Assembly: GCA_037131775.1 (NCBI GenBank)
Contig: JBAXQK010000002.1
Location: 87,493 to 151,492, forward strand
Source of the DNA: Candidatus Uhrbacteria bacterium
GTDB lineage: Bacteria > Patescibacteriota > Patescibacteriia > UBA9934 > GWF2-40-263
Reading direction: 5' to 3'
DNA length: 64,000 nt
Shown: in pieces, positions 1-64,000 of the stretch
Position numbering within the stretch: position 1 is the stretch's first letter
Layout: each line of letters opens with the position of its first letter
Program-made: the position numbers and the translations under genes
The notes under the pieces: model-generated
Told to the model about the DNA's origin: nothing
Database searches by the model: none
Seen by the model: the letters and a program-made list of their open reading frames with translations, nothing else

Positions 1-9
1 AAGTCCATA

Positions 10-333
10 TTATTCGATCTGTTCCGATCCGCCCTTCGAGCGAATCACGCGCACCTTCTGCTTCGCGCCATCCTTCTCGATGAAGGAGAACCCGATGCGT
101 CCGGCCTTTCCGCTCTTCGCGGAAATGATTTGGAGGTTCGACACGTGGATCGGCGAAGGAAACTTGATCGCCTGGCCCTGGGCCTCCCCGCGCCTCTTGA
201 GGTGCTTCGTGAGCATGTTGACGTTCTCAACGACCACGCGCATCAGCTTCGGGAAAACCTGAAGAACCTTGCCTTCCTTACCCTTGTCCTTGCCCGCCAT
301 GACGCGGACGTTGTCGCCTGTTTTAATCTTCAT
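10..333 (-). CDS. rplX: 50S ribosomal protein L24
   Basis: [24 protein letters not shown] matches the L24 KOW motif; ATG at 331-333 (revcomp); position after rplN in the spc operon; ORF track N-terminal extension ignored. Confidence 0.9.
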
Positions 334-334
334 A

Positions 335-706
<372 letters not shown>

Positions 707-707
707 A

Positions 708-971
708 TTAGGCGTTCTTCTTTACCAGCCTCCACCGCTTATCGCGGGAGATGGGACGACACTCGACGAACGCGACCACGTCGCCTTCCTTCGCTTCGTT
801 CTTCTCGTCGTGCACCTTGTACGTCTGGCTGCGCACGTACCGCTTGTGGTACTTGGAGTGCGTCACCGTGCGGTCGACTCGAACCACGATGGTCTTGTCC
901 ATCTTGTCGGAAACGACGACGCCGGTAAAAGCGCGGACGACTTTTTCAGTTTTGGCGGTGTTGGTTGGCAT
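708..971 (-). CDS. rpsQ: 30S ribosomal protein S17
   Basis: 87 aa, [31 protein letters not shown] is an S17 signature; operon context. Confidence 0.93.
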
Positions 972-975
972 ACAT

Positions 976-1164
976 TTACTTCTTTTCGCTGAGCACCATG
1001 TTCAGGCGCGCGATAATTCGTTTGACGTCGCGGAGGACGCGAACCTGCTTCAGCTGGTGGGAGGCGGTCTTGAAACGCATGTCACACCTCTGTGCCGTGG
1101 CTTCCGCCAACGAGCGCTTGAGCGCCTCCACGGTCTGTGACCGCATGGTTTTCACGTCGTCCAT
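976..1164 (-). CDS. rpmC: 50S ribosomal protein L29
   Basis: 62 aa helical protein between rplP and rpsQ; LKQVRVLRDVKRIIARLN is L29-like. Confidence 0.88.
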   Translation of the reverse strand: MDDVKTMRSQTVEALKRSLAEATAQRCDMRFKTASHQLKQVRVLRDVKRIIARLNMVLSEKK

Positions 1165-1173
1165 AGATGGATA

Positions 1174-1590
1174 TTAGGTTTCGCGGTAGAGAACCTTGGT
1201 CTTGCACGGAAGCTTGTAGGAGGCAAGGTCCATGGCTTCCTTCGCGAGCTCGCGAGATACGCCGTCGATCTCGAACATCACCGTTCCTGGGCGCACGACG
1301 GCCACATAGTGGTCAACGGCTCCCTTACCCTTTCCCATAGGCATTTCGGCACCCTTGATGGTGACCGGCTTGTCCGGGAAGATACGGATCCAGATCTTGC
1401 CGCCGCGCTTGATGGCGCGCGTCATGGCGCGACGGGCCGCCTCAATCTGGCGGGAAGTCACCCATGCCTCGGTCATGGCCTTCAGGCCGCACGATCCGAA
1501 CGCGAGCGTCGTCTTGCGGGTCGCAATGCGCTTGCCTCGTCCGCGGCCTTTGTGCCACTTGCGGTGCTTAACTTTTTTTGGCATCAACAT
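1174..1590 (-). CDS. rplP: 50S ribosomal protein L16
   Basis: [20 protein letters not shown]...[28 protein letters not shown] matches the L16 consensus; internal start chosen over the 10-aa ORF-track extension. Confidence 0.95.
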
Positions 1591-1600
1591 AGGGATTTTT

Positions 1601-2263
1601 TTACGCCTTCTCGACGACAACCGGCTTGTCGAACACTTCGCCGCGGTTAATCCAGATCTTCACGCCGATCGCACCGTAGATGGTGCGGGCCGGCAGCGAG
1701 GCGAAGTCGATGTCCGCGCGCAGGTTGTGCAGCGGGATCTTTCCGTTCGCAAGGGTTTCCGTTCGGGCGATTTCTGCTCCGTTCAGGCGTCCGGACAGGG
1801 TGATCTTCACCCCTTCCGCACCGCCCTTCATGACGCGCTCGATCGCCATCTTCATGATGCGGCGGAACGGCATGCGCTTCTCGATGTCGCCGATGATCTG
1901 GAGGGCGGTGATGCGCGACGAAAGCGCCGGCTTCGCCACCTCCTTGACATTGACGTTCACCGTCGTGCGACGACCGGCGAAAAAGTTCTTCTTGATCTTC
2001 TTTTTCAGCTCCTCGATTCCGGCTCCGGCCCGTCCGATCACCACGCCCGGCTTTGCGGCCAGCACGTTGATGGTGACGATCTGGCGGGAGCGGTCGATGT
2101 CCACGCGGTCAACCTGGGCCTCGCGCAACTCCTTCATCAGGAACTCGCGAACCATGACGTCCTCGCGCAGAAACGCTGGAAAATCCTTGTCGGCGAACCA
2201 GTGACCCTGCCAATCCTTGTTGATGGCCAGGCGGAACGCTATCGGATGTGTTTTTTTGCCCAT
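1601..2263 (-). CDS. rpsC: 30S ribosomal protein S3
   Basis: [16 protein letters not shown] domain and S3 C-terminal motifs; 220 aa. Confidence 0.95.
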
Positions 2264-2264
2264 A

Positions 2265-2678
2265 CTAGTTCGCCTTCGCCGGTTTAACCTTCTTTGCCTT
2301 GGCCTCCTTCTTCTGGGCGGCGGCGGCCTTCTTCGCCGCCTTCGGGGCCATCACGTCGAGAACGATCGTGATATGGCTCGTGCGCTTGCGAATCGGGGCG
2401 GAGCGTCCGAAGGCCTTCGGCGTCCAGCGATGGATCACCGGTCCCCCGTCGGCCATGATCGTCTTCACGAAGAGGGTCTCGGGGGCGATCTGGAAGTTGT
2501 GATCCGCATTCGCCACGGCCGAGTTCAGAAGCTTCAGAACCGGCAGGGCCGCGTCCTTCTTCAGGAAGCGCAGCTGCGTCGCGGCGCGAGCGACGTCCAT
2601 CCCGCGGATAACGTCAATCACCAGCCGCACTTTCCGCGGGGACATGCGAATATTTTTTGCGTAGGCCTTCACTTCCAT
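2265..2678 (-). CDS. rplV: 50S ribosomal protein L22 with Lys/Ala-rich C-terminal tail
   Basis: MEVKAYAKNIRMSPRKVRLVIDVIRG; C-terminal KAAKKAAAAQKKEAKAKKVKPAKAN extension. Confidence 0.95.
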   Translation of the reverse strand: MEVKAYAKNIRMSPRKVRLVIDVIRGMDVARAATQLRFLKKDAALPVLKLLNSAVANADHNFQIAPETLFVKTIMADGGPVIHRWTPKAFGRSAPIRKRTSHITIVLDVMAPKAAKKAAAAQKKEAKAKKVKPAKAN

Positions 2679-2687
2679 ATGGGATGA

Positions 2688-3011
2688 TTATTTCTTCTTG
2701 GGAGCGGCGGCGGCAGGCTTGGCAGCCGGAGCGGCGCCCGGGCTCGTTGCGGCGACCTGACCTCCATGACGGACGAACTTGCGCGTCGGAGAAAATTCCC
2801 CGAGCTTGTGTCCGACCATGTTTTCGACCACGCGCACCGGAATGAAGTCCTTGCCGTTGTGCACCGCGATGGTGAACCCGACCATCTCCGGGGTAATCGA
2901 ACAGGACCGAGCCCAGGTCTTGATGACAGTCTTGTCACCGGCCTTCAGGTTCAGAACTTTCTTTTGGGTTTTTTCGTCCACGAATGGACCTTTCTTGGAA
3001 CTGCGAGACAT
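2688..3011 (-). CDS. rpsS: 30S ribosomal protein S19 with Ala/Lys-rich C-terminal tail
   Basis: [12 protein letters not shown]...HNGKDFIPV is the S19 consensus. Confidence 0.95.
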
Positions 3012-3017
3012 AAGGTT

Positions 3018-3863
3018 TTATGCTCCCACGAACCGGCCTTTCGGACGTCGCTGGATGATGAGCTTGTCGGAGGCCTGCTTGTGGCGCGTCTTCACGCCGA
3101 GTGCCGGCTTGCCGGACGGGGTCTTCGGGTTCTTCAAACCGATCGAGTTGCGACCCTCTCCACCGCCGTGCGGGTGGTCGACCGGGTTCATCGCCTTTCC
3201 GCGAACGGTCGGGCGGAAGCCGCGGTGTCGGGTGCGTCCCGCCTTGCCCCAACGAATGAGGCGGCGATCCTGGTTGGAGACACGGCCGACAGTGGCCATG
3301 CACTCCTTCGGGACCTGGCGGATCTCGCCGGACGGAAGCTTGATGGTGGCAAACGATCCTTCCACGGCCATGAGCTGAGCACCGAGACCCGCGCCGCGCA
3401 CGAGCTGTCCGCCCTTGCCCGGAAGAATCTCGACGTCGTAGACGTTCATGCCGACCGGGATGTTCTCGAGGCAGAAGCGGCTGCCGTCCTGCACGTCGCC
3501 CTTCTTCTTGGAGTTGACGATCACCGTGCCGACCTTCATGCCGATCGCGGCGACCATATAGCGCTTCTCGCCGTCCGCGTACTGCAGGAGGGCGAGGCGT
3601 CCTCCGCGTCCCGGGTCGTATTCGATCGCGATGACCTTGGCCGGGATGTCCAGCTTGTCATGCTTGAAGTCGACCACGCGGATGCGACGCTTGGCGCCGC
3701 CGCCGCGATGGCGAACCGTGATCTTTCCGTTGGAGCGACCCGCCTGCTGCTTCTTGGCGATGGTCAGCCTCCGCTCCGGCTCCGTCTTCGTGATATCCTC
3801 GAAGGTATCCACGGAAGAAAGCCGACGGGCGTTGGTGGTTGGATTGTATTTTTTGACCGGCAT
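3018..3863 (-). CDS. rplB: 50S ribosomal protein L2
   Basis: 281 aa; RHRGGGAKRRIRVVDF and MNPVDHPHGGGEGR motifs. Confidence 0.97.
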   Translation of the reverse strand: MPVKKYNPTTNARRLSSVDTFEDITKTEPERRLTIAKKQQAGRSNGKITVRHRGGGAKRRIRVVDFKHDKLDIPAKVIAIEYDPGRGGRLALLQYADGEKRYMVAAIGMKVGTVIVNSKKKGDVQDGSRFCLENIPVGMNVYDVEILPGKGGQLVRGAGLGAQLMAVEGSFATIKLPSGEIRQVPKECMATVGRVSNQDRRLIRWGKAGRTRHRGFRPTVRGKAMNPVDHPHGGGEGRNSIGLKNPKTPSGKPALGVKTRHKQASDKLIIQRRPKGRFVGA

Positions 3864-3869
3864 AGGATT

Positions 3870-4301
3870 TTAGACCCCTTCGTAAATGTCGATCGTCTTG
3901 CCTTTCGGAAGCGTCACGATCGCCTTCTTCCAGGATGCGCGCTGCCCGTTCGACCGGCCGAACCGAACCACCTTGCCCCGCATGTTCTGGATGTTCACCG
4001 ATTCCGGCAGAATGCCGTACATCGCGCGAATCGCGGATTTGACCTGCACGCGGTTCGACTTCGTGGCGACGACGAACGTGTACTGCCCTCCGTGGGCGAC
4101 GATCGCGGCCTTCTCGGTCACGAGCGGGCGGAGAACGACGCCGGAAAGGTCGGACGGAATGACCTTGGCGGTCTTCTTCGCGGCCGGCTTCTTTTTGGCG
4201 CCGTCCGTTTCCGCCGTCTCCTTCACGACCTTCGTGTCTTCCACGATGTCACCCTTGAGCTCCTGCTCCTTCTTCGATTTAAACTTTTCAAGAATTCCCA
4301 T
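3870..4301 (-). CDS. rplW: 50S ribosomal protein L23 with long N-terminal Lys-rich extension
   Basis: C-terminal core VVLRPLVTEKA...YTFVV...KVNI is L23; start taken at MGILEKF (ATG near 4299-4301). Confidence 0.88.
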   Translation of the reverse strand: MGILEKFKSKKEQELKGDIVEDTKVVKETAETDGAKKKPAAKKTAKVIPSDLSGVVLRPLVTEKAAIVAHGGQYTFVVATKSNRVQVKSAIRAMYGILPESVNIQNMRGKVVRFGRSNGQRASWKKAIVTLPKGKTIDIYEGV

Positions 4302-4302
4302 A

Positions 4303-4938
4303 TTACGAGCGCTTAAACGTCTTCGTGATGGCGTCGATCGCTTCCTTGGAAGCCACGACGAAATCGTTTGCAAGCAAGTCGCCGATGTTCAGCGAGAGCG
4401 CGGAAAGCGTGGTTACGCGCTGCAGGTTGCGCGCCGCGCGGACGGCTCCGACGTTCGACGGCTCGAGGATCACGAGGGTCTTCTTTCCCGCGGAAGGAAG
4501 GTTCTTCATGACGCGAACGAGCGTCTTCGTTTTGTTTTCCGGAAGCACCATCGAATCGATGGCAACAAACTTCTCGCTCACAAGCTTGTCCGTAAGCACC
4601 ATGGCGAGCGCCTTGCGACGCGCGACGCGGTTGAGCTTCAGGGAAAAATTACGCTCGTTGCGAGGTCCGAAGGTAATTCCACCGCCAACCCAGATCGGGG
4701 AGCGGCGCGATCCGTGACGGGCGCGACCGGTTCCCTTCTGCTTCCACGGCTTCTTTCCAGTACCCGCGACCTCGGAACGATCCTTGGTGTGCGCGAGAAC
4801 CTGGCGGCCGTTGGCCATCTGGATCACGAATGCCTCGTGAATGAGGGCCGGGTTCGGCTTGACCTCGAACAACGACGCGTCGAGCTCAAGCTCGCCGACC
4901 GTCTTTCCTTCCTGGTTGAGCAGCGTTACTTTTGCCAT
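4303..4938 (-). CDS. rplD: 50S ribosomal protein L4
   Basis: MAKVTLLNQEGKTVGELELD...GTGRARHGSRRSPIWVGGG is the L4 signature. Confidence 0.95.
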   Translation of the reverse strand: MAKVTLLNQEGKTVGELELDASLFEVKPNPALIHEAFVIQMANGRQVLAHTKDRSEVAGTGKKPWKQKGTGRARHGSRRSPIWVGGGITFGPRNERNFSLKLNRVARRKALAMVLTDKLVSEKFVAIDSMVLPENKTKTLVRVMKNLPSAGKKTLVILEPSNVGAVRAARNLQRVTTLSALSLNIGDLLANDFVVASKEAIDAITKTFKRS

Positions 4939-5558
4939 ACGAGCTTGCCTTCGCGGGCCACGACGAGGATTAAGCCTCCGCGCGCGCCGGGAATGGCGCC
5001 AGAGATCGCGAGAATGTTATTGACGGGGTCGACCGAGATGATTTCCAGGTTCATGACCGTCGCGCGCTGATCACCCATGTGACCTGCCATGCGCTGTCCC
5101 TTGGAAACCGGACCTTGGCGCTGCGAGGCGATGGAGCCAGGCATACGCATCTGGTCTTTCTGGCCGTGGGTGGCCGGACCTCCGGAAAAGTGATGGCGCT
5201 TCATGACGCCGGCGAATCCGTGACCCTTGGAAGTACCCGTCACGTCGACGTGCATTCCCGGGGCGAACGCGGTCACGTCGACCACGTTGCCGCGCGTCAG
5301 GTCCGTCGAATCGACGCGGAACTCGCGCAGCGTTCCCATCAGGGAAAGATCCTTGACGTGTCCCGCTTCCGGCTTATTGAGGACGCGCTTGACGTCCGTT
5401 CCAAGCTGGACCGCGACATATCCGTCCTTTTCCGCGTCGCGAATCTGCGCGACGATGTTCGGTTCGCACTTGACGAGCGTTACCGGAACGACCGTTCCAT
5501 CCTCCCGAAACTGCTGAGACATCTCGATTTTTCGTCCAATGATGAATGGCATAGACAT
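4926..5558 (-). CDS. rplC: 50S ribosomal protein L3
   Basis: GRKIEMSQQFREDGTVVPVTLV...GTSKGHGFAGVMKRHHFSGGPATHG is the L3 signature. Confidence 0.95.
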   Translation of the reverse strand: MSMPFIIGRKIEMSQQFREDGTVVPVTLVKCEPNIVAQIRDAEKDGYVAVQLGTDVKRVLNKPEAGHVKDLSLMGTLREFRVDSTDLTRGNVVDVTAFAPGMHVDVTGTSKGHGFAGVMKRHHFSGGPATHGQKDQMRMPGSIASQRQGPVSKGQRMAGHMGDQRATVMNLEIISVDPVNNILAISGAIPGARGGLILVVAREGKLVWQK

Positions 5559-5838
5559 TGGTCCCGACGGGACGTGCTAACAACTGACTCGACCGGCCAA
5601 CTGGCCAGGATAACGAAAAGTCAGAAGTTGGTAGTAAAACGTCGCGGAATCCTTCTAACGGTGGTTTACTAACAGCTTCTGACCTGTTCACTCTTAGAAC
5701 AGTTTTTGTGGAGAATTCTTAATGAATGGGTTGGTTTCCTTCTTGCGACGTTGGAAGCTCCAGGAGGTTTTCCCCCTCCCGGCCTTGCGGCCGAGAGGGG
5801 GATCTTTCTTCTGTGTTCCTCAATCTGCGGGGATTGTA
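5559..5838 (-). other. Unusually long (280 nt) non-coding spacer between rpsJ and rplC inside the S10 operon; candidate structured leader/regulatory RNA
   Basis: No ORF of 60 aa or more; contains hairpins, e.g. CCCCCTCCCGGCCTTGCGGCCGAGAGGGGG at about 5779-5808; rpsJ-rplC gaps are normally a few tens of nt. Confidence 0.3.
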
Positions 5839-6219
5839 CTAGGTCTTGATCTCCACGTCAACCCCGGCGGGTAGGTTGAGCGACATCAGGGCGTCGATGG
5901 TCTTTTCCGTCGGGTCCGTGATGTCGATGAGGCGCTTGTGGACGCGCATCTCATACTGCTCGCGCGAGTCCTTGTGGACGAACGTGGAGCGGTTCACCGT
6001 GTACTTGCGCTTCTCGGTCGGCAACGGGATCGGACCGTGGATCTTCGCCCCAGAGCGCTCGGCGGCCTTGATGATGGTCATCGTGGCCTGGTCGATGAGC
6101 TTGTGGTCGTAGGCGCGAACGCGGATGCGGATGCGCTGTCCGTCCGCCGTCTTTTCCGTCTTTGCTGCCGCTGGTTTGGTTGCGTTTGCCACAGTGGTAA
6201 GGAAAGAACAAGCACTCAA
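5839..6219 (-). CDS. rpsJ: 30S ribosomal protein S10
   Basis: [18 protein letters not shown]...[11 protein letters not shown] is the S10 consensus; track start is TTG 3 nt after the tuf stop, real start uncertain (possibly GTG at 6190-6192). Confidence 0.9.
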
Positions 6220-6222
6220 TAA

Positions 6223-7416
<1,194 letters not shown>

Positions 7417-7597
7417 AGCGATTTTTTGAGCTTGGCCGCCCAATGCGACCTTGCCCGGCCGGCTCAATGTGTCACGACGCGTGCCACTGAACCAGGCGGG
7501 CAAAAAATGCTCTTGTTAGGGTTGTTTTTTAATTAACGGCGAAATTGTAACAGAGGGAAAGGGATAATGCAAGGTCTGAACCACCTGTCAATCCAAC

Positions 7598-8149
7598 CTA
7601 CTCGATCGGCTCCAAATAGAACTGTTCTTCGCCAAAATCCTCGTCTTTTTGATCTTCTTTCTTCGGCTCGGCCTCTGCGGCCGACTTTTCCGGTTCCGCC
7701 GTCGCCATCCCCTTCCCCTGTTGATAATTCTCAAACTGTCGCTCCAAGTCCGTCTTTTCAACGTCCGACATCTTCGAAATGTCCCACGTCTCCGATTCCG
7801 ACCCCGCCGGACTCATCGCCTCCCAGATATCGGACGGCGGCGGTGCCTGTCTAGTTTCCCCTCCTTTTTGGAAGGAGGGGTCAGGGGTAGTCGTCGCGAC
7901 GGCAACGCTCGGCGGCCCGACCCTTCCCTCTTCCTCTTCCGGCTCGCAATCATTCCACCATTCTTCGCCGAAGCCAGCTTCAGACGGCAAGCCAGACGAT
8001 TTTTCAACGATTTCCTTAGGAACGACTAGATTTTCGTACTGTTCCAGTCCCATCACCACGTATACGTCGTCCCCGTTCGTGTCCGTCACGACCATCCGAT
8101 CGCCCGTTTTCCGTACCAAATTCAGGATGCGTCGAAGTTGTTTGTCCAT
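7598..8149 (-). CDS. Hypothetical acidic protein (Glu/Asp-rich)
   Basis: 183-aa ORF directly upstream of tuf; low-complexity acidic C-terminal half; no recognisable domain. Confidence 0.45.
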   Translation of the reverse strand: MDKQLRRILNLVRKTGDRMVVTDTNGDDVYVVMGLEQYENLVVPKEIVEKSSGLPSEAGFGEEWWNDCEPEEEEGRVGPPSVAVATTTPDPSFQKGGETRQAPPPSDIWEAMSPAGSESETWDISKMSDVEKTDLERQFENYQQGKGMATAEPEKSAAEAEPKKEDQKDEDFGEEQFYLEPIE

Positions 8150-8222
8150 ATCGGTAGGAAGATTAACAGGATTGATCGCATTTTAACGTAGAGGGACGTG
8201 AAGTCAAATCATACAGCTTGGA

Positions 8223-8251
8223 TTGACAAACTGGCTAAAATTTGTTTAAAT
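8223..8251 (+). promoter_or_regulatory. Sigma70-like promoter candidate (TTGACA-17-TTAAAT) for the Mqo-like gene
   Basis: TTGACA at 8223-8228, 17-nt spacer, TTAAAT at 8246-8251; GGAGA RBS before the ATG at 8298. Confidence 0.35.
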
Positions 8252-8297
8252 TCGCCCCTCGACGCGATAAAATCGTCGCGGTCGAAACAATCTCTCA

Positions 8298-9677
8298 TTG
8301 GAGACAGTCATGCGGATTGATTACGAGGTCGGAGTCCTCGGCGCCGGAGTCACGGGAATCGCGACGGTTCTCGCACTCATCCTGTACACGAACGTCCGGA
8401 GCATCGTGGTGTTCGAGCGTCGCCGGGGACCCGCCCAGGTGAACTCAAGCCGGGTGAACAACAGCCAGACCCTGCACATGGGACGCGCCGAGTCGAACTA
8501 CACCGAGGCGCAGGCAGTCGCGGTCAGCGAGGACGCGCAGCTGGTCGCCGGCTTCGTCGAGCGGTTCGCTCCCGAGGCGGGACAGCCGATGTCCACGCAC
8601 ATGATCGCGGTGGGCAGCGCGGAGGTCGCCGAGTTTCGGAAGCGCCACACGATGCTGTCGCCGCACTTCCCGGACCTGCGTCTGCTCGAGCGAAGCGACC
8701 TTGCGCGGATGGCTCCCAAGCTCATCGAGGGCCGCGATCCGAGCGAGCCGATCGTCTCGCTCTTCTCCGAGGCGGGCTATGCCGTGGATTTCCAGACGCT
8801 CGGCGAGGCAATGCTCGCGAGAGCCGTGTTGGAAGCGAAGCGGATGGGAAAGACGCTCGACCTGCACTTCGACACGCAGGTGGATACCGTCAGGCAGGAG
8901 AAGGACGGGTTCGTGATCGTCGCGAACGGCAGCGAGTACCTGGTGAGGACGCTCGAGATCGCCGCCGGAAACGGGTCGCTGCTGATTGCTCACCAGCTTG
9001 GGTACGGCCGCGAGTTCGCAATGCTCCCCGTCGCGGGAAGCTACTTCGTCACGAAGACGCTCCTCGACGCAAAGGTGTACGGGTTCCAAGACCCGTCGAT
9101 CCCGCTCGCGAAGGCGCACTCCGACCCCGACGTGAACGACCGCGGCGTCATGCGCTTCGGCCCAACGGCCAGGCCGATGCCGCTCCTCGAGCGCGATTCC
9201 TGGTCGACTCTCTGGGAGTTCGTCCGCGTCGGCACCCTGAGTCCGCGCGGCCTCTGGGGGCTTGCCCGCGTTCTCCTGAACCTCCACCTCCTGATGTTCG
9301 GCGCGAAGAACGTCCTGTACGAGCTGCCATACGTCGGCAAGTGGTTCTTCGCCCGCATGGAGGCCCGCAAGATCTTCCCGACGATCCGCGCGCGCGACCT
9401 CGCGCTCGCCAAGGGCGCCGGCGGAATCCGCGGCCAGCTCATCGACCTGCGCACCGGTGCGCTCATGAAGGCCGAGCGGATCCTCCCGCCGGACGAAGTG
9501 CACGCCAACTGCATCCCCTCGCCGTCCCCGGGCGCCTCGAAGTGCCTCGGCAACGCGATCGTGAGCGTCCGTAACCACATGGTCTGGCAAGGTCCCGGCT
9601 ACCAGTTCGACGAGGCCCGCATGCGCGCAGACCTCCGCCGCACCAACTACGGCCCGCGCAAGACCGCCGCGTCCTAG
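8298..9677 (+). CDS. FAD-dependent oxidoreductase, malate:quinone oxidoreductase (Mqo)-like
   Basis: N-terminal GVLGAGVTG Rossmann motif; segments SSRVNNSQTLHMGRAESNYT and MLPVAGSYFV resemble E. coli Mqo ([31 protein letters not shown]). Confidence 0.6.
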   Translation: METVMRIDYEVGVLGAGVTGIATVLALILYTNVRSIVVFERRRGPAQVNSSRVNNSQTLHMGRAESNYTEAQAVAVSEDAQLVAGFVERFAPEAGQPMSTHMIAVGSAEVAEFRKRHTMLSPHFPDLRLLERSDLARMAPKLIEGRDPSEPIVSLFSEAGYAVDFQTLGEAMLARAVLEAKRMGKTLDLHFDTQVDTVRQEKDGFVIVANGSEYLVRTLEIAAGNGSLLIAHQLGYGREFAMLPVAGSYFVTKTLLDAKVYGFQDPSIPLAKAHSDPDVNDRGVMRFGPTARPMPLLERDSWSTLWEFVRVGTLSPRGLWGLARVLLNLHLLMFGAKNVLYELPYVGKWFFARMEARKIFPTIRARDLALAKGAGGIRGQLIDLRTGALMKAERILPPDEVHANCIPSPSPGASKCLGNAIVSVRNHMVWQGPGYQFDEARMRADLRRTNYGPRKTAAS

Positions 9678-9725
9678 AGCCATCTGGCTCTTTTTTCTTT
9701 GAACAAAAAAACCGCGGCCTTTCGG

Positions 9726-10202
9726 TCACGGAGAGCGCGGGGACAGACGGATGGCGGTTGCGACTTTTTCGCCATAGAGAACCTGGTCCTGCCGTTCGCG
9801 GAGATCGCGTTCTTGCGCCAGATGACGCTGATAGTCGTCTGGCAAACCGGTCATCAGGATCGCATCCCGACGCGCGTTCAGGCGATCCCCTTCCGCAAGC
9901 AGGCGCCGTCCCTCGTCCGACAGGAACGCCAGCCATGCGGCCATCGGCGCGGAGGCGGTATTGCGGACGTACTGGAATCCGAGAACGGCGATCGTCACGG
10001 CGCCGACGAACGGAATCGCGAGAAACGCCAGTGCCCACGTTCCCATCGCGATCCACACGACCGCATAGAGGACAAGTGCCGCGACGTTCGCGACGTCGAG
10101 CGCGACCCGCAGGCGCGACGGATACGCGACCATCGGGTATGGAATCTCCCGCGCGCACCGCGGCCGCCTGTGGCCGGGAGGGTCGCAGAACGCCTGGGTC
10201 AT
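9726..10202 (-). CDS. Hypothetical membrane protein (paralog 1 of a tandem pair)
   Basis: 158 aa, hydrophobic helices; N-terminus MTQAFCDPPGHRRP resembles the upstream paralog (LQDPPGHVRP). Confidence 0.5.
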   Translation of the reverse strand: MTQAFCDPPGHRRPRCAREIPYPMVAYPSRLRVALDVANVAALVLYAVVWIAMGTWALAFLAIPFVGAVTIAVLGFQYVRNTASAPMAAWLAFLSDEGRRLLAEGDRLNARRDAILMTGLPDDYQRHLAQERDLRERQDQVLYGEKVATAIRLSPRSP

Positions 10203-10774
10203 GGCGATGCCGCGAGCGACGCGTCGTGTGCGACGACCTCGCCGGCAAGGTGTTTGCCCTGGCGGCTGAGGAGATCCTCCTCGTCGAACAACGTCTTGTT
10301 CCAGGCTGCCAACAGGCTGGCCTCCAGCTCCAGGATCTGCTGCGGGTCCAGGGCAATCGCGAGCCTTCGAAACGCCGCGAGGCTGCGCTCCCCGTTCTCG
10401 ATCTCCCTTCGTCGCTCCGAGATCCTTACCCCCTCCCGCAGCAGGGCCCAGCCGACGGGCGTGCGGGACAGCAGGAGGATTTCCTTCGGCATCCAGATGA
10501 GGTCGCCGTTCCCGCCAAGAGTTGCCGACGGGCTCACGATTACCGCGTACAGCATCACGTTCCCGATCGTCGCCCAGAAGACAATCTCGACGACGCTGTC
10601 AAACGTCACGGAACCGGTCGCACGGTACTCCGAGCGTCCGATTGTGAGCACCATGATCGTCATGGCGGCGCACGCGATCTTCGCGGCGGTCAGACGGGCC
10701 TTGTACCAGGTCAGGCGTCGGCCGCACGCATACGGCCGAACGTGTCCTGGCGGGTCTTGCAGGGGAATCGACAT
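10199..10774 (-). CDS. Hypothetical membrane protein (paralog 2); ATGA overlap with downstream paralog
   Basis: 191 aa, TM helices, shared DPPGHxRP N-terminal motif; stop overlaps the start of 9726..10202. Confidence 0.5.
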   Translation of the reverse strand: MSIPLQDPPGHVRPYACGRRLTWYKARLTAAKIACAAMTIMVLTIGRSEYRATGSVTFDSVVEIVFWATIGNVMLYAVIVSPSATLGGNGDLIWMPKEILLLSRTPVGWALLREGVRISERRREIENGERSLAAFRRLAIALDPQQILELEASLLAAWNKTLFDEEDLLSRQGKHLAGEVVAHDASLAASP

Positions 10775-10857
10775 TGAGAACCTCCGCCGAGACCCTACCC
10801 GACATTGACGATCGCGTCCAGATCTGGTTCACTTCGGCTCGCCATACGAGGGCAATC

Positions 10858-11793
10858 ATGGATCTATCTTCCGCGACACCGCCTCCCACACCTCTTCGCA
10901 TTTCCGAAACCACCCGCGTCATACCATCGACAAGCCCCGTCACGAGCGTCGCGTTCGGACCTCGCGGTAACGTCGCGATGCTCACGGGATCGCGACTGAA
11001 GGAGTACGATGCCGATCGAACGGAAACGAGGATCGTCACGAACGACCTCGGAAACCGGACGTTCGGCTACGATGCCGGTACCGGGTCCCTCCGACTCGAT
11101 CCTCCCAAGGAGGGGCGGGCCGAGGCCGTCGTCGTCACGGACTCGGACGCGCGACGCCGGCTCTCCGCCGTCGGACTGCCGTTCGCGCGAATCCAGCAGG
11201 ATACGATCCGCCTCGGCAAGGACGGGCCGGAATACGTCGCGTGGACCGACTCCAGGACGGGCCCGCTCACCGGCACCGTGTTCTCCGGGCCCGTGCGCGT
11301 CATCCCGAGCGAGGTCGTCGTGCTCGCGGAATCCGACGTCGACGCGCGCGTGATCATGGAGGGAAGTGGCATTCACACGATCCTCCGGACTCCCGACGGC
11401 AGAACCGTGGTCCGGTGCGGGTCAGAGCCGTCCGAATTCCACATTCCTCCGGCCCCGGACCTTTCCACGTGGACGTCGGTCATCCGCACCCGACGGCACG
11501 CCCTCGTATCGGGAATCTACGGTCACATCACGGACCTCCGCCATCCCTGCCGCATCGCCGAGTCTCCCTGGAAGATCATCGGCGACCCGCACCGCCTTCC
11601 CGGAGGCGCGGCGACCGAGGCGCACAACGGCTCCCGGCGCACGCTCATCTGGCTCCACGAGGACGGCTTCGACTGCCTCCCCGCCACGAGCCCGCTCAAG
11701 AGCCTCGTCCGCACCGGCCCGCGCGAGCTCACCGGCTGGCACATGCGCGGCCTCCAGCTCGTCATCCGAACGTACGCGCTCCCCCGCGACTGA
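10858..11793 (+). CDS. Hypothetical protein
   Basis: ORF 10774..11793; composition includes W/Y/H/I unlike the overlapping Arg-rich antisense ORFs; start set at MDLSSATPPP, uncertain. Confidence 0.4.
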   Translation: MDLSSATPPPTPLRISETTRVIPSTSPVTSVAFGPRGNVAMLTGSRLKEYDADRTETRIVTNDLGNRTFGYDAGTGSLRLDPPKEGRAEAVVVTDSDARRRLSAVGLPFARIQQDTIRLGKDGPEYVAWTDSRTGPLTGTVFSGPVRVIPSEVVVLAESDVDARVIMEGSGIHTILRTPDGRTVVRCGSEPSEFHIPPAPDLSTWTSVIRTRRHALVSGIYGHITDLRHPCRIAESPWKIIGDPHRLPGGAATEAHNGSRRTLIWLHEDGFDCLPATSPLKSLVRTGPRELTGWHMRGLQLVIRTYALPRD

Positions 11794-11831
11794 TCTGGTC
11801 GCGGGATTTTTATTGACACCGGATTTCCTTC

Positions 11832-12485
11832 ATGGTTTCCTATCGCTCCGGAGTCCATGCAATGCCCATCTACGACGACCCAAAGGAACCATTCAAAGCC
11901 GCCGCTTCCATCGCCGATCGCATCGACGCGGAAGGGGCGATCTCCCTCGCCGTCATCGACGTGCACCGTGCGCTCGACCTGTACTGGTCGGCGGCAAACC
12001 TGCCGTTCGCCCTCCAGCCGGAAACAACCGGTCGCGGCCACGTGCGGCAGCAGGTCGAGATCTCTCCGCTCTCGTACCTGTCCGGCGAGCACCCGATCGC
12101 CACGCTCGCGCGACGCGTCGTCGCCGACCTTTCCCGCGCGTTCGACTCGCTCGAACGGACGCCCTTTGCCACGCCGTTCGCACCGAACGACATCGTGCTC
12201 CAGCGCTACCAGCCCGGATCGATCGGCATCACGCCGCACCACGACGGAACCAGCCGCGTGAACCTCGTCTGCGTCCTCATGCTCTGGGGCGACGGCGAGT
12301 TCGCCCTCTGCGACGACCGCGCCGGAACGAATCCCCGCCCGATCTTCGCCCCGCCCGGTCACCTCATCCTCATGAAGGCCCCCGGCTTTCGAGGGGCCGA
12401 CCTCGGACCCTTCCACCTCATCTCCCGCATCTCCCGAGGCCGACTGATCCTTGGAATCCGCGAGAGACGCTTCCTGCCGCGTTAA
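11832..12485 (+). CDS. 2OG-Fe(II) oxygenase superfamily-like protein
   Basis: Putative HxD...H facial triad: ITPHHDG (about res 146-149) and PPGHLILM about 47 aa later. Confidence 0.45.
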   Translation: MVSYRSGVHAMPIYDDPKEPFKAAASIADRIDAEGAISLAVIDVHRALDLYWSAANLPFALQPETTGRGHVRQQVEISPLSYLSGEHPIATLARRVVADLSRAFDSLERTPFATPFAPNDIVLQRYQPGSIGITPHHDGTSRVNLVCVLMLWGDGEFALCDDRAGTNPRPIFAPPGHLILMKAPGFRGADLGPFHLISRISRGRLILGIRERRFLPR

Positions 12486-12515
12486 ACACGCGGTTTTTTG
12501 TTATACTGTCCCCGT

Positions 12516-13685
12516 ATGCCCAAACATCTCGCCGACTACGGCTCCGCGCCCGTCGACTTCGTCCGCGGAAACGGGTCCTACGTGTACGACAAGAACGGAA
12601 AGAAGTTCCTCGATTTCCAGACCGGCTGGTGCGTGGGCACCGTCGGATGGAAGAACAAGGAGATGGCCGAGGCGATCTCGGCCCAGGCGCGCGAGGGGTT
12701 CCATGAGCCGCCGTGGTTTCGCGTCGAGCGGCACGAGACGTTCGCGTCGCGCCTCGTCAAGCTCGCGCCGGGAAAGCTCAACCGCGTGTTTCGCGCGTGC
12801 TCAGGGTCCGAGGCGGTCGAGTTCGCCATCAAGGCCGCGCGCGCCGCGACGAAGAAACAGACGGTTGTGACGATCGAAGGCGTGTACCACGGCCACACGT
12901 ACGGTGCGGGATCGGTCGGAAACGCGTTCGGCGGAGTGCTGGAACCGTGCGACGGATTCGCGAAGGTACCGATGCCGAAGAATCAAAAGCAGGAAATCGA
13001 GACGCTCCGCGAGATCGAGGCGCTGTTCGCGCAGGGCGACGTCGCGGCATTCCTGTCCGAGCCGGTATGGACGAACGCCGGATGCTTCATCCCCTCGCCT
13101 GCCTTCTACCCCGCCGTCCAAACGCTTTGCCGCAACTACGGCGTCCTCCTTGCCATGGACGAAGTGGCCACCTGCATGGGCCGGTGCGGCAAAATGTTCG
13201 GATCGGAACTCTGGGGAATCGAGCCCGACATCGTCACGCTCGGCAAATCGTTCACGGGAGGGTACGCGACCATGGCCGCGACGCTGGTCACGGAATCCGT
13301 CTTCAAGAATGCCCGCGGCATCCCGTCGCATCCCACGTTCGGCTGGATGTTCCAGGACCTGGCCGCGGTCGAGAAGAACGTCGAGATCATCATCCGGGAC
13401 CGCCTCGACGAGAACGCGGCGGGCGTCGGCGCCTACCTGCTCGACCTTCTCAAGCCGCTCGAGTCGCTCAAAAAGGTCAAGGAAGTTCGCGGCATCGGCA
13501 TGGTCCTCGCCATCGAGTTCCACCTCCCCGTCGCCGTCCTCGTCGCCGCGAAATGCTACCGCGCCGGCCTGGTCGTCGAGTTCACCGATTCCAAGACCCT
13601 GTTCCTGAGCCCAATGCTCAACCTGAAAAAGTCCGACGCGCGCAAGGGAGCCGAGATCATCCGTGCCGCGTGCGGCCTGAAATAA
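12516..13685 (+). CDS. Class III pyridoxal-phosphate-dependent aminotransferase
   Basis: DEVATCMGRCGKMFG (DEVqTGfGRtG motif), TLGKSFTGG (PLP lysine), GSEAVEFAIKAAR; start at MPKHLADYG. Confidence 0.85.
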   Translation: MPKHLADYGSAPVDFVRGNGSYVYDKNGKKFLDFQTGWCVGTVGWKNKEMAEAISAQAREGFHEPPWFRVERHETFASRLVKLAPGKLNRVFRACSGSEAVEFAIKAARAATKKQTVVTIEGVYHGHTYGAGSVGNAFGGVLEPCDGFAKVPMPKNQKQEIETLREIEALFAQGDVAAFLSEPVWTNAGCFIPSPAFYPAVQTLCRNYGVLLAMDEVATCMGRCGKMFGSELWGIEPDIVTLGKSFTGGYATMAATLVTESVFKNARGIPSHPTFGWMFQDLAAVEKNVEIIIRDRLDENAAGVGAYLLDLLKPLESLKKVKEVRGIGMVLAIEFHLPVAVLVAAKCYRAGLVVEFTDSKTLFLSPMLNLKKSDARKGAEIIRAACGLK

Positions 13686-13689
13686 TCCT

Positions 13690-14511
13690 ATGATCGACGA
13701 ATCCTCCCTTCCCGCCATCGATCGACTGTCCATGAACGACCGCGAAATTCTCTCCCGGCCTGAGATTCGCGGCGTCCTCTCCGGAATAAAGCCGGCCGCC
13801 TTCGAGGACTGGCACGGGACAATCCAGAATCTCCAGGGAATCCGCGACTATCTGTCGTCCATTGCAATCGACGCGCTTGTGACGCCACACATCATTATGA
13901 ACCGCGAAACCGTCGCGAAGCGAATCGCGGACGAGCCCGAGCTCGCGCGGCTTGCCGGCTGGCAGGACGGCGATTCGGTCGACCGGCTCGCGGAAAAATT
14001 CGAAGCGCTCGGTACCGCGAGCGAAAACGACGTCCTGCGCGGATTCCTTGTCGGATTTCCCGCGTCGGCCATCCTTGGATTTCAACGAAAGGAGGTCCTG
14101 GAGAAACAGGGCGTTCAGACGAGCCCGACCGAGTTCTTCAATCCGAAGTTTTCCGATCGCAATCCAAGCGCCGCCATCGACGAGGAAGGTCGCGCGCGGC
14201 TGGCAGCGTTGGCGGCAGAGTACGCCAACCTGCCGAGACTGAAATGGGAACGCGGCCCGGACCGTCCCACGGCCGAGGCGGTCGATGCGCTTCTCGACAG
14301 CCACCGCCAGGACATCTCGGATCTCTACCAACGCCTCTGGAACCTGTCGACATCGGACGCGGATGCGCTGGCATGGAGGAAAACCGTCGCGATCAAGGAT
14401 AGAAACGGTGGAAACCTGTATGAGTTCTCAGCCTTTGGAAAGGACGGCGACAAAGCCCCGGACGTGCTTGCCCTGCAGGAAAAGGCTCGAAACGCCAAGA
14501 GTCCAATTTAG
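13690..14511 (+). CDS. Hypothetical protein
   Basis: 273-aa ORF starting 5 nt after the aminotransferase stop (operonic); chosen over antisense ORF 13657..14331. Confidence 0.45.
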   Translation: MIDESSLPAIDRLSMNDREILSRPEIRGVLSGIKPAAFEDWHGTIQNLQGIRDYLSSIAIDALVTPHIIMNRETVAKRIADEPELARLAGWQDGDSVDRLAEKFEALGTASENDVLRGFLVGFPASAILGFQRKEVLEKQGVQTSPTEFFNPKFSDRNPSAAIDEEGRARLAALAAEYANLPRLKWERGPDRPTAEAVDALLDSHRQDISDLYQRLWNLSTSDADALAWRKTVAIKDRNGGNLYEFSAFGKDGDKAPDVLALQEKARNAKSPI

Positions 14512-14552
14512 CTGATCTTAGCTAAAAAACTGTCAATCAACCCCCAAAACGC

Positions 14553-14581
14553 TTGACGGAATCCCGGAAGTCTGATAGTAT
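14553..14581 (+). promoter_or_regulatory. Sigma70-like promoter candidate (TTGACG-17-TAGTAT) with no downstream ORF
   Basis: TTGACG 14553-14558, 17-nt spacer, TAGTAT 14576-14581. Confidence 0.3.
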
Positions 14582-14587
14582 CTCTTC

Positions 14588-14771
14588 TTGTGAGGCCAGA
14601 CAGCTAGCACTGGCAAGGATTCAAAGGTATCCCAAAAGGAACATTGTCACAGGAAAGTAGAAAGATAACACGCAGGAACTAGTAACACTGTTTACAGCCT
14701 GAACTGGTCTTCTCAACTTCTGAATCAAAAAGAAATCGCCTCTCCGCTTGTCGGGGAGGCGATTTTGTTGG
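14588..14771 (+). ncRNA. Candidate small non-coding RNA (about 180 nt) bounded by a promoter and an intrinsic terminator
   Basis: AT-richer 230-nt gap between convergent genes; promoter at 14553-14581; hairpin ATCGCCTC-TCCGCTTGTCGG-GGAGGCGAT plus TTTGTTGG at 14735-14771; no ORF; family not recognised. Confidence 0.25.
14733..14771. terminator. Bidirectional rho-independent terminator
   Basis: 9-bp stem AATCGCCTC/GAGGCGATT flanked by A-run and T-run; also serves minus gene 14814..15572. Confidence 0.5.
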
Positions 14772-14813
14772 TCGCGGGGAAAAAAGAAAATCCAGGCCGT
14801 CTGGGCCTGGAAG

Positions 14814-15572
14814 CTACGGGGTCGCGGCAAGGAGCGCGCGCTCGACGAATCGCCTGGCGAGATCCGGGTCGATGCGATCGTGGCGGCGGATGTGGCGGGA
14901 CGCGACGAGCGACAGCGGGTCGAAGTCGCGGACGACCCGCGTGAATCCGGCGTCGAACCGTTCCGCGGAAAGTCCGCCGGCGAGTCCGTACGGGACCATC
15001 ACGCCCGCCTGACGGAGAAATCGAAGCACCAGCACGGCGCGGGCGTTGTCGATCGGAGCCCCGCACCCGGCGGCGAGGTCGAACATCACGGAGTCCACGA
15101 CGTCGATCCGCACGTACTCCGCGACGCGTTTCGCCACGCGCATCGGATCTTCGCTCAGGTCCATAAAGCACTCCTCCGACACCCACAGCACGAGACGAAC
15201 GTTCGGCCACTGGCGACGGAACTGCACGAGCGTGTCCCGCTTCGGCCAGACGGCGTGAAGGATGAGGACCGAGACGTTCGGGCACACGCACATCAGGTCG
15301 TAGAGCTGCTCCGCGAGCGACTGTTCCCACGACGGCGTGAAGTGTACCGCGATATCTGCCTTGTGACCGCCGGGCGTACACAGCTCCGCGAGCGTATCAC
15401 GCGCCGGGAGGAACGGACGGCTTGCCGCGCCATGCAGCGTCCACCAGTCCGCGTACGTCCCAAGCAGCAGGCGGTGCGATCGTTCCGCGAAGATCGGCGC
15501 GAGCTCCGACAGCCGCGCGAGCTCGTCCGGGCACTGCAGGCCCATCAGTCCAACGAATGAGGAAGAATTCAT
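14814..15572 (-). CDS. Phosphoribosylanthranilate isomerase (TrpF)-like TIM-barrel protein
   Basis: C-terminal pattern IDVVDSVMFD..AAGCGAPID..PYGLAGGLSAERF resembles TrpF D..LLDS..GGtG..fdW..LAGGL.peNV; weak, no N-terminal KICG. Confidence 0.35.
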   Translation of the reverse strand: MNSSSFVGLMGLQCPDELARLSELAPIFAERSHRLLLGTYADWWTLHGAASRPFLPARDTLAELCTPGGHKADIAVHFTPSWEQSLAEQLYDLMCVCPNVSVLILHAVWPKRDTLVQFRRQWPNVRLVLWVSEECFMDLSEDPMRVAKRVAEYVRIDVVDSVMFDLAAGCGAPIDNARAVLVLRFLRQAGVMVPYGLAGGLSAERFDAGFTRVVRDFDPLSLVASRHIRRHDRIDPDLARRFVERALLAATP

Positions 15573-15640
15573 GCAATCTCCGGCTGGCGTACCCTACGGG
15601 TTCCGGAGCAATCTGTCAATCCCATGACAGCCGCGAGGTA

Positions 15641-16654
15641 TCAGCCGACAATCGCTTCCATCTTCCCCATCTTCTTTTGAAGATCGCGATAGAGCGCCAG
15701 CTGCCCCCTCGCCCGCGCCAGATTGTGCGCGCGGCGCGACGGATAGCGCGCGTCGTCCCAGCCGAAATAGCTGTCCTCGAAATAGTCCGCGAGAAAGCGC
15801 GAGGCGAGCTCGAGCGTGATCGTCGCGACGGACTTCGGGACGAGCTTGCGCTCGCGGGCGGAGATGAATCCGTCGGCAGCCTTGGCATACCCGTTCCATC
15901 CCGCCTTGAAGATGTCGAGCCGGAACGTATTCTTCGCGTCGTCCTCCTGCATGCCACACCACGACCGGAACATGTCGCCGGTCTCGACGAGCAACGGTCG
16001 TCGATTGCACGTGTCGAGGTCGACGACGCCGGAGGCGCGACCCTTGTCGTCGAAGAGGAGGTTCGAGATCTTCGGGTCACCGTGGATCGCGCGCAACGGA
16101 AGCGACGCGGGGAGCAGGACCTTGTGCATCTCGTTCGCGACGAACGCCACGTCCTCGGCCACGTCGTCGAGCAGCGGGTTCTTCCAATTCTTCTTGACGA
16201 CCTTCACGAACGTCGCGAAGATCTTTTCCGTCTCGTGCAAAATCTTCTTCGACTTAAAGTCGTACTTCAGTCCCGCCATCGTCTTGTGCAGCCGCCCGAA
16301 CATCGCCCCGGCCTCGCGTGCCATCTTCGCGTCACGAACGGCGGTGAACGTCGCGCCCGGCAGGAACGTCTGCACGCGCCAAACCCTTCCCTCCGCGTCC
16401 TTGGCGAGGACCTGCAGCTTCTTCGTGACGACGGTCTTCGGCGCCGGGAATCCCTTGTCGTTCAGGAACGTCGTGACGACGAAGAAGTCCTTCCCAATCG
16501 CAGCCGAAGCCAGCACCGGGTGCAGGCGCTGGGCAATGAAGGTTCCGTTCTTGGCCGAAATCTGATATGTTTGGTGAATCAAACCGATGGAAATCGGCTT
16601 AACAGACTTGATCGCCCCGAAATCATACGCGTCGACAATGTCTTGTGGAATCAT
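15641..16654 (-). CDS. Aminoglycoside/homoserine-kinase-type phosphotransferase (APH family)
   Basis: IHGDPKISNLLFD (HGD catalytic loop) and VVDLD (DxD) motifs; 337 aa. Confidence 0.8.
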   Translation of the reverse strand: MIPQDIVDAYDFGAIKSVKPISIGLIHQTYQISAKNGTFIAQRLHPVLASAAIGKDFFVVTTFLNDKGFPAPKTVVTKKLQVLAKDAEGRVWRVQTFLPGATFTAVRDAKMAREAGAMFGRLHKTMAGLKYDFKSKKILHETEKIFATFVKVVKKNWKNPLLDDVAEDVAFVANEMHKVLLPASLPLRAIHGDPKISNLLFDDKGRASGVVDLDTCNRRPLLVETGDMFRSWCGMQEDDAKNTFRLDIFKAGWNGYAKAADGFISARERKLVPKSVATITLELASRFLADYFEDSYFGWDDARYPSRRAHNLARARGQLALYRDLQKKMGKMEAIVG

Positions 16655-16667
16655 ATCCGGGTAGTTC

Positions 16668-17252
16668 GTGACTTTCGTAATATTATTCGTACTTCGTGAC
16701 CCTGTGGATTATATCACCCCCGCGCTCTCTGTCACTCTCCTCGTGCTGCTCGCCGTTTCCGCCGTCGGCCTCTGGTACGTCATCCAGCTCATGCTTCCTC
16801 TCATCCACTACGGAGGCCCGTACGTGGTCTCCCGCTCGGAACACGTCGACGCGATGATTCGCCTGGCGAAGCTGACGCCCGCCGACCGCATCACCGACCT
16901 CGGCTCCGGCGACGGCCGCATCGTCATCGCCGCAGCCTCGGAGGGAGTCGCTGACGCCCTCGGAATCGAGATCAATGGCGCGCTCGTGAAGGCGTCCGAG
17001 TTTTCCTCCCACCGCCTCGGCCTCAAGAACGCCCGCTTCGTCCGCGAGTCCTTCTGGAAATCAAACATCTCGGACCGCACGGTCGTATTCCTCTACCAGG
17101 TCCCATACGCGATGCGAAAGCTCGAGACAAAACTCCAGGAAGAACTCCCGCCCGGCGCGCGCGTGATCTCGAACGACTTCAAGTTTGTAAACTGGAAACC
17201 CATCGAGGAGCACGGGAGAATCCGCATCTACGTAAAAAGCGAGGTCGCCTGA
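16668..17252 (+). CDS. Class I SAM-dependent methyltransferase with N-terminal TM helix
   Basis: ITDLGSGDGRIVIAAA (motif I, GxGxG); GTG start at 16668 uncertain, downstream in-frame GTGs possible. Confidence 0.6.
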   Translation: MTFVILFVLRDPVDYITPALSVTLLVLLAVSAVGLWYVIQLMLPLIHYGGPYVVSRSEHVDAMIRLAKLTPADRITDLGSGDGRIVIAAASEGVADALGIEINGALVKASEFSSHRLGLKNARFVRESFWKSNISDRTVVFLYQVPYAMRKLETKLQEELPPGARVISNDFKFVNWKPIEEHGRIRIYVKSEVA

Positions 17253-17264
17253 CCCCGCTTTTTT

Positions 17265-18428
17265 CTATTCCTTAGTAACCGGCATCTTCGAGATCTCCTT
17301 CATCTCGGCCCGCAGCTGATCGGCGAGACCCGCGAGTCGCGCTGGGTCGGCGTAGGCGGCCGCTTCCCGTGCGATCCGAGACGACGCGACGAACTCAGGC
17401 CGATCGTCGGGACGCAGGATTCGCTCGGCGTCCTTCCGACAGTCCGACAACATCTCGTCGAGTTCGCCATGGGCGTTTCCCCAGTGGGGCGGACCAGGCC
17501 AGAAGTCCGCGGCGGTCGCGAGCTCTTCCGCGAGCACGTCGATCTCGGCGACCTTGGCGTACAGCTCGACGGACGACGGTCCCTTCGTCCCCCGCTTGAA
17601 CGACGGGAACGCGCGCTTCGCCGCCTCAATGGCCGTCACAACGCGAGACATCAGGTCGACGGGAACGGGCTCGGTCGCGCAGAGAATCTGCATGTGCGCC
17701 AGAACGCCCTCCAGGTCGCCGACGAGGTCCCTTCCGTTTCCAATGGCCGCAAGCGCGCGGTCAATTTCTTTTTTCATGGTGACACCCCGCGCCTTGGCGC
17801 CGAGCGCGTCACGCAGCCGCGTCAACAGCATCTCATGAACCGGATCAATCCGATGTTCCAACGCCGAATGACTCACGATGGTCTCGCTTAGTTCCAAAAC
17901 GTCCGTCGATCCTGGAATTTCCGACCATGGAAACCGGTCTTCCGGCATGTCCTCGGCGTCAGAGACGAAGGTCGTCATGACACGCGCCGACGGAAACGCC
18001 TCCTGAAATACCCGCGTTGCCGTTTCCAGCGTTTTGCCCGTCGCAGACAGATCGTCGACGATCATCACGTCCTTGTCCGCAAACTGGCTGCCGAACAGCC
18101 TTCGCAGCTCCGCGACCGCGTCCGGAGAAACAGAACGCGGGGCATCGATCGCCAGCCTCCCTCCTTCCGGCTTCCCCACGTTCATAAACCGAATCTGCGG
18201 ACGGTTCAGCATCCCATGATTTTTCTTCCACACCTCGCGGACCAACCACGAGATCGGCCGTGCGCTCTTGTCGAGAAACACGAGCGCGTGCGTCCCGTTG
18301 TGGTATGCCGCCTCGACGATCGCCTCCGTCCGGTCGCGCAGCAGCCGACGAACATGCGAATCGCGCACGATCCGAAACTCGACGGACTTCGCGGTTTCTT
18401 GCTCGACGGACGGACGATTCTCGTTCAT
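17265..18428 (-). CDS. Phosphoribosyltransferase-domain protein with unknown C-terminal domain
   Basis: VMIVDDLSATGKTLE is the type I PRTase PRPP-binding motif; start at MNENRPS. Confidence 0.6.
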   Translation of the reverse strand: MNENRPSVEQETAKSVEFRIVRDSHVRRLLRDRTEAIVEAAYHNGTHALVFLDKSARPISWLVREVWKKNHGMLNRPQIRFMNVGKPEGGRLAIDAPRSVSPDAVAELRRLFGSQFADKDVMIVDDLSATGKTLETATRVFQEAFPSARVMTTFVSDAEDMPEDRFPWSEIPGSTDVLELSETIVSHSALEHRIDPVHEMLLTRLRDALGAKARGVTMKKEIDRALAAIGNGRDLVGDLEGVLAHMQILCATEPVPVDLMSRVVTAIEAAKRAFPSFKRGTKGPSSVELYAKVAEIDVLAEELATAADFWPGPPHWGNAHGELDEMLSDCRKDAERILRPDDRPEFVASSRIAREAAAYADPARLAGLADQLRAEMKEISKMPVTKE

Positions 18429-18586
18429 ACGGAGACAGTTTAGCAAAAGAGACAAGATCCAAGAAGAGCAGGAGACAAGGAATGTTCAGGGATCAAAGAA
18501 AAGAGTCCAAGGATTTGACCCCTGGACCTTAATCTTATAATCTCCCTGTTTCTTGTCTTCTTGAATCTTGTCTCTTTCTTCTCTTG

Positions 18587-20686
18587 TTATGTCACGCGGC
18601 GGTTCATTCCGGAGCGCTTCTCGATGATTTCCTTCGAGACGTTGCTCGGGACCTCCTCGTAGTGGTCGAACTGCATCGAGTAGGACCCGCGGCCCTGCGA
18701 GATGGAGCGGAGCTGGGTCGCGTAGCCGAACAGTTCGGCGAGCGGGACGAAGGCGGTGATGACCTTGACGCCGGAGCGCTCGGTCATCTCCTGGATCTGT
18801 CCGCGCTTGGAGTTCAGGTCGCCCACGATGGTTCCCATGTACTCCTCCGGCATGACGACTTCCACGCTCATCATCGGCTCGAGCAGGATCAGGCCGGCCT
18901 TGCGGGCCGCGTCCTGGAACGCCATGGAACCGGCGATCTTGAACGCCGCCTCGTTGGAGTCCACGTCGTGGAACGATCCGTCGGTCAGCGTCACCTTCAC
19001 GTCGAGCACCGGGTAGCCCGCGAGCACGCCGCGGTCGGCGGCCTCGTGCGCTCCCTTGTCGATCGCGTTCCAGAACTCGCGCGGCACCGAGCCGCCCTTG
19101 ATCTCCTCGGAGAACTCGTAGCCCTTGTTGGCCTCGTTCTTCTCGAGGCGGATGCAGGCGTGGCCGTATTGTCCGCGCCCTCCCGTCTGCTTGATGTACT
19201 TTCCTTCTCCCTCGGACATGTCGGCCTTGATCGTCTCGCGGTACGACACCTGCGGGGCGCCCACGTTGGCCTCCACCTTGTACTCGCGCTTCATGCGGTC
19301 GACGATGATGTCGAGGTGCAGCTCGCCCATGCCGGAGATGATGACCTGGTTGGTCTCGTCGTCGGTGCGGACGCGGAAGGTCGGATCCTCTTCGGCAAGT
19401 CGCTGAAGGGCCGTTCCCATCTTTTCCTGGTCGACCTTCGTCTTCGGCTCGATGGCGATGGAGATGACCGGCTCCGGGAACACGATGGCCTCGAGGATCA
19501 CCGGGTTGTTCTCGTCGCAGAGCGTGTGTCCCGTGAACGTGGACTTGAGACCCACGGCCGCGGCAATTTCTCCGGCGAACACCTCGTCGATTTCCTCGCG
19601 CTTGTTGGCGTGAAGGCGGACGATGCGGCTGATGCGCTCGCGCTCGCCGTTGAGCGGGTTGAGCACGTACGATCCGGCCTTCACCGAGCCCGAGTACACG
19701 CGGAAGAAGGCGAGCTTGCCCACGAACGGGTCGGCCGCGATCTTGAACGCGAGGGCGGAGAACGGGGCGGAGTCCGAGGTCGGTCGCTCGACGCGCTCCT
19801 CCAGGTTGTCCGGGTTATGGGCGACGACGGACGGAATGTCCAGCGGGCTTGGGAGGTAGTCGACGATGGCGTCGAGCATGAACTGCACGCCCTTGTTCTT
19901 GAGCGCGGATCCGCACAGCACCGGGATGATCTCCACCTTGATGGTGGCCTTGCGCAGCGCGACCTTGAGCTCTTCGATTCCCGGCTCCTCGCCGGCGAGG
20001 TACTTGGTCATGAGCGCGTCGTCGGTGGCGCAAATCGCTTCGATGAGACGGCCGTGGTAGTCGGCGGAGATCGCCTTCATGTCCTCCGGAATCTCCAGCT
20101 CGTCGATCACCTTGCCCTGGTCGTCGCGGTAGTAGAACGCCTTCATCTTGAGAAGGTCGACGACGCCGACGAAATCAGCCTCGGTTCCGATCGGAAGCTG
20201 GAGCGGGTACGCTTTCTTGGTGAGACGGTCGGCGATCGACTTCAGGTCCTTGTAGAAGTCGGCGCCCGTTCGGTCGAGCTTGTTGATGAAGCAGAGGCGC
20301 GGCACGTTGTAGTCGTCCGCATAGCGCCAGTTGGTCTCGGACTGCGGTTCCACGCCGGCGACGCCGTCGAAGATGACGCACGCGCCGTCGAGCACGCGAA
20401 GGGAGCGCTTCACCTCAACGGTGAAGTCGATGTGTCCCGGGGTGTCGATCAGGTTCATGCAGTGGTCCTTCCAGAAGCAGGTGGTGGCGGCGGCGGTAAT
20501 GGTGATGCCGCGCTCGCGCTCCTGTTCCATCCAGTCCATGACAGCCTCTCCCTCGTGCACCTCGCCAATCTTGTGCGAGCGGCCGGTGTAGAAAAGCACG
20601 CGCTCGGAAACCGTGGTCTTTCCGGCGTCGATGTGCGCGATGATTCCGAAGTTGCGCGTTTTTTCAAGTGGGTATTGTCGGGGCAT
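18587..20686 (-). CDS. fusA: Elongation factor G
   Basis: 699 aa; AHIDAGKTT, full EF-G domains. Confidence 0.97.
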
Positions 20687-20710
20687 AAGGCGTTGTGAGG
20701 GTGGTAAAAA

Positions 20711-20755
20711 TGGTAAAATTGGTTAATTGGTTATGACCAACTTAACCAATTTTAC
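20711..20755. repeat. AT-rich near-perfect palindrome in the rpsG-fusA intercistronic region
   Basis: GGTAAAATTGGTTAA (20711-20725) and revcomp TTAACCAATTTTACC (20741-20755) around the palindromic loop TTGGTTATGACCAA; about 75 percent AT in a high-GC genome. Confidence 0.6.
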
Positions 20756-20768
20756 CAATTTACCTATA

Positions 20769-21236
20769 TTATCTCGCAAAGTGAGCAAACGCGCGGTTGG
20801 CTTCGGCCATGCGCTGGACGTCGGCCTTCTTCTTCACGGCGTCGCCCTCGTTCTTGGACGCGGCGATGAGCTCGTCAGCAAGCTTCTGCGCCATCGGGCG
20901 GCCCTTCTTGGCGCGCGTGGCAATGAGGATCCAGCGGGCGGCCAGCATGAAGCGGCGCTCTCCGCGAACCGGCATCGGAACCTGGTAGTTGGCTCCTCCC
21001 ACGCGCTTGGACTTGACCTCGAGCGTCGGCATGACGTTCTTGAGCGCGTTCTCGAAGGTTTCCACCGGGCTCGACGAGGTCTTCTTCTCCATGATGTCGA
21101 AGCAGTCGTAGATCACGCGCATCGCGGTGCTCTTCTTGCCGTCGTGCATGATGAGGTTGGTGAAGCGTGCCACGTTCTCATTGTTGAACTTCGGGTCCGG
21201 GGTAATCTGACGGCGTACAGCTTGCTTTCCGCGCAT
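20769..21236 (-). CDS. rpsG: 30S ribosomal protein S7
   Basis: MRGKQAVRRQITPDPKFNNENVARFTNLIMHDGKKSTA is the S7 consensus. Confidence 0.95.
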   Translation of the reverse strand: MRGKQAVRRQITPDPKFNNENVARFTNLIMHDGKKSTAMRVIYDCFDIMEKKTSSSPVETFENALKNVMPTLEVKSKRVGGANYQVPMPVRGERRFMLAARWILIATRAKKGRPMAQKLADELIAASKNEGDAVKKKADVQRMAEANRAFAHFAR

Positions 21237-21335
21237 ATCTTTAGTTGATAGGTCCCCGACCGGTGACTTCCTCCCTGCGTGGGGAGTACTCCGTCGGGGC
21301 TTTATTAGTTACAAATTACTCACGACTGCCACAAA

Positions 21336-21788
21336 CTACTTTTTCTTGCCAGCGCCCTTCGCGACCGCTCCGGCCTTCGGCTTCTTCTGGCCGTAGAGCG
21401 AGCGTCCCTTGCGACGGTCAGCGACACCCTGGGTGTCGTAGACTCCGCGAACGATGTGGTAACGAACGCCAGGAAGATCCTTCACGCGTCCGCCGCGGAT
21501 GAGCACGATGGAGTGCTCCTGCAGGTTGTGCCCTTCTCCCGGGATGTAGGCCGTGACCTCCGTGCCGTTGGAAAGGCGCACGCGCGCGATCTTGCGGATG
21601 GCGGAGTTCGGCTTCTTCGGCGTCATGGTCGTGACCTTCACGCACACGCCGCGCTTGAAGGCGGATCCCTTCGAAAGCATGGTGCGCTTGCGGTGCAACG
21701 AGTCGAGCGCGTACTGCAGCGCCGGGGACTTGGACTTAACGTTCTCGGTGGAGCGACCCTTGCGGATCAGCTGGTTCATCGTTGGCAT
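21336..21788 (-). CDS. rpsL: 30S ribosomal protein S12 with Lys-rich C-terminal extension
   Basis: [12 protein letters not shown]...PKKPNSA, 150 aa. Confidence 0.95.
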
Positions 21789-21904
21789 AACGGATGTGAT
21801 ACATTAAGAAGCCGGGCGTTAAGGCCGATTGGGTCAGGTGACCTTCGGCTGGGCCCATAAAATATGGCCGTAAAGTATCATGGGGGGTTAAATGCGTCAA
21901 CAGG

Positions 21905-22026
21905 TTGCGAATAACGAATTTGTTACTAAATTGCATATGACACGAATGGCAGCGAACGTCACGAATTCGCAACGTTCGCAACAATTGGTATCATATGCAA
22001 TTTAGTAACAAATTCGTTATTCGCAA
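21905..22026. repeat. 122-bp element with perfect 36-bp terminal inverted repeats and nested inner palindromes, upstream of rpsL
   Basis: Left arm TTGCGAATAACGAATTTGTTACTAAATTGCATATGA (21905-21940) equals revcomp of right arm (21991-22026); 50-nt spacer contains GCGAACGT...CGAATTCG...ACGTTCGC; T-run follows on plus strand. Confidence 0.65.
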
Positions 22027-22044
22027 ATCCCGCCTTTTTTCTCG

Positions 22045-22725
22045 TTATCCCGCGAAAATCGCATTGAAGAACCCCGCGCAAGAATCCCCCAGCAGAACGT
22101 CACACGTCGCGAACGCGGGGCGGCTGACGAAGAAGAACACGTCGAGGTGGGTCACGAGCGACAGCAGGATCAGGACCATCAGGAGCTGCGGACCTCGGAC
22201 AAGGACGATCTGGCGGAGGTTTGCATAGCGCGGGGCGTCGAACAGGGCCAGGAACAGCTTCGATCCGTCGAGCGGCGGGACGGGGACGAAGTTGAAGAAC
22301 ATCAGGAAGAGGTTGAGGATGATCAGGAGAAAGAGGAAGACGATCAGGAGATTGAGCGACGTGACGATCTGACTGCCCACGAAGAACCGGATTGCCAGGG
22401 CCGCGACGGTCGCGACGATGAGATTTGAAAACGGGCCGGCGAGCGCGATCAGGACGGAATCCCACTTTGGGTTCTTGAGGTTGTACGGGTTGAACGGCAC
22501 CGGCTTGGCCCAGCCGAACCCGAACAGCAGCATCGGAACAAACCCGAACAGGTCGAGGTGTGCCAGCGGATTCAGCGTCAGCCGCCCTTCCCGCTCGGCC
22601 GTGAGGTCGCCACGCAGCTTGGCCATGAGCGCGTGCGAGAACTCGTGGATGGTGAGCGACGTCAGGATCGCCGCAAGCCAGGCGAGCGCGGTCATGGGGC
22701 TGGCGGAAAGGAGGGATAGGAACAT
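22045..22725 (-). CDS. Site-2 protease family (peptidase M50) membrane metalloprotease
   Basis: HEFSHALMA (HExxH) and NLLPVPPLDG motifs, multiple TM helices. Confidence 0.8.
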   Translation of the reverse strand: MFLSLLSASPMTALAWLAAILTSLTIHEFSHALMAKLRGDLTAEREGRLTLNPLAHLDLFGFVPMLLFGFGWAKPVPFNPYNLKNPKWDSVLIALAGPFSNLIVATVAALAIRFFVGSQIVTSLNLLIVFLFLLIILNLFLMFFNFVPVPPLDGSKLFLALFDAPRYANLRQIVLVRGPQLLMVLILLSLVTHLDVFFFVSRPAFATCDVLLGDSCAGFFNAIFAG

Positions 22726-22788
22726 ACGGGAGGATTATAGCACAAAGAAAAAGGCCGCCGACAGGAGTCGGCAGCCAAGGGTGTCCCG

Positions 22789-24381
22789 TTAGGGAGCAGA
22801 GCGGACGAGACGCGGGGTGCCGGGGCTGACCCAGCCGTAGTCGCGCTCGATGTCTTCGTCCGACGCAAGCCAGACACGGTCAGTTTCCACGCGGGGATCC
22901 TCGACCTCCCAGTCGTCCGGCCAGCCCTGGAGCTCGACGCCCGCGCTGCGCGTGCTTGCCTCGATGTCGCTGAGCTCGCGGATACATGTGCTCACCGAGG
23001 AGTCCCAGCGGGTCGCGGCCATCCGCGTCAGCGTCGCGCGAGGCACGCTGACATGCGTCATCGAGTCCGGGGCGCATGCGTGCATGAACCACCGCTTGAA
23101 CTCGACGAGCTTCTCGCGCAGCTCGATGCGCTTTGCCACGACGGCGTTATGCCGGGCGATGGCATCAGCGCTCCAACCGAGCATCCCGATGTTGCCGCCG
23201 AACCCAAGGATCCGGAGATCCCCGGCCGCCTCGGGGTCGCCGTTGGCGGCGTGGTGCTTCTTGGAGAAGTTGTTCTGCACCTCCAGCGGCGCCATGAACT
23301 TCAGGAGGAGCACGACGGTCGGGATGATCATCCCGAGGACCCAAAGGGACATGGCCACGATCGCGTTGACCGGGTCGCTCGCGATGAGCTTCTTGAGCGT
23401 CCGGTACTGGTCCATGACGCCGCGGCTGCGAACCCAGTCGCCCGGGTAGGCCGCCGCAAGCTCGGTCTGCGACAGGGCGCGGATCGCGGCGATCCTCTCG
23501 TCGCGCTCCGCGACAACCGCGTCGCCCGCGGCCTGCCCGCCGGAAACCGCGTCGCCCTGCTGCGTCGCTGCCGCCGCGTCAAACTCGGAGAGCTCGACCT
23601 TGGCCGCCGCGTCGTAGTCCTTCAGCTCCTTCCGAATTGCCGTCGCTTGCGCGGTGAGCGTTCCGGTGGTCATGCCCGCGCCAGGAGGGCCCATGTACCG
23701 GCCCGCCGACTCACGAACGGCGTCCAGCATGACGGCGGATAGCCGCTTGGTGATGTCGGCTCGGTTCGCCTTCTGCGTGGCGACCAGCGTGGCGCGGTTG
23801 GCCGCGCTCGTGGCCTTCACCTCGTCGGGACGCCCGCCGAGCTCGGCCTTCTTGTCCGCAAGCCGCGCGGCATAGTCGGCCTCGATCGCGTCGATCGCCG
23901 TCTGACGGATCCCGTCCGCGTCCTCCTTCTCCTCCTTGGTGATCTGCTGGTCGATCGAGTCGTGGAAGAACAGCAGGTCGAACACGGTGGACGTGAACCC
24001 GCTCATGACGAACATCAGCAGAACGCGTGCCGCGATGAGACCGGCGACCCGCTTGAGTCCCTCCGTCGTGTCCTGCGCGCCGATGGTCACCTCGAGCACG
24101 AGAATGGCGAACGCCATCGCGAACCCGAACAGGATGCTGACCGACGACCCGCTGAGCGCGATTCCGAAGACCGCGGTCCACAGGAACCAGTCCATGAAGA
24201 ACTGGACGACGATCATCTGCGCGTACATGCCGAGGTACCGCTTGACGCGCGGCGACATACGGTCGATGCCATACGCATCGAATCCCATCTTCGTGATCAA
24301 GAACAATGTCATTCTGACTCCTGGAAAATCCCGTCCCACCCCGCCACCATGGCAGAATGAAACAAGCCGGAATGCTATCAC
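22789..24381 (-). CDS. Hypothetical membrane protein with N-terminal TM helices and Ala-rich coiled-coil (DUF4407-like)
   Basis: 530 aa; TM block then a long Ala/Asp/Glu-rich helical region; start may be internal (MTLFLITKMG). Confidence 0.45.
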   Translation of the reverse strand: MIAFRLVSFCHGGGVGRDFPGVRMTLFLITKMGFDAYGIDRMSPRVKRYLGMYAQMIVVQFFMDWFLWTAVFGIALSGSSVSILFGFAMAFAILVLEVTIGAQDTTEGLKRVAGLIAARVLLMFVMSGFTSTVFDLLFFHDSIDQQITKEEKEDADGIRQTAIDAIEADYAARLADKKAELGGRPDEVKATSAANRATLVATQKANRADITKRLSAVMLDAVRESAGRYMGPPGAGMTTGTLTAQATAIRKELKDYDAAAKVELSEFDAAAATQQGDAVSGGQAAGDAVVAERDERIAAIRALSQTELAAAYPGDWVRSRGVMDQYRTLKKLIASDPVNAIVAMSLWVLGMIIPTVVLLLKFMAPLEVQNNFSKKHHAANGDPEAAGDLRILGFGGNIGMLGWSADAIARHNAVVAKRIELREKLVEFKRWFMHACAPDSMTHVSVPRATLTRMAATRWDSSVSTCIRELSDIEASTRSAGVELQGWPDDWEVEDPRVETDRVWLASDEDIERDYGWVSPGTPRLVRSAP

Positions 24382-24416
24382 ATTCCGGCCGCTTTGTCAA
24401 GCGTTCTATGCTCAAC

Positions 24417-25721
24417 CTAGCTAATTTTACGCTCAATCATAGCTCCGACGCCCCTCAGTTTCTCCACCAGCCGCTCATATCCCCTGTCGAGATGATGAAT
24501 CCCGGTGAGGACGGACGTTCCTTCCGCGACCAGCGCTGCGATCGCCAGCGCCAGTCCCGCGCGGATGTCCGGGACCTCCAAATCCGTCGCCTTCAACGTC
24601 GTCGCGCCGTTCACAACCGCGCTGTGGCGATAGTTCTGCTCCTTGAACCGGCACGGTGATTCTCCCAGGCAGTTGCTGAACAACGTCACGTCCGCGCCCA
24701 TCTTCTTGAGCGCTTCGGTGTAGCCGAGACGTCCTTCCATGACCGTCTCGTGGACGACGCTCGTTCCCTCCGCCTGGGTCAGTGCCACGAGGAACGGCTG
24801 CTGCCAGTCGGTCATGAAGCCCGGGTGCGTTCCGGTCTCGAGCTCGATCCCGCGCAGACCGCCCTTTCCCGAGAACCAGATCCCGTCGTCCTGCACGCGG
24901 TAGTCGCCGCCGATCTTTCGGACCGCATTCAGGAAGGTAATGAGATGCTCGTGCTCGGCGCCCTTCACGAAGATTTCGCCGCGCGTTCCGAGTGCCATCG
25001 CCGCGTAGCTGGCGGCCTCGATACGGTCGGGCATCACGGTGGCCTCGCAGCCATGGAGCTTCTCGACGCCGATGATCTCGACGTTGCGGCCCGAGTTGAT
25101 CTGGATCACCGCGCCCATCTTCTGCAGCATCATGATGAGTCCCTTGATCTCCGGCTCCCCCGCCGCATTGCGGATCACGGTTCGACCGTCGGCAAGAACC
25201 GCTGCAAGAAGCGCCGTCTCGGTCGCCATCACGGATGGATATGGAAACTCGATGAGCGCGCCGTGCAATCGTCCGTTCACCGTCGCATGGTATCCGTCGG
25301 CGGTCGCTTCGACGTTCGCGCCCATCTTCTGCAGCGCATCGACATGGAAGTTCACCGGCCTCTGCCCGATCTTGTCTCCTCCGACCAATGGGACGAACGC
25401 CTCGCCCGCGCGGTGAAGCAACGGCGCGATCGCAAGGACGGAAATGCGATTCTTCTCCGAGAGCGCGCGCACCGACGCGGTCGACACGACCGGCGTCTTC
25501 AGGCGCAGCACATGGTCGCCCTCCCACGCCGTCGTCGCGCCGACGGTCGTGACGATCTCCTCGGTAATCCCCGTCTCGCGCTGTCGCGGGACATTTTTTA
25601 AAATGACCTCCTCGTCGGTAAGCATCGACGCGATGATCATCTTGGACGCGCCGTTCTTCGCGCCGGAAACCTCGATCGAACCCGAAAGCGGGCGCCCGCC
25701 GGTGATGTGAAGTGATTCCAT
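24417..25721 (-). CDS. murA: UDP-N-acetylglucosamine 1-carboxyvinyltransferase
   Basis: MESLHITGGRPLSGSIEVSGAKNGASKMI..., ATG at 25719-25721 (revcomp); 434 aa; upstream 365-aa ORF-track extension rejected. Confidence 0.95.
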   Translation of the reverse strand: MESLHITGGRPLSGSIEVSGAKNGASKMIIASMLTDEEVILKNVPRQRETGITEEIVTTVGATTAWEGDHVLRLKTPVVSTASVRALSEKNRISVLAIAPLLHRAGEAFVPLVGGDKIGQRPVNFHVDALQKMGANVEATADGYHATVNGRLHGALIEFPYPSVMATETALLAAVLADGRTVIRNAAGEPEIKGLIMMLQKMGAVIQINSGRNVEIIGVEKLHGCEATVMPDRIEAASYAAMALGTRGEIFVKGAEHEHLITFLNAVRKIGGDYRVQDDGIWFSGKGGLRGIELETGTHPGFMTDWQQPFLVALTQAEGTSVVHETVMEGRLGYTEALKKMGADVTLFSNCLGESPCRFKEQNYRHSAVVNGATTLKATDLEVPDIRAGLALAIAALVAEGTSVLTGIHHLDRGYERLVEKLRGVGAMIERKIS

Positions 25722-25796
25722 AGTGGGAAGTAGGATAGCGCGTCGAATGGATTGACGCAACCGCAAAAATGCGCTAGGGTTCGTGCAGGAGGCGAC

Positions 25797-26690
25797 ATGA
25801 GGAAGCCATGGAAAAAGCGGCTGCTCGTTCGAGCCTCCGCGTTCGTTCGCAAATGGAAGCAGTTGTTCCGTGAGACGGCGGAGATTCTCCGGCCTGTGGA
25901 CACGTTTGTCCTCGTGGTAACGCACGTCCTGTTCGTCTTCGCAGAGGACGGGCTCGCCCTGGCCGGATTCGCGACGTTCGGAAAGTTTCCCGCGGTCATC
26001 CAGCCGCGCGGCACCGCGCGCGCGACGATCGTCCTCGCACCGGGACTTCAGCAGACGCCGTTCTCCGCCTACCCGTTCGGATGGTTCCTCGCGAAGGCGT
26101 TCCGGTTCCGCGTCCTGCTCGTGCAAACGCCGCGGCAGGGCAACTACGAGACGTTTGAAGAGACGATGGAACGCAACGCGTGGATCCGCGACGGGGTCGG
26201 CGAAGGCCCGGTGATTGGCATCGGGTTCTCCAAGGGTGGCCAGGACCTGGCGTGGATCTTCTCCGCGCTGCTCTACGACGACCCGACGCTCGTCCGCCGC
26301 CTTGCCCTCGTGATGATGTGCACGCCGCTGCGAGGATCGAGGATGGCGAAGGTCGTCCATACCCGCGGCGCCCAGGCGTTGCTCCCGGACGCGCCCGAGA
26401 TCCAGCAGACGCTCCGCCTCGTGGAGGGGTTCGCCGAGCTTGGCATCCCGCTCAAGTTCTACTGCGCCGTGTGGGACCGCATCGTCCGCCGCTCCGACTC
26501 GCGCATCGCGAACGGACAGCGCTATCGCCCGCCGACGTTCCTCGAGCGCCTCCGCGGAATCCGGCGCGCTCAACCCTGGTACTGGTCCCAGACCCTCTGG
26601 TTCCAGTTCGGCCACACCGCCATCTACAACTGGATCGCCTGGATCCAAGTCGGCCGCTACGTTGCCAACGACCTCGTCCCGCGTTTGTAA
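25797..26690 (+). CDS. Alpha/beta hydrolase fold protein
   Basis: GIGFSKGGQD nucleophile elbow (GxSxG); start at MRKPWKKR. Confidence 0.55.
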   Translation: MRKPWKKRLLVRASAFVRKWKQLFRETAEILRPVDTFVLVVTHVLFVFAEDGLALAGFATFGKFPAVIQPRGTARATIVLAPGLQQTPFSAYPFGWFLAKAFRFRVLLVQTPRQGNYETFEETMERNAWIRDGVGEGPVIGIGFSKGGQDLAWIFSALLYDDPTLVRRLALVMMCTPLRGSRMAKVVHTRGAQALLPDAPEIQQTLRLVEGFAELGIPLKFYCAVWDRIVRRSDSRIANGQRYRPPTFLERLRGIRRAQPWYWSQTLWFQFGHTAIYNWIAWIQVGRYVANDLVPRL

Positions 26691-26819
26691 GACGCGGGAA
26701 TTTTTATTACACTCGAACGGATATGGAACGTCGCGGAGACAACCCAAACGACGATAAAAAAGAACGCCTGCGACGCCGGCGGCTGGAGGAGGCTGCCTCG
26801 GCGCAGGTCGTCGCAAACA

Positions 26820-26846
26820 AAGAACAGGAGCGTGCGCTCCTGTTCG
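26820..26846. terminator. Bidirectional hairpin terminator between convergent genes
   Basis: GAACAGGAGCG-TGCG-CGCTCCTGTTC, perfect 11-bp stem. Confidence 0.4.
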
Positions 26847-26849
26847 GCC

Positions 26850-27104
26850 TCATCCAGAAAACCCTTCCTCCCGAAGCCGCTCCGCCTTCCGCCCCTCCCC
26901 GCGATTATATCCTCCCGTTTTTCCGTCGGAACGGATGACCCGATGGCACGGAATCGTCGGATCGAAGTTCCTGCTCAATATCGTCCCCACCGCCCGGCAC
27001 GCCCCGGGCCTCCCCGCCGCGATCGCCACCTGCTTGTAGGTAAGCGTCTTGCCGCGGGGAATTTGTTTTACGATCGCGTAGACGTGTGAGGCGAAAGGGG
27101 TCAT
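26850..27104 (-). CDS. MGMT/ATL-family methylated-DNA-protein-cysteine methyltransferase DNA-binding domain protein
   Basis: PCHRVI active-site/recognition motif, about 85 aa; N-terminal extension in the ORF track is read-through of REP repeats. Confidence 0.65.
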   Translation of the reverse strand: MTPFASHVYAIVKQIPRGKTLTYKQVAIAAGRPGACRAVGTILSRNFDPTIPCHRVIRSDGKTGGYNRGEGRKAERLREEGFSG

Positions 27105-27111
27105 AGATATT

Positions 27112-27259
27112 CCCAGGGACTTTAGTCCCGTCCTCCGAGTCGCGACGTTCCCACGATCGGGACTAAAGTCCCTGGGAATACGAGACGCCACTAAAGTGGC
27201 TGGGAAAACGATTTCATAGGGACTTTAGTCCCGTGCGCTTCCCAGGGACTTTAGTCCCG
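27112..27259. repeat. REP array (5 copies/variants of CCCAGGGACTTTAGTCCCG) 3' of the RAYT gene
   Basis: Copies at 27112-27130 (+), 27158-27176 (-), 27188-27204 (variant), 27218-27233 (+), 27241-27259 (+); GGGAC/GTCCC arms form a hairpin. Confidence 0.8.
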
Positions 27260-27791
27260 CCGTGATCCGCGTCGGCAATGACTCAAAGAATTCCTTTTCT
27301 CCCAGCGACATCACTGACGAGATAACATCATCCGCATACTCCTTCCCCTCTCGTACGATCACATAGCGATACGACGAAAATGGCCAGTCGAATAATTCCT
27401 GAAGATCCGTCACGTCGCCATGCTTCAAAGGATTGCCAATGACATATCCACGAACGCGATCGAGCAACGATTCCTTCATCGGAACGAATACGTGATATTC
27501 ACCCCAAACCGGCGACGCGATGTCCACCTGCCGTTTGACCTGAAACGAAACGCCGCCGTTAATCCACTGCAACATCGTAGGGATTACGTCGCTCTTCCCA
27601 AAGCTTCCAAGAAAATGATAGTGGTCCTCCATGATTCCATAGTCGGGACACTCGACGCCGAATTTGACGAACGCTTCCTCGAGGCGAACGCGAAGAAGTT
27701 CGCGGAGGGCGAGATCCTTGAAGATCGGTCGGTGACGATCCGTCGGGACGGTGATGAAGTACCAGGAATCGAGGAGGAAGAAACGAGACAT
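27225..27791 (-). CDS. REP-associated tyrosine transposase (RAYT, IS200/IS605 Y1 family)
   Basis: YFITVPTDRHRP, HuH motif EDHYHFLG, C-terminal YVIGNPLKHGDVTDLQELFDWPFSSYRY (compare E. coli RAYT YIYINPVKHGWVKQVSDWPFSTFH); both gene ends overlap REP copies. Confidence 0.8.
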   Translation of the reverse strand: MSRFFLLDSWYFITVPTDRHRPIFKDLALRELLRVRLEEAFVKFGVECPDYGIMEDHYHFLGSFGKSDVIPTMLQWINGGVSFQVKRQVDIASPVWGEYHVFVPMKESLLDRVRGYVIGNPLKHGDVTDLQELFDWPFSSYRYVIVREGKEYADDVISSVMSLGEKEFFESLPTRITAGLKSLGSARD

Positions 27792-27908
27792 ACTCGACGG
27801 GACTAAAGTCCCTGGGAATTCTTGACGCCACTGAAGTGACTGGGAATTACGTTTACGCTCTGACAGGATTCACAGGGACTTTAGTCCCGTCGGGTTTCCC
27901 AGGGACTT
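27790..27908. repeat. REP array (4 copies) 5' of the RAYT gene, in direct orientation relative to the 3' array
   Basis: 27790-27808 (-), 27820-27836 (variant), 27865-27881 (+), 27890-27908 (+); unit order mirrors 27158-27259. Confidence 0.8.
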
Positions 27909-28243
27909 TAGTCCCGTTCGCTTGGAAGAAGAAACCGCGTCAGTTTCCACGCACACACCCTGCAGCTCGACACCGTCCGATACGCGATCTCCGACGCCCA
28001 TGCGAACGGCGGAACGCGGCGATACCACCAAAGCAATCGCCCGGGCGTCGACGTGGCCAGCAACCGAAATACCCCCTCCGCCCCGCGGCTCACCGTGCCG
28101 TCCGTCGCGACGAACTCGGACGACGGCCTCTTCTCCGCGAACGGGACGTACTCGACCGCCTCCCGCGTCGTCCTCTTCCACCGCTGCACCCATAGACGAC
28201 AAAACCGGCACGTCCCGTCGTAATAAAATCGAGGTCTCTCCAT
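27908..28243 (-). CDS. DCC-family thiol-disulfide oxidoreductase (DUF393)
   Basis: YYDGTCRFCRLWVQRW (YDGxCxxC motif), 111 aa. Confidence 0.7.
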   Translation of the reverse strand: MERPRFYYDGTCRFCRLWVQRWKRTTREAVEYVPFAEKRPSSEFVATDGTVSRGAEGVFRLLATSTPGRLLWWYRRVPPFAWASEIAYRTVSSCRVCAWKLTRFLLPSERD

Positions 28244-28289
28244 AGTTCGACAAACTCACTACCCGTACGTCTGCTATACTACCCCCGAT

Positions 28290-29528
28290 ATGAAACATCT
28301 CAAAGCATTCGTCCCGCTCCTCCTGGCGGTGTTCACCGACCTCATCGGCTTCGGTATCGCGCTTCCCGTCCTTCCGGGACTGTTCCTGAGCGCAAACGGA
28401 ATTCTGCCGATTGGCACGCCGTACGCGACGCGGACGATCATCCTCGGGTTCATCCTCGGCCTCTTCCCCCTCATCCAAATCTTCTCCGCCCCGGTCCTCG
28501 GCGCGCTCGCCGACCGGCACGGCCGCAAGCCGATCCTCCTGCTTTCGTTCGTCGGGACGCTCGTCGGATACCTGATGTTCGCCGCCGGAATCGTCACGCA
28601 GCAGCTGTGGCTCCTCGTTCTTGGTCGCGCCATCGACGGCGCCACGGGCGGAAACATCTCGGTCGCCTCCGCGGCCATCGCGGACCTGTCGACGGAGAAG
28701 ACGCGTGCGAAAAACTTCGGTCTCATCGGAATGGCGTTCGGGCTCGGATTCGTGATCGGGCCGTTCCTGGGTGGAAAGCTGTCCGATCCGGCGATCGTCT
28801 CCTGGTTCTCGTACGCCACGCCGTTCTGGTTCGCCGCGATCCTTTCCGTCGCGAACATCGCGCTGCTCGCGCTTTTCTTCTCGGAGACGCTCAAAACGAA
28901 GAGACCTACTCCGGTGACGATCATGACGGGAATCCGGAACATCCGCCTCGCGTTCACGATGCCCCGCGTCCGCCTGCTGTTTCTCGTCCAGTTCCTGCTG
29001 ACGCTGGGGTTCACCAGCTACACCTCCTACATGCAGGTGTACCTCATCGACCGGTTTCATATTTCCCAGAGCCAGATCGGCGACGTATTCGGGTTTATCG
29101 GCATCTGCATCGCCATCTCGCAGGGACTCGTCGCCCGCCCCGTCGCCGACCGCTTCTCTTCCGCCGCCGTCCTTCGAATCGCCCCCGTCGGCCTCGCCGC
29201 GACGCTCGCGCTCGTGCTCGTCCCGTCAGAGCTCAAGACGCTCTTCTTCGTCTTCCCGTTCATGGCGATCTTCCAGGGACTCGTCTCCACGAACGTCATG
29301 GCGCTCATCTCCGGGAGCGCCGACAAGGAATCGCAAGGCGAGATCCTCGGCCTCAACCAGTCCGTCGCCTCGTTCGCCCAGTTCCTCCCCGGCCTGTTCG
29401 GCGGCGCCATCGCGGCGATACACCCCGCTGGTCCGACGCTCGCCGGGGCGATCCTGACGCTTGTGGCATGGGTGGTGTTCGTCGTCGGATATCGAGAAAA
29501 GGACGCCGGGAAATTCCATGAGGCGTAA
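28290..29528 (+). CDS. MFS transporter (drug:H+ antiporter-like)
   Basis: 12 predicted TM helices; GALADRHGRKPIL (MFS motif A); antisense ORF 27870..29060 rejected. Confidence 0.85.
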   Translation: MKHLKAFVPLLLAVFTDLIGFGIALPVLPGLFLSANGILPIGTPYATRTIILGFILGLFPLIQIFSAPVLGALADRHGRKPILLLSFVGTLVGYLMFAAGIVTQQLWLLVLGRAIDGATGGNISVASAAIADLSTEKTRAKNFGLIGMAFGLGFVIGPFLGGKLSDPAIVSWFSYATPFWFAAILSVANIALLALFFSETLKTKRPTPVTIMTGIRNIRLAFTMPRVRLLFLVQFLLTLGFTSYTSYMQVYLIDRFHISQSQIGDVFGFIGICIAISQGLVARPVADRFSSAAVLRIAPVGLAATLALVLVPSELKTLFFVFPFMAIFQGLVSTNVMALISGSADKESQGEILGLNQSVASFAQFLPGLFGGAIAAIHPAGPTLAGAILTLVAWVVFVVGYREKDAGKFHEA

Positions 29529-29536
29529 AAAAATTC

Positions 29537-30400
29537 TCACCCGGAGTGGGGTGAGCGAGACAGCTTGTCCGCGAGATCCTTGTCCATGCGGTCGAACGTC
29601 CGTTCGAGAAATTCGTCCGGATCCGACGGGTGCTGGTACAGGTCGATCGTGATGTCGAGCCTGTGGTCGCACAGCTCCAGCATGGAGTAGACGGTCTTTC
29701 CGCCCGGTGGCGTCGGCCAGAGAACGGTAACGATGGCCACGCCGTGGCTGGGAAGAGCGTCGCACATCTCGCGGAACGTTCCCTTTCCGACCAGCTCTCC
29801 GACACACTTGCGCGTTGCGCCTTCCTTCGGGCCGGTAAACCGCTCGCCCTCGGGGAAGATTCCGACGCTGACCGCGTCCTCGCGCGCGAGACGGTAGTAC
29901 TCCTCGAGAACGGGACGGTTGAACTTGCGACGATCCTCACTTGAAAGGTCCGGCATGTCCTTCCGACGCGCGACAATTGCATATCCGTTCCCGCGGAACA
30001 GTTTTCCGAGGAACGGGATTTTCACGATTGCCCATTTCACGACCCACCGGATACTCATCTGCCCGATCATCTTGGTGGCGACGGGATAGTTCACCGCATC
30101 CATCGCATGACGATGGTTTCCCGCGACGATGAACGCTTCTGGACGATCCAGACCGCGGATGTTCGTCCGAACGTGCGCCTCGATGGTGAGTCCGATGAAA
30201 AGCCGGGCCAGGTAGTACAGCGACGCGCCCGCTTCCGCGAGATGGCTGGCGTTCCTGCGCCGGCGCTCCGCCATGTCGACCCGCGTCACGGCCATCCATC
30301 CGCGCTTGGCCATTCCAGCGGGGTAGAAGACGAACAGAAGCGCAAGCCCCCACGCGGTGAGCCCGACTCCAAGGCGAACCCGATTGACGTATTTTTTCAT
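29537..30400 (-). CDS. plsC: 1-acyl-sn-glycerol-3-phosphate acyltransferase family (PlsC-like)
   Basis: AGNHRHAMD (HxxxxD) and FPEGER motifs, N-terminal TM. Confidence 0.75.
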   Translation of the reverse strand: MKKYVNRVRLGVGLTAWGLALLFVFYPAGMAKRGWMAVTRVDMAERRRRNASHLAEAGASLYYLARLFIGLTIEAHVRTNIRGLDRPEAFIVAGNHRHAMDAVNYPVATKMIGQMSIRWVVKWAIVKIPFLGKLFRGNGYAIVARRKDMPDLSSEDRRKFNRPVLEEYYRLAREDAVSVGIFPEGERFTGPKEGATRKCVGELVGKGTFREMCDALPSHGVAIVTVLWPTPPGGKTVYSMLELCDHRLDITIDLYQHPSDPDEFLERTFDRMDKDLADKLSRSPHSG

Positions 30401-30439
30401 TTCCGAATGTCCTCCGGAAAACCACCCTACTCCGCGGAA

Positions 30440-30500
30440 CCGATTCGCACAAGGGACACCCCCAAAACGAAAAATCCCCCGTCCGATTGTTCGGACGAGG
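30440..30500 (-). terminator. Rho-independent terminator (minus strand)
   Basis: CCCCCGTCCG...CGGACGGGGG stem followed by ATTTTTCGTTTT on the minus strand. Confidence 0.4.
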
Positions 30501-30505
30501 CACGG

Positions 30506-30739
30506 TTACCGGGAAACCGGACGGGGGCAGAGCCAAGACGAGGCGATCGTTGCCACGAGCAGGAGCTCGGAGGCGATCAGCACGGCGACGGCGAGGCTGG
30601 GATCTCCCGAGTAGAGGAGACCGGCGGCCAACGGGACGCGAGCAAGAAGGATGGTGAGCGCGATGCGGGACGGAATGCGGATGGTCGCGGACATGCAAAT
30701 GCTCCTGAGCCGTTTTGGCCGACCGGCATTGTACGCCAT
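30506..30739 (-). CDS. Small hypothetical membrane protein
   Basis: 77 aa, two hydrophobic helices; lies between the lipoprotein gene and the terminator. Confidence 0.25.
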   Translation of the reverse strand: MAYNAGRPKRLRSICMSATIRIPSRIALTILLARVPLAAGLLYSGDPSLAVAVLIASELLLVATIASSWLCPRPVSR

Positions 30740-30827
30740 TCCGCGGGATTGTCAATGGGGGCGTCGAATTGAACAAAAAGCGCCCGCCCGGAGACACGGT
30801 CTCCGGGCGGGCGCTTCGACGTTCCGC

Positions 30828-31397
30828 CTATTTTCCATCCGGTCCCGAGGCCGCGTACCGGACGGGGACGTCCAGCTCGTCGGCGCGGGATGGGTCGCCG
30901 GACGGGTTCGAGCGCATCAGGACGATGGTGCCCGATCCCGGCATGATCGCGACGTAGTCGAGATCCAGGGTAAACGGGACGAATTCGGTCGTCATCCACT
31001 CGCCTTCCGTCTTCGCGGTTCCCGTGCCGAGCGTCTTGCCGTTGGCATCCACGAGCTTCACGAGGAACGATGCGCCGAAAAACCAGCTGCCGCGCGCCTC
31101 GCCGGCGATGGAGATCGGGCTCGACACGTCCGCGTTCGGCTTCGGGCTGGTGACGCGGATGAGATCGCGTTTCGCGATGGCGTTGCCCGTGTTCGTCGGC
31201 GCGAGCGCGTCCGCGTTCGGAGCCGCGACGGCCGGGTCGGACGGATCGGCCGTCGCGTCCGTCGGAGCAACCGTGGTCGATACGGGAGCCGGGGCGGGCT
31301 TCACGGACGGACGTGGCGAGACGTTCGCCGACGAGGAGCAGCCGAAGCCGGACAGGACGACGGCGAGCAGGATGGCGGCGAGATTGAGCGTGCGCAT
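30828..31397 (-). CDS. Lipoprotein with C-terminal Gmad2/Ig-like domain
   Basis: Signal peptide plus lipobox LSGFGC; Pro/Ala-rich linker. Confidence 0.6.
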   Translation of the reverse strand: MRTLNLAAILLAVVLSGFGCSSSANVSPRPSVKPAPAPVSTTVAPTDATADPSDPAVAAPNADALAPTNTGNAIAKRDLIRVTSPKPNADVSSPISIAGEARGSWFFGASFLVKLVDANGKTLGTGTAKTEGEWMTTEFVPFTLDLDYVAIMPGSGTIVLMRSNPSGDPSRADELDVPVRYAASGPDGK

Positions 31398-31465
31398 ACG
31401 GGGATGATTCGCGGATTAGCTGACGATCATTGCATCATCCTCCCAATCGCTTATTTGCGCAAGTG

Positions 31466-32047
31466 TTAATTTATTTCGAACGGATTCTCCATGTCGAACA
31501 CGACCACCGGCGAGTGGTTGTTAAAGTGATCCTCATCGAATCCGTATTTCCGCGCGTACAGCGTGTCCGTCGAGCAAAACAGCGCCGTCACGTAGTCGAA
31601 CCCGAGCTTTTCGGACGCCGCGCGCACCGTCGCCTCGTCGCGGCCCTCGACCTCGACGAACGGCTCGAGAAACGGCCACTCGTCGATGGTCACGTCGGTC
31701 CCGTCGAGCCGCCACAGCTCGCGCCGCGTCTCCTGGTGCGCCTTGCGGTCGGCCCCGGCCAGTGACAGCAGCTCGACCGCCGCGCCGAAGTCGTCCACGG
31801 TCAGGCAGATCTCCTTCTGGTCCTCGATCGCCGAGCCGCTCACGACCTTCAAACTCATCGTCACCTTGTCGCCCTCGTCCCGCACCCGAAGCCACGCGCC
31901 CGGAATCTCGTGTCCCTTCGGCAGGTTGAACACCGCGCGCCGCTGCGTGAACTCGGGACGGACGAGCGTCGCGCCGGCGGCACGAAGTTTTGCGCGAACC
32001 GCGTCCTTGTCGACGTTTTCAAACGTTGCCTCGTATTCGATGTTCAT
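31466..32047 (-). CDS. CYTH-domain protein (class IV adenylate cyclase / triphosphatase-like)
   Basis: MNIEYEATFENVD... has the N-terminal ExExK pattern; 193 aa; ATG at 32045-32047 (revcomp); upstream ORF-track extension rejected. Confidence 0.7.
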   Translation of the reverse strand: MNIEYEATFENVDKDAVRAKLRAAGATLVRPEFTQRRAVFNLPKGHEIPGAWLRVRDEGDKVTMSLKVVSGSAIEDQKEICLTVDDFGAAVELLSLAGADRKAHQETRRELWRLDGTDVTIDEWPFLEPFVEVEGRDEATVRAASEKLGFDYVTALFCSTDTLYARKYGFDEDHFNNHSPVVVFDMENPFEIN

Positions 32048-32130
32048 AGAAATATGCGTTTCGTCCCCATGATGCGACAGAATGCACCGGACGGCAAGGA
32101 AATAAAAAACCGGCACGAATGCCGGAGAGA

Positions 32131-32802
32131 CTAGCGGACCGTGCCGGTCAGCATGACGTAACAGCGGGGCGGGTCGAAGCGACCTTCCCAGTCGGTCTGG
32201 TTCGCAAGGCCGAGGCGAACCAGGCTCGCCGGGCACACGGAGCCGGATGGCATGGTGCTGCCTCGAATCTTCGCGAGGAAGATCTCCGATTTGACCTTGC
32301 AGACCAGCCTTCCCTCTCCTGGAACGAGAACCTCCGCGTACTCGTCGTCCCCGACCGTCAGCTTCTCGCAGGGAACGTACCCGACGGAACGCGGATGCGA
32401 GACGAATCCGTACGCGAATGCCTTGTCGTTGTCCTGACGGAAGACGTTCGGGAACAGGAGTTGGACGGTCTCGAACGTGAACGCGGCGGTGTACCGGCGA
32501 ATCGTCGGTTCGTTCGCCATTCCAAGGAACCTGATCGAGGCCAGGTCGACCAGGCGATCCTCCGGGTGCGTGATGCGTGGGTTGGAACGGACGGGTTCCG
32601 GCATCCGGATGATCCGGCCGGGCCTCCAGAGATTTCGGACCGACTCGCCTGCGACCCCGAAGAGACTCGGGTGCAGGTGCGTTCCCACCGATGAGAGCAC
32701 GCGTACCTGTTCCCAGGATCCGCCGCGCTCGATTGCCGCGCACCCGCAGAATGCTCCGCCCGACATCTCCGTCCTTGAAAGCACGACGGCGGTCACGCTC
32801 AT
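32131..32802 (-). CDS. Hypothetical protein
   Basis: 223 aa from MSVTAVVL; balanced composition; ATGA overlap with the upstream DUF488 gene. Confidence 0.4.
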   Translation of the reverse strand: MSVTAVVLSRTEMSGGAFCGCAAIERGGSWEQVRVLSSVGTHLHPSLFGVAGESVRNLWRPGRIIRMPEPVRSNPRITHPEDRLVDLASIRFLGMANEPTIRRYTAAFTFETVQLLFPNVFRQDNDKAFAYGFVSHPRSVGYVPCEKLTVGDDEYAEVLVPGEGRLVCKVKSEIFLAKIRGSTMPSGSVCPASLVRLGLANQTDWEGRFDPPRCYVMLTGTVR

Positions 32803-33485
32803 GACGCCCTCCGGCCCGGCATGCGGGACGCGGGAATGTCCGCGCTCGGGATGGGCTCGAGGAGGTAGCGCCGCGGACTCTTGAGCGACGGCGCGATCCC
32901 CCCGACATTCTCGGGACTGAGGTGCGCGACCATGACTCCGTCCACGTGCTTCGCGATCATCCCGAGCAGCACGCGCCGATGGCAGTCCTCGTCGTGCTGG
33001 CACGCGCAGAGGAACGCGATGCGCTCGTGCGGGCCGTATAGGAGCTCGCGCAGGGGCGATCCTTCTCGCAGCACCTTCCGATCGGTCGAGAGAAGTCTCG
33101 CATACCCCTTCAGGAACGCCGTCCAGGCGACGGCGCGCTCCTCGCGGGCAGCCGATTTTCCGTCCGCGACCTTGTGATACGCCGCGCGGAGGTCGGCCGT
33201 CGGAGCAAGCTCCGCGATGTGCGCATAGCCGACGTCGTGCCGTTCGCAGGCGTAGGCGATGTCGTCGCCATGCGCGAACCGCGCGTCTCGATACGTCGTG
33301 GTCTGCCGCGTGTCCACGAGCATCGTGACGCGCTCCGCCTCAAGCGTCCCGAAGAAGTGCCGCGCGCTCATCCCGCAGCTGATCCCGCACACCGTGGTGA
33401 GCGAGGACGGCCGCGGGAGTCGCACCCGGGCCGAGTCGGTCGTTGGGACGGGCGTCCCGAATGCAATTCCAAGCTGTTCCGGCAT
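32799..33485 (-). CDS. DUF488-family protein
   Basis: LVDTRQTTTYRDARF and AFLCACQHDEDCHRRVL match the DUF488 pattern L.DVR..P.S...F and LLCaC....CHR; start uncertain. Confidence 0.55.
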   Translation of the reverse strand: MPEQLGIAFGTPVPTTDSARVRLPRPSSLTTVCGISCGMSARHFFGTLEAERVTMLVDTRQTTTYRDARFAHGDDIAYACERHDVGYAHIAELAPTADLRAAYHKVADGKSAAREERAVAWTAFLKGYARLLSTDRKVLREGSPLRELLYGPHERIAFLCACQHDEDCHRRVLLGMIAKHVDGVMVAHLSPENVGGIAPSLKSPRRYLLEPIPSADIPASRMPGRRAS

Positions 33486-33571
33486 GAGAGCCCTCCGTTG
33501 CTGGGCACGCGAACGGTAGCCGAAAACGGCCGCCCCGTCAACGGGAGCGGCCGGTCCTCCTCGAAATGCGA

Positions 33572-33889
33572 TTACCGCTCCACCGGATACCCCGCCGCCG
33601 CCCATGCCGTCACGCCGCCCTCGACGCTCGACGCGTCCGGCAGGCCGATCTCGCTCAGCCGCGCGCAGACCCGCCCGCTGCGCCCGCCGGTCAGGCAGTG
33701 GACGTACACGTGGTCGTACGCGCGCAGCGCCTCCTCGTAAATCGCCAGGCCGCCGATTGGTCGGTTGATGGCCGACGGAATGTGCCCTTCGGCGTATTCG
33801 TCCGGCGATCGGACGTCGATCAGGATGCTCTTCCCCGGCGCCGGATTCTCAAGGCGTTCCTTCAGTTCCTGGACGGTAATGGTTTTCAT
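33572..33889 (-). CDS. Rhodanese-domain sulfurtransferase
   Basis: 105 aa, active-site loop [11 protein letters not shown]. Confidence 0.8.
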
Positions 33890-34551
33890 ACGGTTGAGAT
33901 GAATTGTTCTTTCTCCTCCCTCGACAGCCTCTTCAGCGAAACCTCAAGCTTCCTTGCGGTCGTCCCGTCCTTCGTTTTCTTCGACCACACGATTTCGACG
34001 GGTCCGCGTCCCCGCGTATACTTCGCCCCCGTCCCGCCGTTGTGCGCCGCGAGGCGACGGTCAAGATCCGTCGTGATCCCCGTGTACAATGTCCCGTCGA
34101 CGCATCGAAGGACATACACGAACCATGGGCGCGGCGACGCCGTCGACGCAAGGTGCGCGCGGATCTTTTCCAGCCACTTCTCCCGCGTCCGCTTTCGCAT
34201 CAGCTCGCCCTCCCAGACTTTCAAGACGCTCCACCCTGCCTTTCTCAGCGCCGCCCGCGACGCCCGGTCACGCTTCATATTCCGCTCGATCTTCGCGCGC
34301 CACCAGTCGTTCAGCTTCGGCAGTCGCGTCGCCGCGTTCCGACCGTGCCAAAAGTCGCCGTCGAGAAAGATCGCCACCTTCCGCGATGGAATCGCCACGT
34401 CGGGACAACCGACGACCCGATCGTAATGCCGCTGAAAATAAATCTTCTCCTTCCGCAAAAACGAAAACACCACGCGCTCGACCGTGGTGTTCTTCGAGCG
34501 GATCTTTGACATGACGTCGCTGCGCTTTTCCTTGGAGAAGATGTCGGGCAT
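33886..34551 (-). CDS. Fusion protein: very-short-patch-repair endonuclease (Vsr) domain plus GIY-YIG (YhbQ/UPF0213-like) nuclease domain
   Basis: N-terminus [11 protein letters not shown]...GCPDVAI...[11 protein letters not shown]...RDR...[12 protein letters not shown] parallels E. coli Vsr; C-terminus [47 protein letters not shown] matches YhbQ (LYTGITTD). Confidence 0.75.
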
Positions 34552-34560
34552 GAGTCACGA

Positions 34561-35028
34561 TTACTCCGAGATGTCGACGATCTCCGGGTTCTCAATCCTC
34601 AGATAGTCCGCGTACGGCATCGACACGGAATCCGTGAGCGAGCCCGCGTTAAAGTGGATCGTCTCGTTTTCCGCGAGACGCGCGTCGCAGTAGGTCTTGA
34701 GCCCGATCACGGAGCCGAGCGGCGGGACGCTTCCGCGGACGCAGCCGGTGACCGTTTCCGGGTCCTGCGCGAACGATACGGCCTCGCCGACGATCGCCTT
34801 TGCCTTCTTGGCGTCGAACCGCAGATCCGCCGGGATCACGAACAACCAGTGCGTCCCCGTTTTCTTTCCGTGGATCACAAGAGCCTTCGCCCCCGCGTGC
34901 ATGCTCACGCCCCGCACGCGCGACGCGTCCTCGCTCGTGACGGTCGGCTCATGGTGCTCGGTGGTGTACTTGGCTTCGTTCGTATTTAGCAGTTCGATGA
35001 TTTTTTCATAGACGGTCATACCGACCAC
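34561..35028 (-). CDS. YbaK/ProX-type aminoacyl-tRNA deacylase domain protein
   Basis: 155 aa; HAGAKALVIHGKK...GSVPPLG pattern typical of the YbaK/EbsC editing domain. Confidence 0.7.
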   Translation of the reverse strand: MVGMTVYEKIIELLNTNEAKYTTEHHEPTVTSEDASRVRGVSMHAGAKALVIHGKKTGTHWLFVIPADLRFDAKKAKAIVGEAVSFAQDPETVTGCVRGSVPPLGSVIGLKTYCDARLAENETIHFNAGSLTDSVSMPYADYLRIENPEIVDISE

Positions 35029-36072
35029 TTATACCACAACCTCCTCCCACGAGAAACCGGGCTTCCCGAAATGCCCATATGACGCGGTTCCCTGGAACAC
35101 CGGCTCGCGGAGGCGGAGTCGTTCGATGATCGCCGCCGGACGAAAATCGTAGACGCGGGCTAGAGCGGAGATATCGCGGCCGTTCTCATCGCGAGCCGAG
35201 ACCATGAGTGGCTCGGCGCGGCCGATGGCGTATGCGACGGAGACGAGGCACTCGTTGGCGTCGCCGCGCGCGACGATGTTCTTGGCGACGAACCGCGACA
35301 TGTACGCGGCCGAGCGGTCGACCTTCGTCGCGTCCTTTCCGGAGAACGCGCCGCCGCCGTGCGGGATGAACCCGCCGTACGTGTCTACCATAATCTTGCG
35401 CCCGGTCAGCCCCGTGTCCGCGTCGAACCCGCCGCGCACGAACGAGCCGGTAGGGTTCACGAGGATCTCGACGTCGCTTCGCAGGCCGAGCGGACGGACG
35501 AGACGGTCGACGATCGTCCGTCGAATCTCGTCCTGACCCACGTCCGCCGCGTGCTGCGTGCTCACGAGCACGGTTCGCACCTCGCCGTTCTCGACGGTCA
35601 CCTGCCCCTTCCCGTCCGGACGCAGCCAGAGCACACCGCCGTCGCGTCGCAACGCCTCGAGTCCGCGCGTTAACGCATGCGCCGCCACCACCCCGCGCTG
35701 CAAAAACTCCGGCGTCTCGTTGGTCGCGTACCCGTACATGATCCCCTGGTCGCCCGCGCCGCCCGTGTCCACGCCCATCGCGATGTCCGGCGACTGCGAC
35801 ACGACGCTCACGATCACGCGCGCCGGCTCGTCGTACCCGATCGCCCTGATCGTCGCCCGCGCGATCGCCTCGTAGTCGACGACCGCGGCGGTCGTCACTT
35901 CCCCGCCGACGACGAACAGCCCCGCCGCGCCGAAGCACTCGACGGCCACGCGGCTCCTCGGATCCTGCCGAAGGCACGCGTCCAGCACCGCGTCGCTCAC
36001 CTGGTCGCACACCTTGTCGGGATGACCGCTCGTGACGGACTCGACGGAATAGAGATTCGGAATGTGGCTCAT
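35029..36072 (-). CDS. metK: S-adenosylmethionine synthetase
   Basis: ESVTSGHPDKVCDQVSDAVLD, GGGAFSGKDATKVDRSAAY motifs; 347 aa. Confidence 0.9.
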   Translation of the reverse strand: MSHIPNLYSVESVTSGHPDKVCDQVSDAVLDACLRQDPRSRVAVECFGAAGLFVVGGEVTTAAVVDYEAIARATIRAIGYDEPARVIVSVVSQSPDIAMGVDTGGAGDQGIMYGYATNETPEFLQRGVVAAHALTRGLEALRRDGGVLWLRPDGKGQVTVENGEVRTVLVSTQHAADVGQDEIRRTIVDRLVRPLGLRSDVEILVNPTGSFVRGGFDADTGLTGRKIMVDTYGGFIPHGGGAFSGKDATKVDRSAAYMSRFVAKNIVARGDANECLVSVAYAIGRAEPLMVSARDENGRDISALARVYDFRPAAIIERLRLREPVFQGTASYGHFGKPGFSWEEVVV

Positions 36073-36289
36073 AACGAAAACGCGCTCCCAAAAAGGGAGC
36101 GAATAAAATAAATTATCTTTCCCCGACGCGGGCGAGAATTGGCACCGGTTTCGACGACGCGTCGAATGGTTGCCGGCAGGTCACAGGGCTCGTTCCCTCG
36201 CTGCGCTCTGGATAGGATCGATTGTACGCACGCGCATGATACCACGCCCGTTGACAATTCGTCCACGAGGCGATACTCTCCCGGCGCAC

Positions 36290-36763
36290 ATGGGATTCAG
36301 CATGAACGTCCTACTCATCGTCTCCGCCCTCGACCTGACCAATCTTTTCGGCGAAAGCTCTTCGCTTCGAAGCGAAGGCGTCCTGGATGCCGTTCGCGGC
36401 CTTGCCACCGCGGTCAACGACTCGGACGGGATCCTGATCGCCGTCGAGAACCAGAACGTCATCCAAGCCATCACTCCGCACCTTCTTCCCTCGCGACTGC
36501 GCATCATCCAGCGCGGTGCCGAGCCGGTACTCGCGAACGTTTCCGTCGCGGTGCTGATCGGAGGCGGAACGGAGGAGATCGTCCTCGCCCGTCGCATCCG
36601 AAACGCGCGCATCCGTGTCATCCCCGTCGCGTCCACCGGCCTCGCCCCGATCGACCTGCTCGTCGAGATGGAGACGAACGACGAGATCAGCAAACCGAAT
36701 GTGGTCGAGCTCCTCTCGAACACCGACTACCCCGCGCTTTTCAAGCGACTCCTGTCGTCGTAA
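36290..36763 (+). CDS. Hypothetical Rossmann-like protein (weak LOG/SLOG-like GGGTEE motif)
   Basis: SVAVLIGGGTEEIVLA resembles the LOG PGGxGTxxE motif; start uncertain (ATG 36290 or 36302; track ORF from 36170). Confidence 0.3.
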   Translation: MGFSMNVLLIVSALDLTNLFGESSSLRSEGVLDAVRGLATAVNDSDGILIAVENQNVIQAITPHLLPSRLRIIQRGAEPVLANVSVAVLIGGGTEEIVLARRIRNARIRVIPVASTGLAPIDLLVEMETNDEISKPNVVELLSNTDYPALFKRLLSS

Positions 36764-36826
36764 CCCGACGGCTTTTTTTCTTTTCCGCGCGCGGACATTC
36801 CTGAGACATGGGATAATCGAATTCAT

Positions 36827-36855
36827 TTGACGTGGGGGGGCAAGGCCACATGATA
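36827..36855 (+). promoter_or_regulatory. Promoter candidate TTGACG-17-ATGATA with a G7 tract in the spacer
   Basis: TTGACG 36827-36832; G7 at 36834-36840; putative -10 at 36850-36855; AAGGAGG RBS at 36871-36877. Confidence 0.3.
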
Positions 36856-36882
36856 ACCTCCACCAGCCTTAAGGAGGCTTCC

Positions 36883-37179
36883 GTGAAAAAATCAGTCGTG
36901 TTCTTCGTTTTCTTCTTCGCCACGTTCTTCGGAATCGGCCAGCACGCCCTGGCTTCGGGGGTGTGTCAGATTCAGGTGTCGTGCCGCCACCTCGTCGCCT
37001 GCGTCCACCCCGTCACGACGACGACGACGATCGTCGCGTGCCAGCACTACGTGACGACGCAGTACGGCACAACGGTCGCGCACCCTTCTGGTGACATCGT
37101 CACGCACACGGTACCCATGCATCCCGGCGGAGATTTTCTCCACTCCTACGACCTGGAAAACGTCGACTGCGGGTACTAG
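36883..37179 (+). CDS. Small secreted cysteine-rich protein
   Basis: GTG start 5 nt after AAGGAGG; signal peptide VKKSVVFFVFFFATFFGIGQHALA; mature about 73 aa with 6 Cys and a TTTT run. Confidence 0.5.
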   Translation: MKKSVVFFVFFFATFFGIGQHALASGVCQIQVSCRHLVACVHPVTTTTTIVACQHYVTTQYGTTVAHPSGDIVTHTVPMHPGGDFLHSYDLENVDCGY

Positions 37180-37296
37180 TCTGTCCCGCGAGACAGATGA
37201 TAGGGCCACCGGCTTCACCAAGACCCTGCGTCGACGTCCCGTTCTCCAAGCGTCTCCTGTCGTCCTGAACCGGACGGCTTTTTTCTTTTCCGTCGA

Positions 37297-37325
37297 TTGA
37301 CATTTTCTCAAATATCCTGTATATT
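37297..37325 (+). promoter_or_regulatory. Strong sigma70-like promoter TTGACA-17-TATATT for the NADAR gene
   Basis: TTGACA 37297-37302, TATATT 37320-37325, AAAGGAG RBS then GTG at 37367. Confidence 0.5.
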
Positions 37326-37366
37326 GCTCGGTCTCCCGCACTATCGCGGTAGCAAAGGAGTTCAAG

Positions 37367-37831
37367 GTGGAACAGAGAAACATCGGCGGAAGACGCCCGG
37401 AAGGCCAGCCGGAAGACCTGCTCAGCAACTTCCCGGCGCTCGCGTTCGTCCTCGACGGCATGGAGCTGGCATCGACCGAGGGGTTCATCCAGGGGATCAA
37501 GTTCCCGGAAGGCGACCCTCGACGCGAACAGGCGTTCCGCATGTCGGGCGGAAAGGCAAAGCGGATGGCCCGCGGCGCGGAAGGACGATTCGTGTGGTGG
37601 CAGGGCAAGGAGATCGCCTACGGGTCCTCCGAGCATCACGCCCTTATCGAACGCGCCATCCGCGCGAAGTTCGAGCAGCAGCCGGCAGCGATGCAGACGC
37701 TGCTCGAGACCGAGGGGATGGAACTGATCCACGACCTCGGCACCCCGGAATCGGCGACCACGTCGCTGCCGGCCCGCGTCTTCTGCGCGATCCTCACGAG
37801 GATTCGCCAGGAGCGCCTCGCCCGTCCGTAA
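37367..37831 (+). CDS. NADAR (DUF1768/YbiA-like) domain protein
   Basis: LLSNFPALAFVLDGMELASTEGFIQGIKF and WQGKEIAYGSSEHHALIERAIRAKFEQQP...LLETEGMELIHDLG fit the NADAR consensus. Confidence 0.7.
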   Translation: MEQRNIGGRRPEGQPEDLLSNFPALAFVLDGMELASTEGFIQGIKFPEGDPRREQAFRMSGGKAKRMARGAEGRFVWWQGKEIAYGSSEHHALIERAIRAKFEQQPAAMQTLLETEGMELIHDLGTPESATTSLPARVFCAILTRIRQERLARP

Positions 37832-37867
37832 CGCAAGTTACGGACGGGCTTTTTCTTACCGAATGAG

Positions 37868-37896
37868 TTGACACGAAGACGAAATCATGGTAGATT
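37868..37896 (+). promoter_or_regulatory. Promoter candidate TTGACA-17-TAGATT for the pilin gene
   Basis: TTGACA 37868-37873, TAGATT 37891-37896. Confidence 0.35.
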
Positions 37897-37923
37897 CACG
37901 ATCCTCTAACAAAGAGAGGATCA

Positions 37924-38298
37924 ATGAAGAACGCTCGTTTCAACGGCCGCAACGGCTTCTCGCTCGTCGAACTCATGATCGTGGTCGCGATCGTCGGGAT
38001 CCTCGCCGCGATCGTCATCGGCGGATTCTGCCTCTGGGCTTGGAGCAAGGCCTCCGTGGACGTCATCGGCTCGAACCGCGCCTACGACGCGGTCGGCGCC
38101 GCGCAGTACTCCAACCCGGAGCTCGTGATGACCTACGACGACGAGTCCGCCCACTGCCGCGCCGCAGACGACGTGGTCGCCTACCAAATGCGGGCCACGG
38201 ACAAGAGCGGCGCGCGGCAGGATCTCACGGTCTGCTGCGGCTCGGCCCTGTCGACGAAGCCCTGCTCGATCACGCTCGATCCGACACGGGCGGAGTGA
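37924..38298 (+). CDS. Type IV pilin / pseudopilin (prepilin N-terminal methylation domain)
   Basis: Leader MKNARFNGRNG then FSLVELMIVVAIVGILAAI; 4 Cys in the C-terminal domain. Confidence 0.8.
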   Translation: MKNARFNGRNGFSLVELMIVVAIVGILAAIVIGGFCLWAWSKASVDVIGSNRAYDAVGAAQYSNPELVMTYDDESAHCRAADDVVAYQMRATDKSGARQDLTVCCGSALSTKPCSITLDPTRAE

Positions 38299-38507
38299 TG
38301 AAGATCACCGCCGGCACGCTGACCGTCGTCTGCGCCAAAGACGGGTGCGGACACAAAAACGTCCTCCACGACGTGAAGGACGCGAAGACCGTCGTCTGCG
38401 AGAAGTGCCATGGCACGATCGCGCTTCCCGCGAGCCCCGTCGGCGTCATCACCGCCGGCAACGTGACGATCATCTCGGGCAACGTCAAGGACTTCTCGTT
38501 CGACTAG
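38298..38507 (+). CDS. Small zinc-ribbon protein translationally coupled to the pilin (TGATG overlap)
   Basis: MKITAGTLTVVCAKDGCGHKNV...VVCEKCHGTI; 69 aa; two Cys pairs; start ATG overlaps the pilin stop by 1 nt. Confidence 0.4.
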   Translation: MKITAGTLTVVCAKDGCGHKNVLHDVKDAKTVVCEKCHGTIALPASPVGVITAGNVTIISGNVKDFSFD

Positions 38508-38511
38508 CCCG

Positions 38512-38545
38512 CTCCCAGCCTTCTTGGCTGGATTTTTCTTTTACG
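38512..38545. terminator. Rho-independent terminator
   Basis: CCAGCC-TTCTT-GGCTGG followed by ATTTTTCTTTT. Confidence 0.4.
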
Positions 38546-38876
38546 CCGCGTTCCGCTCCGCCAGATACGCCCTTCCTTTCGCAAGCGCCTTCTTTTCCAG
38601 CGCGACCTCGAGATCGATTTTTAACATCGACGCGAGATGCAGCACGGTTACCGCCACGTCCGCGATCTCAGCCGCGAGGTTCGCCTGCGCCGTCTCCGGA
38701 TCCACGCGCTTCTCCGCGCGGCACAGGTTCCGGCTCACGGTCAGCGCTTCCGCGAACTCGCCGGTTTCTTCCATGAGCTTGAGAACGAGGAGATCGACGC
38801 TCAGCGGGATGCCATGCTTTTTCGAATAACGTTCCGCGTTGGCATCGACGAGGCGTTGGATTTCGGAGAGGTCCAT
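38541..38876 (-). CDS. MazG-like nucleotide pyrophosphohydrolase
   Basis: LMEETGEFAEAL (EExGE motif), 111 aa all-helical. Confidence 0.6.
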   Translation of the reverse strand: MDLSEIQRLVDANAERYSKKHGIPLSVDLLVLKLMEETGEFAEALTVSRNLCRAEKRVDPETAQANLAAEIADVAVTVLHLASMLKIDLEVALEKKALAKGRAYLAERNAA

Positions 38877-38882
38877 ACGTGA

Positions 38883-39152
38883 TTATTCTTTTTTCGGCGG
38901 CGGGCACGCGTCGCCGATTTTATGGAAGCGATAACAGAACGGACAGCGGGCAAACTTCGTCATGTAACGGCGGAAAAGGATGAACGCAAGGACGAGAACG
39001 CTCGCGACAGGGACGAACGCGATGAGCGTGTCCGAAGCGGAATGGGACGTCTTGTCGATTCCCTGAAAGATCCTGACGGCGACAAAAAGAAGGTTGAGGC
39101 CGACGAGCCAGGAGATCGCGTTCGTCGTGTCGAATTGTTTTTTCGGTTCCAT
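38883..39152 (-). CDS. Small membrane protein with C-terminal Cys cluster
   Basis: 89 aa, two TM helices, CPFCYRFHKIGDAC. Confidence 0.35.
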   Translation of the reverse strand: MEPKKQFDTTNAISWLVGLNLLFVAVRIFQGIDKTSHSASDTLIAFVPVASVLVLAFILFRRYMTKFARCPFCYRFHKIGDACPPPKKE

Positions 39153-39163
39153 AGGGGCGAGAC

Positions 39164-39859
39164 CTATGCTCGCGTCGCCATAAACGTCGCGACGATGGCG
39201 GCGGTTTCGGCGCGGAGGATTCTTGGGCCGAGGTTGGCGGGGGTGAAGGTGGCGGCGCGCATGAGGTCGAGCTCGGCGGGGTCCCAGCCGCCCTCGGGGC
39301 CGATGAAGAGGCCCGTCGAGCCCGACGGGACTAAAGTCCCTGTGAAGTCAGGCGAGCCGGGCTCGAAGAGAAAGTTCGTCGCGTTCGATTTCGCGTGGAC
39401 GATGGCGAGTCTCAGCGACATAGGCTCGACAATCTCGGGAACGACGCCGCGGCCGCTTTGCTCGCAGGCTTCCGTCGCGATCTTTTGAAGGCGGTCGAGC
39501 TTCACGCCGAGCTTGATCGTGCGCGACGAGATGACGGGGATGATCGCGGCGACTCCGCACTCGACGGCCTTCTGGACGACGAGTTCGAAGTTCTCGCGCT
39601 TGAGCACGGCGCAGTAGAGCGTGACTTTGGTTGCGCTCTCGGTGTCGACGGCGCGACGGTCGATGATCTTCGCGACGATCGTCTTGTCGTCGGACACAAC
39701 CTGCACGGTCGCCTCCATCCCCTTCCCATCGCAGACAATGAACGGGTCTCCCGCCTCCATCCGAAACACGTTCCGAATCTGGTTCGTCGCCTCCCGATCG
39801 GAGATGACGAGTTCGTCGGCGGAGAGGTCGAGGTCGAGAATGAATCGGTGGAGGCGCAT
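39164..39859 (-). CDS. rsmE: 16S rRNA (uracil1498-N3)-methyltransferase RsmE, with an in-frame REP insertion
   Basis: MRLHRFILDL..., IGPEGGW motif; a 26-nt REP (TTCACAGGGACTTTAGTCCCGTCGGG, identical to 27862-27887) encodes DFTGTLVPSG between LFEPGS and IGPEGG. Confidence 0.8.
   Translation of the reverse strand: MRLHRFILDLDLSADELVISDREATNQIRNVFRMEAGDPFIVCDGKGMEATVQVVSDDKTIVAKIIDRRAVDTESATKVTLYCAVLKRENFELVVQKAVECGVAAIIPVISSRTIKLGVKLDRLQKIATEACEQSGRGVVPEIVEPMSLRLAIVHAKSNATNFLFEPGSPDFTGTLVPSGSTGLFIGPEGGWDPAELDLMRAATFTPANLGPRILRAETAAIVATFMATRA
39326..39342. repeat. REP copy embedded in rsmE coding sequence
   Basis: GGGACTAAAGTCCCTG on plus strand; same family as the RAYT-flanking REPs. Confidence 0.7.
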
Positions 39860-39937
39860 AGTGTATGGATGGTAGCGCAGAAAAGAAAAACGCGCGAATG
39901 GTCGCGCGCAGAGGCCGGAGAATCCGGCAGAGGACGG

Positions 39938-40237
39938 CTACAGGCACTCCCGACGGCCGGTCCCGAACGACGACGCGCCTGCGGCCGATCGACCCGCCAG
40001 GAGCGCGGCGAGAAGCGGCGAAGCCTCGTCTTCGCTCAGGCGAAGCGGCAGGGTTTCGACGGACCCCATGAACGGGTCGTGAACCCACCGCTCCACAAGC
40101 AGCGACACGAAGCCGACGGTCGGCCGCCAGTCCACCCCCACGAGCGTCTCGCCGGGCGGAACGAGGTCCAGGGCGACGGAACGGACGCGCGGATCGAGAT
40201 CGGCGAGCGGAATCCAGGACGGGAGTCGAGCGGACAT
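39938..40237 (-). CDS. Hypothetical protein
   Basis: About 100 aa from MSARLPSWIPLADLD; weak. Confidence 0.3.
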   Translation of the reverse strand: MSARLPSWIPLADLDPRVRSVALDLVPPGETLVGVDWRPTVGFVSLLVERWVHDPFMGSVETLPLRLSEDEASPLLAALLAGRSAAGASSFGTGRRECL

Positions 40238-40274
40238 GTGTTCTCCGGAGGATGATGGCGTGAAAGCGCTGACC

Positions 40275-40306
40275 AAAAAACCGCCCACGCGGGCGGCTTC
40301 CTGTTT
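40275..40306. terminator. Bidirectional hairpin terminator
   Basis: AAAAAA-CCGCCC-ACGC-GGGCGG-CTTCCTGTTT. Confidence 0.4.
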
Positions 40307-40525
40307 GGATCGTTACGCGCAACGATTACCCACCAAGAACCGCCCGGCCTTGAATAAGGCCGAGAAGGCTGATGATGGAAATAGATACGCGAACGGATGT
40401 CATAGCTTTGATATCAGATTATCGCGGGACGAATTTGATGTCAAACGACCAAACAAAGAGCGCGCCCGCGGGGACGACATGGCGCAAACGCGCTCGATGT
40501 CGCCCGCGCGTGACGCGCAGACTCT

Positions 40526-40791
40526 TCAGACGGAGATCGTGTTGCCTCGTGGCCCGTGCATCATCAGCATGACCATGGCACCGTCCTTTCGAACGAGGCC
40601 TCCGAGGGCCTGAACGATGGAGCGGGCGGTACGACCGGTATCATCGGACGGCACATGGGATGTGATGGCCGCACCGTACGGACAGCCAAGCTCGCTCTTG
40701 ATCCGCCGAACGATCTCCTCGTCGTCCGACGACGTGCGAACGATACCTCGTACAGCAGCCTTGATTTCCTCGTCAGATTTCGCACTCCACA
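40526..40791 (-). CDS. Small hypothetical protein adjacent to tRNA-Pro
   Basis: 88 aa from MWSAKSDEEIKAAV; followed by a roughly 200-nt untranslated tail up to the terminator at 40275-40306. Confidence 0.35.
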
Positions 40792-40894
40792 TGAAGACTC
40801 CTGAAGTTGTGAGTGGGAAAAATATATCACAGAATTGACGAAATGTCAATGGATTCAGGCGGATTTCGAAAAAAATACTAACAAAAACGACCGT

Positions 40895-40910
40895 CAAAGA
40901 CGGTCATTTT
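40895..40910 (-). terminator. Hairpin plus T-run immediately 3' of tRNA-Pro
   Basis: GACCGTC-TTT-GACGGTC followed by GTTTTTGTTAGTATTTTTTT on the minus strand. Confidence 0.4.
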
Positions 40911-40986
40911 TGGTCGAGCCAGCGGGACTTGAACCCACGGCCTCTTGCCCCCCAGGCAAGCGCGCTACCAACTGCGCCATGGCTCG
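40911..40986 (-). tRNA. tRNA-Pro (anticodon GGG), CCA-encoded
   Basis: Revcomp reads CGAGCCA-TG-GCGC-AGTTGGTA-GCGC-G-CTTGC-CTGGGGG-GCAAG-AGGCC-GTGGG-TTCAAGT-CCCGC-TGGCTCG-A-CCA; 7-bp acceptor, T-loop TTCAAGT, anticodon loop C-T-GGG-G-G. Confidence 0.85.
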
Positions 40987-41018
40987 GTATGGCCCGTAGT
41001 GTAGGCGATCCGCCGGGT

Positions 41019-41729
41019 TTAGGCAAACAGGTCGAGAAACTTGGCGATCAGCGTGCTCGCTTCCGGCGACGGTCGGAGCGCGGCCTTCATTCCCGCGACG
41101 ATCTCCGGGGTCAGCTTGTACTCGGTTGCGTAATAGTCGACGCGGTACAGAACGCCATCCTGGTCGAGCTCGGGATGGAACGTGAGCGCGTATACCGGTG
41201 CATCCGGAAACCTCCATGCCTGGTGGATACTGCGTTCCGACGAGGCGAGGTGGACGGCGTCGGACGGGAGAACCGTCAGATGGTCCTTGTGTCCCAGCTG
41301 CGCGTCGAAGCTCGGCGGGAGGTCGCGAAACAATTCATCGTCGCTCCCCTCCTCGGTCCTCGACACAAGGAACGTCCCGACCTCCGCGCGCGACTCGTCC
41401 TTTTCGACGCGGCCGCCGAACGCGTGCGTGAGAATCTGAGCGCCGAAGCAGATGCCGAGCGTCGGGACATTTCGATGGCGAGCCTCGTCGAGGACGGGCT
41501 TGAGCGCGGCGAGAATTTCCGGGATGTCGCCGCGCGAGATGAGGTAGTCGCCGGATCCGCCGAGGATGATCGCATCCGCTCCGTCGAGAAGGTCGACGGT
41601 CAGCGGCGCGGTCGTTGCGTTTACCGGGACGAAGTCGAACGCGGGACGGTTGGAAAAACGAACGACGAGATCGAACTCGTGGGCGGCCATGATCGGGTCA
41701 GGGCGAAACTGGAGAAGGAGGATGCGCAT
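41019..41729 (-). CDS. Class I glutamine amidotransferase-like protein
   Basis: VPTLGICFGAQILTHAFGG (Cys nucleophile in GxCxGxQ), His/Glu near the C-terminus. Confidence 0.7.
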   Translation of the reverse strand: MRILLLQFRPDPIMAAHEFDLVVRFSNRPAFDFVPVNATTAPLTVDLLDGADAIILGGSGDYLISRGDIPEILAALKPVLDEARHRNVPTLGICFGAQILTHAFGGRVEKDESRAEVGTFLVSRTEEGSDDELFRDLPPSFDAQLGHKDHLTVLPSDAVHLASSERSIHQAWRFPDAPVYALTFHPELDQDGVLYRVDYYATEYKLTPEIVAGMKAALRPSPEASTLIAKFLDLFA

Positions 41730-41773
41730 ATCGATGGTAGGATACAGGAATTTGAAGTCTTTTGATAACCGTT

Positions 41774-41819
41774 CACGACGACCACCCCTGACCCCTCCTC
41801 CCTATGAGGAGGGGGAAAC
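41774..41819 (+). repeat. Hairpin repeat family 2, copy 1
   Basis: CACGACGACCACCCCTGACCCCTCCTCCCTATGAGGAGGGGGAAAC; stem CCCCTCCTC/GAGGAGGGG, loop CCTAT. Confidence 0.8.
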
Positions 41820-41867
41820 TTAGGAAGAAAAGAGACCCAGGACGCGGCGCGAGGCCGGGTCGGAGGG

Positions 41868-42326
41868 TCAGAGGGCGATGCCGGGCGAGCCGACGGACGC
41901 GCAGATGGTGGCGAGGTCGACCGAGCACGTTTCAAAGAGCGCGGCGGTGGATCGCGCGAGCCTGTTGCCGGCGACGTGTCGGCGAAGGATCTCGGTGCGA
42001 ACCTGCCGGATCGTGAGCGAGCCTTCGAGAAAGTTCGCCTGGAGATCGGCCGGCATGTGGCGCGCCTCGTCGACGATCGCCGAGACGTAATCGGGCGGCG
42101 ACCGGTGCGGGCTTGCCGACGGACGGACGCCCGTGAGCGTCACGCGGCCGTCGAGCAGCAGGCGGAGGGAATTTTCTGACAGCTGGGAAAGAACGCGTGT
42201 GAGCTCGTCCAAGGGGACTCCGGGGAGAAAGAAAGCGAGCCGTCGCGGGTTGCGACGGCTCGTTGGTGGGCGGGGATGTGAGGGGTTCACGATCACGGCA
42301 CAACGGGCGTCGCAGGCAACTTCCAA
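41868..42326 (-). CDS. Hypothetical protein
   Basis: 152-aa ORF, no domain recognised. Confidence 0.3.
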   Translation of the reverse strand: MEVACDARCAVIVNPSHPRPPTSRRNPRRLAFFLPGVPLDELTRVLSQLSENSLRLLLDGRVTLTGVRPSASPHRSPPDYVSAIVDEARHMPADLQANFLEGSLTIRQVRTEILRRHVAGNRLARSTAALFETCSVDLATICASVGSPGIAL

Positions 42327-42524
42327 TCAAACGAAACGTACGCACAAATCATGTGGCACGTGACGGAGAGATTGTTTGCTGCGACGTTTGTCATACTGTA
42401 TCTAAGGTATCGTCGATGGGAGATCGTGTCAAACGCGAGTTATCCCCATTTCGACTTCACTCAGTGTCTGCGACATCACGAAAAGAAAAAGATCCTGAGC
42501 GAGGCTCGGGACCGAGTCGAAGGG

Positions 42525-43673
42525 TCAGTGCTTGCTGCCGTTTCCGTTACGCTTCTGGCGCTCGTGGAACCATCCGAGGTTTTCGCGCTGGCGTTCGTAG
42601 AGAAGCTGCTGCAGCGACGCGTCCTGCCAGGACTGTTCCGGAAGATAGATCTTTCCGGGAAAGAGCAGCGGGAGCATGTTCTTCATTCCCTGCCGCATCT
42701 TGTAGATGGTGTGGTTCTCCTCGTCATGTGCATACTTCGCGGAGTAGAACACTCCGAACGTCACGATCTGGAACTCGTACCAGCGGTTGTGCCAGAACAC
42801 CGCGAGTTGCTTCTGCTTGTACTTTGGCGAGCTGAGCGAGTTCGTCGGATCCGCTGCCGTCCCGGTTTCCTTCGTCAGGTTGTCGCTGTCCGGATATACT
42901 TCCGCGCCGAACGCGATGAGGTTCCACACAAGCTCCTCCGCAAGTGCGTTTACCGCATCGATGCTCTCGACGACGAACTTGAATCCGCACCGATCCTTCA
43001 CGAGCATCGGGTCGTGCCCCTCCTTCGGGGCGATCTGTTGCTGCAGGAGCTTCATGACCGTTCGGAACCGGTTCTTCGCCCTGGTTCCGGTTCGGAGAGT
43101 TACTCCTTCGCGAGTCATGCGCACGCGGCTGTTGTGTTTGCGTTCCAAAAGCTTGCCGAACGTACCAGGCACGTCGTACGAGACCGCCTTCACGCGATAC
43201 ATGTCTTCCGGGTCGTGGTACGTGTAGATGAACCGCTTGCGCGAGCCGTCGATGAGTACCGAGCGCTGGAGCAACTGCCTCATGGCATCGACGTCTTCTT
43301 CCACGTCGACCATCGGGTCGATGCGCTCAAGCTCGTAGCTCATCGCCGCGAGATCGAGCACGCACAGCGCCTCAAACCGTTGTTGCACGTTCTGCTCATC
43401 ATCTCCGTGCACGTCGGCAAGGGCGAGAAGCTTGAGCGGATGCGATACGGCATACACCTCGTCCGCCATCTCCAGCTCGTCGAAGATAGGCAAGGCAAGC
43501 TCCTCCGCGAGGTCGAGCCGACCGTCGCGAACGCCGCGGGCCCGGCTCGCAAGCTTTCGGATCTTATTCGGCTCGATCGCCCTCAGGTAGCTGCGCCGCG
43601 TACGGATCGCCTTGGGATCGCGCTCCCCGGTCCAGTCCTTGTGCCACGAAAGAACCATTTTCAGCCGTTCCAA
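42525..43673 (-). CDS. RelA/SpoT-domain (alarmone synthetase-like nucleotidyltransferase) protein with unknown N-terminal domain
   Basis: RAKNRFRTVMKLLQQQ (RxKxxxSxxxK-like), DRCGFKFVV (DxxGxRxx), YKQKQLAVFWHNRWYEFQIVTFGVFYSAKYAH (compare GYqSlH...EvQIRT..mh.wAe..H); Arg/Leu-rich antisense ORF 42351..44039 rejected. Confidence 0.5.
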   Translation of the reverse strand: MERLKMVLSWHKDWTGERDPKAIRTRRSYLRAIEPNKIRKLASRARGVRDGRLDLAEELALPIFDELEMADEVYAVSHPLKLLALADVHGDDEQNVQQRFEALCVLDLAAMSYELERIDPMVDVEEDVDAMRQLLQRSVLIDGSRKRFIYTYHDPEDMYRVKAVSYDVPGTFGKLLERKHNSRVRMTREGVTLRTGTRAKNRFRTVMKLLQQQIAPKEGHDPMLVKDRCGFKFVVESIDAVNALAEELVWNLIAFGAEVYPDSDNLTKETGTAADPTNSLSSPKYKQKQLAVFWHNRWYEFQIVTFGVFYSAKYAHDEENHTIYKMRQGMKNMLPLLFPGKIYLPEQSWQDASLQQLLYERQRENLGWFHERQKRNGNGSKH

Positions 43674-43700
43674 TCTTCCCCCTTGGTTGGAATCTCCACC

Positions 43701-43967
43701 CTACGACCCCGACAGCGCGGCGTCAATCTCGGCCTCGGTGAGGTACCGGCGGACCTTGTCGATCTGCTCCGAACATTTCGGTTCGACGCGGACGGCCAGG
43801 CGCAGATCCTTCTTCTTCAGATTGAACCGTGCGCGCTCGCAGAACTGGACGATCCAGATCCGCGCCGCGGCCTTCTTGGCCTCGATTTGCTCATCCGTCG
43901 CATACGGCATGCGTTGGATTTCCTCGACGGTCGGATCTGGGAACGGCGGCCCCGTGTGTTCGCGCAT
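43701..43967 (-). CDS. Small hypothetical protein immediately upstream of the RelA/SpoT-like gene
   Basis: About 88 aa from MREHTGPPFPD; 28-nt gap to the downstream gene. Confidence 0.35.
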   Translation of the reverse strand: MREHTGPPFPDPTVEEIQRMPYATDEQIEAKKAAARIWIVQFCERARFNLKKKDLRLAVRVEPKCSEQIDKVRRYLTEAEIDAALSGS

Positions 43968-44076
43968 GATTTCCTCCAAACGAAAAGGGGTCAGTGGGTT
44001 CAAGGGGATCGAAGGAGTCGAGGGAAATATTTCCCTTGATCCCTCTGACACCCTCGATCCCCCCGACCCCTTTTAA

Positions 44077-44544
44077 CTAGACCCCTTCGCCAAACTGGTA
44101 GCGGTCCGTGATCTTCTCGTAGGCGAACAGCTCGTCGTCCTGGAAGAAGCGCTTTACCTCGGTCGCGGCCGCTTCCGGCGAGTCGGAGGCGTGGATGAGG
44201 TTGCTCGGGACATTCATGGAGAGGTCAGCGCGGATCGTTCCGGCGTCGGCGTTCCGCGGGTTGGTGGAGCCGACGATCTTGCGCACGGACTCGACGCTGT
44301 CGAGGCCCTCGAGCACGAGGCCGACCACCGGGGTCTGCATCATGAACTGCTTGAGGGAGGCGAAGAACGGCTTGTCGGCCAGGTGCGCGTAGTGCTCGGT
44401 GAGCATCTCGTCCGTGAGGCGGATCAGCTTGAGGCCGACGATCTTGAGCCCCTTCAGCTCGAAGCGGCGGATCACTTCGCCGAGGAGGTCGCGCTGCAGG
44501 GCGTCCGGCTTCAGGAGAACGAGCGTCTTTTGGATTTCGGCCAT
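44077..44544 (-). CDS. ndk: Nucleoside diphosphate kinase
   Basis: MAEIQKTLVLLKPDALQR..., NLIHASDS active-site His motif. Confidence 0.95.
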   Translation of the reverse strand: MAEIQKTLVLLKPDALQRDLLGEVIRRFELKGLKIVGLKLIRLTDEMLTEHYAHLADKPFFASLKQFMMQTPVVGLVLEGLDSVESVRKIVGSTNPRNADAGTIRADLSMNVPSNLIHASDSPEAAATEVKRFFQDDELFAYEKITDRYQFGEGV

Positions 44545-44561
44545 ATCGATATGATTATAAA

Positions 44562-44640
44562 TTAGGCGTAAGGCTGAAAGGCAAAAGGCTTAAGGGAAAC
44601 CCTTACGCCTTTTGCCTTAACGCCTTAAGCCTATAGCCTT
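44562..44640. repeat. xxxAAGG/CCTTxxx module palindrome (family 3), copy 1
   Basis: ATTAGGCGTAAGGCTGAAAGGCAAAAGGCTTAAGG then complementary CCTTACGCC TTTTGCCTT...CCTTAAGCC; first 35 nt identical to 60002-60036. Confidence 0.65.
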
Positions 44641-44644
44641 TTCA

Positions 44645-45601
44645 TCAAAACGGCAAGGGAGAGGGCTCGACCGTCGGTTCCCCGCCCGTAGAGGTCAGGA
44701 GGATGTCGCCGTCGAGGTCGGTGCGCTCGACGCGAATGTGGCGGTCGTCGAGGCGTTGGAGCGTCGCAGGATGCGGGTGGCCGTAGCTGTTATCGATGCC
44801 GTCGGAGATAATCGCGAACTCCGGGGTGACCGCGTCGAGGAACTCGGTCGACGACGAGGTGCGGCTCCCGTGGTGTCCGACCTTGAGGACGTCGACGTCG
44901 CCGACCTCGGGAAGGATGTCGTGCTCGACGTCGGCCGGCGCGTCGCCGGTGAGAAGGAGGGTCGTGTCGTGGTACGTGACGAGCATCACGACGGACGCCT
45001 CGTTCGGATCCTTCGGGTAGGTTCCGTCGATCGGCTTCGTCGGAGCGAGCACTTCGAGCGTCACGTCGCCGTACGCGAAGTGATCGCCCGCGACGAGATG
45101 CTTCGTCGGCGCATGCTCGGCGACGGTATCGGCTTCGAACGCGTCCATCTCCCCCGTGTGTGAAAGCGCACCACCGTCGTACACCGTGGCGACATCATAG
45201 CGCTCGAGGACGGAGACGAGGCCGGCGACATGGTCTTTGTGCGGATGCGTGAGCACGATCGCGTCGATGGACCGGTCCCACGGCTGCATCACCTGCCCAA
45301 GCTTCGAAAGCACTTCCTGCGACGGGCCGCCGTCGACGAGGATCTGATGGTGGTCGGGAGTCTCGATAAAGATGGAGTCGCCCTGGCCGACGTCGAAGAA
45401 CCAGACGCGAAGCTCGCCCGAAGAGACGAACGGCGCTGCGGGAACGGACGATACGACGGGCACCGGAACGTGCGACTCGCGGACGAAGAGGATCGTCGCA
45501 ATGACGAGCATCACGGTTGCGACGAGGAGATGCTCGACCTTGGAGCGGTGGCGAGAGAGGAGGAGGCGCGGGGTAGATTGACGTGATGTGCGGAGGGTCA
45601 T
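44645..45601 (-). CDS. ComEC/Rec2 C-terminal metallo-beta-lactamase domain protein (separate gene)
   Basis: HPHKDHVAGL (HxHxDH), VLKVGHHGSRTSSS; N-terminal TM; start possibly internal (MLVIATILFV). Confidence 0.8.
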   Translation of the reverse strand: MTLRTSRQSTPRLLLSRHRSKVEHLLVATVMLVIATILFVRESHVPVPVVSSVPAAPFVSSGELRVWFFDVGQGDSIFIETPDHHQILVDGGPSQEVLSKLGQVMQPWDRSIDAIVLTHPHKDHVAGLVSVLERYDVATVYDGGALSHTGEMDAFEADTVAEHAPTKHLVAGDHFAYGDVTLEVLAPTKPIDGTYPKDPNEASVVMLVTYHDTTLLLTGDAPADVEHDILPEVGDVDVLKVGHHGSRTSSSTEFLDAVTPEFAIISDGIDNSYGHPHPATLQRLDDRHIRVERTDLDGDILLTSTGGEPTVEPSPLPF

Positions 45602-46089
45602 ACAGCAGAGATCTCCGTTTCCCCATCATTTTCCTTACACGTTCCCCCTCCTGATAGGCAGGAGGGGTCAGGGGTGGTCGACGAGATTTTCGTGATGGTC
45701 ATCGCGCCGTCTTGGATCTTTTTAACGATCCTCGCTGGCAATCCAACTTCGATTTTCCTCAAGACCTTCTCCATATCCCCATACACGTCCCCGTTCGCGA
45801 CTCGCACGACGACGATCCCCTTCGACTCGACATACTTCGTCCGCGCAATGTCACTCTCCCGTTCGCCTTCCTCAAAATGACTCTGGCCATCGACCTCGAC
45901 GACGAGGCGAGCTTCAGGGCAATAAAAGTCGACAACGTACGGACCGATTCCGTGTTGACGGCGGAATTTTAAACCATGGAATTTTCGGCCCATGAGAAAT
46001 GACCATAATATTCCCTCGGCCGGCGATGCCTCGTTGCGGAGGGTTTGTCGGAGTGCTTTTTGGGTGGTGAGGTTGTAGAGAAGTTGCAT
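45598..46089 (-). CDS. DUF559 endonuclease-domain protein (Vsr/restriction-endonuclease-like fold)
   Basis: LRQTLRNEASPAEGILWSFL...FRRQHGIGPYVVDFYCPEARLVVEVDGQSH...GIVVVRVANGDV is the DUF559 consensus; C-terminal 45 aa read through repeat copy 2. Confidence 0.7.
   Translation of the reverse strand: MQLLYNLTTQKALRQTLRNEASPAEGILWSFLMGRKFHGLKFRRQHGIGPYVVDFYCPEARLVVEVDGQSHFEEGERESDIARTKYVESKGIVVVRVANGDVYGDMEKVLRKIEVGLPARIVKKIQDGAMTITKISSTTPDPSCLSGGGTCKENDGETEISAV
45641..45683 (-). repeat. Hairpin repeat family 2, copy 2 (inverted; variant stem CTG/CAG)
   Basis: GTTCCCCCTCCTGATAGGCAGGAGGGGTCAGGGGTGGTCGACG. Confidence 0.8.
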
Positions 46090-46104
46090 AGAAAAACGCA
46101 TAGG

Positions 46105-46196
46105 GCGCGACGACCGCCCCTTATCCCCTCCTGCCTATCAGGAGGGGGAACGTGGTTGAAAAATCGTTTCCCCTCCTGATAGGCAGGAGGGGAAAC
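46105..46196. repeat. Hairpin repeat family 2, copies 3 (forward, 46105-46152) and 4 (inverted, truncated, 46166-46196) as a tail-to-tail pair
   Basis: GCGCGACGACCGCCCCTTATCCCCTCCTGCCTATCAGGAGGGGGAACG ... CGTTTCCCCTCCTGATAGGCAGGAGGGGAAAC. Confidence 0.8.
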
Positions 46197-46225
46197 TTGA
46201 AAAGGGAGACGAATTACGACTGCCA

Positions 46226-47635
46226 TCATACCGCCCCGAACCACCTGACCACGTGCAAGATCACCGACGACACCGCGATTGCCGGGACGGCGACGATCGT
46301 TCCGACTGAGGGGACGAGGAACCCGGCCGCGAGGGCGATTCCCGTCATGGCCATGAGCATAGGGACAAGCGGGAGGACGATGAGGTTGACCACGGGCGAC
46401 AGGAGCGACACCGAGCCGAAGTGCCAGAGCATGATGGGGAGCGTCGCGACGATCGCGGCCATGCTTCCCGCGAAGGACTTGCGGAGCTCGAATGCCTCGG
46501 GGATGAATTTGCAACGTTCCTCGATCCTCGACGACCAGCCGAGCATCGCGGCAGTCGCGACGAACGACAATTGGAATCCAACGTCGTCGAGAAGCAACAG
46601 CGGGTTCCACATGAGCATCGCAGCAAGCGCGAGGAGCGTTACGTTGAGGATCGACGGCTTGCGTCGAATCAAAAACCCGACGAGCGTCATCGCGCCCATG
46701 ATGCCGGCGCGAACGACGGCGGCCGAGGCGCCGGCGACGATGACGTAGGAGACGAGGAGCGCGGCGGTAAGGTACGCGCCCTTGCGGCGACCGAGGACGG
46801 TGTGGGTGATGAAACCGAGGAAGACCATCGAGAACAGCGAGACGTTGAACCCGGACGCGGCGAGGATGTGCGAGGTTCCCGTCGCGGAGAAATCGTCCTG
46901 GAGGTCCTTTGAGAGCGTCGAGCTTCCGCCAAAAATGAGTCCCGCGAGGAACGACGCATGCGGCTCGGGGACGATCATGCGGAGGCGGCCGATCACGACG
47001 CGCTTCACCGTCAACAACGTCGCGACGATCCCGCCGCTCGACGGTTTTACGTCGACGAACTTCGGAGAAAAACACAGCGCGAGCACGCCCTGGCTGCGGA
47101 GATACTTGTCGTACGCGAACGTGCCGATCTGCGTCGGAACCTGAGGCCTGCACTCGAACGTGAGCGTGTCGCCGTACGCGATGGGCGGGAACGCGTCGAG
47201 CCAGACTTGGAGTTTTCCGTCGACCGAGGCGTCGGCGACCGAAAGACCGTCGAGAATGACGCGCTGTCCCGTGCCCGTCTCAACGACCTCGGACGAGACC
47301 GTCCCAGCGATCCGCGACGACCGGTCGGCCGCGTCCGCGATAGTCGGGACGTTCGAAGGGACGAGTGCTTGGCCGTAGCGCCAGGCGCCGAGGAGGAAGA
47401 GGGCGAGGCACAGGGAAACAAGAAGGCGCGACGACCACCCCTGACCCCTCCTCCCTATGAGGATGGGGAACGTGACGACGAATACTGCGATTAGCAGCGC
47501 GCGGTCGAACCCGAGAAACAACGGCCCGACCAATATTCCAAACGAAAAACAGACCATCGCCGCCGCGAATGACTTCGACGGCGAGCGGACGATCTTAGAG
47601 AGCAGGGACATACGCAGGAAAGAGACAGGATACAA
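46226..47635 (-). CDS. ComEC/Rec2 competence membrane channel domain protein (DUF4131 plus Competence domain)
   Basis: 469 aa polytopic membrane protein typical of ComEC N-terminal/central regions; contains repeat copy 5 in-frame (FPILIGRRGQGWSS). Confidence 0.75.
   Translation of the reverse strand: MYPVSFLRMSLLSKIVRSPSKSFAAAMVCFSFGILVGPLFLGFDRALLIAVFVVTFPILIGRRGQGWSSRLLVSLCLALFLLGAWRYGQALVPSNVPTIADAADRSSRIAGTVSSEVVETGTGQRVILDGLSVADASVDGKLQVWLDAFPPIAYGDTLTFECRPQVPTQIGTFAYDKYLRSQGVLALCFSPKFVDVKPSSGGIVATLLTVKRVVIGRLRMIVPEPHASFLAGLIFGGSSTLSKDLQDDFSATGTSHILAASGFNVSLFSMVFLGFITHTVLGRRKGAYLTAALLVSYVIVAGASAAVVRAGIMGAMTLVGFLIRRKPSILNVTLLALAAMLMWNPLLLLDDVGFQLSFVATAAMLGWSSRIEERCKFIPEAFELRKSFAGSMAAIVATLPIMLWHFGSVSLLSPVVNLIVLPLVPMLMAMTGIALAAGFLVPSVGTIVAVPAIAVSSVILHVVRWFGAV
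47426..47472 (+). repeat. Hairpin repeat family 2, copy 5, inside the ComEC-membrane ORF
   Basis: GCGCGACGACCACCCCTGACCCCTCCTCCCTATGAGGATGGGGAACG (one stem mismatch). Confidence 0.8.
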
Positions 47636-47742
47636 GATTCAAGAGACAAGGAAATTTCAAGAAGCAGACTGTAAAAATTTAAATTTTGACCTTGGCACTT
47701 GATTTCTCTTTGCGTCTTGCCCATCTTGATTCTTGCCTCTTT

Positions 47743-49056
47743 CTATCGAATCCCAACCCCCCGATAAACAAACCCCATCCCCTTCAACCCCAACTCCGCC
47801 AGCAGGTTCCTCCCGTCGAACACATTCGGCTCGGCCATGCGCTCGCGGACGGCCTCGAACGAGACGTCAAGAAACTCGGGCCACTCGGTGAGGACGAGGA
47901 GCGCGTCCGCGCCAGTCGTCGCGTCCACCGCGGTCGGGGCGAACTGGACCTGCTCGGGCAACATGCGCTGGGCGAGCTCCATTCCCTGCGGATCGTACGC
48001 GACGATCTCGGCGCCGAGGCCGACGAGGCGCTGGACGATGTCGATCGCGGACGATCCGCGCACGTCGTCGGTCCCGCCCTTGAACGCAAGGCCCCACACC
48101 GCGAGGCGGCGCCCGCGAACTCCGTGCATCTGCTCGACGATGCGCGTGACGAATCGCTCGCGCTGCGCGTTGTTCACCTCGATCACCGCGGACAATAGCT
48201 TGAACTCATACCCGGTCGTGCCGGCCATCTGGTGGAGCGCGGACACGTCCTTCGGAAAGCACGATCCGCCGTAGCCGATTCCGGCCTGGAGGAAGTGCGG
48301 CCCGATCCGGCGGTCGAGCCCAACGGCGCGCGCGACCTCGCGAACGTCGGCGCCGGTGCGCTCGGCGATGTTGGCGATCTCATTGATGAAGGAAACCTTT
48401 GTCGCGAGCAGCGCGTTGGCCGCGTACTTGGTGAGCTCGGCGGATTCGAGCGAGAGGAGAACGCGCGGCGCCGTGATCCCGTCGTGCAATCGGTCGAGCG
48501 TCTGCTGGGCCACGGCGTCATCGGCTCCGATCACGATGCGGTCGGGCTCCATGAAATCCCTGAGCGCGAACCCCGGTCGCAAAAACTCCGGCAAGGACAC
48601 GACGTTGACGATCGTCGTCAGTGCCTCTCGTCCCGCCGCGCCCATCGCGCGACGAATCCGATCAAGCACCGCGCGGTTCGTCCCGACCGGCACGCTCGAC
48701 TTCACGACGACCAGCGCCTCGTGGTCGAGCAGCGACCCGATCGAGTCCGCCGCCGCCTCGACGTACGACAAGTCCGCGAACCCGTCCTTCCCCGCCGGCG
48801 TCCCCACCGCGATCATAATGATCTCGGCCCCGCCGATAACGGATTTCAAATCCGTCGTAAACACGATCCTCCCCGCCTCCTGCATCTCGCGCAAAAGCTC
48901 CGGCATGCCGGGCTCGTAGAAGGGAGTCTCGCCCAAGTCGAGGCGACCGACCTTTGCGGCATCCGTGTCGACGCAGGCGACGCGGTGGCCGAGTTTCGCG
49001 AATCCGAGGCCCGTAACGAGGCCAACGTAGCCGGTGCCGATCATGACTAGGTTCAT
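47743..49056 (-). CDS. ugd: UDP-glucose 6-dehydrogenase (nucleotide-sugar dehydrogenase family)
   Basis: MNLVMIGTGYVGLVTG..., GYGGSCFPKD catalytic Cys motif. Confidence 0.9.
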   Translation of the reverse strand: MNLVMIGTGYVGLVTGLGFAKLGHRVACVDTDAAKVGRLDLGETPFYEPGMPELLREMQEAGRIVFTTDLKSVIGGAEIIMIAVGTPAGKDGFADLSYVEAAADSIGSLLDHEALVVVKSSVPVGTNRAVLDRIRRAMGAAGREALTTIVNVVSLPEFLRPGFALRDFMEPDRIVIGADDAVAQQTLDRLHDGITAPRVLLSLESAELTKYAANALLATKVSFINEIANIAERTGADVREVARAVGLDRRIGPHFLQAGIGYGGSCFPKDVSALHQMAGTTGYEFKLLSAVIEVNNAQRERFVTRIVEQMHGVRGRRLAVWGLAFKGGTDDVRGSSAIDIVQRLVGLGAEIVAYDPQGMELAQRMLPEQVQFAPTAVDATTGADALLVLTEWPEFLDVSFEAVRERMAEPNVFDGRNLLAELGLKGMGFVYRGVGIR

Positions 49057-49235
49057 ACAGTTCGACTGCGCTCAGTGTGGATAGTGTGGGAAGGGTAACA
49101 AAAGGCTTGGAAAACTACAAACTGACGTAGTTTTTTATGTGGTTTGCCACCACACCGCCATTCCGAAAGGGCGGGGCGACCGCATGGTGTTGCGCAATTG
49201 TTTTTGGCTGATGCAGCTCCTTTTCCTTTCCCTCA

Positions 49236-49282
49236 CGTTTCCCCTCCTGATAGGCAGGAGGGGTCAGGGGTGGTCGTCGCGC
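49236..49282 (-). repeat. Hairpin repeat family 2, copy 6 (inverted)
   Basis: CGTTTCCCCTCCTGATAGGCAGGAGGGGTCAGGGGTGGTCGTCGCGC. Confidence 0.8.
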
Positions 49283-49575
49283 CGTAAAATCAAGAAGACT
49301 TCCATCCGGTCGCCGCCCTGCCGGAGCGACCCAGCCAGGACGTAAAAATCTGACGGCGGCGTCAGCCGGGCGAGGATTGTCTGAGCGTACGAGCCCGCAG
49401 GCGAGAAGCGAGTTCCGCAGCGAGTCAGATTTTTGCGCCCTGGCGTAGGAGCGGATGGCCGGGCGGAAGCGGCTTTCTTTGGTTACTTTCTTTTCCGCCC
49501 AAAAGAAAGTAACGCCCGTGGCGGCGAGCCACAAAAGGAAAAGCGGGGCATCAGCCCCGCAATGGAAACAGACAC

Positions 49576-49788
49576 CTATGCCTGTTCCAGCTCCAACAAC
49601 CCATCAATTGCACTAACGGCCCGTTGCGCGACATGTGCCTGGTTCACGCGGTACGTGGCGAGCGCGGTACCGAGTTCCATCACCGCCGCGTCGTCCATCT
49701 CTGGCAGACTCGCGAGGAGAGCTTTCTTTTGTTCCGGTTCCAGATCGACCTCCTCGATGAGAACCTTCAGCGCATCGCGTGGGCTCAT
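49576..49788 (-). CDS. Small hypothetical acidic protein
   Basis: 70 aa; ATGA overlap with the upstream 192-aa gene. Confidence 0.4.
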   Translation of the reverse strand: MSPRDALKVLIEEVDLEPEQKKALLASLPEMDDAAVMELGTALATYRVNQAHVAQRAVSAIDGLLELEQA

Positions 49789-50363
49789 ACGGTTCCCCCG
49801 TCAGCGGAGAATACGTCGATGGCGTTCTGCACCTTCGGCTCAATGACCGCCTGCGCGGCCGCGATCTCGCGGATCCGCTTGTAGGCGGCCCAGACGCGAG
49901 GGATGTCTTTGTTCATCTGCATGACGCCCTCGATTGTGCGCATGGGAAGGAATCCGCCAGAGCAGAGCTCGAGGATCTGGAAAAAGACCGAGGTACGCAA
50001 CTTCACGTGCGGCGTAAGATCGAACGCCTGGATCGCCGAAGTTTTTCCGTCCTTGTCTTTTTTGGCGGGCCCGTGAAACCACTTTGCCAGCTTGTCCAAC
50101 TTTGCCACCCCCTTCAGCACCGTCGCGGAAAAAGTGAACGGAAGCCCGAGGGACATGGACAGGTCGCCGCACGCGAGCGCGGCGTTGAGCGACGTGCGAA
50201 TGGCCGCCTTCGTTCCCTCCGCGACGGTCGGATCGTTCAGATATGGCTCCATCTCCTCGACAAGCCTTTCGTATTTCGTGCGAAACTGATCGTACGCCAA
50301 TATTGAGTCCCGAAGACTCATGTCCACGGACTCCATCATCGTCCTCTCTCCGCGTCCTTCCAT
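49785..50363 (-). CDS. Hypothetical protein co-transcribed downstream of leuS
   Basis: 192 aa; start 2 nt from the leuS stop. Confidence 0.45.
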   Translation of the reverse strand: MEGRGERTMMESVDMSLRDSILAYDQFRTKYERLVEEMEPYLNDPTVAEGTKAAIRTSLNAALACGDLSMSLGLPFTFSATVLKGVAKLDKLAKWFHGPAKKDKDGKTSAIQAFDLTPHVKLRTSVFFQILELCSGGFLPMRTIEGVMQMNKDIPRVWAAYKRIREIAAAQAVIEPKVQNAIDVFSADGGTV

Positions 50364-50364
50364 A

Positions 50365-52818
50365 TTATTTTACGACAATGTTGATCAACCTCCCCGGCAC
50401 GTAAATCACCTTGACGATCTCCACCCCTTCCAAAAACTTCGCAACATTCTCCGTCGCCACCGCGCGATCCTGGACGTCCTTCTCGTTCGACGACGGATCC
50501 ATCTGGATCGTCCCGCGCAGCTTGCCGTTCACCTGCACCGCGATCGCGACGAGATCGTCGACGAGCATCGCCTCGTCGAATGTCGGCCACGCCTCGTCGA
50601 ACACGCTCGACGCATTTCCAAGGTCGTGCCAGATCTCCTCGCCAAGATGCGGCGCGAAGGTCGCGAGCAGTTTGACGAACGACCCGTACGCGTCGCGCGG
50701 GATCGTCTCGGCGGTCTGCAGCGCGTTCGCGCAGATCATCATCGCGGAGATCGCCGTGTTGAACTTCATCGCATCGATGTCCTCCGAGACTTTTTTGATC
50801 GTCTTGTGAACCGCGCGCATCGCGTCGGAGTTGTCACCGTCGACGACCCTCTCCCGCATCATCCAAACCTTGTCGAGGAACCGTCGCACGCCGACGATGC
50901 CGCTCGTGTCCCACGGCTTCGCGTCCTCGAGCGGACCCATGAACATCTCGTAAAGGCGGAGCGCGTCGGCTCCGTACTGTTCGACGACTTCGTCCGGATT
51001 CACGACATTTCCTCGTGATTTCGACATCTTTTCGCCGTCCGGGCCGAGGATCAGGCCTTGGTTGCGAAGCTTGAGGAACGGCTCCTCGAAGTCGAGATAG
51101 CCGAGATCGTGCAGCGCGTAGGCAAAAAATCGCGAGTACAAAAGATGCATCACCGCGTGCTCGGCGCCGCCGACGTAGAGGTCGACCGGGCACCATTGCC
51201 TCAATGCCTCGGGCTCGGCGAAGACTTCCGCGTTCATCGAGTCGACGTAGCGCAAGTAGTACCACGACGAGTCGACGAACGTGTCCATCGTGTCGGACTC
51301 GCGACGCGCGGGACCGGAGCACTTCGGACAGACGACGTCATGGAACGTCACGGAGTCGACGAGCGGGGACTTCCCCGTCGGCTTGAAGTCGACGTCGCGC
51401 GGCAACAGCACCGGCAGCGCGGACGGCTCCACCGGCTGAACCCCGCACGTCTCGCACCACGCCATCGGGATCGGCGCGCCCCAGTAGCGCTGTCGAGAAA
51501 CGAGCCAGTCGCGCAGATGATAGTTCGTCACGCGCTTTCCCTTTCCGGCCGACTCGACCGCGGTCGCGATCGCATTCTTTCCTTCCGTGGAGGTCAGTCC
51601 GTCGAATGCCCCCGAGTTTACGAGGATCCCCGCGTCGCAATACGCCGCGGACGCGAAGTCGTGCTCCGTCGTCCCCGCCGGCGTCGCGATTACCTGGTGA
51701 ACCGGCAACGAATACTTGTACGCAAACAGATAGTCGCGATCGTCGTGCGCCGGCACCCCCATCACCGCGCCCGTCCCGTAGTTCACAAGCACGTAGTCCG
51801 AAATCCAAATCGGCACCTCCTCGCCCGTGAGCGGATGCTTGGCGTACGTTCCCGTGAACACGCCGGCCTTGTCCTTTTCCAGCTGCGTGCGCTCAAGCTC
51901 GGACTTCTTGCGCGCCTGGTCGCGGTAGGCGACCACGGCCTCGCGGTTCTCGACGGTCGTCAGCGCGTCTACGAGCGGATGCTCCGGCGCGAGGACGATG
52001 TAGGAAACGCCGAACAGCGTGTCGATGCGCGTCGTGAACACCGGAATCGAAAACTCCGCCTCGTGCACGCGCTCGGCCCCCGGCTCGCCGATCATCTCGC
52101 CCTTCAGTCCGCGGAACTCGACCTCGACGCCTTCGCTCCGACCGATCCAATTCTTCTGCATCGTCTTGATGCGCTCGGGCCAGTCGACCGTTTCGATCCC
52201 GGCGAGGAGACGGTCCGCATATTTCGTGATGCGGAAAAACCATTGCTCCAAGTCCTTCTGCACGACGACGGTCGAGCAACGATCGCATTTGCCATCGACC
52301 ACCTGCTCGTTCGCGAGGACGGTCACGCACCCGTCGCACCAGTTCACCGGAGCCTTCGCGCGATACGCCAGATCGTTCTTGTAAAACAGCAGGAACATCC
52401 ACTGCGTCCACTTGTAGTACGCCGGGTCCGCGGTTGACAATTCGCGCGACCAGTCGAACGAAAGCCCGAGCGACTTCATCTGGCGCCGGAAGTTCCCGAT
52501 CGCCTTGTCCGTCGTCTCCGCCGGATGCACGCCCGTCTTGATCGCATAGTTCTCCGCCGGCAGCCCGAACGCGTCGAATCCGATCGGAAACAGCACGTCG
52601 TGCCCCTCCATGCGCTTCTTCCGCGCGACAATGTCCATCGCGGTGTACGACTCGACGTGCCCGACGTGCAGCCCGGAGCCGGACGGATACGGAAACATGG
52701 TGAGCAGGTACAGCGGATCCCTGCCATCCGACGATTTTCCCGTCGTCTTCCCCGCCCCCGTCTTTTCCCATTCCCCCTGCCACTTCGGCTCGATCTCAAG
52801 ATGGTTGTAACTTGGCAT
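50365..52818 (-). CDS. leuS: Leucyl-tRNA synthetase
   Basis: MPSYNHLEIEPKWQ..., HIGH (YPSGSGLHVGH) and KMSKS motifs; about 817 aa. Confidence 0.97.
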   Translation of the reverse strand: MPSYNHLEIEPKWQGEWEKTGAGKTTGKSSDGRDPLYLLTMFPYPSGSGLHVGHVESYTAMDIVARKKRMEGHDVLFPIGFDAFGLPAENYAIKTGVHPAETTDKAIGNFRRQMKSLGLSFDWSRELSTADPAYYKWTQWMFLLFYKNDLAYRAKAPVNWCDGCVTVLANEQVVDGKCDRCSTVVVQKDLEQWFFRITKYADRLLAGIETVDWPERIKTMQKNWIGRSEGVEVEFRGLKGEMIGEPGAERVHEAEFSIPVFTTRIDTLFGVSYIVLAPEHPLVDALTTVENREAVVAYRDQARKKSELERTQLEKDKAGVFTGTYAKHPLTGEEVPIWISDYVLVNYGTGAVMGVPAHDDRDYLFAYKYSLPVHQVIATPAGTTEHDFASAAYCDAGILVNSGAFDGLTSTEGKNAIATAVESAGKGKRVTNYHLRDWLVSRQRYWGAPIPMAWCETCGVQPVEPSALPVLLPRDVDFKPTGKSPLVDSVTFHDVVCPKCSGPARRESDTMDTFVDSSWYYLRYVDSMNAEVFAEPEALRQWCPVDLYVGGAEHAVMHLLYSRFFAYALHDLGYLDFEEPFLKLRNQGLILGPDGEKMSKSRGNVVNPDEVVEQYGADALRLYEMFMGPLEDAKPWDTSGIVGVRRFLDKVWMMRERVVDGDNSDAMRAVHKTIKKVSEDIDAMKFNTAISAMMICANALQTAETIPRDAYGSFVKLLATFAPHLGEEIWHDLGNASSVFDEAWPTFDEAMLVDDLVAIAVQVNGKLRGTIQMDPSSNEKDVQDRAVATENVAKFLEGVEIVKVIYVPGRLINIVVK

Positions 52819-52902
52819 AGTGGCAAGATCGTAACACGGACGCGGAAACAAAAAAAGACGGTCGAAACCGTGCTATACTGTCCGTAATTCACTCATCATC
52901 CT

Positions 52903-55620
52903 ATGGACAAGAAGGGCAAGCCACCTGAGGGCGCAATGGAGGAGACGACGGCGGTCGACGACGCGCGACGACCACCCCTGACCCCTCCTCCCTATGAGGA
53001 GGGGAAACGTAGGGTATCGAGGAAGACCGTCGAGAGTGCCGCGGCGATTACGGCGGCGGCGATGGGGATTGCGCATGCGGTGATTGAGGTTCCGAAGGAG
53101 GGACCGACGGCGGACGAGTCGTCCGAGGCGAAGGGCGAAGATGCCGAACATCCGGAATGGAAATACAACGCGGTCGGCGAAATCGTGCGCGAGACCGTCT
53201 TTCACGACGAGAACTCGACGGGCGGCGTGCAAGACCAGTACGTCAGCCTGTTCAAGACGGTCTTTTCGTCGCCGAAGGGAACGTGCGTCTATTACGACAC
53301 GCTGGGCAACGTCCTGCTGGTCGACAAGATGCCGGACGTCCTGGCGCAACTGGCCGAGTCAATCGAGAAGGGCGCCGGCACGAAAAAAGAGCTGGACGCG
53401 ATGACGAAGACCTGGAAAGACAAGGTCCAGGCATGGCACAACGCGAACCGAAAGAAAATCTCGGCCGTGACCGTGACGCCCTCCGACTACGACGACAAGT
53501 GGGCATATCCGTTCGTCGCGAGCCCCGTGCTCAAGAACATGCCCGCCGAATCGGAAGCGACCTCCCTGATCGAGGGGATTCGTGAACGGCTCGTGGAAAA
53601 GACGAAGAGTCCGGAGAATGGCCCGTCTTACTTCGACGGCGCGGAGCGTTCGATCTACGACGGCATCTCCGAGATTGCGAAAGCGTACGACATTCCGCTT
53701 GCCATCGCGCTTGGCATCGCCGCGAACGAAAGCACGTTCAACCGGACGGCCCACTCGGATGCCGGCGCGAACGGAATCTATCAGGTTACGGAAAAAGGGT
53801 TCGGCGACGCCAAGGCGTACATCGCCAAGCATCCCGAGCTCGGGGCGGCCGTCCGATCGGGATCCATCGGGTCGTACGAGGACTCCTGGAAGGACCGCTT
53901 CGTCAGCGCCGAGCTGTGCTGCGCGTACTATCTGCTCATCCAGGGGCGCATGCGCAAGAAGCTCGACGCGCTCGAGACGCGCCTGCTCACGCTCGACCCG
54001 ACCTTTCCCGTGGGAACGTTCCTCGACATCGCCACGATCAATTCCTACAACGCCGGCGACGGGCGCATGCGTGACTGCATCGACCGGTTCCTGTCCCTTT
54101 CCGACGACGAGATCGTTGCACACATCGGCGATCCGGAATACGGCGCGGACGTCTGGCTCGGCGTGGTCGGCCTCTCGTACGGGCTCACGGACGACGGAAA
54201 ATTTTCGAACGTGGGAAAGGACAGCTTCCTGTATCCGCAAAAAATCCTCGCCATGGGATCGCTCATCATGGACGCGCAGAACGCGATGTCCGCGGTCGAC
54301 CGCGACCGGGAGGACGAGGGCGTCGACGCAGGCGACTTCGTTCCCGACTCGGCGACGCGCCGCGGTTTCTGGAGGAACCTGTCCGTCGCCACCGGCATTG
54401 CGGGCGTCCTTGGCGGAATATTTTCCGGCAACGGCGCGGTCCGCGACATTCGCTCGGAACCTCTGAACACAAGCGTGAGCAGACGGAATTTGCTGAAAGG
54501 GACGGCAAAGGCCACGGCCGCGGTCATCGGAGTCACCTCCCCCGTCATTCGCGCCGGGGCGGACTGGCTCGATTCGCGCCCTGTGACGGAGACTCCGCCT
54601 GAAGTGCCTCCCGTGTCCCCGGAACAGCCGTACGCTCCCGTCGAGCTTGAGCCACTGAAGGACGTGGAAGCGGCCGCGACCGTCTCGCTGGACGCGGTGT
54701 ACGAGACGCTTTTGGAACGAGCCGCGCAGAAGAAAACGGGATGGACCCCCGAGGAATCCAAGCGAAACAACAACCTCTTTCCCGTTCCAGAAAATCGCAG
54801 GATGCTCAAAGAGCGATTCATCGCCATGTTTGGAAAGGACCTGGTAAAGAAATTCAAGGCATCCGAAGGCGACACGTTCGAAAGCCGCGCGCATCTGTAC
54901 GACGAGGCTCGCGCCCAGCAGGTCGCCTACATCGAACGGCAGGTTTCCACGGGAAGCTTCGTTCGTCTTGCGGAAGACGACCCGACGAAGCCGTACTTCT
55001 GCGAACAGGTCGACTCGCTCTCGGGTATCAAGAACAACCCGGACGGACTCTTTCTCCGCAAGGAATTTATTCCGGTGATCGGAACGCTGATTGAACTCGT
55101 CAATTACCAGATCGACAAGTTCAATGCCAACAATCTGTACTACGGCATCCATGGGGACAGTTTCCCGACCCTTCCGTACATCTCCGCCTTGAAAATCAGC
55201 GGAGCCCTCCGATCGACGCTTACCACGAAGGGACAGTTCGCGTCTGGAAAAGGAAAGGACACGACTCCCGGGATGACTCCGCATTGGCTTGGAAGCGCAA
55301 TGGACATCTCTTCGTTCGCGACCGTGCCGCACAAGGACAAGAAGTCGGGAAAGATGGTGGGTCCGATGGGACACATGGCCCGGCTGGATGGCGACCTACT
55401 GGCAAAGAAAGGCGGACGGGTCATCGTTCGTCGCGGAGAAAAGCTAAACAACGGCGGCGACGGGGCAACGACCCGCGACATACTCACGCACATGATCGGC
55501 CGCGCGCTTTTCGCGATGCGCGACCCGCTGATGGAACTGTACGGGATTGAGATTCAGCCAAAGTGGGAGAATCCTGCCAAGAACTGGCACGTCGCGCTGG
55601 AGGCAAAGGATGCGAAGTAA
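52903..55620 (+). CDS. Large multidomain cell-wall hydrolase: lytic transglycosylase (SLT) domain plus C-terminal M15 (VanY-like) peptidase domain
   Basis: AANESTFNRTAHSDAGANGIYQV is the SLT catalytic motif; C-terminal HWLGSAMDIS (HxxGxAxD) and NWHVALE (WH); one internal TM; true start may lie downstream of the repeat. Confidence 0.65.
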   Translation: MDKKGKPPEGAMEETTAVDDARRPPLTPPPYEEGKRRVSRKTVESAAAITAAAMGIAHAVIEVPKEGPTADESSEAKGEDAEHPEWKYNAVGEIVRETVFHDENSTGGVQDQYVSLFKTVFSSPKGTCVYYDTLGNVLLVDKMPDVLAQLAESIEKGAGTKKELDAMTKTWKDKVQAWHNANRKKISAVTVTPSDYDDKWAYPFVASPVLKNMPAESEATSLIEGIRERLVEKTKSPENGPSYFDGAERSIYDGISEIAKAYDIPLAIALGIAANESTFNRTAHSDAGANGIYQVTEKGFGDAKAYIAKHPELGAAVRSGSIGSYEDSWKDRFVSAELCCAYYLLIQGRMRKKLDALETRLLTLDPTFPVGTFLDIATINSYNAGDGRMRDCIDRFLSLSDDEIVAHIGDPEYGADVWLGVVGLSYGLTDDGKFSNVGKDSFLYPQKILAMGSLIMDAQNAMSAVDRDREDEGVDAGDFVPDSATRRGFWRNLSVATGIAGVLGGIFSGNGAVRDIRSEPLNTSVSRRNLLKGTAKATAAVIGVTSPVIRAGADWLDSRPVTETPPEVPPVSPEQPYAPVELEPLKDVEAAATVSLDAVYETLLERAAQKKTGWTPEESKRNNNLFPVPENRRMLKERFIAMFGKDLVKKFKASEGDTFESRAHLYDEARAQQVAYIERQVSTGSFVRLAEDDPTKPYFCEQVDSLSGIKNNPDGLFLRKEFIPVIGTLIELVNYQIDKFNANNLYYGIHGDSFPTLPYISALKISGALRSTLTTKGQFASGKGKDTTPGMTPHWLGSAMDISSFATVPHKDKKSGKMVGPMGHMARLDGDLLAKKGGRVIVRRGEKLNNGGDGATTRDILTHMIGRALFAMRDPLMELYGIEIQPKWENPAKNWHVALEAKDAK
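52963..53009 (+). repeat. Hairpin repeat family 2, copy 7 (in the 5' part of the large hydrolase ORF)
   Basis: GCGCGACGACCACCCCTGACCCCTCCTCCCTATGAGGAGGGGAAACG. Confidence 0.8.
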
Positions 55621-55622
55621 CG

Positions 55623-55658
55623 AAAATACGGCTGACGCGATCGCGTCAGCCGTATTTT
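55623..55658. terminator. Perfect 18-bp-stem palindrome between convergent genes (bidirectional terminator)
   Basis: AAAATACGGCTGACGCGA/TCGCGTCAGCCGTATTTT. Confidence 0.6.
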
Positions 55659-55662
55659 CGAC

Positions 55663-57285
55663 TCAGTATCCAATCAGCATTTCCACCCGCTCCTTCCCAA
55701 GCGCCCAGATGAACGTCGACAACCTCGGCCCGGTATCCTTCCCGATCAGCAGCTGGTACAGCGCCTTGAAAAAATCGCGCTGCGCCGCCTTGAGTTCCTT
55801 GTCCGCCAGGCCGTCGACCTTCGGGATCGCGTACAGCTTTTCCTCGAGCGTCTCAATCGTGAGCGTCTCGAAGTCCGACGCGCGAACGAACTCGGCGAAC
55901 GCGGAGACGAATCCCTTTGCCCGCTCGTCCATCGTCGCCGCGTACTCGGCGTTCGGCGCGTCGCGTACCACGATCATCTCTCCCGGGTTGTATTCCTCGA
56001 GCCAAGCCTTCGCCTTTCCGATGCGCTCGACGACGGATTCGGCGTCGAACCCGAGGCTCATCTTCTCGACCATCGCGAGGATCTTTTCCATGTCCCACTG
56101 CATAATCTGCCCAAGCGACACGGCCTGGCGGAACGGGATCGGATTCTTGGTCGCGTCGACGGCTTTCATTGCGCGGTCGTACTCGTCGTACTGGCGGATC
56201 ACCTCGCTGTCGAACGCCAGGTCGAACGGCTGGTGCGGATTCTTGCGCGTGTACAGCCACTTGAGCAGGTCCGGCGCGTATATGCGCAGCAGCTGGCCCG
56301 GCGTGATGGCGTCGCCCTTCGACCCCGACATCTTGCCGTCCATCCCGCGAATCCCGATGAACTGGTACCCCACGAACACCGGCGGCTCCACGCCGAATAC
56401 CTCGCGGGCGATGACGCTCGACGTGTCATAGCTCCCGCCCGGCGACGCATGGTCGTGTCCGCCCGGCTCGAAGACGACCCCCTCCTCGCCCCACCGCATC
56501 GGCCAGTCGACCTTCCATGACAGCTTCGCGACGTGGTCCTTGCGCAGGTCTACCGTCTCCGTCTGGTGCGTGTCGAGGCACTCGTACGTGATCGTCGAGT
56601 CACCGTCGTACGAGGTCACGCGCGTATTGTCGCGACCGGTAAATCGAGAATACACCGAGATCGGATAGTACGACGCCGCGTACTCGTTCTCGTCGATGCT
56701 CTTCGCGGCCTTTCCTTTGTCCGACATCGACACGAGCAGGATCCGCGCGATCTTCTCGCGCGAGCGCAGCGCCTTCACGATCATCTCGTCGTACCGTCCC
56801 GACGCGTACTCGGCAGACTGGTAGCGATATTCCAGCTCGATCCCCATCTCCCGCATCGATTCCTCGAACGCCACCTCGAGCGACCGCGCGTACGACGATT
56901 CCCTTCCGGCAGGATCCGGCACCGCGGTCAGCGGCATCCCGATATATTTCGAAAACGACGGGTCCACGTTCGACGGAATCTTGCGCAGCCGGTCGAAGTC
57001 ATCCCACGAGAACAGCAGCCGCGTCTTCTTCCCGCGCCGTTGAAGTTCCCGCAAAAAGACAAGCGACGTCATCACGTCCCGAAAGTTTCCGAAATGGACG
57101 GTTCCGGACGGGCTGATTCCCGCTGCGCAGGTGTAGACGTCCTCGCTCGGGAACACCTTGAGGATCTTGTCGACCACTTCCCCGACCCACTCGGCCTGGG
57201 ACATCGTATCGACGCGGTTGCCAGGCTCGGCGGCGACGGGACGCTCGGGTTGCGGAGGAAGGTCGTGAGGATGCTTCGGATCCAT
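55663..57285 (-). CDS. lysS: Class I lysyl-tRNA synthetase (archaeal-type LysK)
   Basis: GISPSGTVHFGN (HIGH-region variant), GKMSGSKGD (KMSKS); 540 aa. Confidence 0.85.
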   Translation of the reverse strand: MDPKHPHDLPPQPERPVAAEPGNRVDTMSQAEWVGEVVDKILKVFPSEDVYTCAAGISPSGTVHFGNFRDVMTSLVFLRELQRRGKKTRLLFSWDDFDRLRKIPSNVDPSFSKYIGMPLTAVPDPAGRESSYARSLEVAFEESMREMGIELEYRYQSAEYASGRYDEMIVKALRSREKIARILLVSMSDKGKAAKSIDENEYAASYYPISVYSRFTGRDNTRVTSYDGDSTITYECLDTHQTETVDLRKDHVAKLSWKVDWPMRWGEEGVVFEPGGHDHASPGGSYDTSSVIAREVFGVEPPVFVGYQFIGIRGMDGKMSGSKGDAITPGQLLRIYAPDLLKWLYTRKNPHQPFDLAFDSEVIRQYDEYDRAMKAVDATKNPIPFRQAVSLGQIMQWDMEKILAMVEKMSLGFDAESVVERIGKAKAWLEEYNPGEMIVVRDAPNAEYAATMDERAKGFVSAFAEFVRASDFETLTIETLEEKLYAIPKVDGLADKELKAAQRDFFKALYQLLIGKDTGPRLSTFIWALGKERVEMLIGY

Positions 57286-57369
57286 AATGGCGGGTCAGGG
57301 ATTGTTAGGCCGTTTCGACGAATGGGGAAAGTGTACATGCCCGGGCGCCGTCCGGCAACGAAAAACCGC

Positions 57370-57415
57370 GCCGAAGGCCAGCGAGGCTTTCGGCGCGGCA
57401 GAAGCTGTCGCGCGC
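57370..57415 (-). terminator. Rho-independent terminator (minus strand)
   Basis: CCGCGCCGAAAG...CTTCGGCGCGG stem followed by TTTTTCGTTG on the minus strand. Confidence 0.4.
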
Positions 57416-57419
57416 TCGG

Positions 57420-57698
57420 TCAGTTGGAGGCGAGGAGGTTGAGCTCCGTCGCGACCGCGGGATCGAGGTTGTAGTTGGTGTCGTAGGCGCCGTCGTCGGT
57501 AAGGACGAGGAAGAAGCCGGACACCGGCGCCTTCAGCACGCGGGGGTGCTCGCCCTTGATCTCGGACCACCCGTGCGCCGTACGCAAGGTGTGGCTCTGG
57601 AGACCCCAGGCCTGGACGTTCTCCCAGGCGGTGTCAACCATCAGACCGGCAAAGGCGGCAAAGACGCAGAGGACAAACAGGTTCGAAAGGACACGCAT
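57420..57698 (-). CDS. Small secreted hypothetical protein
   Basis: Signal peptide MRVLSNLFVLCVFAAFAGLMV; about 92 aa; ORF track extends to 57764. Confidence 0.4.
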   Translation of the reverse strand: MRVLSNLFVLCVFAAFAGLMVDTAWENVQAWGLQSHTLRTAHGWSEIKGEHPRVLKAPVSGFFLVLTDDGAYDTNYNLDPAVATELNLLASN

Positions 57699-57828
57699 GG
57701 TGGCCTCCTTTGGATAGGGGGGATCAACAAGATTCTGTGGTTCAGCGGAGGGGTAGGATATCATAAAAATGGGGTTTTGTCAATGGATTCGCCTATTTCC
57801 GAATAAAAAGAACGCCTATGAGTAGGCG

Positions 57829-58515
57829 TCAGGTTGCTTGCGTCCTGAGATCCGCGACCACGGCCGCGCAGTGGGTGAGCTTGGATTGGTCGCAGGCGGC
57901 GAGGAGCTTGTGGAGCGCGGAGTGCGGATCGTCGTCCCCCGACGAGATCGATTGGATCGCGACCTGTCCCTCGGGACCGGTGAGCGCGGACCAGACGCGG
58001 GTCGTGGCAATGAGCAGGAACGCGGCGCTCGGGTCGCGCCTCGTCACCGCGATGTCGGCTTCGCAGGTCGTCGACGACGAGAGCCCCCTGCCGATCGCGT
58101 GGCTGCGACGAAGCTCGCTTCGCTCGGCCCCGCGGATCAGATCGTCGCACCGCCCGTCGCCGACGATCGACGCCCGCGAGTTGCCGACGTGCGCCGCAAC
58201 GACCAGTTCGTTGGTGACGTGAGCAAGCGCGAGCGTCATCCCTCCCGGCCCGATGTGCCGAATCCGTCCGTCCAGATCGAGCAGGGTTTTTCGAATGGCC
58301 TCGTGCGGTTCCATGGCGGAATATCCGTGGAATCGCAGAAGGTACGGAAGTTCGCTCTCCACCTCCTCCGCAATCTTCGTCCGGACCGTCCCGTGTCCCT
58401 CGCACACGACGACCAGCCCGCCGTCGCACCAGTCCTCGGACACAAGGATCCGATGCCCCGTATCCGCCCCGTCCTCGGAAAAGAACGCCGCCCATCCGGG
58501 CCCGTCAAAATTCAT
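57829..58515 (-). CDS. PP2C-family Ser/Thr protein phosphatase
   Basis: FFSEDGADTGHRILVSED...VVCEGHGT, AAHVGNSRASIVGDG (vGDSRayl). Confidence 0.7.
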   Translation of the reverse strand: MNFDGPGWAAFFSEDGADTGHRILVSEDWCDGGLVVVCEGHGTVRTKIAEEVESELPYLLRFHGYSAMEPHEAIRKTLLDLDGRIRHIGPGGMTLALAHVTNELVVAAHVGNSRASIVGDGRCDDLIRGAERSELRRSHAIGRGLSSSTTCEADIAVTRRDPSAAFLLIATTRVWSALTGPEGQVAIQSISSGDDDPHSALHKLLAACDQSKLTHCAAVVADLRTQAT

Positions 58516-58561
58516 TGGTTTCTCCGCGTGGAACCGGATGGTACCAGAATGGGGAGAGGCG

Positions 58562-58918
58562 TCAACGGAACAGGAATGGCGGACGGACGATCAAAAGAAA
58601 AAGCCTCCCGATTGGGAGGCATAAGGTCAGGCGGCCAGGACCGACTCGAGTGCGCGGAGGGTGGTCCTTCGTTCCCGTCACGACCTGCTTGTCTCCGACC
58701 CGCTCCTTGGTCTCTTCGACCCAGCCTTTCCGGAGCGAGACGATCTGGAACGCGCCCCGAACACGGAGCGGAGGACAGGCCACGTACCCGGACCCGTCGT
58801 TGAATGCCGCGACGGCCTGCTCCCGCGTGAGGTGCGGGCACAGCTTGGCCATGTCGTCCTCCGTGGGGTTGACGATGGGAAGAAGGCCGAGAATCTGACG
58901 ATAGGCTGAAACGTCCAT
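58562..58918 (-). CDS. Hypothetical protein
   Basis: 118-aa ORF; N-terminal 80 aa look protein-like, tail low complexity. Confidence 0.3.
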   Translation of the reverse strand: MDVSAYRQILGLLPIVNPTEDDMAKLCPHLTREQAVAAFNDGSGYVACPPLRVRGAFQIVSLRKGWVEETKERVGDKQVVTGTKDHPPRTRVGPGRLTLCLPIGRLFLLIVRPPFLFR

Positions 58919-59015
58919 TGAGGACTCCGTTGTTGATTGTTGTGAGATGACGAAGAGGGCCCGCCCAGATATCTCTGGATCTGACGGAAAAGAATGATAT
59001 CACAAAAATGGCTCT

Positions 59016-59040
59016 TTGTCAATGCAAAAACCGCCTTTTT
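59016..59040. terminator. Bidirectional hairpin terminator
   Basis: AAAAACCGCC-TTTTT-GGCGGTTTTT. Confidence 0.5.
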
Positions 59041-59066
59041 GGCGGTTTTTGAAGGATATTTCGATT

Positions 59067-59990
59067 CTATTCCTTGCTCGCAAGCCACCGCTCCGCGTCG
59101 ATCGCGGCCATGCAGCCCGTTCCGGCGGCGGTAATTGCCTGGCGGTAGTAGTGGTCCGCGACGTCGCCGGCGGCGAAGACGCCCTCGACGTTCGTGCGCG
59201 TCGACCCGGGCTGCGTCACGAGGTAGCCGCCCTTGTCCATGTCGAGCTTGCCGACGAACAGCTCGGTGTTCGGCTTGTGCCCAATGGCGACGAACACGCC
59301 TTCCGTGGCGAAGTCCGTCATCTCATTCGTCTGATTGTTGAAAAGTTTCACTCCGGTGACGCGCGTACCGTCGCCGACGATCTCCTTGACCTCCGAGTTC
59401 CAGACAAAGGAGATCTTCGGGTTTGCCTTTGCGCGCTCCTGCATGATCTTCGACGCCTTCAGGACGTCCTTTCGCACGATCACCGTCACCGTCTCCGCAA
59501 ACCTCGTCAGGAAGTTCGTCTCCTCCATCGCGCTGTCGCCGCCGCCGACGACGATGATCTTCTTGTTCTTAAAGAAGAACCCGTCGCACGTGGCGCACGC
59601 CGAGACGCCGCGGCCGCCGTATTCCTTTTCTCCCGGCACGCCGATCCACATGGCGGTCGCTCCCGTCGAAACGATCACCGCATCGGACGAATAGGTCGAC
59701 GTCGACGTGATCACGACGAACGGGCGCACGGAAAAGTCCACGGCCGTCACGTTCTCGGCCAGGATCCGCGTGCCGAACCGCTCGCTCTGCTTCTTGAACA
59801 GCTCCATCATTTCCGGGCCCATAAGCCCGCCCGGGAATCCCGGAAAGTTCTCTACCTCTGTCGTCATCATCAGCTGCCCGCCCGGGGTCGAACCTTCGAA
59901 CATCAAAGGCTTCAGCTCCGCGCGTGCGGCATAGATCGCGGCCGTGTGACCGGCCGGGCCGGAACCGATGATAATGAGCTTTTCTTGCAT
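59067..59990 (-). CDS. trxB: Thioredoxin reductase
   Basis: MQEKLIIIGSGPAGHTAA..., CATCDG redox motif, 307 aa. Confidence 0.95.
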   Translation of the reverse strand: MQEKLIIIGSGPAGHTAAIYAARAELKPLMFEGSTPGGQLMMTTEVENFPGFPGGLMGPEMMELFKKQSERFGTRILAENVTAVDFSVRPFVVITSTSTYSSDAVIVSTGATAMWIGVPGEKEYGGRGVSACATCDGFFFKNKKIIVVGGGDSAMEETNFLTRFAETVTVIVRKDVLKASKIMQERAKANPKISFVWNSEVKEIVGDGTRVTGVKLFNNQTNEMTDFATEGVFVAIGHKPNTELFVGKLDMDKGGYLVTQPGSTRTNVEGVFAAGDVADHYYRQAITAAGTGCMAAIDAERWLASKE

Positions 59991-60001
59991 ACACTCGAAC
60001 G

Positions 60002-60080
60002 ATTAGGCGTAAGGCTGAAAGGCAAAAGGCTTAAGGCGATAAGGCAATACCCTTATGCCTTAAGCCTTTCAGCCTTACGC
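60002..60080. repeat. xxxAAGG/CCTTxxx module palindrome (family 3), copy 2
   Basis: ATTAGGCGTAAGGCTGAAAGGCAAAAGGCTTAAGGCGATAAGGCAATACCCTTATGCCTTAAGCCTTTCAGCCTTACGCCT; long imperfect hairpin between trxB start and trxA stop. Confidence 0.65.
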
Positions 60081-60092
60081 CTCACGGCACGC

Positions 60093-60404
60093 TTATGCGT
60101 GCTTCTCGATCTTGGCGCGAAGCGCCTCCTTCGTCATCGATCCCGAAAATTGGTCGACCACCTGGCCGCCCTTGAAGATCAGGAACGTGGGGATCGACAG
60201 GATGTTGTAGCGCTGGGCGATGTCGGAGTGGTCGTCGACGTTCACCTTGGCGAACACGACTTCCGTCATCTCGGCCGCGAGCTCTTCCATGACCGGGGCC
60301 ATCAGCTTGCACGGACCGCACCACGGGGCCCAAAAATCCACGAGCACGAGGTCCGAGGAGGCAAGGACGGAGGCGTCGAAGTTCGATGATGTGAGTTCTA
60401 ACAT
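60093..60404 (-). CDS. trxA: Thioredoxin
   Basis: MLELTSSNFDASV...DFWAPWCGPCKLMAP; ORF-track N-terminal extension is read-through of a tandem repeat. Confidence 0.9.
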   Translation of the reverse strand: MLELTSSNFDASVLASSDLVLVDFWAPWCGPCKLMAPVMEELAAEMTEVVFAKVNVDDHSDIAQRYNILSIPTFLIFKGGQVVDQFSGSMTKEALRAKIEKHA

Positions 60405-60500
60405 AGTGGTTGAGTGATGAAGTGATTGAGTGATTGAGTGATGGAGGATTAAGCCGCAAAGCCACTCCACGACTTCACCACTCCATCACTCCGTCACTTC
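60405..60500. repeat. Tandem heptamer (GAGTGAT/T)n followed by its imperfect inverted complement (CACTCCA...)
   Basis: GTTGAGTGATGAAGTGATTGAGTGATTGAGTGATGGAGG ... CCACTCCACGACTTCACCACTCCATCACTCCGTCACTTC between infB stop and trxA start. Confidence 0.5.
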
Positions 60501-60501
60501 T

Positions 60502-62541
60502 TTACCGCAGATCAATTCCTTCGATGTTGAGAATGCGCGTCTTGGATTCCTCGTAGTACGTTTCCAGGATGTCGCCGACTTCGATCTTGGCCTTGCCCTG
60601 ATACTCGATGCCGCACTCGGAGCCGCCGTTCACTTCCTTCACGGACTGCTTGCCGTACTGCAACTTCACGATCTCCCCCTCGCCGATGACTTCCGGCTCG
60701 CCGGTGACCGGGGACATGCGCATCGCGCGCAGCTTGCATCCGACGCGAATCTTCTCGCCCAGGATCTTGCCGCCGATGACGCCGCCCTTGTCGAGCTTCT
60801 TGAACACCGCGAGCACCTCGATCTTTCCGGTCTCGGTGATGATCTGCTCGTTCGGAAGCATCTTCTGCAGGCGCGCGAGGATGTCCTCGAACAGCTTATA
60901 GATGACCTCGAACTGGAGGATCTCCACGTTCTTATCGCGGCCGTGCGAGGCGGCGCTGGCGGTCGGCTTCACGTCAAAGGCATACACGATGGAGTGCGTC
61001 GCCTCGGCCTTGTCCACGTCCACGTCGGTGATGTTTCCGAGACCCTTCGCGACCACTTCGACGCCGACCAGGTCGTGCTTCACCTTCTCAAGCATGCCGA
61101 GCACCGCCTCGAGCGAACCGAGCACGTCGGCGCGCAGGATGATGTTGAGCAATTTTTTGCCTTCCTTGTTCTCCGGCTTGGAAATCGTCGAGACGGTGGA
61201 TTCCACGGCCGACGTCACCGGCTTGCGCATGCGCGCCAGGGCCTTCTCGTCCTCCGGAACCTCGATCACGTCTCCCACCGCCGGGGCGACTTTAAATCCA
61301 AGAATCTTCACCGGCATGCTGGGCGCCGCGTCCTTCACGATCTCGCCCTGCCAGTTCTTCATCATGCGCACGCGGCCGAACAGCGCGCCGCGAATGCCGA
61401 TGGTATCGCCCATGCGAAGCGTTCCGGCCTGGATGAGCGCCGTCGCGACCGGGCCTTCGCCCTTGTCGATGTGCGACTCGATGATCGTTCCGGCCGCGCG
61501 GCGGTCCGGGTTTGCCACGATCTTGGCCTGTTCCATCTCGTTGACGAGAAGCAGCGCGTCCAAGAGCTCGTCCATCCCCTGCCCCGTCTTCGCGGACACC
61601 GGGATGATCATCGTCTTTCCACCCCACTCTTCCGGCAACAGGTTGAGCTCGGCGAGCTGTCCCTTCACGCGCTCCGGATTGGCATCGGGCTTGTCGATCT
61701 TGTTGAGCGCGACGACGTACGGAAGACCGGCGGCCTTGATGATGTCCACGGCCTCCTTGGTCTGCGGCTGCACGCCGTCGTCGGCGGCGACCACGAGAAT
61801 GGCGATGTCGGCGACCTTGGCTCCGCGCGAACGCATGACGGTAAACGCCTCGTGTCCAGGAGTGTCGATAAACGTAATCAGCTTCTCCTTGCGGACGACC
61901 TGGTACGCGCCGATGTGCTGCGTGATTCCTCCGGCCTCGGATTCCATCACGTTGGTGGTGCGGATCGAGTCGAGGATCTTCGTCTTTCCATGGTCGACGT
62001 GGCCCATCACCACGATGACCGGCGGACGTGCCTTCAGGTTCTCCTGCTTCTCGCCGGCGAACAGCGCCGTCAAACGCGACGCGCCCTCGTCATCCTTCGC
62101 GTCGTCGGCAGGCTTTCCAACCTGCGGCTCGGCCTTCACGCCGAGGTCGCCGGACACGATCGCGGCCGTTTCAAAATCGATGCGTTCGTTCAACGAGGCC
62201 AAGATGCCGTTCTTCATCAGTTCGCGCATCACCTTCGCCATCGGGATGTCGATGAGCGCCGCGAAGTCGCGCACGGTCATGACCGCCGGAAGCATGACGG
62301 TCCGAATGACCGCCGGAGCATCCCCAGCCTTCTGAGCCGCCCCGCGGTTCAATTGCTCGTCGCGAATCGCCCCCATTCGCTCACGTCGCTTCATTTCGGC
62401 CCATGCCGCAACAATGCGATTCGCGTCGCGATCGTTCACCTTCACGGAGTTGCGCCCATATCCCAAGCCCAACGTGGGAAGTTTCTCGCGCAGCTCATCG
62501 GTAGGAACCTTCAGTTTACGGGCGATTTCTGTAATGTTCAT
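60502..62541 (-). CDS. infB: Translation initiation factor IF-2
   Basis: 679 aa; G-domain [17 protein letters not shown]...DTPGH; C-terminal IF-2 domains. Confidence 0.97.
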   Translation of the reverse strand: MNITEIARKLKVPTDELREKLPTLGLGYGRNSVKVNDRDANRIVAAWAEMKRRERMGAIRDEQLNRGAAQKAGDAPAVIRTVMLPAVMTVRDFAALIDIPMAKVMRELMKNGILASLNERIDFETAAIVSGDLGVKAEPQVGKPADDAKDDEGASRLTALFAGEKQENLKARPPVIVVMGHVDHGKTKILDSIRTTNVMESEAGGITQHIGAYQVVRKEKLITFIDTPGHEAFTVMRSRGAKVADIAILVVAADDGVQPQTKEAVDIIKAAGLPYVVALNKIDKPDANPERVKGQLAELNLLPEEWGGKTMIIPVSAKTGQGMDELLDALLLVNEMEQAKIVANPDRRAAGTIIESHIDKGEGPVATALIQAGTLRMGDTIGIRGALFGRVRMMKNWQGEIVKDAAPSMPVKILGFKVAPAVGDVIEVPEDEKALARMRKPVTSAVESTVSTISKPENKEGKKLLNIILRADVLGSLEAVLGMLEKVKHDLVGVEVVAKGLGNITDVDVDKAEATHSIVYAFDVKPTASAASHGRDKNVEILQFEVIYKLFEDILARLQKMLPNEQIITETGKIEVLAVFKKLDKGGVIGGKILGEKIRVGCKLRAMRMSPVTGEPEVIGEGEIVKLQYGKQSVKEVNGGSECGIEYQGKAKIEVGDILETYYEESKTRILNIEGIDLR

Positions 62542-63557
62542 GCAGGGGGAGTATATCGGGATCGGGGGTTGGAGTCAATGGATTCGGAGACGCGGCGTGC
62601 CAGCCTTTGCCCGTTGCCATGTGCCAGGAGTCCTTGGTACGACGCAATGGCCAACTCTCCCGCGCCACCATTGATCGCGGCGAACATGCGCGCCTCCGTC
62701 GAATGTCGAAGAACTCGATGGTCCGGAAAGTGGACCCAACCTAGGAAATCAACGCCGGATGCGAACGTCCGGATCTCGACCTTGTCGGGATGGAGTTCAA
62801 GTTGGAGCTCGCGCGACAGGAAGTCGCGGATGCAGTCCAGGGCGACGACAAGGTAATCGCGATCGTGGAACAGTAATGCGAAGTCGTCGGCGTAACGAAC
62901 ATAGTGACGCACGCTCAAGCGACACTTCACGTACTGGTCGAGCGCATCCATATAGACGTTCGCAAACAACTGCGACGTCAGGTTGCCGAGCGGCAGCCCC
63001 TTGCCCGACTGGACATGAAAACTCCGCACGATCGTTTCCAGGAGCGCGACGGTGCGCGTGTCGGCGATCCGCCCGCCGACGATTCGCAAGAGGACGTCGT
63101 GATCGATGGACGCGAAGAACTTCCGAATGTCGCATTTCAAGACCCAAGCGGTTCTACGATGGTTGCGCGAAATTTGTCCCGCAAACATCCGAAACCGATC
63201 CATCGCCGCGTGCGTTCCCTTCTCGTCGCGGCAGGAAAACGAGTCCGAGATGAACGTCCGGTCGAAAGCGGGGTATAATTGCCGGTGGATGGCACGGTGC
63301 AGAACACGGTCCGCGACGGTCGCCTTGTGAATCTGCCTCGGCTTCGGGTCGGAGATGGCGAACGCACGGTACGGCCCGTGGCGGTACGTCCCGTTTGCCA
63401 GCCGTCGGTGAAGCTGAATCAGATTTCCCATCAGACCAAACGCAAACGCTTGCGTATCTTCCCTCCCGCGCTTCCCGATGACGAATTCTTCCCATGCGCC
63501 TAACAAATTCTCGAGCGAGATAATTTCCTCATAGCTATGCAAGTCCAACGTTCCCAT
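62538..63557 (-). CDS. Diversity-generating retroelement (DGR)-type reverse transcriptase
   Basis: RT motifs: RAFAISDPKPRQIHKATVADRVLHRA (1-2), GKGLPLGNLTSQLFANVYMD (motif 4 with the DGR-specific LGxxxSQ, compare Brt LPIGNLTSQ), YVRYADDFALL (YxDD); about 339 aa, no maturase/En domain; stop overlaps infB start (ATGA). Confidence 0.85.
   Translation of the reverse strand: MGTLDLHSYEEIISLENLLGAWEEFVIGKRGREDTQAFAFGLMGNLIQLHRRLANGTYRHGPYRAFAISDPKPRQIHKATVADRVLHRAIHRQLYPAFDRTFISDSFSCRDEKGTHAAMDRFRMFAGQISRNHRRTAWVLKCDIRKFFASIDHDVLLRIVGGRIADTRTVALLETIVRSFHVQSGKGLPLGNLTSQLFANVYMDALDQYVKCRLSVRHYVRYADDFALLFHDRDYLVVALDCIRDFLSRELQLELHPDKVEIRTFASGVDFLGWVHFPDHRVLRHSTEARMFAAINGGAGELAIASYQGLLAHGNGQRLARRVSESIDSNPRSRYTPPA
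62550..62578 (-). promoter_or_regulatory. Promoter candidate for infB embedded in the RT 3' end (TTGACT-17-TATACT, near-leaderless)
   Basis: Minus-strand GAATCCATTGACT...TATACT about 8 nt before the infB ATG; shares a GAATCCATTGACA-17-TATnnT motif with sites at about 15610, 25740, 40850, 57780 and 59010. Confidence 0.35.
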
Positions 63558-63972
63558 GCCAAAGATGCTACCCCCCCCCCGCAATTTCTTGCCAGTGCTC
63601 CAAAAGCTGAAGTCGGCCTACCTCGCCTGGTTTGACGACTACGCCAGGCTCCCAAAGGTCCACAGGTATTCCATCGGCACGCGCGTCGACAATCTGCTCG
63701 TGGAATGCATCGAGTCGGTAAGCGAGGCTGCGTTCACTCCGGGGATGGACAAGGCTCCGTGCATCCGCCTTGCCGCGCGAAAGCTCGACACGGTAAAGCT
63801 ATTCCTCATGATCCTGTGGGAAGCGCATTCGATCGACCAGGGCCGATACATTGAGCTTTCCGTTCGGTTCGACGAAATCGGCCAGAACCTCGGCGGGTGG
63901 CTCGGCAGCGTTCTCAAGCCGAAGCCGGAGCCGAAACAAAACTCCCCGGAGCCGGTGTCCGAGGAGAAATGA
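63556..63972 (+). CDS. Avd-like accessory variability determinant (four-helix-bundle protein), divergent from the RT
   Basis: LPKVHRYSIGTRVDNLLVECIES...RKLDTVKLFLMILWEAHSI...FDEIGQNLGGWLG parallels Bordetella phage Avd (IPRKHGVAREMFL...LAMLRFWLRF...AEVGRILGSWI); start ATG shares a CATG with the RT start. Confidence 0.7.
   Translation: MPKMLPPPRNFLPVLQKLKSAYLAWFDDYARLPKVHRYSIGTRVDNLLVECIESVSEAAFTPGMDKAPCIRLAARKLDTVKLFLMILWEAHSIDQGRYIELSVRFDEIGQNLGGWLGSVLKPKPEPKQNSPEPVSEEK
63571..63580. repeat. C10 homopolymeric tract inside the 5' end of the Avd-like ORF, upstream of the RT start
   Basis: cta-cccccccccc-gc read directly; encodes PPPR at residues 6-9. Confidence 0.9.
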
Positions 63973-64000
63973 AGAGGGTTGCGGCGGGCGCGGAAACGGG

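Follow-up and report, generated by a model that had tools for sequence, protein, structure and literature searches.

A probable flexible gene island at the fusA-tuf junction of a Patescibacterium

The window, which is the whole 64,000-nucleotide stretch of DNA analysed here, carries 12 non-ribosomal genes (g01 to g12) on both strands between rpsL-rpsG-fusA (18587-21788, -) and tuf-rpsJ (5839-7416, -), as the preliminary description had stated. The flanking genes were identified by Pfam, and the count of 12 is based on GC3 frame analysis and on independent gene calls from an identical 90-kb metagenome contig (L001). The block measures 10.9 kb (7598-18455 with the longest ORF start for the last gene, g12). 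The EF-G of the window is 76% identical to that of Ca. Uhrbacteria, and by sequence the uncultured host is assigned to the Patescibacteria (CPR), near Ca. Uhrbacteria. The features are as follows.

5839-6219, -: rpsJ (S10), identified by Pfam; then L3 and L4
6223-7416, -: tuf (EF-Tu, 397 aa), conserved downstream anchor; Pfam GTP_EFTU, D2, D3 and L001 gene call
7598-8149, -: g01, small acidic protein of 183 aa; Pfam PhdYeFM_antitox E 9.5e-6, below cut-off
8310-9677, +: g02, putative FAD-dependent oxidoreductase of 455 aa, Mqo / L-2-hydroxyglutarate oxidase group; Pfam Mqo E 1.1e-17, DAO E 3.4e-15
9726-10202, -: g03, predicted two-helix membrane protein of 158 aa, paralogue of g04; hydrophobic windows at residues 31-79
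10199-10774, -: g04, predicted membrane protein of 191 aa, tandem paralogue of g03; hydrophobic segments, L001 gene call also on the - strand
10858-11793, +: g05, protein of ~311 aa without assigned function, adjoining g06
11832-12485, +: g06, putative divergent 2OG/Fe(II) oxygenase of 207-217 aa, PHD/P4H-like double-stranded beta-helix; motif and AlphaFold
12516-13685, +: g07, putative class III (omega-amine) PLP aminotransferase-fold enzyme of 389 aa; Pfam Aminotran_3 E 7.5e-76
13690-14511, +: g08, clade-restricted orphan of 273 aa; predicted alpha/beta structure
14814-15572, -: g09, divergent TIM-barrel-like protein of 252 aa resembling phosphoribosylanthranilate isomerase; AGGLS phosphate-site motif
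15641-16654, -: g10, putative APH-fold kinase of 337 aa; Pfam APH E 1.4e-25
16704-17252, +: g11, putative class I SAM methyltransferase of 182 aa, aKMT/PrmA type; PDB 5bxy E 4.6e-21
17265-18428, -: g12, protein of 387 aa with an N-terminal PRTase-like domain and a variable helical C-terminal half; Pfam PF00156 E 1.3e-5, just sub-threshold
18440-18585, -: long hairpin of ~140 nt in the fusA-g12 spacer; RNA fold -67.4 kcal/mol, z -7.95
18587-20686, -: fusA (EF-G, 699 aa), conserved upstream anchor of the island; Pfam GTP_EFTU, EFG_III, EFG_IV, EFG_C
20769-21236, -: rpsG (S7), Pfam
21336-21788, -: rpsL (S12), Pfam

Pfam or NCBIfam matches bear out the labels Mqo-like FAD oxidoreductase, class III aminotransferase, APH kinase and SAM methyltransferase given in the preliminary description; all NCBIfam scores listed for block proteins were below the respective cut-offs. 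g02, found only in the window and L089, matched PDB entries 9dm1 (Mqo) and 8w75 (Drosophila L2HGDH) and scored far below the cut-offs of NCBIfam Mqo and LhgO. With promoter-like (8223-8252) and terminator-like (9676-9691) sites of its own, it is predicted to be a separate transcription unit. The best PDB matches of g07 (E ~1e-42) were putrescine aminotransferase, omega-transaminases and acetylornithine aminotransferase, and every score against NCBIfam equivalogs was below cut-off; the gene is present in L004, L089, L092, L093 and L098. g10, which contains the motifs HGDPKISN and DLD, matched NahK (4ocu, 4wh1, 4ocj; E 4e-29) over its full length, suggesting that it is nearest to N-acetylhexosamine 1-kinase (NahK); the NCBIfam models listed for it included none for aminoglycoside kinases. 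Among the island genes it is the most persistent (48% identity in Uhrbacteria L009 and L010, 72-95% in closer relatives). g11 also matched the Sulfolobus aKMT entries 5fa8 and 5jwj and, below cut-off, NCBIfam NF041081 (E 1.8e-22), and it scored 20.9 bits against the 16S rRNA methyltransferase model WarA (NCBIfam), whose cut-off is 305. It is probably a protein-lysine methyltransferase, with a predicted N-terminal transmembrane helix (hydrophobic windows, residues 1-35), and is kept beside fusA in L009, L010, L011, L089, L092-L094 and L097.

The remaining labels fared well, with one exception. The PRTase domain of g12 is backed by PF00156 matches in 15 of 26 relatives and by 373 representative relatives of the N-terminal domain. 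g12 is present in the window, L004-L007 and L097 (38% identity), absent from L089, L092, L093 and L094, and its homologue P0014 likewise lies directly after fusA. The tandem membrane paralogues g03 and g04 were confirmed by BLASTP (E 1e-5), with an N-terminal DPPGH motif common to both, and their - strand by 50 of 91 substitutions between g03 and its L089 homologue (77% identical) falling at the third codon position of that frame. For g06, which probably starts at 11862, the 2OG-Fe(II) oxygenase-like label agrees with an HxD...H...R motif (H136, D138, H195, R204 and R210 invariant in 19 sequences) and with an AlphaFold model (pLDDT 87.9) whose top Foldseek PDB matches were PHD2/EGLN1, Pseudomonas PPHD (4j25) and 6n1f (E ~1e-7, TM 0.55-0.66); matches to Pfam 2OG-FeII_Oxy_2 were weak. 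The exception is g09, whose N-terminus was fixed at 252 aa by homologue alignment and which has 12 close homologues. Its profile matched PDB 4aaj (P. furiosus TrpF) at E 0.003 over 105 residues including AGGL, but no member of its family matched Pfam PRAI, so that a TrpF-like barrel is only tentatively suggested.

Three genes, g01, g05 and g08, had been left undescribed. In g01, a disordered linker joins a PhD/YefM-like N-terminal domain to a C-terminal part whose motif, FGEEQFYLEP(I/V)E, is conserved in the alignment. g05 adjoins g06 wherever both occur and had no match in Pfam, NCBIfam, PADLOC or PHROGs; it appears to be fast-evolving (identity 53% to the L089 homologue, 47% to that of L092, and 19-25% to more distant copies in L092 and L094). 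g08 has 12 homologues, each at least 49% identical, and a confident AlphaFold model (pLDDT 89.1, pTM 0.82), for which Foldseek gave no match at E <= 0.001 in PDB or BFVD; a profile search of PDB sequences was also negative.

That fusA and tuf are normally contiguous, the premise on which an insertion had been proposed, fails for Patescibacteria. The gap measured 111-6655 bp in ~23 CPR genomes vs 12-196 bp in 21 non-CPR genomes, and it spanned 0.5-6.6 kb in most sampled CPR genomes, so interruption of this junction is usually the state in the phylum. The str operon is generally broken 3' of fusA, and tuf is preceded by g01. Homologues of g01 lie directly 5' of tuf in L009-L013, L036, L092-L094 and L098, and g01 thus appears as a constant tuf neighbour across several CPR lineages and as the downstream edge of the variable zone. 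Candidates in L017 and L048 were chosen by eye. In the window, tuf has its own promoter-like site (7591-7564, promoter scan). At the other edge, the hairpin in the fusA-g12 spacer, whose 22-nt arms are unique within the window, encloses a terminator-like stem-loop (18528-18504, terminator scan), and the rpsL-rpsG-fusA transcript probably ends here.

Gene content was compared by tblastn of all window genes against 90 loci, together with gene calls, and the loci were ordered by EF-G identity to the window. At 98.9-99.4%, most of the block is kept at the same site, with differences in g12, g04, a second kinase and genes of 421 and 468 aa. At 97.7%, there are two copies of g05 and none of g02, g08 or g12. 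The methyltransferase, kinase, g09 and aminotransferase are common to the window at 92% (interval 7.9 kb), and the methyltransferase, kinase and g09 only at 91% (interval 13.4 kb), the remaining genes differing in both. Only the kinase, aminotransferase and g01 are found at 85%, and only the methyltransferase, kinase and g01 at 76%. At 73-74%, L011 has the methyltransferase and g01, and L012 and L013 have g01 with unrelated genes; at 63%, g01 is alone. The FAD oxidoreductase, the 2OG oxygenase, two orphan proteins, the membrane paralogues and the PRTase protein thus vary among genomes with 91-99% EF-G identity. Since most related loci come from metagenome assemblies and number only ~10, some differences between genomes could be assembly or binning artefacts.

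Nucleotide identity between the window and L004 was 85-91.5% in the block and 88.6-90.6% in the flanks; the block is inherited vertically within the genus. Divergence is uneven: relative to L089, g10 is 95% identical, g06 63% and g05 52%, and L089 (88%) rather than L004 (82%) has the more similar g07, the opposite of the order shown by its neighbours. Homologues also occur in other contexts: one of g08 lies near lepA, those of g06 follow alkA-ogt or form a fusion with FolB, and L013 has a g09-like gene at another place.

The composition of the block is uniform with that of the remaining window. GC was marginally higher, as had been suspected (0.626 vs 0.613), but GC and GC3 of each block gene were inside the window range, and the tetranucleotide correlation (0.984) was at the top of the range of other 10.9-kb window segments (0.971-0.984). 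No integrase, transposase or tRNA was found in or at the block, and no direct repeats flank it; PADLOC and PHROGs gave no significant match to mobility, phage or defence families, the PRTase domain of g12 showing weak similarity to ShosT (E 2.4e-4). An IS200-like transposase is present elsewhere in the window, outside the block. Thirteen promoter-like sites were observed vs 2.6 expected, and terminator-like hairpins occur at the stops of g02, g03, g05, g06 and g09 and 3' of fusA. Many block genes thus have their own promoter-like and terminator-like sites, indicating a predicted modular organization.

We consider it likely that the block is a flexible genomic island whose position, the fusA|g01-tuf junction, is conserved while its content varies, and that its accessory genes are independent of one another. 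It is not a single insertion, as had been proposed, since parts of it are ancient residents (g01 in several CPR lineages; the methyltransferase and kinase in Uhrbacteria at 76% EF-G identity), and congeneric genomes carry it at the same site. The same block with uniform composition in relatives, named beforehand as evidence against the earlier interpretation, was found at the genus level; at the family level the content differs. What stands of that interpretation is an accessory block, lineage-specific relative to bacteria generally and variable among relatives; contiguity, single insertion, deviating composition and a single pathway do not.

The alternation of strands and the terminator-like hairpins, which separate even g05 from g06 and g06 from g07, argue against one small-molecule modification or self-resistance pathway for the whole block, in which a sugar- or nucleoside-like compound would be oxidized, transaminated, phosphorylated, methylated and hydroxylated. 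Although the enzyme classes (FAD oxidoreductase, class III aminotransferase, kinase, methyltransferase, 2OG oxygenase, PRTase, isomerase-like barrel) match amino-sugar/aminocyclitol tailoring and the kinase is similar to a sugar anomeric kinase, no core biosynthetic enzyme was found among the block proteins, nor was any scaffold-forming enzyme, glycosyltransferase or exporter. The genes also occur in independent combinations: genomes that retain g06, g07 and g10 can lack g02, g08 and g12, and L098 has only the kinase and aminotransferase as island genes, besides g01 5' of tuf. No resistance-family match was found for block proteins (the WarA score was far below its cut-off, and the models listed included no APH resistance model), and the kinase gene is seemingly broken in L004. 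These results, with the homologues in unrelated contexts, make the pathway improbable; g05-g08, which share a strand and lie close together, may nevertheless be linked in function.

There is likewise little probability that the island, or its conserved core, modifies the adjacent translation apparatus, with EF-Tu, EF-G or ribosomal proteins as the targets of a PHD-like hydroxylase, a lysine methyltransferase and a kinase, and with g01 as a factor associated with EF-Tu. Among the prolyl hydroxylases that the g06 model matches is Pseudomonas PPHD, an enzyme that hydroxylates Pro54 of EF-Tu (PMC6235002), but the match is at ~12% identity; one g06 homologue lies in the alkA-ogt DNA-repair context, and g06 is missing in many relatives retaining fusA and tuf. 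g11 is nearest protein-lysine and L11 methyltransferases, and g01 combines a PhD-like domain with a conserved acidic C-terminal peptide, whereas the kinase is nearest a sugar kinase, not a protein kinase, and the aminotransferase, FAD oxidoreductase and TrpF-like protein fit poorly. The methyltransferase/kinase pair stays by fusA and g01 by tuf across large evolutionary distances, which may reflect a functional tie of the pair to translation rather than neutral hitch-hiking, but linkage is weak evidence where the gene order of the phylum is strongly conserved.

Recent horizontal transfer of a foreign island on a mobile element into a contiguous fusA-tuf operon is largely refuted and highly improbable: the interval is far larger than in other bacteria, several genes have few homologues (12 each for g08 and g09) and the window holds an IS200-like transposase, but the composition is indistinguishable from the remaining window, mobility genes, tRNA and flanking repeats are absent in and at the block, congeneric genomes share it with flank-level divergence, and a nested subset persists in relatives down to 76% EF-G identity.

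As a flexible island, the block is an enlarged, fast-changing form of the phylum-wide fusA-tuf gap, not a newly inserted antibiotic-type cluster. The gap has been filled in layers in the host lineage: the methyltransferase and NahK-like kinase pair came first, the TrpF-like barrel and class III aminotransferase second, and then a changing set made up of the 2OG oxygenase with g05, g08 (orphan), g02 (FAD oxidoreductase), the g03/g04 membrane paralogues and g12 (PRTase protein). The uneven identities suggest that homologous recombination in the near-invariant flanks aids gain, loss and allele replacement. The genes would be transcribed separately and serve unrelated functions, not a single pathway, and the biochemical roles of all block proteins are predicted from distant family resemblance. 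g10 may serve nucleotide-sugar or cell-wall salvage by phosphorylating C1 of a scavenged sugar of the N-acetylhexosamine type, g07 and g02 may interconvert amines/aldehydes and 2-hydroxy/2-oxo acids, and g06 and g11 may act on proteins or other macromolecules by hydroxylation and methylation. The likeness of g06, as a predicted model, to the PHDs is one of fold, with ~12% sequence identity and a TM of ~0.6.

The gene content of the region between EF-G and EF-Tu was determined by GC3 frame analysis and, independently, from the gene calls of L001, a 90-kb metagenome contig identical to the window, and the flanking genes were identified with Pfam. This gave 12 genes, g01 to g12, in the following arrangement.

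Genes of the fusA-tuf region (window coordinates, strand, product)
21336-21788, minus strand, ribosomal protein S12
20769-21236, minus strand, ribosomal protein S7
18587-20686, minus strand, fusA (EF-G)
17265-18428, minus strand, g12, PRTase-like N-terminal domain and variable C-terminal half
16704-17252, plus strand, g11, SAM methyltransferase with an N-terminal membrane helix
15641-16654, minus strand, g10, APH-fold kinase, NahK-like
14814-15572, minus strand, g09, weak profile match to Pyrococcus furiosus TrpF
13690-14511, plus strand, g08, orphan
12516-13685, plus strand, g07, class III aminotransferase (E 7.5e-76)
11832/11862-12485, plus strand, g06, divergent 2OG/Fe(II) oxygenase
10858-11793, plus strand, g05, without a family match
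10199-10774, minus strand, g04, membrane protein, tandem paralogue of g03
9726-10202, minus strand, g03, membrane protein, tandem paralogue of g04
8310-9677, plus strand, g02, FAD oxidoreductase of the Mqo/DAO type
7598-8149, minus strand, g01, PhD/YefM-like N-terminal domain (Pfam E 9.5e-6, below the cut-off) and acidic tail
6223-7416, minus strand, tuf (EF-Tu)
5839-6219, minus strand, ribosomal protein S10, followed by L3 and L4

The presence of non-ribosomal genes between fusA and tuf, noted in the preliminary description, was thus confirmed, and the range reported there, 7598-18455, runs from the outer ORF boundary of g01 to that of g12. A plus-strand ORF of 369 amino acids at 9699-10808 was rejected as a gene, since its translation is arginine-rich and the L001 gene calls favor g03 and g04. 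Of the 91 substitutions relative to the related locus L089, 50 fell on third positions of g03 codons, which also argues against the competing ORF.

We investigated synteny in about 10 related loci, mostly from metagenome assemblies, by searching these loci with all window proteins in tblastn and by reading gene calls. An EF-G search of 185,579 species genomes found no species-level representative; the closest EF-G sequences came from Ca. Uhrbacteria (74-76%) and then from other Patescibacteria.

Content of the fusA-tuf region in related loci (locus, EF-G identity to the window, genes)
L004/L005, 98.9%, same block including g12; kinase gene apparently broken in L004
L089, 99.4%, without g12 and g04; additional second APH/choline-kinase-like gene, 421-aa gene and 468-aa SdiA-regulated-like gene
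L092, 97.7%, without g02, g08 and g12; g05 in two copies
L093, 92%, 7.9 kb with methyltransferase, kinase, g09, aminotransferase and others
L094, 91%, 13.4 kb with methyltransferase, two kinases, g09, a 748-aa NUDIX protein and others
L097, 89% (199 C-terminal residues only), g12 homologue directly 3' of fusA, then methyltransferase
L098, 85%, only kinase, aminotransferase and g01
L009/L010, 75-76%, only methyltransferase, kinase and g01
L011, 74%, methyltransferase and g01 (short contig)
L012, L013 and L036, 63-74%, g01 with other or no extra genes

The content followed a nested pattern, and in all relatives examined the extra genes lay between fusA and g01-tuf. Among genomes whose EF-G sequences are 97.7-99.4% identical, g12, g02, g08, g03 and g04 were variably present. 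Homologues also occurred alone elsewhere, as for g08 near lepA and a g09-like gene at another place in L013. The fusA-tuf gap measured 12-196 bp in 21 non-CPR genomes, whereas in about 23 genomes of the CPR (Patescibacteria) it measured 111-6655 bp and was mostly at least 500 bp, indicating that the gap is a phylum trait with its largest version in this clade. The view of the block in the preliminary description held in part: its accessory content varies between genomes, but the gap itself is widespread across the CPR. On the best-supported reading, the block is a flexible island of conserved position, a zone of plasticity that lies between two nearly invariant genes, has grown in layers and has a fast turnover. 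It combines a fixed position between core genes with content that differs among close relatives, as flexible islands do.

We next examined the origin of the block. The higher GC content suspected in the preliminary description was marginal: the GC content was 0.626 in the block and 0.613 in the rest of the window, GC and GC3 of each gene were inside the range of the window, and the tetranucleotide correlation of the block with the rest was 0.984, compared with 0.971-0.984 for control segments. These results ruled out a foreign composition. Pfam, repeat and tRNA searches detected no integrase, transposase, tRNA or flanking direct repeats in or at the block, the sole tRNA found being at 40911, so the block lacks the features of a mobile genomic island of the integrative-element type. 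A phage origin was rejected, as PHROGs gave no match except a marginal one to a methyltransferase, and so was a defense system, for which the one PADLOC result of note was a weak similarity of the g12 PRTase domain to ShosT (E 2.4e-4). Compared with the congeneric locus L004, the block is 85-91.5% and its flanks are 88.6-90.6% identical at the nucleotide level, so the block has been inherited vertically since the split of these species. Identity to L089 was uneven, at 95% for g10, 91% for g02, 88% for g07, 75% for g09, 68% for g08, 63% for g06 and 52% for g05. Moreover, g07 was nearer to L089 (88%) than to L004 (82%), and g05, g06 and g08 showed the opposite. This uneven divergence is compatible with, though not proof of, allele replacement by recombination in the conserved flanks.

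Further features were observed elsewhere in the window. A hypervariable DUF4407 membrane protein (22789-24312, minus strand) is encoded upstream of an M50 peptidase and rpsL; it is 88% identical in L004 and only 25-31% identical in L089, L092, L094 and L098, in which the neighboring M50 peptidase is 80-93% identical. This looks like a second variable spot, at which one allele has replaced another. An IS200-like Y1 transposase ORF of low GC content (0.52) at 27225-27791 (minus strand) is missing from L004, which has other ORFs there, and is thus a strain-specific insertion. A reverse transcriptase gene (62538-63584, minus strand; Pfam RVT_1, E 3.4e-22) lies directly upstream of infB with a 4-bp overlap, and no DGR template/variable repeat pair was found near it in the window-internal part of the element. 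The window further contains a SAM riboswitch (36110-36218, minus strand; Rfam RF00162, 51 bits) directly 5' of metK (35029-36072, minus strand), a 221-aa fusion of a Vsr mismatch endonuclease domain with a GIY-YIG nuclease domain (33886-34551, minus strand), and a class I lysyl-tRNA synthetase (55663-57285, minus strand; Pfam tRNA-synt_1f), which is an archaeal-type enzyme.

Transcription signals were then investigated. The strand alternates among the block genes, and 13 promoter-like sites were found against 2.6 expected, among them sites that precede tuf (7591-7564), g01, g02 and g10. Terminator-like hairpins were not enriched overall (14 against 14.5 expected); six were located exactly at the stops of g02, g03, g05, g06 and g09 and after fusA. 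From these promoter- and terminator-like sites and the strand alternation, the block looks like many small transcription units. The spacer between fusA and g12 (18440-18585, minus strand) contains a near-perfect 140-nt hairpin (-67.4 kcal/mol, z -7.95) with 22-nt arms that are unique in the window and a terminator-like stem-loop inside, and this spacer is much shorter in L004.

The gene nearest tuf, g01, encodes a small acidic protein and is found directly 5' of tuf in many Patescibacteria. Homologues were located in L012 (6810-7442), L017 (13782-14186), L048 (4394-4882) and L092 (19626-20174), and the position directly upstream of tuf is shared by an unclassified Patescibacterium (L017) and a Saccharibacterium (L048). 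The protein consists of the PhD/YefM-like N-terminal domain, a conserved middle part (DIWExMKPAG..ETWD) and a near-invariant C-terminal FGEEQFYLEP(I/V)E motif, the C-terminal peptide of g01 in the window being FGEEQFYLEPIE. Judging from this conservation, g01 appears to be an uncharacterized conserved partner of the tuf locus.

We examined the identity of the individual proteins, beginning with g06. The residues H136, D138, H195, R204 and R210 were invariant in 19 sequences and correspond to the HxD...H iron triad and a basic residue that would bind the C5 carboxylate of 2OG. A search of the sequence against solved 2OG oxygenases gave no match. In the AlphaFold model (pLDDT 87.9) the protein forms a double-stranded beta-helix, the top 50 Foldseek matches were PHD2, PPHD, 6n1f and PolD (TM 0.55-0.66), and the best PDB matches, PHD2, Pseudomonas PPHD and 6n1f, had E values of about 1e-7. 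By its predicted fold, g06 is a divergent 2OG/Fe(II) oxygenase closest to prolyl hydroxylases of the PHD/P4H type. Its homologues occur after alkA-ogt, beside a GAF protein and fused to FolB: in the unrelated contig L095 (6381-9826) one comes after alkA and ogt, apparently in an operon for alkylation repair, and in the homologous protein P0186 the domain is joined to a dihydroneopterin aldolase (FolB) domain. The gene after g06 in L095 showed no homology to g05, which itself had no Pfam or NCBIfam family match.

For g07, Pfam PF00202 (class III aminotransferase) matched the full length (255.8 bits, residues 17-391), the sequence contains an LGKSFTGG motif with the presumed PLP lysine, and the nearest enzymes were putrescine and omega-transaminases. 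The g02 protein passed the Pfam Mqo domain (64 bits, gathering score 27), and it scored at most 67.5 bits with the NCBIfam Mqo models (cut-offs 425-850) and 51.6 bits with the LhgO model (cut-off 299), indicating a member of the wider fold family that belongs to neither enzyme family. The closest matches to g11 were the Sulfolobus lysine methyltransferase aKMT (5fa8, 5jwj), 5bxy and PrmA; its score with NCBIfam NF041081 (aKMT) was 79.9 bits, under the cut-off of 200. From distant resemblance, we infer that g07 is an omega-transaminase, g02 a 2-hydroxyacid-oxidase-like flavoprotein, g06 a prolyl-hydroxylase-like oxygenase and g11 a membrane-anchored lysine-methyltransferase-like enzyme.

Only 12 homologues of g08 were found. 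Its model is confident (pLDDT 89.1) and had no structural neighbor in PDB or BFVD, nor did a profile search give a match; a dehydroquinate-synthase-like or TrpF-like assignment was rejected, since a single-sequence match (E 0.41) vanished with the profile. In Thermotoga maritima TrpF, the catalytic Cys lies in strand 1 and the catalytic Asp in strand 6. The g09 protein, with 12 close homologues only, matched a single TrpF, that of P. furiosus (4aaj; profile E 0.003), over its C-terminal 105 residues including the AGGL phosphate motif. Its strand-1 consensus, FIGLMGxQ, lacks a Cys where the catalytic one would be expected, the conserved D of MFDLA aligned with lLD of 4aaj, and Pfam PRAI matched none of the 14 g09 members. 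The PRTase-like N-terminal domain of g12 is common to 373 representative proteins, and no homology was found between g12 and the 366-aa gene after fusA in L094.

The g10 kinase aligned with N-acetylhexosamine 1-kinases over residues 13-336 (phmmer E 3.9e-29), its sole PDB relatives, and it retains intact HGDPKISN (HxDxxxxN) and VVDLD (DxD) motifs. A metagenome scan with g10 returned one locus only. In L004 the NahK-like kinase gene is in two pieces (14400-15565), either as a pseudogene or through an assembly error, and it is intact in L005 and L006; L089 has a second APH/choline-kinase-like gene and L094 has two kinases. A pairing of g10 with g07 as amino-alcohol kinase and phospho-lyase, as in hydroxylysine and aminopropanol systems, was dropped because the PDB matches of g10 are to NahK only; that the two genes are never co-transcribed also counts against it.

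In CPR phylogenetics, the str-S10 array serves as a fixed marker. Islands whose content varies while their position between core genes stays fixed are a well-known phenomenon; the block is a new example, in an unusual place (this array) and a poorly studied phylum, and it adds the orphan or divergent proteins g08, g06 and g01, which are of interest individually. The fusA-tuf junction emerges as a place where Patescibacteria have repeatedly gained genes, with a fast-turnover island of 8-13 kb in one Uhrbacteria-related clade. Since CPR genomes are tiny, a locus that keeps gaining and replacing enzymes is a promising target in the search for lineage-specific functions of the episymbiotic lifestyle. 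The candidates in the island are the NahK-like sugar kinase, the transaminase, the divergent prolyl-hydroxylase-like oxygenase and the confidently folded orphan, and g01, widely conserved, uncharacterized and adjoining tuf, is a separate candidate. A ribosomal operon with a large gap does not, on that ground alone, point to foreign DNA or a biosynthetic cluster.

We compared the block with known systems. Pseudomonas PPHD (PDB 4j25), a structural match of g06, hydroxylates Pro54 of EF-Tu (PMC6235002), which lends some appeal to an alternative in which the conserved fusA-tuf residents g11, g10, g06 and g01 are not hitch-hikers but a translation-factor modification module tethered to its substrates. 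We consider this improbable, given the affinity of g10 to sugar kinases and the patchy distribution of g06. In this alternative, g06 would act like PPHD on EF-Tu and g01 would bind EF-Tu or the ribosome through its acidic FGEEQFYLEP tail; for prolyl hydroxylation of EF-Tu, the alkA-ogt context of one homologue points elsewhere. With PHD-type P4H and PPHD, g06 shares the predicted double-stranded beta-helix, the HxD...H triad and the basic 2OG-binding residue; its best structural matches are PHD2 and PPHD, and its gene lies between fusA and tuf; it differs in its sequence identity of only 11-17% and in having a homologue in an alkylation-repair operon.

The suggestion of a single pathway for small-molecule modification or self-resistance was not supported. 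Pfam and NCBIfam found no PKS, NRPS, cyclase, glycosyltransferase or sugar-nucleotide enzymes in the block, hence no scaffold enzyme; in the NCBIfam search for resistance families, g11 scored 20.9 bits with the 16S rRNA methyltransferase model WarA (cut-off 305), and no APH(3'), APH(6) or similar family was listed for g10. The block genes also co-occur independently across relatives and appear to form separate transcription units. The divergent neighbors g10 and g11, an APH-fold kinase and a small SAM methyltransferase, recall the pairs of APH and 16S rRNA methyltransferase in aminoglycoside producers, but the block has no resistance-family match, g11 is of the membrane-anchored aKMT/PrmA type and g10 is NahK-like.

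The E. coli csiD-lhgO-gabDTP operon encodes a 2OG-dependent glutarate hydroxylase, an L-2-hydroxyglutarate oxidase and a class III aminotransferase. The same three superfamilies, all 2-oxoglutarate-centered, are found near each other in the block (g06, g02 and g07). Unlike that operon, however, the block has no semialdehyde dehydrogenase or permease, g06 lacks a Pfam CsiD match, g02 falls far short of the LhgO cut-off, and the three genes appear to be separate transcription units that are not together in L092, L093 and L098.

Comparison of g10 with NahK (PDB 4ocu, 4wh1) showed a full-length alignment with the APH-type catalytic motifs kept. In the AmgK-MurU route of cell-wall salvage (PMC5371407), AmgK is the anomeric MurNAc/GlcNAc kinase. 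The analogy with NahK and AmgK-MurU suggests that g10 may phosphorylate N-acetylhexosamine-type sugars at the anomeric position and could thereby channel scavenged amino sugars into the synthesis of nucleotide sugars or the cell wall. The block differs from these systems in having no uridylyltransferase partner of the MurU or GalT type and in the apparent disruption of the kinase gene in one relative.

The position-conserved flexible island remains the reading that we favor. Flexible islands and hot spots between core genes include O-antigen and capsule loci and the 'replacement' islands of marine bacteria. The block differs from O-antigen and capsule loci in lacking glycosyltransferases, flippases and other surface-polysaccharide hallmarks, and from flexible islands in sitting inside the str-S10 ribosomal gene array and in that exchange by recombination is only suggested, from uneven identities. 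Like flexible islands, it has native composition without an integrase or tRNA, and it lies at a constant position between conserved genes with variable content and alleles.

Follow-up and report, generated by a model that had tools for sequence, protein, structure and literature searches.

Three genes on the minus strand make up the locus within the 64-kb stretch of DNA that was analysed (hereafter, the window), and the central one is a candidate RAYT gene, a small transposase gene of the domesticated type:

26850..27104, minus strand: gene for an MGMT C-terminal domain, 84 aa, PCHR motif present; context, and a RAYT neighbour also at the related locus L070
27225..27791, minus strand: predicted RAYT (TnpAREP-like HUH-Y1 nuclease) gene, an intact ORF of 188 aa
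27908..28243, minus strand: gene for a DCC1-like thiol-disulfide oxidoreductase, Pfam-supported; context, and likewise a RAYT neighbour at L070

The 188-aa ORF, with the EDHYHFLG and NPLKHG...DWPFSSY blocks from which the initial annotation had recognized a RAYT, was present at 27225-27791 on the minus strand, and the window contained a single copy of the gene. There was no tnpB beside it; its neighbours were the MGMT-like and DCC1-like genes that had been named from the sequence. The true start of the MGMT-like gene was placed at 27104, and the longer ORF that reaches 27191 is a REP-derived extension, as had been suspected. The plus-strand ORF at 27836-28195, which had been considered spurious as well, starts inside the REP array and is antisense to the Pfam-supported DCC1-like gene, which is consistent with that judgment.

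The gene is flanked on both sides by copies of a short hairpin, the REP element, which is 21-23 nt long and reads 5'-TTCNNA, 5-bp stem, TTTA, 5-bp stem, GTC-3'. Two stem types were distinguished, A (GGGAC) and B (GCCAC). Each copy is assigned below to the strand that reads 5'-TTCNNA-stem-TTTA-stem:

27110..27130, plus strand: type A (foot TTCCCA, stem GGGAC, loop TTTA, stem GTCCC, then G), 6 nt 5' of the MGMT-like start codon
27158..27178, minus strand: type A, outer arm of the downstream composite unit
27186..27206, minus strand: type B (stem GCCAC/GTGGC; loop and foot as in A; a compensatory variant of A)
27213..27233, plus strand: type A, foot TTCATA; the RAYT stop codon (27225-27227) comes from its loop
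27239..27259, plus strand: type A, within the 3' end of the RAYT ORF, where it is read as ...GLKSLG...
27798..27818, minus strand: type A, outer arm of the upstream composite unit, 6 nt 5' of the RAYT ATG
27826..27846, minus strand: type B, imperfect (GCCAC TGAA GTGAC; one stem mismatch)
27869..27889, plus strand: type A, foot TTCACA
27896..27916, plus strand: type A; the stop codon of the DCC1-like gene (27908-27910) comes from its loop
27158..27259, no strand: downstream composite unit (A, B, A, A), predicted to fold into a nested long hairpin as single-stranded DNA, dG -37.3 kcal/mol, z -9.3
27798..27916, no strand: upstream composite unit, predicted nested long hairpin, dG -38.6 kcal/mol, z -8.9

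These nine copies lie within 810 bp, where none were expected. The core GGGACTTTAGTCCC was found at 8 sites in the window, compared with 0.29 strand matches expected from shuffled sequences, and a general hairpin model (a perfect 5-bp stem, a TRAA loop and a TNNGAA tail) found 9 sites in the window and none in 50 shuffles. All nine flanking copies are nearly perfect, and five of the seven type A copies match the 21-nt consensus exactly. Only one REP lies elsewhere in the 64 kb.

The mapping bore out the initial annotation in placing arrays of the repeat and its variant on both sides of the gene, and modified its description of them. The two composite units of about 110 bp are direct repeats as proposed, the central spacer being 16 nt longer in the upstream unit, but that unit occupies 27798-27916 rather than 27790-27909; the downstream unit is a REPIN-like doublet of doublets. 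The repeat had been described as a 19-bp palindrome; it is a hairpin, but only its inner 14 nt are palindromic, and CCCA is part of a conserved unpaired 5' foot. Overlap with both ends of the gene had also been claimed, and was found at the 3' end, where the last ~12 codons and the TAA stop are REP sequence, but not at the 5' end, where the nearest REP begins 6 nt 5' of the ATG. Hairpin folding was predicted for both composite units, with z scores of about -9.

Conservation of the element was assessed on hairpins collected with unconstrained flanks (161 of type A and 70 of type B), among which the TTC..A foot was present in 96-100% and the 3' G in 95-100%. The 5-bp stem was perfect at 254 of the 284 sites that had the foot and loop, and 12 different stem sequences were represented, a pattern which indicates that the structure has been maintained by compensatory change. 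The canonical 5' GT[AG]G foot was not found, its place being taken by TTCNNA with a 3' GTC; atypical feet have been described for REP subclasses 2.6 and 3 (PMC6006769). Inverted doublets accounted for 54 of the 125 REP clusters and are predicted to be able to form long REPIN-like hairpins. The element is open in four of its six reading frames, and its major frames yield a recurrent peptide, GT[LK]VP. Copies lie in either orientation and in four frames, some of them between genes, and conservation, as seen in the foot, is at the level of the DNA and not of the peptide.

Both intergenic spacers of what may be a three-gene transcription unit hold REP clusters. A scan for promoters and terminators around the locus gave nothing that exceeded the expectation from shuffles; it listed one promoter-like site 5' of the DCC1-like gene and one terminator-like hairpin past the MGMT-like gene. 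No T-runs follow the REP hairpins, and a reading of the REPs as terminators was dropped for this reason. An Rfam scan of 26000-29000 (E ≤ 1) returned only sub-threshold miRNA-hairpin noise and no family match.

Assignment of the 188-aa protein to the RAYT/TnpAREP family draws on profile searches and a structural model. Pfam Y1_Tnp was matched at 24.4 bits, a marginal pass over the cutoff of 23. The sole NCBIfam match was to REP_Tyr_transpos (NF047646; E = 2e-16), and its score of 60.2 bits is under the equivalog cutoff of 80; no IS200 model in NCBIfam matched. The protein thus appears to be a divergent relative of REP_Tyr_transpos and not an equivalog as curated. Searched as a single sequence against the PDB it reached only E = 0.42, and its family profile aligned over the full length with E. 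coli TnpAREP (4er8). An AlphaFold2 model (pLDDT 88.3) had 4er8_A as its top Foldseek match (E = 4e-8, TM 0.68, 150 aligned columns), followed by ISDra2 (6.5e-6); the TnpA structures of ISDra2 and IS608 were both significant fold matches. Together these matches support the proposed family and predict a TnpAREP-type fold, with an identity to the solved E. coli protein of only 17%.

The residues of the predicted active site are conserved. H57, H59, Y116, N120 and H124 are invariant in 19 homologs, H57-Y58-H59 being the HUH motif, and their spacing equals that of H59-M60-H61, Y115, N119 and H123 in E. coli TnpAREP, where Y115 aligns with Y116. The tyrosine motif is YVIGNP (Y-x-x-x-N-P, with P121 after N120). 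Class 2 TnpAY1 enzymes carry the tyrosine on helix alphaD, with an Asn at +4 and a His at +8 as metal ligands, and class 1 enzymes have the motif Y[IV]ENQ (PMC6006769); at the level of motifs, the Y-x-x-x-N-P and WPFSS motifs are consistent with class 2 (PMC6006769).

Approximately 55 close homologs of the protein were found, mostly in Patescibacteria, and the genes of this type in that group already carry the label 'RayT' in JGI automatic annotation. Both hairpin types were present on both sides of the gene at eight of the nine homolog loci examined (L070, L086, L088, L089, L091, L092, L093 and L094; 37-66% identity), and these eight have unrelated neighbours and include another phylum. The exception was L090, a distant homolog (36% identity) with no A/B hairpins. 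The flanks were near-identical direct repeats at L086, L088, L089 and L091, and matching B/A doublets stood on the two sides of the gene at L092. The B stem does not vary in most of these loci, and the A stem covaries among them (CCGAC/GTCGG, GCGAA/TTCGC, GGGGC/GCCCC).

The position of the gene is conserved as well. The order DCC1-like/RAYT/MGMT-like is the same at L070, where the three proteins are 62-69% identical to those of the window and the RAYT gene lies between the same two neighbours in a species that is ~66% identical. Synteny at murA was seen by nucleotide alignment, and L092 and L094, a Zixibacteria-like pair, agree in the sucCD/radical-SAM position of the gene. Most homolog clusters were found on only one to three contigs, and a tblastn search with the protein gave no match in plasmid or phage collections. 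These comparisons point to a chromosomally fixed, vertically inherited gene. Among the fetched chunks of REP-bearing MAGs, a RAYT homolog was found only in L070, and the fetched pieces of four such MAGs contained no RAYT gene, which could reflect either loss or assembly breaks at the repeat arrays.

There are many more REPs than copies of the gene; some stand singly, others form doublets, and some lie within genes. Enrichment elsewhere in the genome, as the initial annotation had anticipated, was found in related genomes: the exact 21-mer was present in 83 stretches from 8 species-representative MAGs, and in this window there is one dispersed copy. Whole-MAG counts of exact copies were 52, 21, 14, 8 and 8 in five related MAGs (GC 47-65%), with one or two in each of three further MAGs. 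The highest count was that of the CAYYFM MAG, which has the same locus and in which the general model found more than 110 copies in the fetched chunks; the closest MAGs had only 8-14 exact copies. The identical 21-mer spans genomes of 40% to 65% GC.

A large part of the dispersed REPs lies inside genes. Of 125 clusters, 50 lay in a frame without stops over 60 codons or more on each side, so the repeats are not restricted to extragenic DNA, and 24 of the 30 such ORFs tested belonged to Pfam families, most of them matched on both sides of the insert. Because four of its six frames are open, the element tolerates, and often occupies, coding sequence. The inserts add 6-46 residues to essential proteins, and hosts of in-frame copies include LigA, PolA, DnaX and tRNA synthetases elsewhere and RsmE in the window:

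39164..39859, minus strand: rsmE (16S rRNA methyltransferase), into which the dispersed REP is inserted; the Pfam match spans the insert
39326..39346, minus strand: dispersed type A REP, the tenth copy in the window, in frame within rsmE (peptide DFTGTLVPSG)

This copy is one half of a B+A doublet. Three other species have both halves at that site, and in the closest species the doublet is degraded; the copy is an old, partly decayed insertion common to other species. A site in a ComEC-like gene has a perfect doublet in L037 and is unrecognisable in the window. Many other REPs abut the 3' ends of genes and supply their stop codons. Comparison of filled and empty orthologous sites gave one clean case, an 18-nt insert in L006 compared with L013 (66%-identity alignment), and such cases are too few to define a target site.

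The locus is best explained as a genuine REPtron, a chromosomally fixed and probably single-copy RAYT gene between two clusters of its cognate hairpins, and we put the probability of this reading at about 85%. Two outcomes would have refuted the initial annotation, a protein that fails the Y1/RAYT profiles and a repeat that is not enriched elsewhere, and neither was observed. The reading is carried by several observations: the protein has the family and fold of a RAYT and its catalytic residues are conserved, the repeats have the anatomy described above, accompany the gene at eight loci and are dispersed in related genomes, and the gene keeps its position. On the analogy of E. coli TnpAREP, the protein would bind the REP hairpin on single-stranded DNA, reading the unpaired foot as a guide, and would cut the strand and rejoin it by means of Tyr116, while H57, H59, N120 and H124 hold a metal ion. 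REP units would thereby be copied to new sites while the gene stays put. Catalysis, the strand used and the cleavage site are all inferred from that analogy.

The same arrangement might be an autonomous insertion sequence of the IS200/IS605 type, in which the hairpins would be the ends of the element and the gene would move with them. Its flanking units are same-strand direct repeats, like the ends of such elements, the Pfam family is named 'Transposase IS200 like', and the TnpA structures of ISDra2 and IS608 are among the significant fold matches. However, a gene that is single-copy in the window and has kept the same neighbours in a ~66%-identical species, with orthologs only 62-69% identical, is not an insertion sequence. 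The hairpins greatly outnumber it, whether alone, in doublets or in genes, its tyrosine motif is of class 2 and not of class 1, it has no adjacent tnpB, and its homologs are mostly confined to one to three contigs per cluster and absent from the plasmid and phage collections, all of which makes a mobile gene scarcely credible here. Repeats unrelated to the gene, clustering beside it by chance, would be either host regulatory hairpins (terminators or mRNA stabilisers) or a selected peptide motif. The clusters in both spacers of the possible transcription unit fit with regulation, as do the many copies that abut gene 3' ends and give stop codons, and the GT[LK]VP peptide from the major frames fits with selection on protein. 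The same hairpin types nevertheless accompany the gene at eight independent loci with unrelated neighbours, in another phylum as well; they lack T-runs and an Rfam match, and they occur in both orientations, in four frames and between genes, with their conservation at the DNA level. A chance association is considered highly improbable.

It is also conceivable, though unlikely, that the system is a vertically inherited fossil, with REPs that are immobile here and a protein that is being lost or is kept for another reason. The only off-locus REP in 64 kb is what is left of a doublet still whole in three other species, the doublet of the ComEC-like site has become unrecognisable, and the closest MAGs hold only 8-14 exact copies. 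Against this, the ORF is full-length with its catalytic residues intact and invariant, the nine flanking copies are nearly perfect with five of seven type A copies exact, and copies number more than 100 in CAYYFM, a related genome that shares this locus. Perfect copies across genomes of 40% to 65% GC argue for continued renewal. Since the sole off-locus REP is old and partly decayed, recent activity in this genome is not demonstrated, and the chances that mobilisation of REPs by this REPtron is still active here are judged to be about even.

Among known systems, the E. coli K-12 REPtron, in which tnpAREP/rayT is flanked by BIMEs of Y and Z2 REPs (PMC6006769), is similar in having an HUH-Y1 gene, single-copy there and probably here, with inverted pairs of two related REP types on both sides (PMC6006769). 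TnpAREP (4ER8) is the closest solved fold and has identical active-site residues and spacing, and E. coli REPs also have a conserved unpaired 5' foot beside the stem. The differences are the 17% identity and the score under the NCBIfam equivalog cutoff, a foot of TTCNNA with a 3' GTC instead of GTAG, a much shorter hairpin, with a perfect 5-bp stem and a 4-nt loop instead of a long bulged stem, the large share of intragenic copies, and the CPR host. The REPIN-RAYT systems of Pseudomonas and Enterobacteria (Bertels & Rainey; RAYT groups 2 and 3) likewise have a vertically inherited RAYT, single-copy there and probably here, with inverted doublets on its flanks that form long hairpins and are also dispersed in the genome; in contrast to those REPINs, copy number here is modest (8-52 exact per MAG), and the doublets mix two stem types and are not confined to extragenic space.

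Intragenic REPs are known from Opitutus terrae and others, as are the Rickettsia palindromic elements (Di Nocera 2013, PMC3733652). Like these, the present elements are in-frame inserts in functional genes, as singles or dimers, and the same gene classes are hit: DNA ligase, Pol I, tRNA synthetases and repair genes (PMC3733652). They are a different repeat family with neither a GTAG nor a CGTC tag, and a cognate transposase gene is present, whereas the CGTC REPs, RPE-4 and RPE-6 included, apparently have no dedicated transposase (PMC3733652). IS608 and ISDra2 (IS200/IS605) share the HUH-Y1 fold and its expected chemistry and have same-strand hairpins on both sides of the gene; in those elements, unlike here, the gene is part of a mobile unit, and the locus described here differs further in its lack of tnpB, its class 2 tyrosine motif and its large excess of hairpins over the gene.

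Most work on REP-RAYT systems concerns Proteobacteria, and further subclasses are known from Cyanobacteria and Bacteroidetes. The initial annotation considered a REPtron in a CPR genome noteworthy, and full-text literature searches found no paper linking RAYTs or REPINs with Patescibacteria; the existing JGI 'RayT' labels lessen the surprise. The locus therefore represents a known type of system in a lineage for which no published description was found: enzyme, cognate hairpins, dispersal and a fixed gene position, complete in ultra-small CPR bacteria, with a REP type that is unusually short and lacks the GTAG foot. There are also consequences for annotation. REPs make false N-terminal extensions and read-through ORFs as well as real stop codons, and metagenome assemblies probably break at the RAYT locus because of them; with these artefacts, genuine stops, inserts and breaks, the elements should be known to annotators of CPR genomes.

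With an element of 23 nt and an enzyme of 188 aa, the system is compact and suited to testing how a RAYT chooses and moves its REPs. A tentative proposal is that the REP is adapted to intragenic life, with four open frames and a preferred register that encodes a Gly-Thr-(Leu/Lys)-Val-Pro loop in either orientation; the B hairpin, near-constant across Patescibacteria and Zixibacteria-like contigs, may be the true recognition site, and the variable A its partner. CPR hosts, like Rickettsia, are expected to have small genomes densely packed with genes. If the proposal is correct, RAYT-driven repeats could persist in the housekeeping genes of such genomes, where they would be a recurrent source of in-frame peptide insertions and new stop codons.

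The region is made up of three genes on the minus strand, and both spacers between them are packed with a short hairpin repeat (REP). These features, together with the single dispersed REP of the window, are as follows.

28303-28276, minus strand: promoter-like site (consensus match), upstream of the DCC1-like gene
28243-27908, minus strand: DCC1-like thiol-disulfide oxidoreductase gene (Pfam PF04134, 1.5e-9)
27791-27225, minus strand: RAYT, the 188-aa ORF (Y1_Tnp, REP_Tyr_transpos)
27104-26850, minus strand: MGMT C-terminal-domain gene, 84 aa (PF01035, 1.8e-28; PCHR motif present)
26845-26822, minus strand: terminator-like hairpin (consensus match), downstream of the MGMT-like gene
39326-39346: dispersed REP in rsmE (39164-39859, minus strand), in frame, peptide DFTGTLVPSG

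A single transcription unit may span all three genes together with the two REP clusters; the promoter-like and terminator-like sites are no more than consensus matches and did not exceed the shuffle background. The MGMT-like gene encodes the C-terminal DNA-binding and active-site domain alone, without the N-terminal domain, and its apparent N-terminal extension (a 113-aa ORF up to 27191) is REP-derived, as the initial annotation had suspected.

The 188-aa protein represents a divergent RAYT subfamily. It scored barely above the threshold of Pfam Y1_Tnp (24.4 versus 23 bits), and among the NCBIfam models its sole match was REP_Tyr_transpos (E=2e-16; 60 bits, below the 80-bit equivalog cutoff), with no match to the IS200 models; both profiles agree with the initial annotation, which had called the protein a RAYT from its motifs. 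Residues H57, H59, Y116, N120, K123 and H124 were invariant in an alignment of 19 homologs (36-66% identity), and HMMER aligned Y116 to Y115 of E. coli TnpAREP, whose active site comprises H59/H61, Y115, N119, H123 and E161 (PMC3479197), so the set of His, His, Tyr, Asn+4 and His+8 is fully kept. The family profile matched the E. coli TnpAREP structure (4er8) along its whole length, and matched the ISDra2 and IS608 transposases too. The AlphaFold model (pLDDT 88.3), in which only the REP-encoded tail (residues 175-188) is disordered, also had 4er8 as its top Foldseek match (E=4e-8, TM 0.68), and all IS200/IS605 structures ranked lower. The motifs DHYH, WGE, YVIGNP and WPFSS fit class 2 (TnpAREP-like) in the scheme of Quentin et al. 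2018, not class 1 (Y[IV]ENQ), with no exact match to the published subclass signatures.

The repeat core, GGGACTTTAGTCCC, occurred at 8 sites in the window versus 0.29 strand matches expected, and a general model (perfect 5-bp stem, TRAA loop, TNNGAA tail) found 9 sites versus 0 in 50 shuffles. With mismatches allowed there were ten copies, nine in 27110-27916 and the tenth at 39326-39346. Type A has the stem GGGAC/GTCCC, type B has GCCAC/GTGGC, differing from A by two compensatory changes, and the loop and unpaired foot are common to both. Four elements recur in identical order in the blocks 27158-27259 and 27798-27916, which are direct repeats of each other. As single-stranded DNA each block gave one nested hairpin (-37 to -39 kcal/mol, z about -9), indicating a REPIN-like inverted doublet that encloses a second doublet. 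The initial description of the repeats was correct apart from small coordinate shifts. It had also placed REPs across both ends of the gene, which holds at the 3' end, where REP sequence supplies the last ~12 codons and the TAA stop, and fails at the 5' end, where the REPs stop 6 nt before the ATG.

The surroundings of RAYT homologs were fetched and nine loci inspected. At L070, a related locus whose RAYT is 66% identical, A and B hairpins alternate on both sides of the gene, and two-type arrays flank RAYT on both sides at L086, L088, L089, L091, L092, L093 and L094 (37-63% identity). The direct-repeat flanks were near-identical at L086, L088, L089 and L091, and B/A doublets matched on both sides at L092. 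The sole exception among the nine was L090 (36% identity), where A/B-type hairpins were absent. The B stem GCCAC was present in most loci, and the A stem covaried (GGGAC, CCGAC, GCGAA and GGGGC, each with its complement) while foot and loop were constant. A profile search gave 275 relatives, ~55 of them close, and the named close ones were nearly all Patescibacteria; several homologs already carry the label 'RayT' at JGI. L092 and L094 are non-CPR, with sucCD, cytochromes and large sensor kinases on board; the L094 protein (P0021) is Zixiibacteriota by NCBI label, and L092 is syntenic with L094. In both, RAYT (42-43% identity) lies at an identical sucCD/radical-SAM position (9700-10900), flanked by doublets of a B hairpin (mostly with the GCCAC stem) and a CCGAC/GTCGG partner. 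The RAYT family is either very old or has crossed phyla.

The repeat is also dispersed: in one scan of species-representative genomes the exact 21-mer was found in 83 stretches from 8 MAGs, and whole-MAG counts for the five main MAGs were 52, 21, 14, 8 and 8. Fetched chunks of these five had 47% to 65% GC, and two MAGs with one or two REP copies had about 40%. The richest MAG had at least 110 copies by the general model in its fetched parts. A hairpin search without flank constraint returned 161 A and 70 B copies, with a 5' TTC..A at 96-100% and a 3' flank of G (95-100%), T (91-99%) and C (71-72%), and the stem was a perfect 5 bp in 254 of the 284 sites having foot and loop. The conserved flanks and perfect stems define an element of ~23 nt, 5'-TTCNNA / stem / TTTA / stem / GTC-3'; unlike canonical REPs, it has no GT[AG]G foot. 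In the doublet spacer at L017 2877-2967 (compared with L067) and L055 4095-4195 (compared with L063), a ~23-nt piece made of the tail and part of a hairpin was tandemly expanded, its copy number varying between related genomes. Three MAGs (contigs CAYYFM01, CAYRYG01 and CAZDDW01; loci L003-L085) bear the title 'uncultured Gammaproteobacteria', which looks wrong for at least the first two: CAYYFM aligns with the window across murA to RAYT (65-72% nucleotide identity), and CAYRYG across rsmE (~70%).

RAYT was not found in the fetched parts of four REP-bearing MAGs. Many homologs lie on 1-2 kb contigs that end in REP arrays (e.g. L002), which suggests that metagenome assemblies break at the arrays and that bins often lack the RAYT locus; such breaks could explain the four absences.

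An insertion sequence was considered and rejected, because RAYT is present as one copy in the window, no tnpB adjoins it, a plasmid and phage search returned no relative, and its neighbours are fixed. At L070 it is flanked by the same DCC1-like and MGMT-like genes, and the three encoded proteins share 62-69% identity with their counterparts in the window; RAYT was therefore inherited in place and diverged alongside its neighbours. Homolog clusters were mostly on just 1-3 contigs.

The sole dispersed copy in the window lies in rsmE, a 16S rRNA methyltransferase gene in which the Pfam methyltransferase match continues through the insert. A full B+A doublet is present at the same site in three other species and a decayed copy in the closest relative, so this insertion is old. 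The rsmE gene of L073 has a second doublet further along, whose stems differ (GCCCC, GGGCC). Of the 125 REP clusters counted over all loci, 50 lay in frames that ran open for 60 codons or more on each side, and Pfam families were found in 24 of 30 tested REP-bearing ORFs, most matched on both sides of the insert. REP-bearing ORFs included NAD-dependent DNA ligase (LigA), DNA polymerase I (PolA), DnaX, HolA, HolB and RadA among replication and repair genes, as well as ComEC-like, ComF-like, TatD (two doublets), two class I tRNA synthetases, and several methyltransferases and glycosyltransferases. The in-frame inserts were concentrated in replication, repair and translation genes (e.g. L004, L021, L030, L038, L045, L049, L077), echoing what Di Nocera et al. 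2013 described for REPs of other families. Genes of these kinds are known to carry in-frame REPs in Opitutus terrae, Rickettsia and others (PMC3733652; PMC6006769), so the intragenic habit is not new, though it is unusually frequent here.

Four of the six frames of the element are open, and the register F-x-G-T-L-V-P or G-T-K-V-P-x-N was used 57 times versus 17 for the other two open frames; the remaining two have a stop codon within the loop. Open frames of at least 100 codons ending on a REP-loop stop numbered 39 across all loci, some being spurious antisense ORFs. Real genes ending on the REP-loop TAA, in the frame ...R-D-stop, include RAYT (27225-27227) and the DCC1-like gene (27908-27910). 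REP-loop stops also end LigA at L004 and ValRS at L045. A perfect A/A doublet lies in frame in a ComEC-like gene at L037 1343-1389, and a ComEC-like stretch of the window (about 45420-45480), near-equal in length and with scattered matches only, is possibly a decayed relic of that insertion.

A REPtron is the best-supported reading of this locus. The analysis shows the family and fold of the protein, its catalytic residues, the anatomy of the repeats, their association with the gene, their dispersal and the fixed position of the locus; we infer catalysis, the strand chosen, the cleavage site and present-day activity. The stationary RAYT would bind its REP hairpins on single-stranded DNA, take the foot as guide, and cut and rejoin via Tyr116, by which REP doublets would spread. 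Mobilisation in the source genome, a Candidatus Uhrbacteria MAG, may be low or extinct, since the 64 kb contain a single dispersed copy, which is old, and the closest MAGs have 8-14 copies; against extinction, the flanking copies are nearly perfect and the enzyme is apparently intact. The literature searched contained no paper linking RAYTs or REPINs with Patescibacteria. The RAYT subfamily has a REP that is very short, without a GTAG foot and with a high intragenic share, and its hosts are CPR bacteria and Zixibacteria-like genomes.

Follow-up and report, generated by a model that had tools for sequence, protein, structure and literature searches.

The right edge of the window, as we call the whole 64,000-nt stretch of Candidatus Uhrbacteria DNA that was analyzed, cuts through a diversity-generating retroelement (DGR). 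With a probability of roughly 0.88, we consider that this edge carries the reverse transcriptase (RT) gene, the accessory variability determinant gene (avd), and the 3' tip of the template repeat (TR) of a complete chromosomal DGR of this CPR/Patescibacteria lineage. In this reconstruction, the element has the B3 anatomy, acts by mutagenic retrohoming, and lies in a 3.8-kb insertion next to infB, which would still be expressed from its own promoter. The sequence past window base 64000 was taken from the full public contig (L001). What an earlier sequence-only reading observed in the letters is correct throughout.

On the RT strand, the components are arranged in the following order: (i) the target gene with the variable repeat (VR), (ii) a hairpin with a T-run, (iii) a leader of about 330 nt, (iv) the TR, (v) a hairpin with a U-run, (vi) avd on the opposite strand, (vii) the RT gene, and (viii) infB (Table 1). 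The TR-(avd)-RT order corresponds to architecture B3, to which 90% of CPR DGRs belong (Wu et al. 2018, PMC5758913). Eighty related loci were fetched, and in all those with enough upstream sequence except L087 the best Avd match is divergent from the RT gene and directly upstream of it. Thus, the divergent avd/RT layout, regarded as unusual in the earlier sequence-only reading of this DNA, is the common one, and the window DGR is one more member of a large CPR group and ordinary for its lineage.

Table 1. Features of the DGR and of the adjacent infB gene (window positions unless L001 is indicated)
Feature	Position	Strand	Description
infB (IF-2, 679 aa)	60502-62541	-	TIGR00487, E 3e-171; neighbor of the DGR, not part of it
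RT of the DGR, 339 aa from ATG	62538-63557	-	LGNLTSQ (motif 4) and catalytic YADD; Pfam RVT_1
Terminal 47 nt of the RT ORF (tail SIDSNPRSRYTPPA and stop)	62538-62584	-	Homologous to DNA upstream of infB in DGR-free L007
infB promoter (predicted)	62550-62578	-	-35 TTGACT 62573-62578, 17-nt spacer, -10 TATACT 62550-62555, 8 nt to ATG; consensus scan; within the RT ORF, at its 3' end
avd, 138 aa from ATG 63556 or 135 aa from 63565	63556-63972	+	Head-to-head with the RT gene; HMM matches
C10 (avd strand) / G10 (RT strand)	63571-63580		Codes for PPP close to the N-terminus of Avd; 13 nt ahead of the RT ATG
Stem-loop (63942-63966) with U-rich run (63933-63941)	63933-63966	-	Directly 3' of the TR on the TR/RT strand
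TR 3' tip, last 28 nt	63973-64000	-	IMH*-type end ...CCGCCGCAACCCTCT; TR/VR alignment
TR, 166 nt	L001 9420-9585	RT strand	Beyond the window except for the last 28 nt
VR, 166 nt	L001 8925-9090	RT strand	Beyond the window
Target gene, 227 aa	L001 8409-9092	RT strand	Last 166 nt form the VR

Reverse transcriptase and Avd

The RT matches Pfam RVT_1 (E 3.2e-22) and contains both GLPLGNLTSQ and YADD, the two motifs pointed out in the sequence-only reading, which are invariant in 25 relatives. Motif 4 of the form [LIV]GxxxSQ is diagnostic of DGR RTs. The top PDB match is 8ub7_A (328 aa, E 1.4e-43), which we take to be the Bordetella phage DGR RT, compared with an E value of 8.9e-24 for a group II intron RT. 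RTs about 60% identical to the window RT are found in thousands in Patescibacteria. Judged from its sequence, the window RT is of the DGR type.

It is extremely improbable that this is instead a retron, group II intron, or defence (DRT/Abi) RT. Its strongest NCBIfam match is a group II RT/maturase model (E 1.6e-42), Drt and retron models match it weakly, and its homologs carry a 'retron-type' label in several sources. However, TIGR04416 (group II RT/maturase) yields 145.9 bits against a cut-off of 300, and the retron, Drt, and Abi models all score far under their curated cut-offs, whereas the nearest solved structure is the presumed DGR RT, and an avd gene and an adenine-specific TR/VR pair accompany the RT gene. 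An Rfam search at E up to 1 over the 4.1 kb around the RT (L001 7100-11200) revealed no intron or retron RNA. We therefore rejected both the group II intron and the retron/DRT/Abi assignments. The DGR core proposed from the sequence alone is confirmed by the 8ub7_A match, the Avd family, and the TR/VR pair.

The product of the divergent gene, previously described as Avd-like, matches NCBIfam DivGenRetAVD (NF033474, E 7.6e-13) and Pfam bAvd (PF22296, E 9e-7), in both cases under the curated cut-off. DivGenRetAVD is matched by 40/40 Avd relatives (best E 8.5e-22), and the sole PDB match of the Avd family profile is 4dwl (E 0.31), deposited as Bbp7 and presumably bAvd. These matches support the assignment of the window protein to the Avd family at the level of the family. 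The RT and avd start codons share one CATG (63555-63558), as had been observed, provided that the first avd ATG is used; the gene caller applied to the public contig picked the second in-frame ATG, at 63565. The gene ends 28 nt short of the window edge, again as described.

Template repeat, variable repeat, and target protein

The sequence-only reading reported no TR/VR pair in the window and expected the repeats and the target gene beyond base 64000. No complete pair is indeed present within the 64,000 nt, though the last 28 nt of the TR lie inside, and the extended contig contains both the pair and the target gene just past the edge. The two 166-nt repeats are 92% identical, the TR being located 495 nt downstream of the VR; a second VR was found neither in the window nor in L001. 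All 11 mismatches in the core of the repeats fall on TR adenines, which constitute 18% of the TR; by simple arithmetic, the chance of 11/11 is about 7e-9, and thus the pattern is far above chance. According to the aligned codons, the 11 core mismatches are all nonsynonymous, and the TR contains six AAC codons. TR adenines account for a similar share of the TR/VR differences in relatives: 16/16 in L030, 21/21 in L032, 12/12 in L033, and 12/15 in L031. At the repeat end, two fixed differences distinguish CAACCCTCT of the TR (IMH*) from CAAGCGTCT of the VR (IMH) in 5/5 loci.

Three contigs of a sister lineage, L030, L031, and L032, encode an identical RT protein, and their TRs are identical in two contigs and one base off in the third, yet the contigs carry three different VRs that differ at TR-adenine positions. 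The combination of the same RT and a near-identical TR with different VRs in sister populations argues that the element family is active; this evidence of recent diversification, which the window DGR adds, comes from the sister lineage, the population of the window itself being represented by one contig.

Since avd is inverted between the TR and the RT gene, the region 3' of the TR is antisense to avd, and the stem-loop with the U-run in this region lies on the strand opposite the codons for the C-terminal tail of Avd. The stem-loop was flagged as a terminator-like site in the scan and is kept in 23/83 loci with compensatory changes in the stem, whereas the L001 sequence folded alone is no better than shuffled sequence. 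The TR RNA may end at this structure, or the structure may serve as a functional 3' flank of this RNA. Another hairpin, followed by a T-run, is located after the VR (z -4.9) and is present also in L030 and L033, and the conserved leader before the TR ends in a strong hairpin. The consensus promoter scan identified no promoter for the TR, avd, or RT. The hairpins flanking the TR provide concrete boundaries for the uncharacterised DGR RNA of B3-type elements.

The target protein has no Pfam domains and no sequence similarity to FGE-sulfatase or DUF1566, and its family comprises 16 proteins in a search of 5.8 billion proteins. It is predicted to contain a minimal C-type-lectin-like domain of about 150 aa, preceded by a three-helix segment that is modelled at low confidence. 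A small, uncharacterised family with a putative minimal lectin-like fold is added to the DGR targets.

By analogy with the DGR family, the window element is expected to act by mutagenic retrohoming. The TR would be transcribed, probably as a discrete RNA between the two conserved hairpins. The RT together with Avd would copy this RNA to cDNA with misincorporation opposite adenines, and the cDNA would replace the VR, guided by the GC-rich IMH end at a presumed priming step. The predicted outcome is the recoding of about 10 residues in the putative C-type-lectin-like domain of the target.

Insertion upstream of infB

The RT stop codon TGA overlaps the infB start codon as ATGA (TCAT on the plus strand, 62538-62541), as the sequence-only reading had stated, and all infB orthologs start with MNITEIAR at the same ATG. 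The same reading placed nusA as the normal upstream neighbor of infB and considered the RT and IF-2 to be translationally coupled; neither suggestion was sustained. In the DGR-free Uhrbacteria relatives L007, L003, L005, and L008, infB is preceded by a divergent truB gene; the infB identities of the DGR-free relatives are 95, 83, 79, and 66%. In the BLASTN comparison of L007 with L001, the alignment resumes at L001 10974, which is window position 62584, and thus the right junction of the insertion is at 62584/62585, 43 nt upstream of the infB ATG. The DGR, a MazE-PIN pair, and a DUF433 gene arrived between truB and infB as this 3.8-kb insertion. Because the insertion ends so close to infB, the RT ORF crosses the infB promoter and terminates with the TGA that is part of ATGA; the resulting tail is common only to the infB-adjacent RTs P0001-P0003.

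The layout of the infB promoter is retained in 7/7 orthologous loci, including DGR-free L007, with a gap of 7-8 nt to the ATG. L007 and the window have equal hexamers, spacing, and 8-nt gap and differ by few substitutions in the spacer, and a pattern of the TTGACT-17-TATACT-8-ATG type occurs just twice in the whole window. The arrangement is predicted to be of the leaderless type. Most likely, infB is still expressed from this promoter, and coupling is therefore unnecessary to explain the ATGA overlap, which is most simply viewed as a by-product of the insertion. Some coupling at ATGA may still occur on transcripts that read through from the RT gene into infB.

It is distinctly improbable that RT and infB form a functional operon, in which ATGA makes IF-2 synthesis dependent on RT translation or vice versa. 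The overlap is real and is found also in the sister lineage (RT identity of 85%), and in one gene call for L121, another CPR genome, the start of a DHH-family gene overlaps the RT 3' end by 4 nt. Nevertheless, besides the conserved promoter of infB, nearly unchanged in the DGR-free relative, the RT tail at the overlap is former promoter DNA and is unconserved among RTs, and L033 carries the same cassette in an unrelated context. Insertion next to an intact promoter explains the infB-side position of the DGR.

A conserved simple repeat in avd

The C-run that had been noticed in the first 25 nt of avd consists of exactly 10 C. A G/C homopolymer of 6-14 nt (mode 9-10) occupies the same place, about 10 codons into avd, in 62/70 related loci, and at this site three other loci carry (GA)n, (GT)n, or (GGCT)n. 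Most of the related elements have a slippery repeat here, which also lies just upstream of the RT start and is mostly a G/C run of 8-12 nt.

The upstream avd start is in frame with the body of the gene in 23/62 tract loci and out of frame in 39/62. In the window, C10 is in frame with both nearby ATGs, and hence avd reads ON. The avd bodies are nonetheless intact in the out-of-frame loci (36/36 of the complete ones), which suggests slippage-controlled expression of Avd via the conserved repeat. We found no report of a simple repeat in avd or of slippage-controlled Avd in the accessible literature. The C10 run may be one instance of a contingency switch that acts on the mutator throughout most of this RT clade of CPR DGRs, a proposal to which we give even odds: production of full-length Avd would depend on changes in repeat length at the DNA level, or on slippage by RNA polymerase or the ribosome, and targeted hypermutation would be on only in a subpopulation or at a low level.

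We consider it unlikely that the run is an incidental, neutral homopolymer or an assembly artefact that the choice of the avd start makes irrelevant. The frames of the upstream ATG are distributed at about one third each way (23 in, 21 and 16 out, and 2 ambiguous), as for an unrelated ATG; an in-frame TTG, GTG, or ATG follows soon after the run in 28/39 out-of-frame loci; and homopolymer lengths in assemblies are error-prone. However, G runs of at least 8 nt are concentrated at the junction, with 64 in the 100-nt junction windows versus 4 G/C runs of at least 8 nt in the remaining ~430 kb, and neither this concentration nor the substitution of other simple repeats at the same spot fits a neutral run. 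The intact avd bodies argue against it as well, and 11/39 out-of-frame loci have no canonical start past the run. Moreover, avd is in frame from an ATG upstream of the run site in all five examined repeat-free loci (L059, L063, L100, L103, and L108), and the sole difference between L087 and L091 over 7,265 bp is G10 versus G8.

Somewhat less likely again is an effect of the G run on the RT instead of avd, either as the spacer of a promoter that yields leaderless RT mRNA or as a G-rich decoy for ribosome binding, with tract length tuning RT transcription or translation. TAnnnT, 7 nt, and the RT ATG directly follow the run in 11/62 tract loci, of which the window is one; this order mirrors the layout of the infB promoter, and a weak -35-like hexamer is located 15-19 nt upstream of TAnnnT. 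This layout is limited to a subfamily, whereas other loci have a Shine-Dalgarno-like stretch and at least 18 nt between the run and the RT ATG; the -35 candidates match just 3-4 of 6 positions, and the dinucleotide and tetranucleotide substitutes fit frame switching better.

To our knowledge, CPR is the most DGR-rich lineage. If frame switching of avd is true, a stochastic on/off switch on the essential cofactor Avd would be a simple answer to the question of how cells restrain or time DGR mutagenesis in this lineage, and the conserved slippery repeat is potentially weightier than the DGR itself.

Comparison with known systems

Clade 2 of Roux et al. (2021, PMC8144416) comprises cellular, mostly aquatic DGRs restricted to Patescibacteria and is probably the same group as the B3 DGRs of CPR. 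The window element shares with the latter (PMC5758913) the way in which the TR, inverted avd, and RT are ordered and oriented, a chromosomal, cellular rather than phage location, and a small target without Pfam domains. It differs from them in that it abuts the infB promoter and its RT ORF ends on the infB start, and in the very small target family; the simple repeat in avd is not described in the accessible papers.

The DGR of Bordetella phage BPP-1 (mtd-avd-TR-brt) has RT and Avd of the same families (8ub7_A and 4dwl), adenine-specific TR-to-VR differences, AAC codons, repeat ends that differ between TR and VR, and a VR followed by a hairpin; its variable domain is C-type-lectin-like, as is predicted for that of the window target. 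In the window, by contrast, an inverted avd separates the TR from the RT gene and contains a homopolymer, the element resides on a bacterial chromosome, and its target is no phage tail fibre. The minimal domain of the window target has only weak similarity to the C-type-lectin variable proteins TvpA (2y3c) and Mtd (1yu0). The classical nusA-infB operon of E. coli and B. subtilis has infB itself in common with this locus, where no nusA is upstream and infB is divergent from truB, with its own promoter 7-8 nt from the ATG.

Contingency loci underlie phase variation in Neisseria, Haemophilus, and Campylobacter, and a poly-C tract is present in the Bordetella fim promoters. The avd repeat resembles these loci in several respects: (i) the 5' coding region contains a G/C homopolymer (8-12 nt) or repeated di- or tetranucleotides, (ii) genes that are otherwise intact are found both in frame and out of frame, and (iii) tract length differs between near-identical sequences. 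Unlike in the known contingency loci, the putative controlled gene encodes a cofactor of targeted mutagenesis rather than a surface antigen or a restriction system, and the putative avd switch could equally well operate through slippage of RNA polymerase or the ribosome.

Composition of the retroelement

The right edge of the window carries part of a diversity-generating retroelement (DGR) that is real, complete on the extended contig and probably active. The reverse transcriptase (RT) and the divergent accessory gene avd are as described in the sequence-only reading, including both of their overlaps: (i) the RT TGA and the infB ATG overlap as ATGA, and (ii) the start codons of avd and RT lie within the shared CATG at 63555-63558. 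An alternative RT start at TTG 63584 was ruled out, since homologues have only 5-7 residues ahead of the conserved His.

No complete repeat pair involving the RT/avd region was found inside the window, and the sequence-only reading had placed the template repeat (TR) and variable repeat (VR) probably beyond base 64000. The region was extended with L001 (ena:ERZ27300037:k141_293879), a 90.5-kb public contig encoding the RT protein, whose coordinates x convert to window positions as 73558 - x. The two sequences differ by 1 base across the 11.5 kb in common (at 53785, where the window has G and the ENA contig T), and the window reaches about 2.5 kb past the start of the contig; thus, the window belongs to a different assembly of this genome.

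A direct repeat of 166 nt lies immediately past base 64000, and one of its copies forms the 3' end of a nearby gene, the target, as had been anticipated. All 11 core differences between the copies fall at adenines of the downstream copy, which is therefore the TR. By simple arithmetic, the chance of 11 out of 11 is about 7e-9, as adenine makes up 18% of the TR. As read from the aligned codons, the TR has six AAC codons and none of the 11 changes is synonymous. The repeat ends carry two fixed differences, TR CAACCCTCT versus VR CAAGCGTCT. No further VR was detected in the window or in L001. In a consensus scan for promoters, the target gene, MazE and infB each had a site, and TR, avd and RT had none.

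Features of the window and of the contig L001
Feature	Window	L001	Strand	Details
infB (IF-2)	60502-62541		-	IF-2 model E 3e-171
infB promoter	62550-62578			TTGACT-17-TATACT-8-ATG, same in L007
DGR RT	62538-63557		-	339 aa; GLPLGNLTSQ and YADD; RVT_1 match
avd	63556-63972		+	138 aa; NF033474 E 7.6e-13, PF22296 E 9e-7
C run	63571-63580		avd strand	exactly 10 nt
Stem-loop and U-run	63933-63966	9586-9625	-	directly 3' of TR
TR	63973-64000 (last 28 nt)	9420-9585		adjoins avd stop codon
VR		8925-9090		3' end of target gene
Target gene		8409-9092		227 aa; beyond the window
MazE-PIN pair and DUF433 gene		7261-8217		beyond the window
GGAGTGATG-like inverted repeat	60405-60517	13041-13153		between infB and thioredoxin gene
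Stretch similar to this inverted repeat		7146-7182		left insertion junction
CCCCTCCT/AGGAGGGG palindromes	7851-7896, 41776-41829, 45638-45683, 46109-46208, 47429-47482, 49234-49279, 52966-53019		both orientations	45-55 nt, GC-rich
CGGGACTAAAGTCCCTGGGAA hairpins	27158-27209, 27770-27849, 39302-39349			small hairpin repeat
CATTGACAAA…TG.TATCAT	40812-40851, 57746-57785, 58985-59024		-	promoter-like motif
Long palindrome	21905-22026			arms 61 nt, 89% complementary
Long palindrome	43983-44074			arms 46 nt, 76% complementary

Related loci and activity

By its infB, which is 98% identical to isolate LJ_bin-4636, the host belongs to Candidatus Uhrbacteria. A sister lineage (RT protein P0002; loci L002 and L030-L032) has the same layout including both overlaps, and its RT is 85% identical. 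In a further locus, L033, with an RT 81% identical, the same target-TR-(avd)-RT cassette occupies an unrelated neighbourhood. The TR/VR differences in the sister-lineage loci and in L033 are adenine-specific, with the same two fixed differences at the ends. Loci L030, L031 and L032 encode an identical RT protein and a near-identical TR (one base off in L032), together with three different VRs, which is good evidence of an active element family.

One sister population has a deletion of about 420 bp (L030 4527-4626 compared with L032 2284-2804) that takes out the 3' part of the PIN gene along with the 5' part of the target, which is thereby shortened to 140 aa. Even so, the VR of this shortened target departs from the TR at 16 adenines.

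Predicted RNA structures

The VR is followed by a hairpin and a T-run, also present in L030 and L033. The TR is preceded, at a distance of 35 nt, by a strong hairpin whose sequence differs among L001, L030 and L033, with the pairing kept. On the other side of the TR, a motif of the form TTCATTTCTC-stem-loop-stem-GAGTTTTGTTT follows directly in 23 of 83 loci, distant ones included, and shows compensatory changes in the stem and a variable loop length. From these flanking hairpins we infer that the TR RNA would be a discrete transcript bounded by them. The post-TR stem-loop is antisense to the C-terminal tail of Avd (KQNSP...GEK), and the RNA element may thus have a part in shaping this tail.

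The junction with infB

The sequence-only reading assumed that nusA normally precedes infB. In four DGR-free Uhrbacteria loci, L007, L003, L005 and L008 (infB 95, 83, 79 and 66% identical, respectively), the upstream gene is instead a divergent truB and nusA is not there; the window neighbourhood inspected, which showed rpsL-rpsG-fusA, also lacks nusA. Relative to L007, 121 nt of the truB-infB spacer are swapped in the window lineage for 3,831 nt carrying MazE, PIN, DUF433, target, TR, avd and RT. Homology to L007 restarts at window 62584, which leaves 43 nt before the infB ATG; thus, the last 14 RT codons are old promoter DNA. The RT tail is common only to infB-adjacent RTs, and the conserved RT core stops earlier.

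A sigma-70-type infB promoter is retained, with the -10 box ending 7-8 nt from the ATG in all seven orthologous loci (L002-L008 included), which implies that the infB mRNA would be leaderless or nearly so. This promoter pattern occurs only twice in the whole window, the other occurrence being near 42432 on the minus strand. The apparent fusion of the DGR to infB is thus explained by insertion beside an intact promoter, and the simplest view of the ATGA overlap is that it is a by-product of the cassette landing site. Of the translational coupling proposed between RT and IF-2, the overlap stands and the need for coupling does not: with the infB promoter intact, coupling is possible on read-through transcripts but not required.

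The MazE-PIN pair of the 3.8-kb insertion is a toxin-antitoxin pair, and a PemK toxin gene adjoins the cassette in L033. Downstream of infB lies a long, imperfect inverted repeat composed of 8-nt GGAGTGATG-like units, and a similar stretch is found at the left junction. The link between the two is doubtful since the short motif is common in the window, and these units were dropped as insertion-flanking repeats for the same reason. In another CPR genome, one gene call (L121, 2484-2487) lets the start of a DHH/DHHA1 gene overlap the 3' end of a related DGR RT by 4 nt, and a second call, in L122 with identical sequence, moves that start 30 nt further on. RTs adjoining housekeeping genes may thus not be unique to the infB locus.

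A repeat tract at the avd/RT junction

The C run inside avd has counterparts across the related loci. We compared the window tract with the junctions of loci L033-L113, where a G run on the RT strand of 6-14 nt (mode 9-10) was found in 62 of 70 loci. Runs of at least 8 nt number 64 in the 100-nt junction windows versus 4 in the other ~430 kb. Three loci without a homopolymer (L083, L090 and L102) carry (GA)n, (GT)n or (GGCT)n in that position.

The start of avd was fixed using the five repeat-free loci examined, in all of which avd begins in frame at an ATG antisense to the conserved His7 codon of the RT; hence, the avd start in this family lies upstream of the repeat. In the tract loci an ATG is always open into the run, and only 23 of the 62 have it in the frame of the avd body. 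Alternatively, the ATG before the run may be irrelevant to avd, and the one-third distribution of frames is that expected from an irrelevant ATG. Among the 39 out-of-frame loci, 11 have no in-frame ATG, GTG or TTG after the run, and the 36 out-of-frame avd bodies that are complete are all intact, with a normal length. The run could also be a spacer of a leaderless RT promoter, as a subfamily that includes the window has the arrangement G(n)-TAnnnT-N7-ATG(RT).

The run length varies, with C10 in the window, C7 in the sister lineage and C9 in L033. Homopolymer lengths can be wrong in assemblies. Over 7,265 bp, the sole difference between loci L087 and L091 is G10 versus G8. The conservation of the tract, its frame states and its length differences together bear the hallmark of a contingency-type switch, or of expression dependent on slippage by RNA polymerase or the ribosome. 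Among contigs with identical RTs, no tract occurs in the P0086 loci, the two P0017 loci shown do not differ, and all three P0002 loci carry G7. Taken as a switch, the conserved slippery repeat is moderately supported as a gate on Avd, and hence on DGR activity, across the clade. The window avd reads as ON, with two ATGs close by that share the frame of its run.

Our literature search for an earlier report of an avd/RT homopolymer covered targeted terms in Roux 2021, a 2024 survey and Wu 2018, together with the accessory-gene section of the last, and found none; Paul et al. 2017, the chief study of DGRs in CPR bacteria, lay outside this search.

Other repeats in the window

The GC-rich palindromes (…CCCCTCCT…AGGAGGGG… flanked by GGTCGTCG) are probably intergenic REP-like elements or terminators. 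The window also contains the second hairpin family CGGGACTAAAGTCCCTGGGAA and two nearly perfect, spacer-less long palindromes. The repeated motif CATTGACAAA…TG.TATCAT looks like the strong sigma-70 consensus of this genome.

Comparison with known systems

The best solved match of the RT is 8ub7_A, a 328-aa reverse transcriptase that we take to be the Bordetella phage DGR RT (E 1.4e-43, versus 8.9e-24 for group II intron RTs). Scores with the group II, retron and Drt models are far under their cut-offs, and 4.1 kb around the element gave no Rfam match at E up to 1, thus neither an intron nor a retron RNA. Together with the adenine-specific repeats, these results bear out the proposed DGR identity. 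The single window Avd falls under the curated cut-offs of both NF033474 and PF22296, and a PDB sequence search with it alone returned nothing relevant; yet all 40 Avd relatives match the Avd model. The sole PDB match of the family profile, a weak one, is 4dwl (deposited as Bbp7), presumably bAvd.

The sequence-only reading considered the divergent avd/RT layout unusual. Wu et al. 2018 (PMC5758913) classify TR-(avd)-RT with inverted avd as architecture B3, which accounts for 90% of their CPR set. Among 80 related metagenome loci with RTs 53-63% identical, wherever the upstream sequence was long enough, the best Avd match lies immediately ahead of the RT and on the other strand, the only exception being L087. 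Thus, divergent avd is the norm for the lineage, and the window DGR is of the standard CPR kind.
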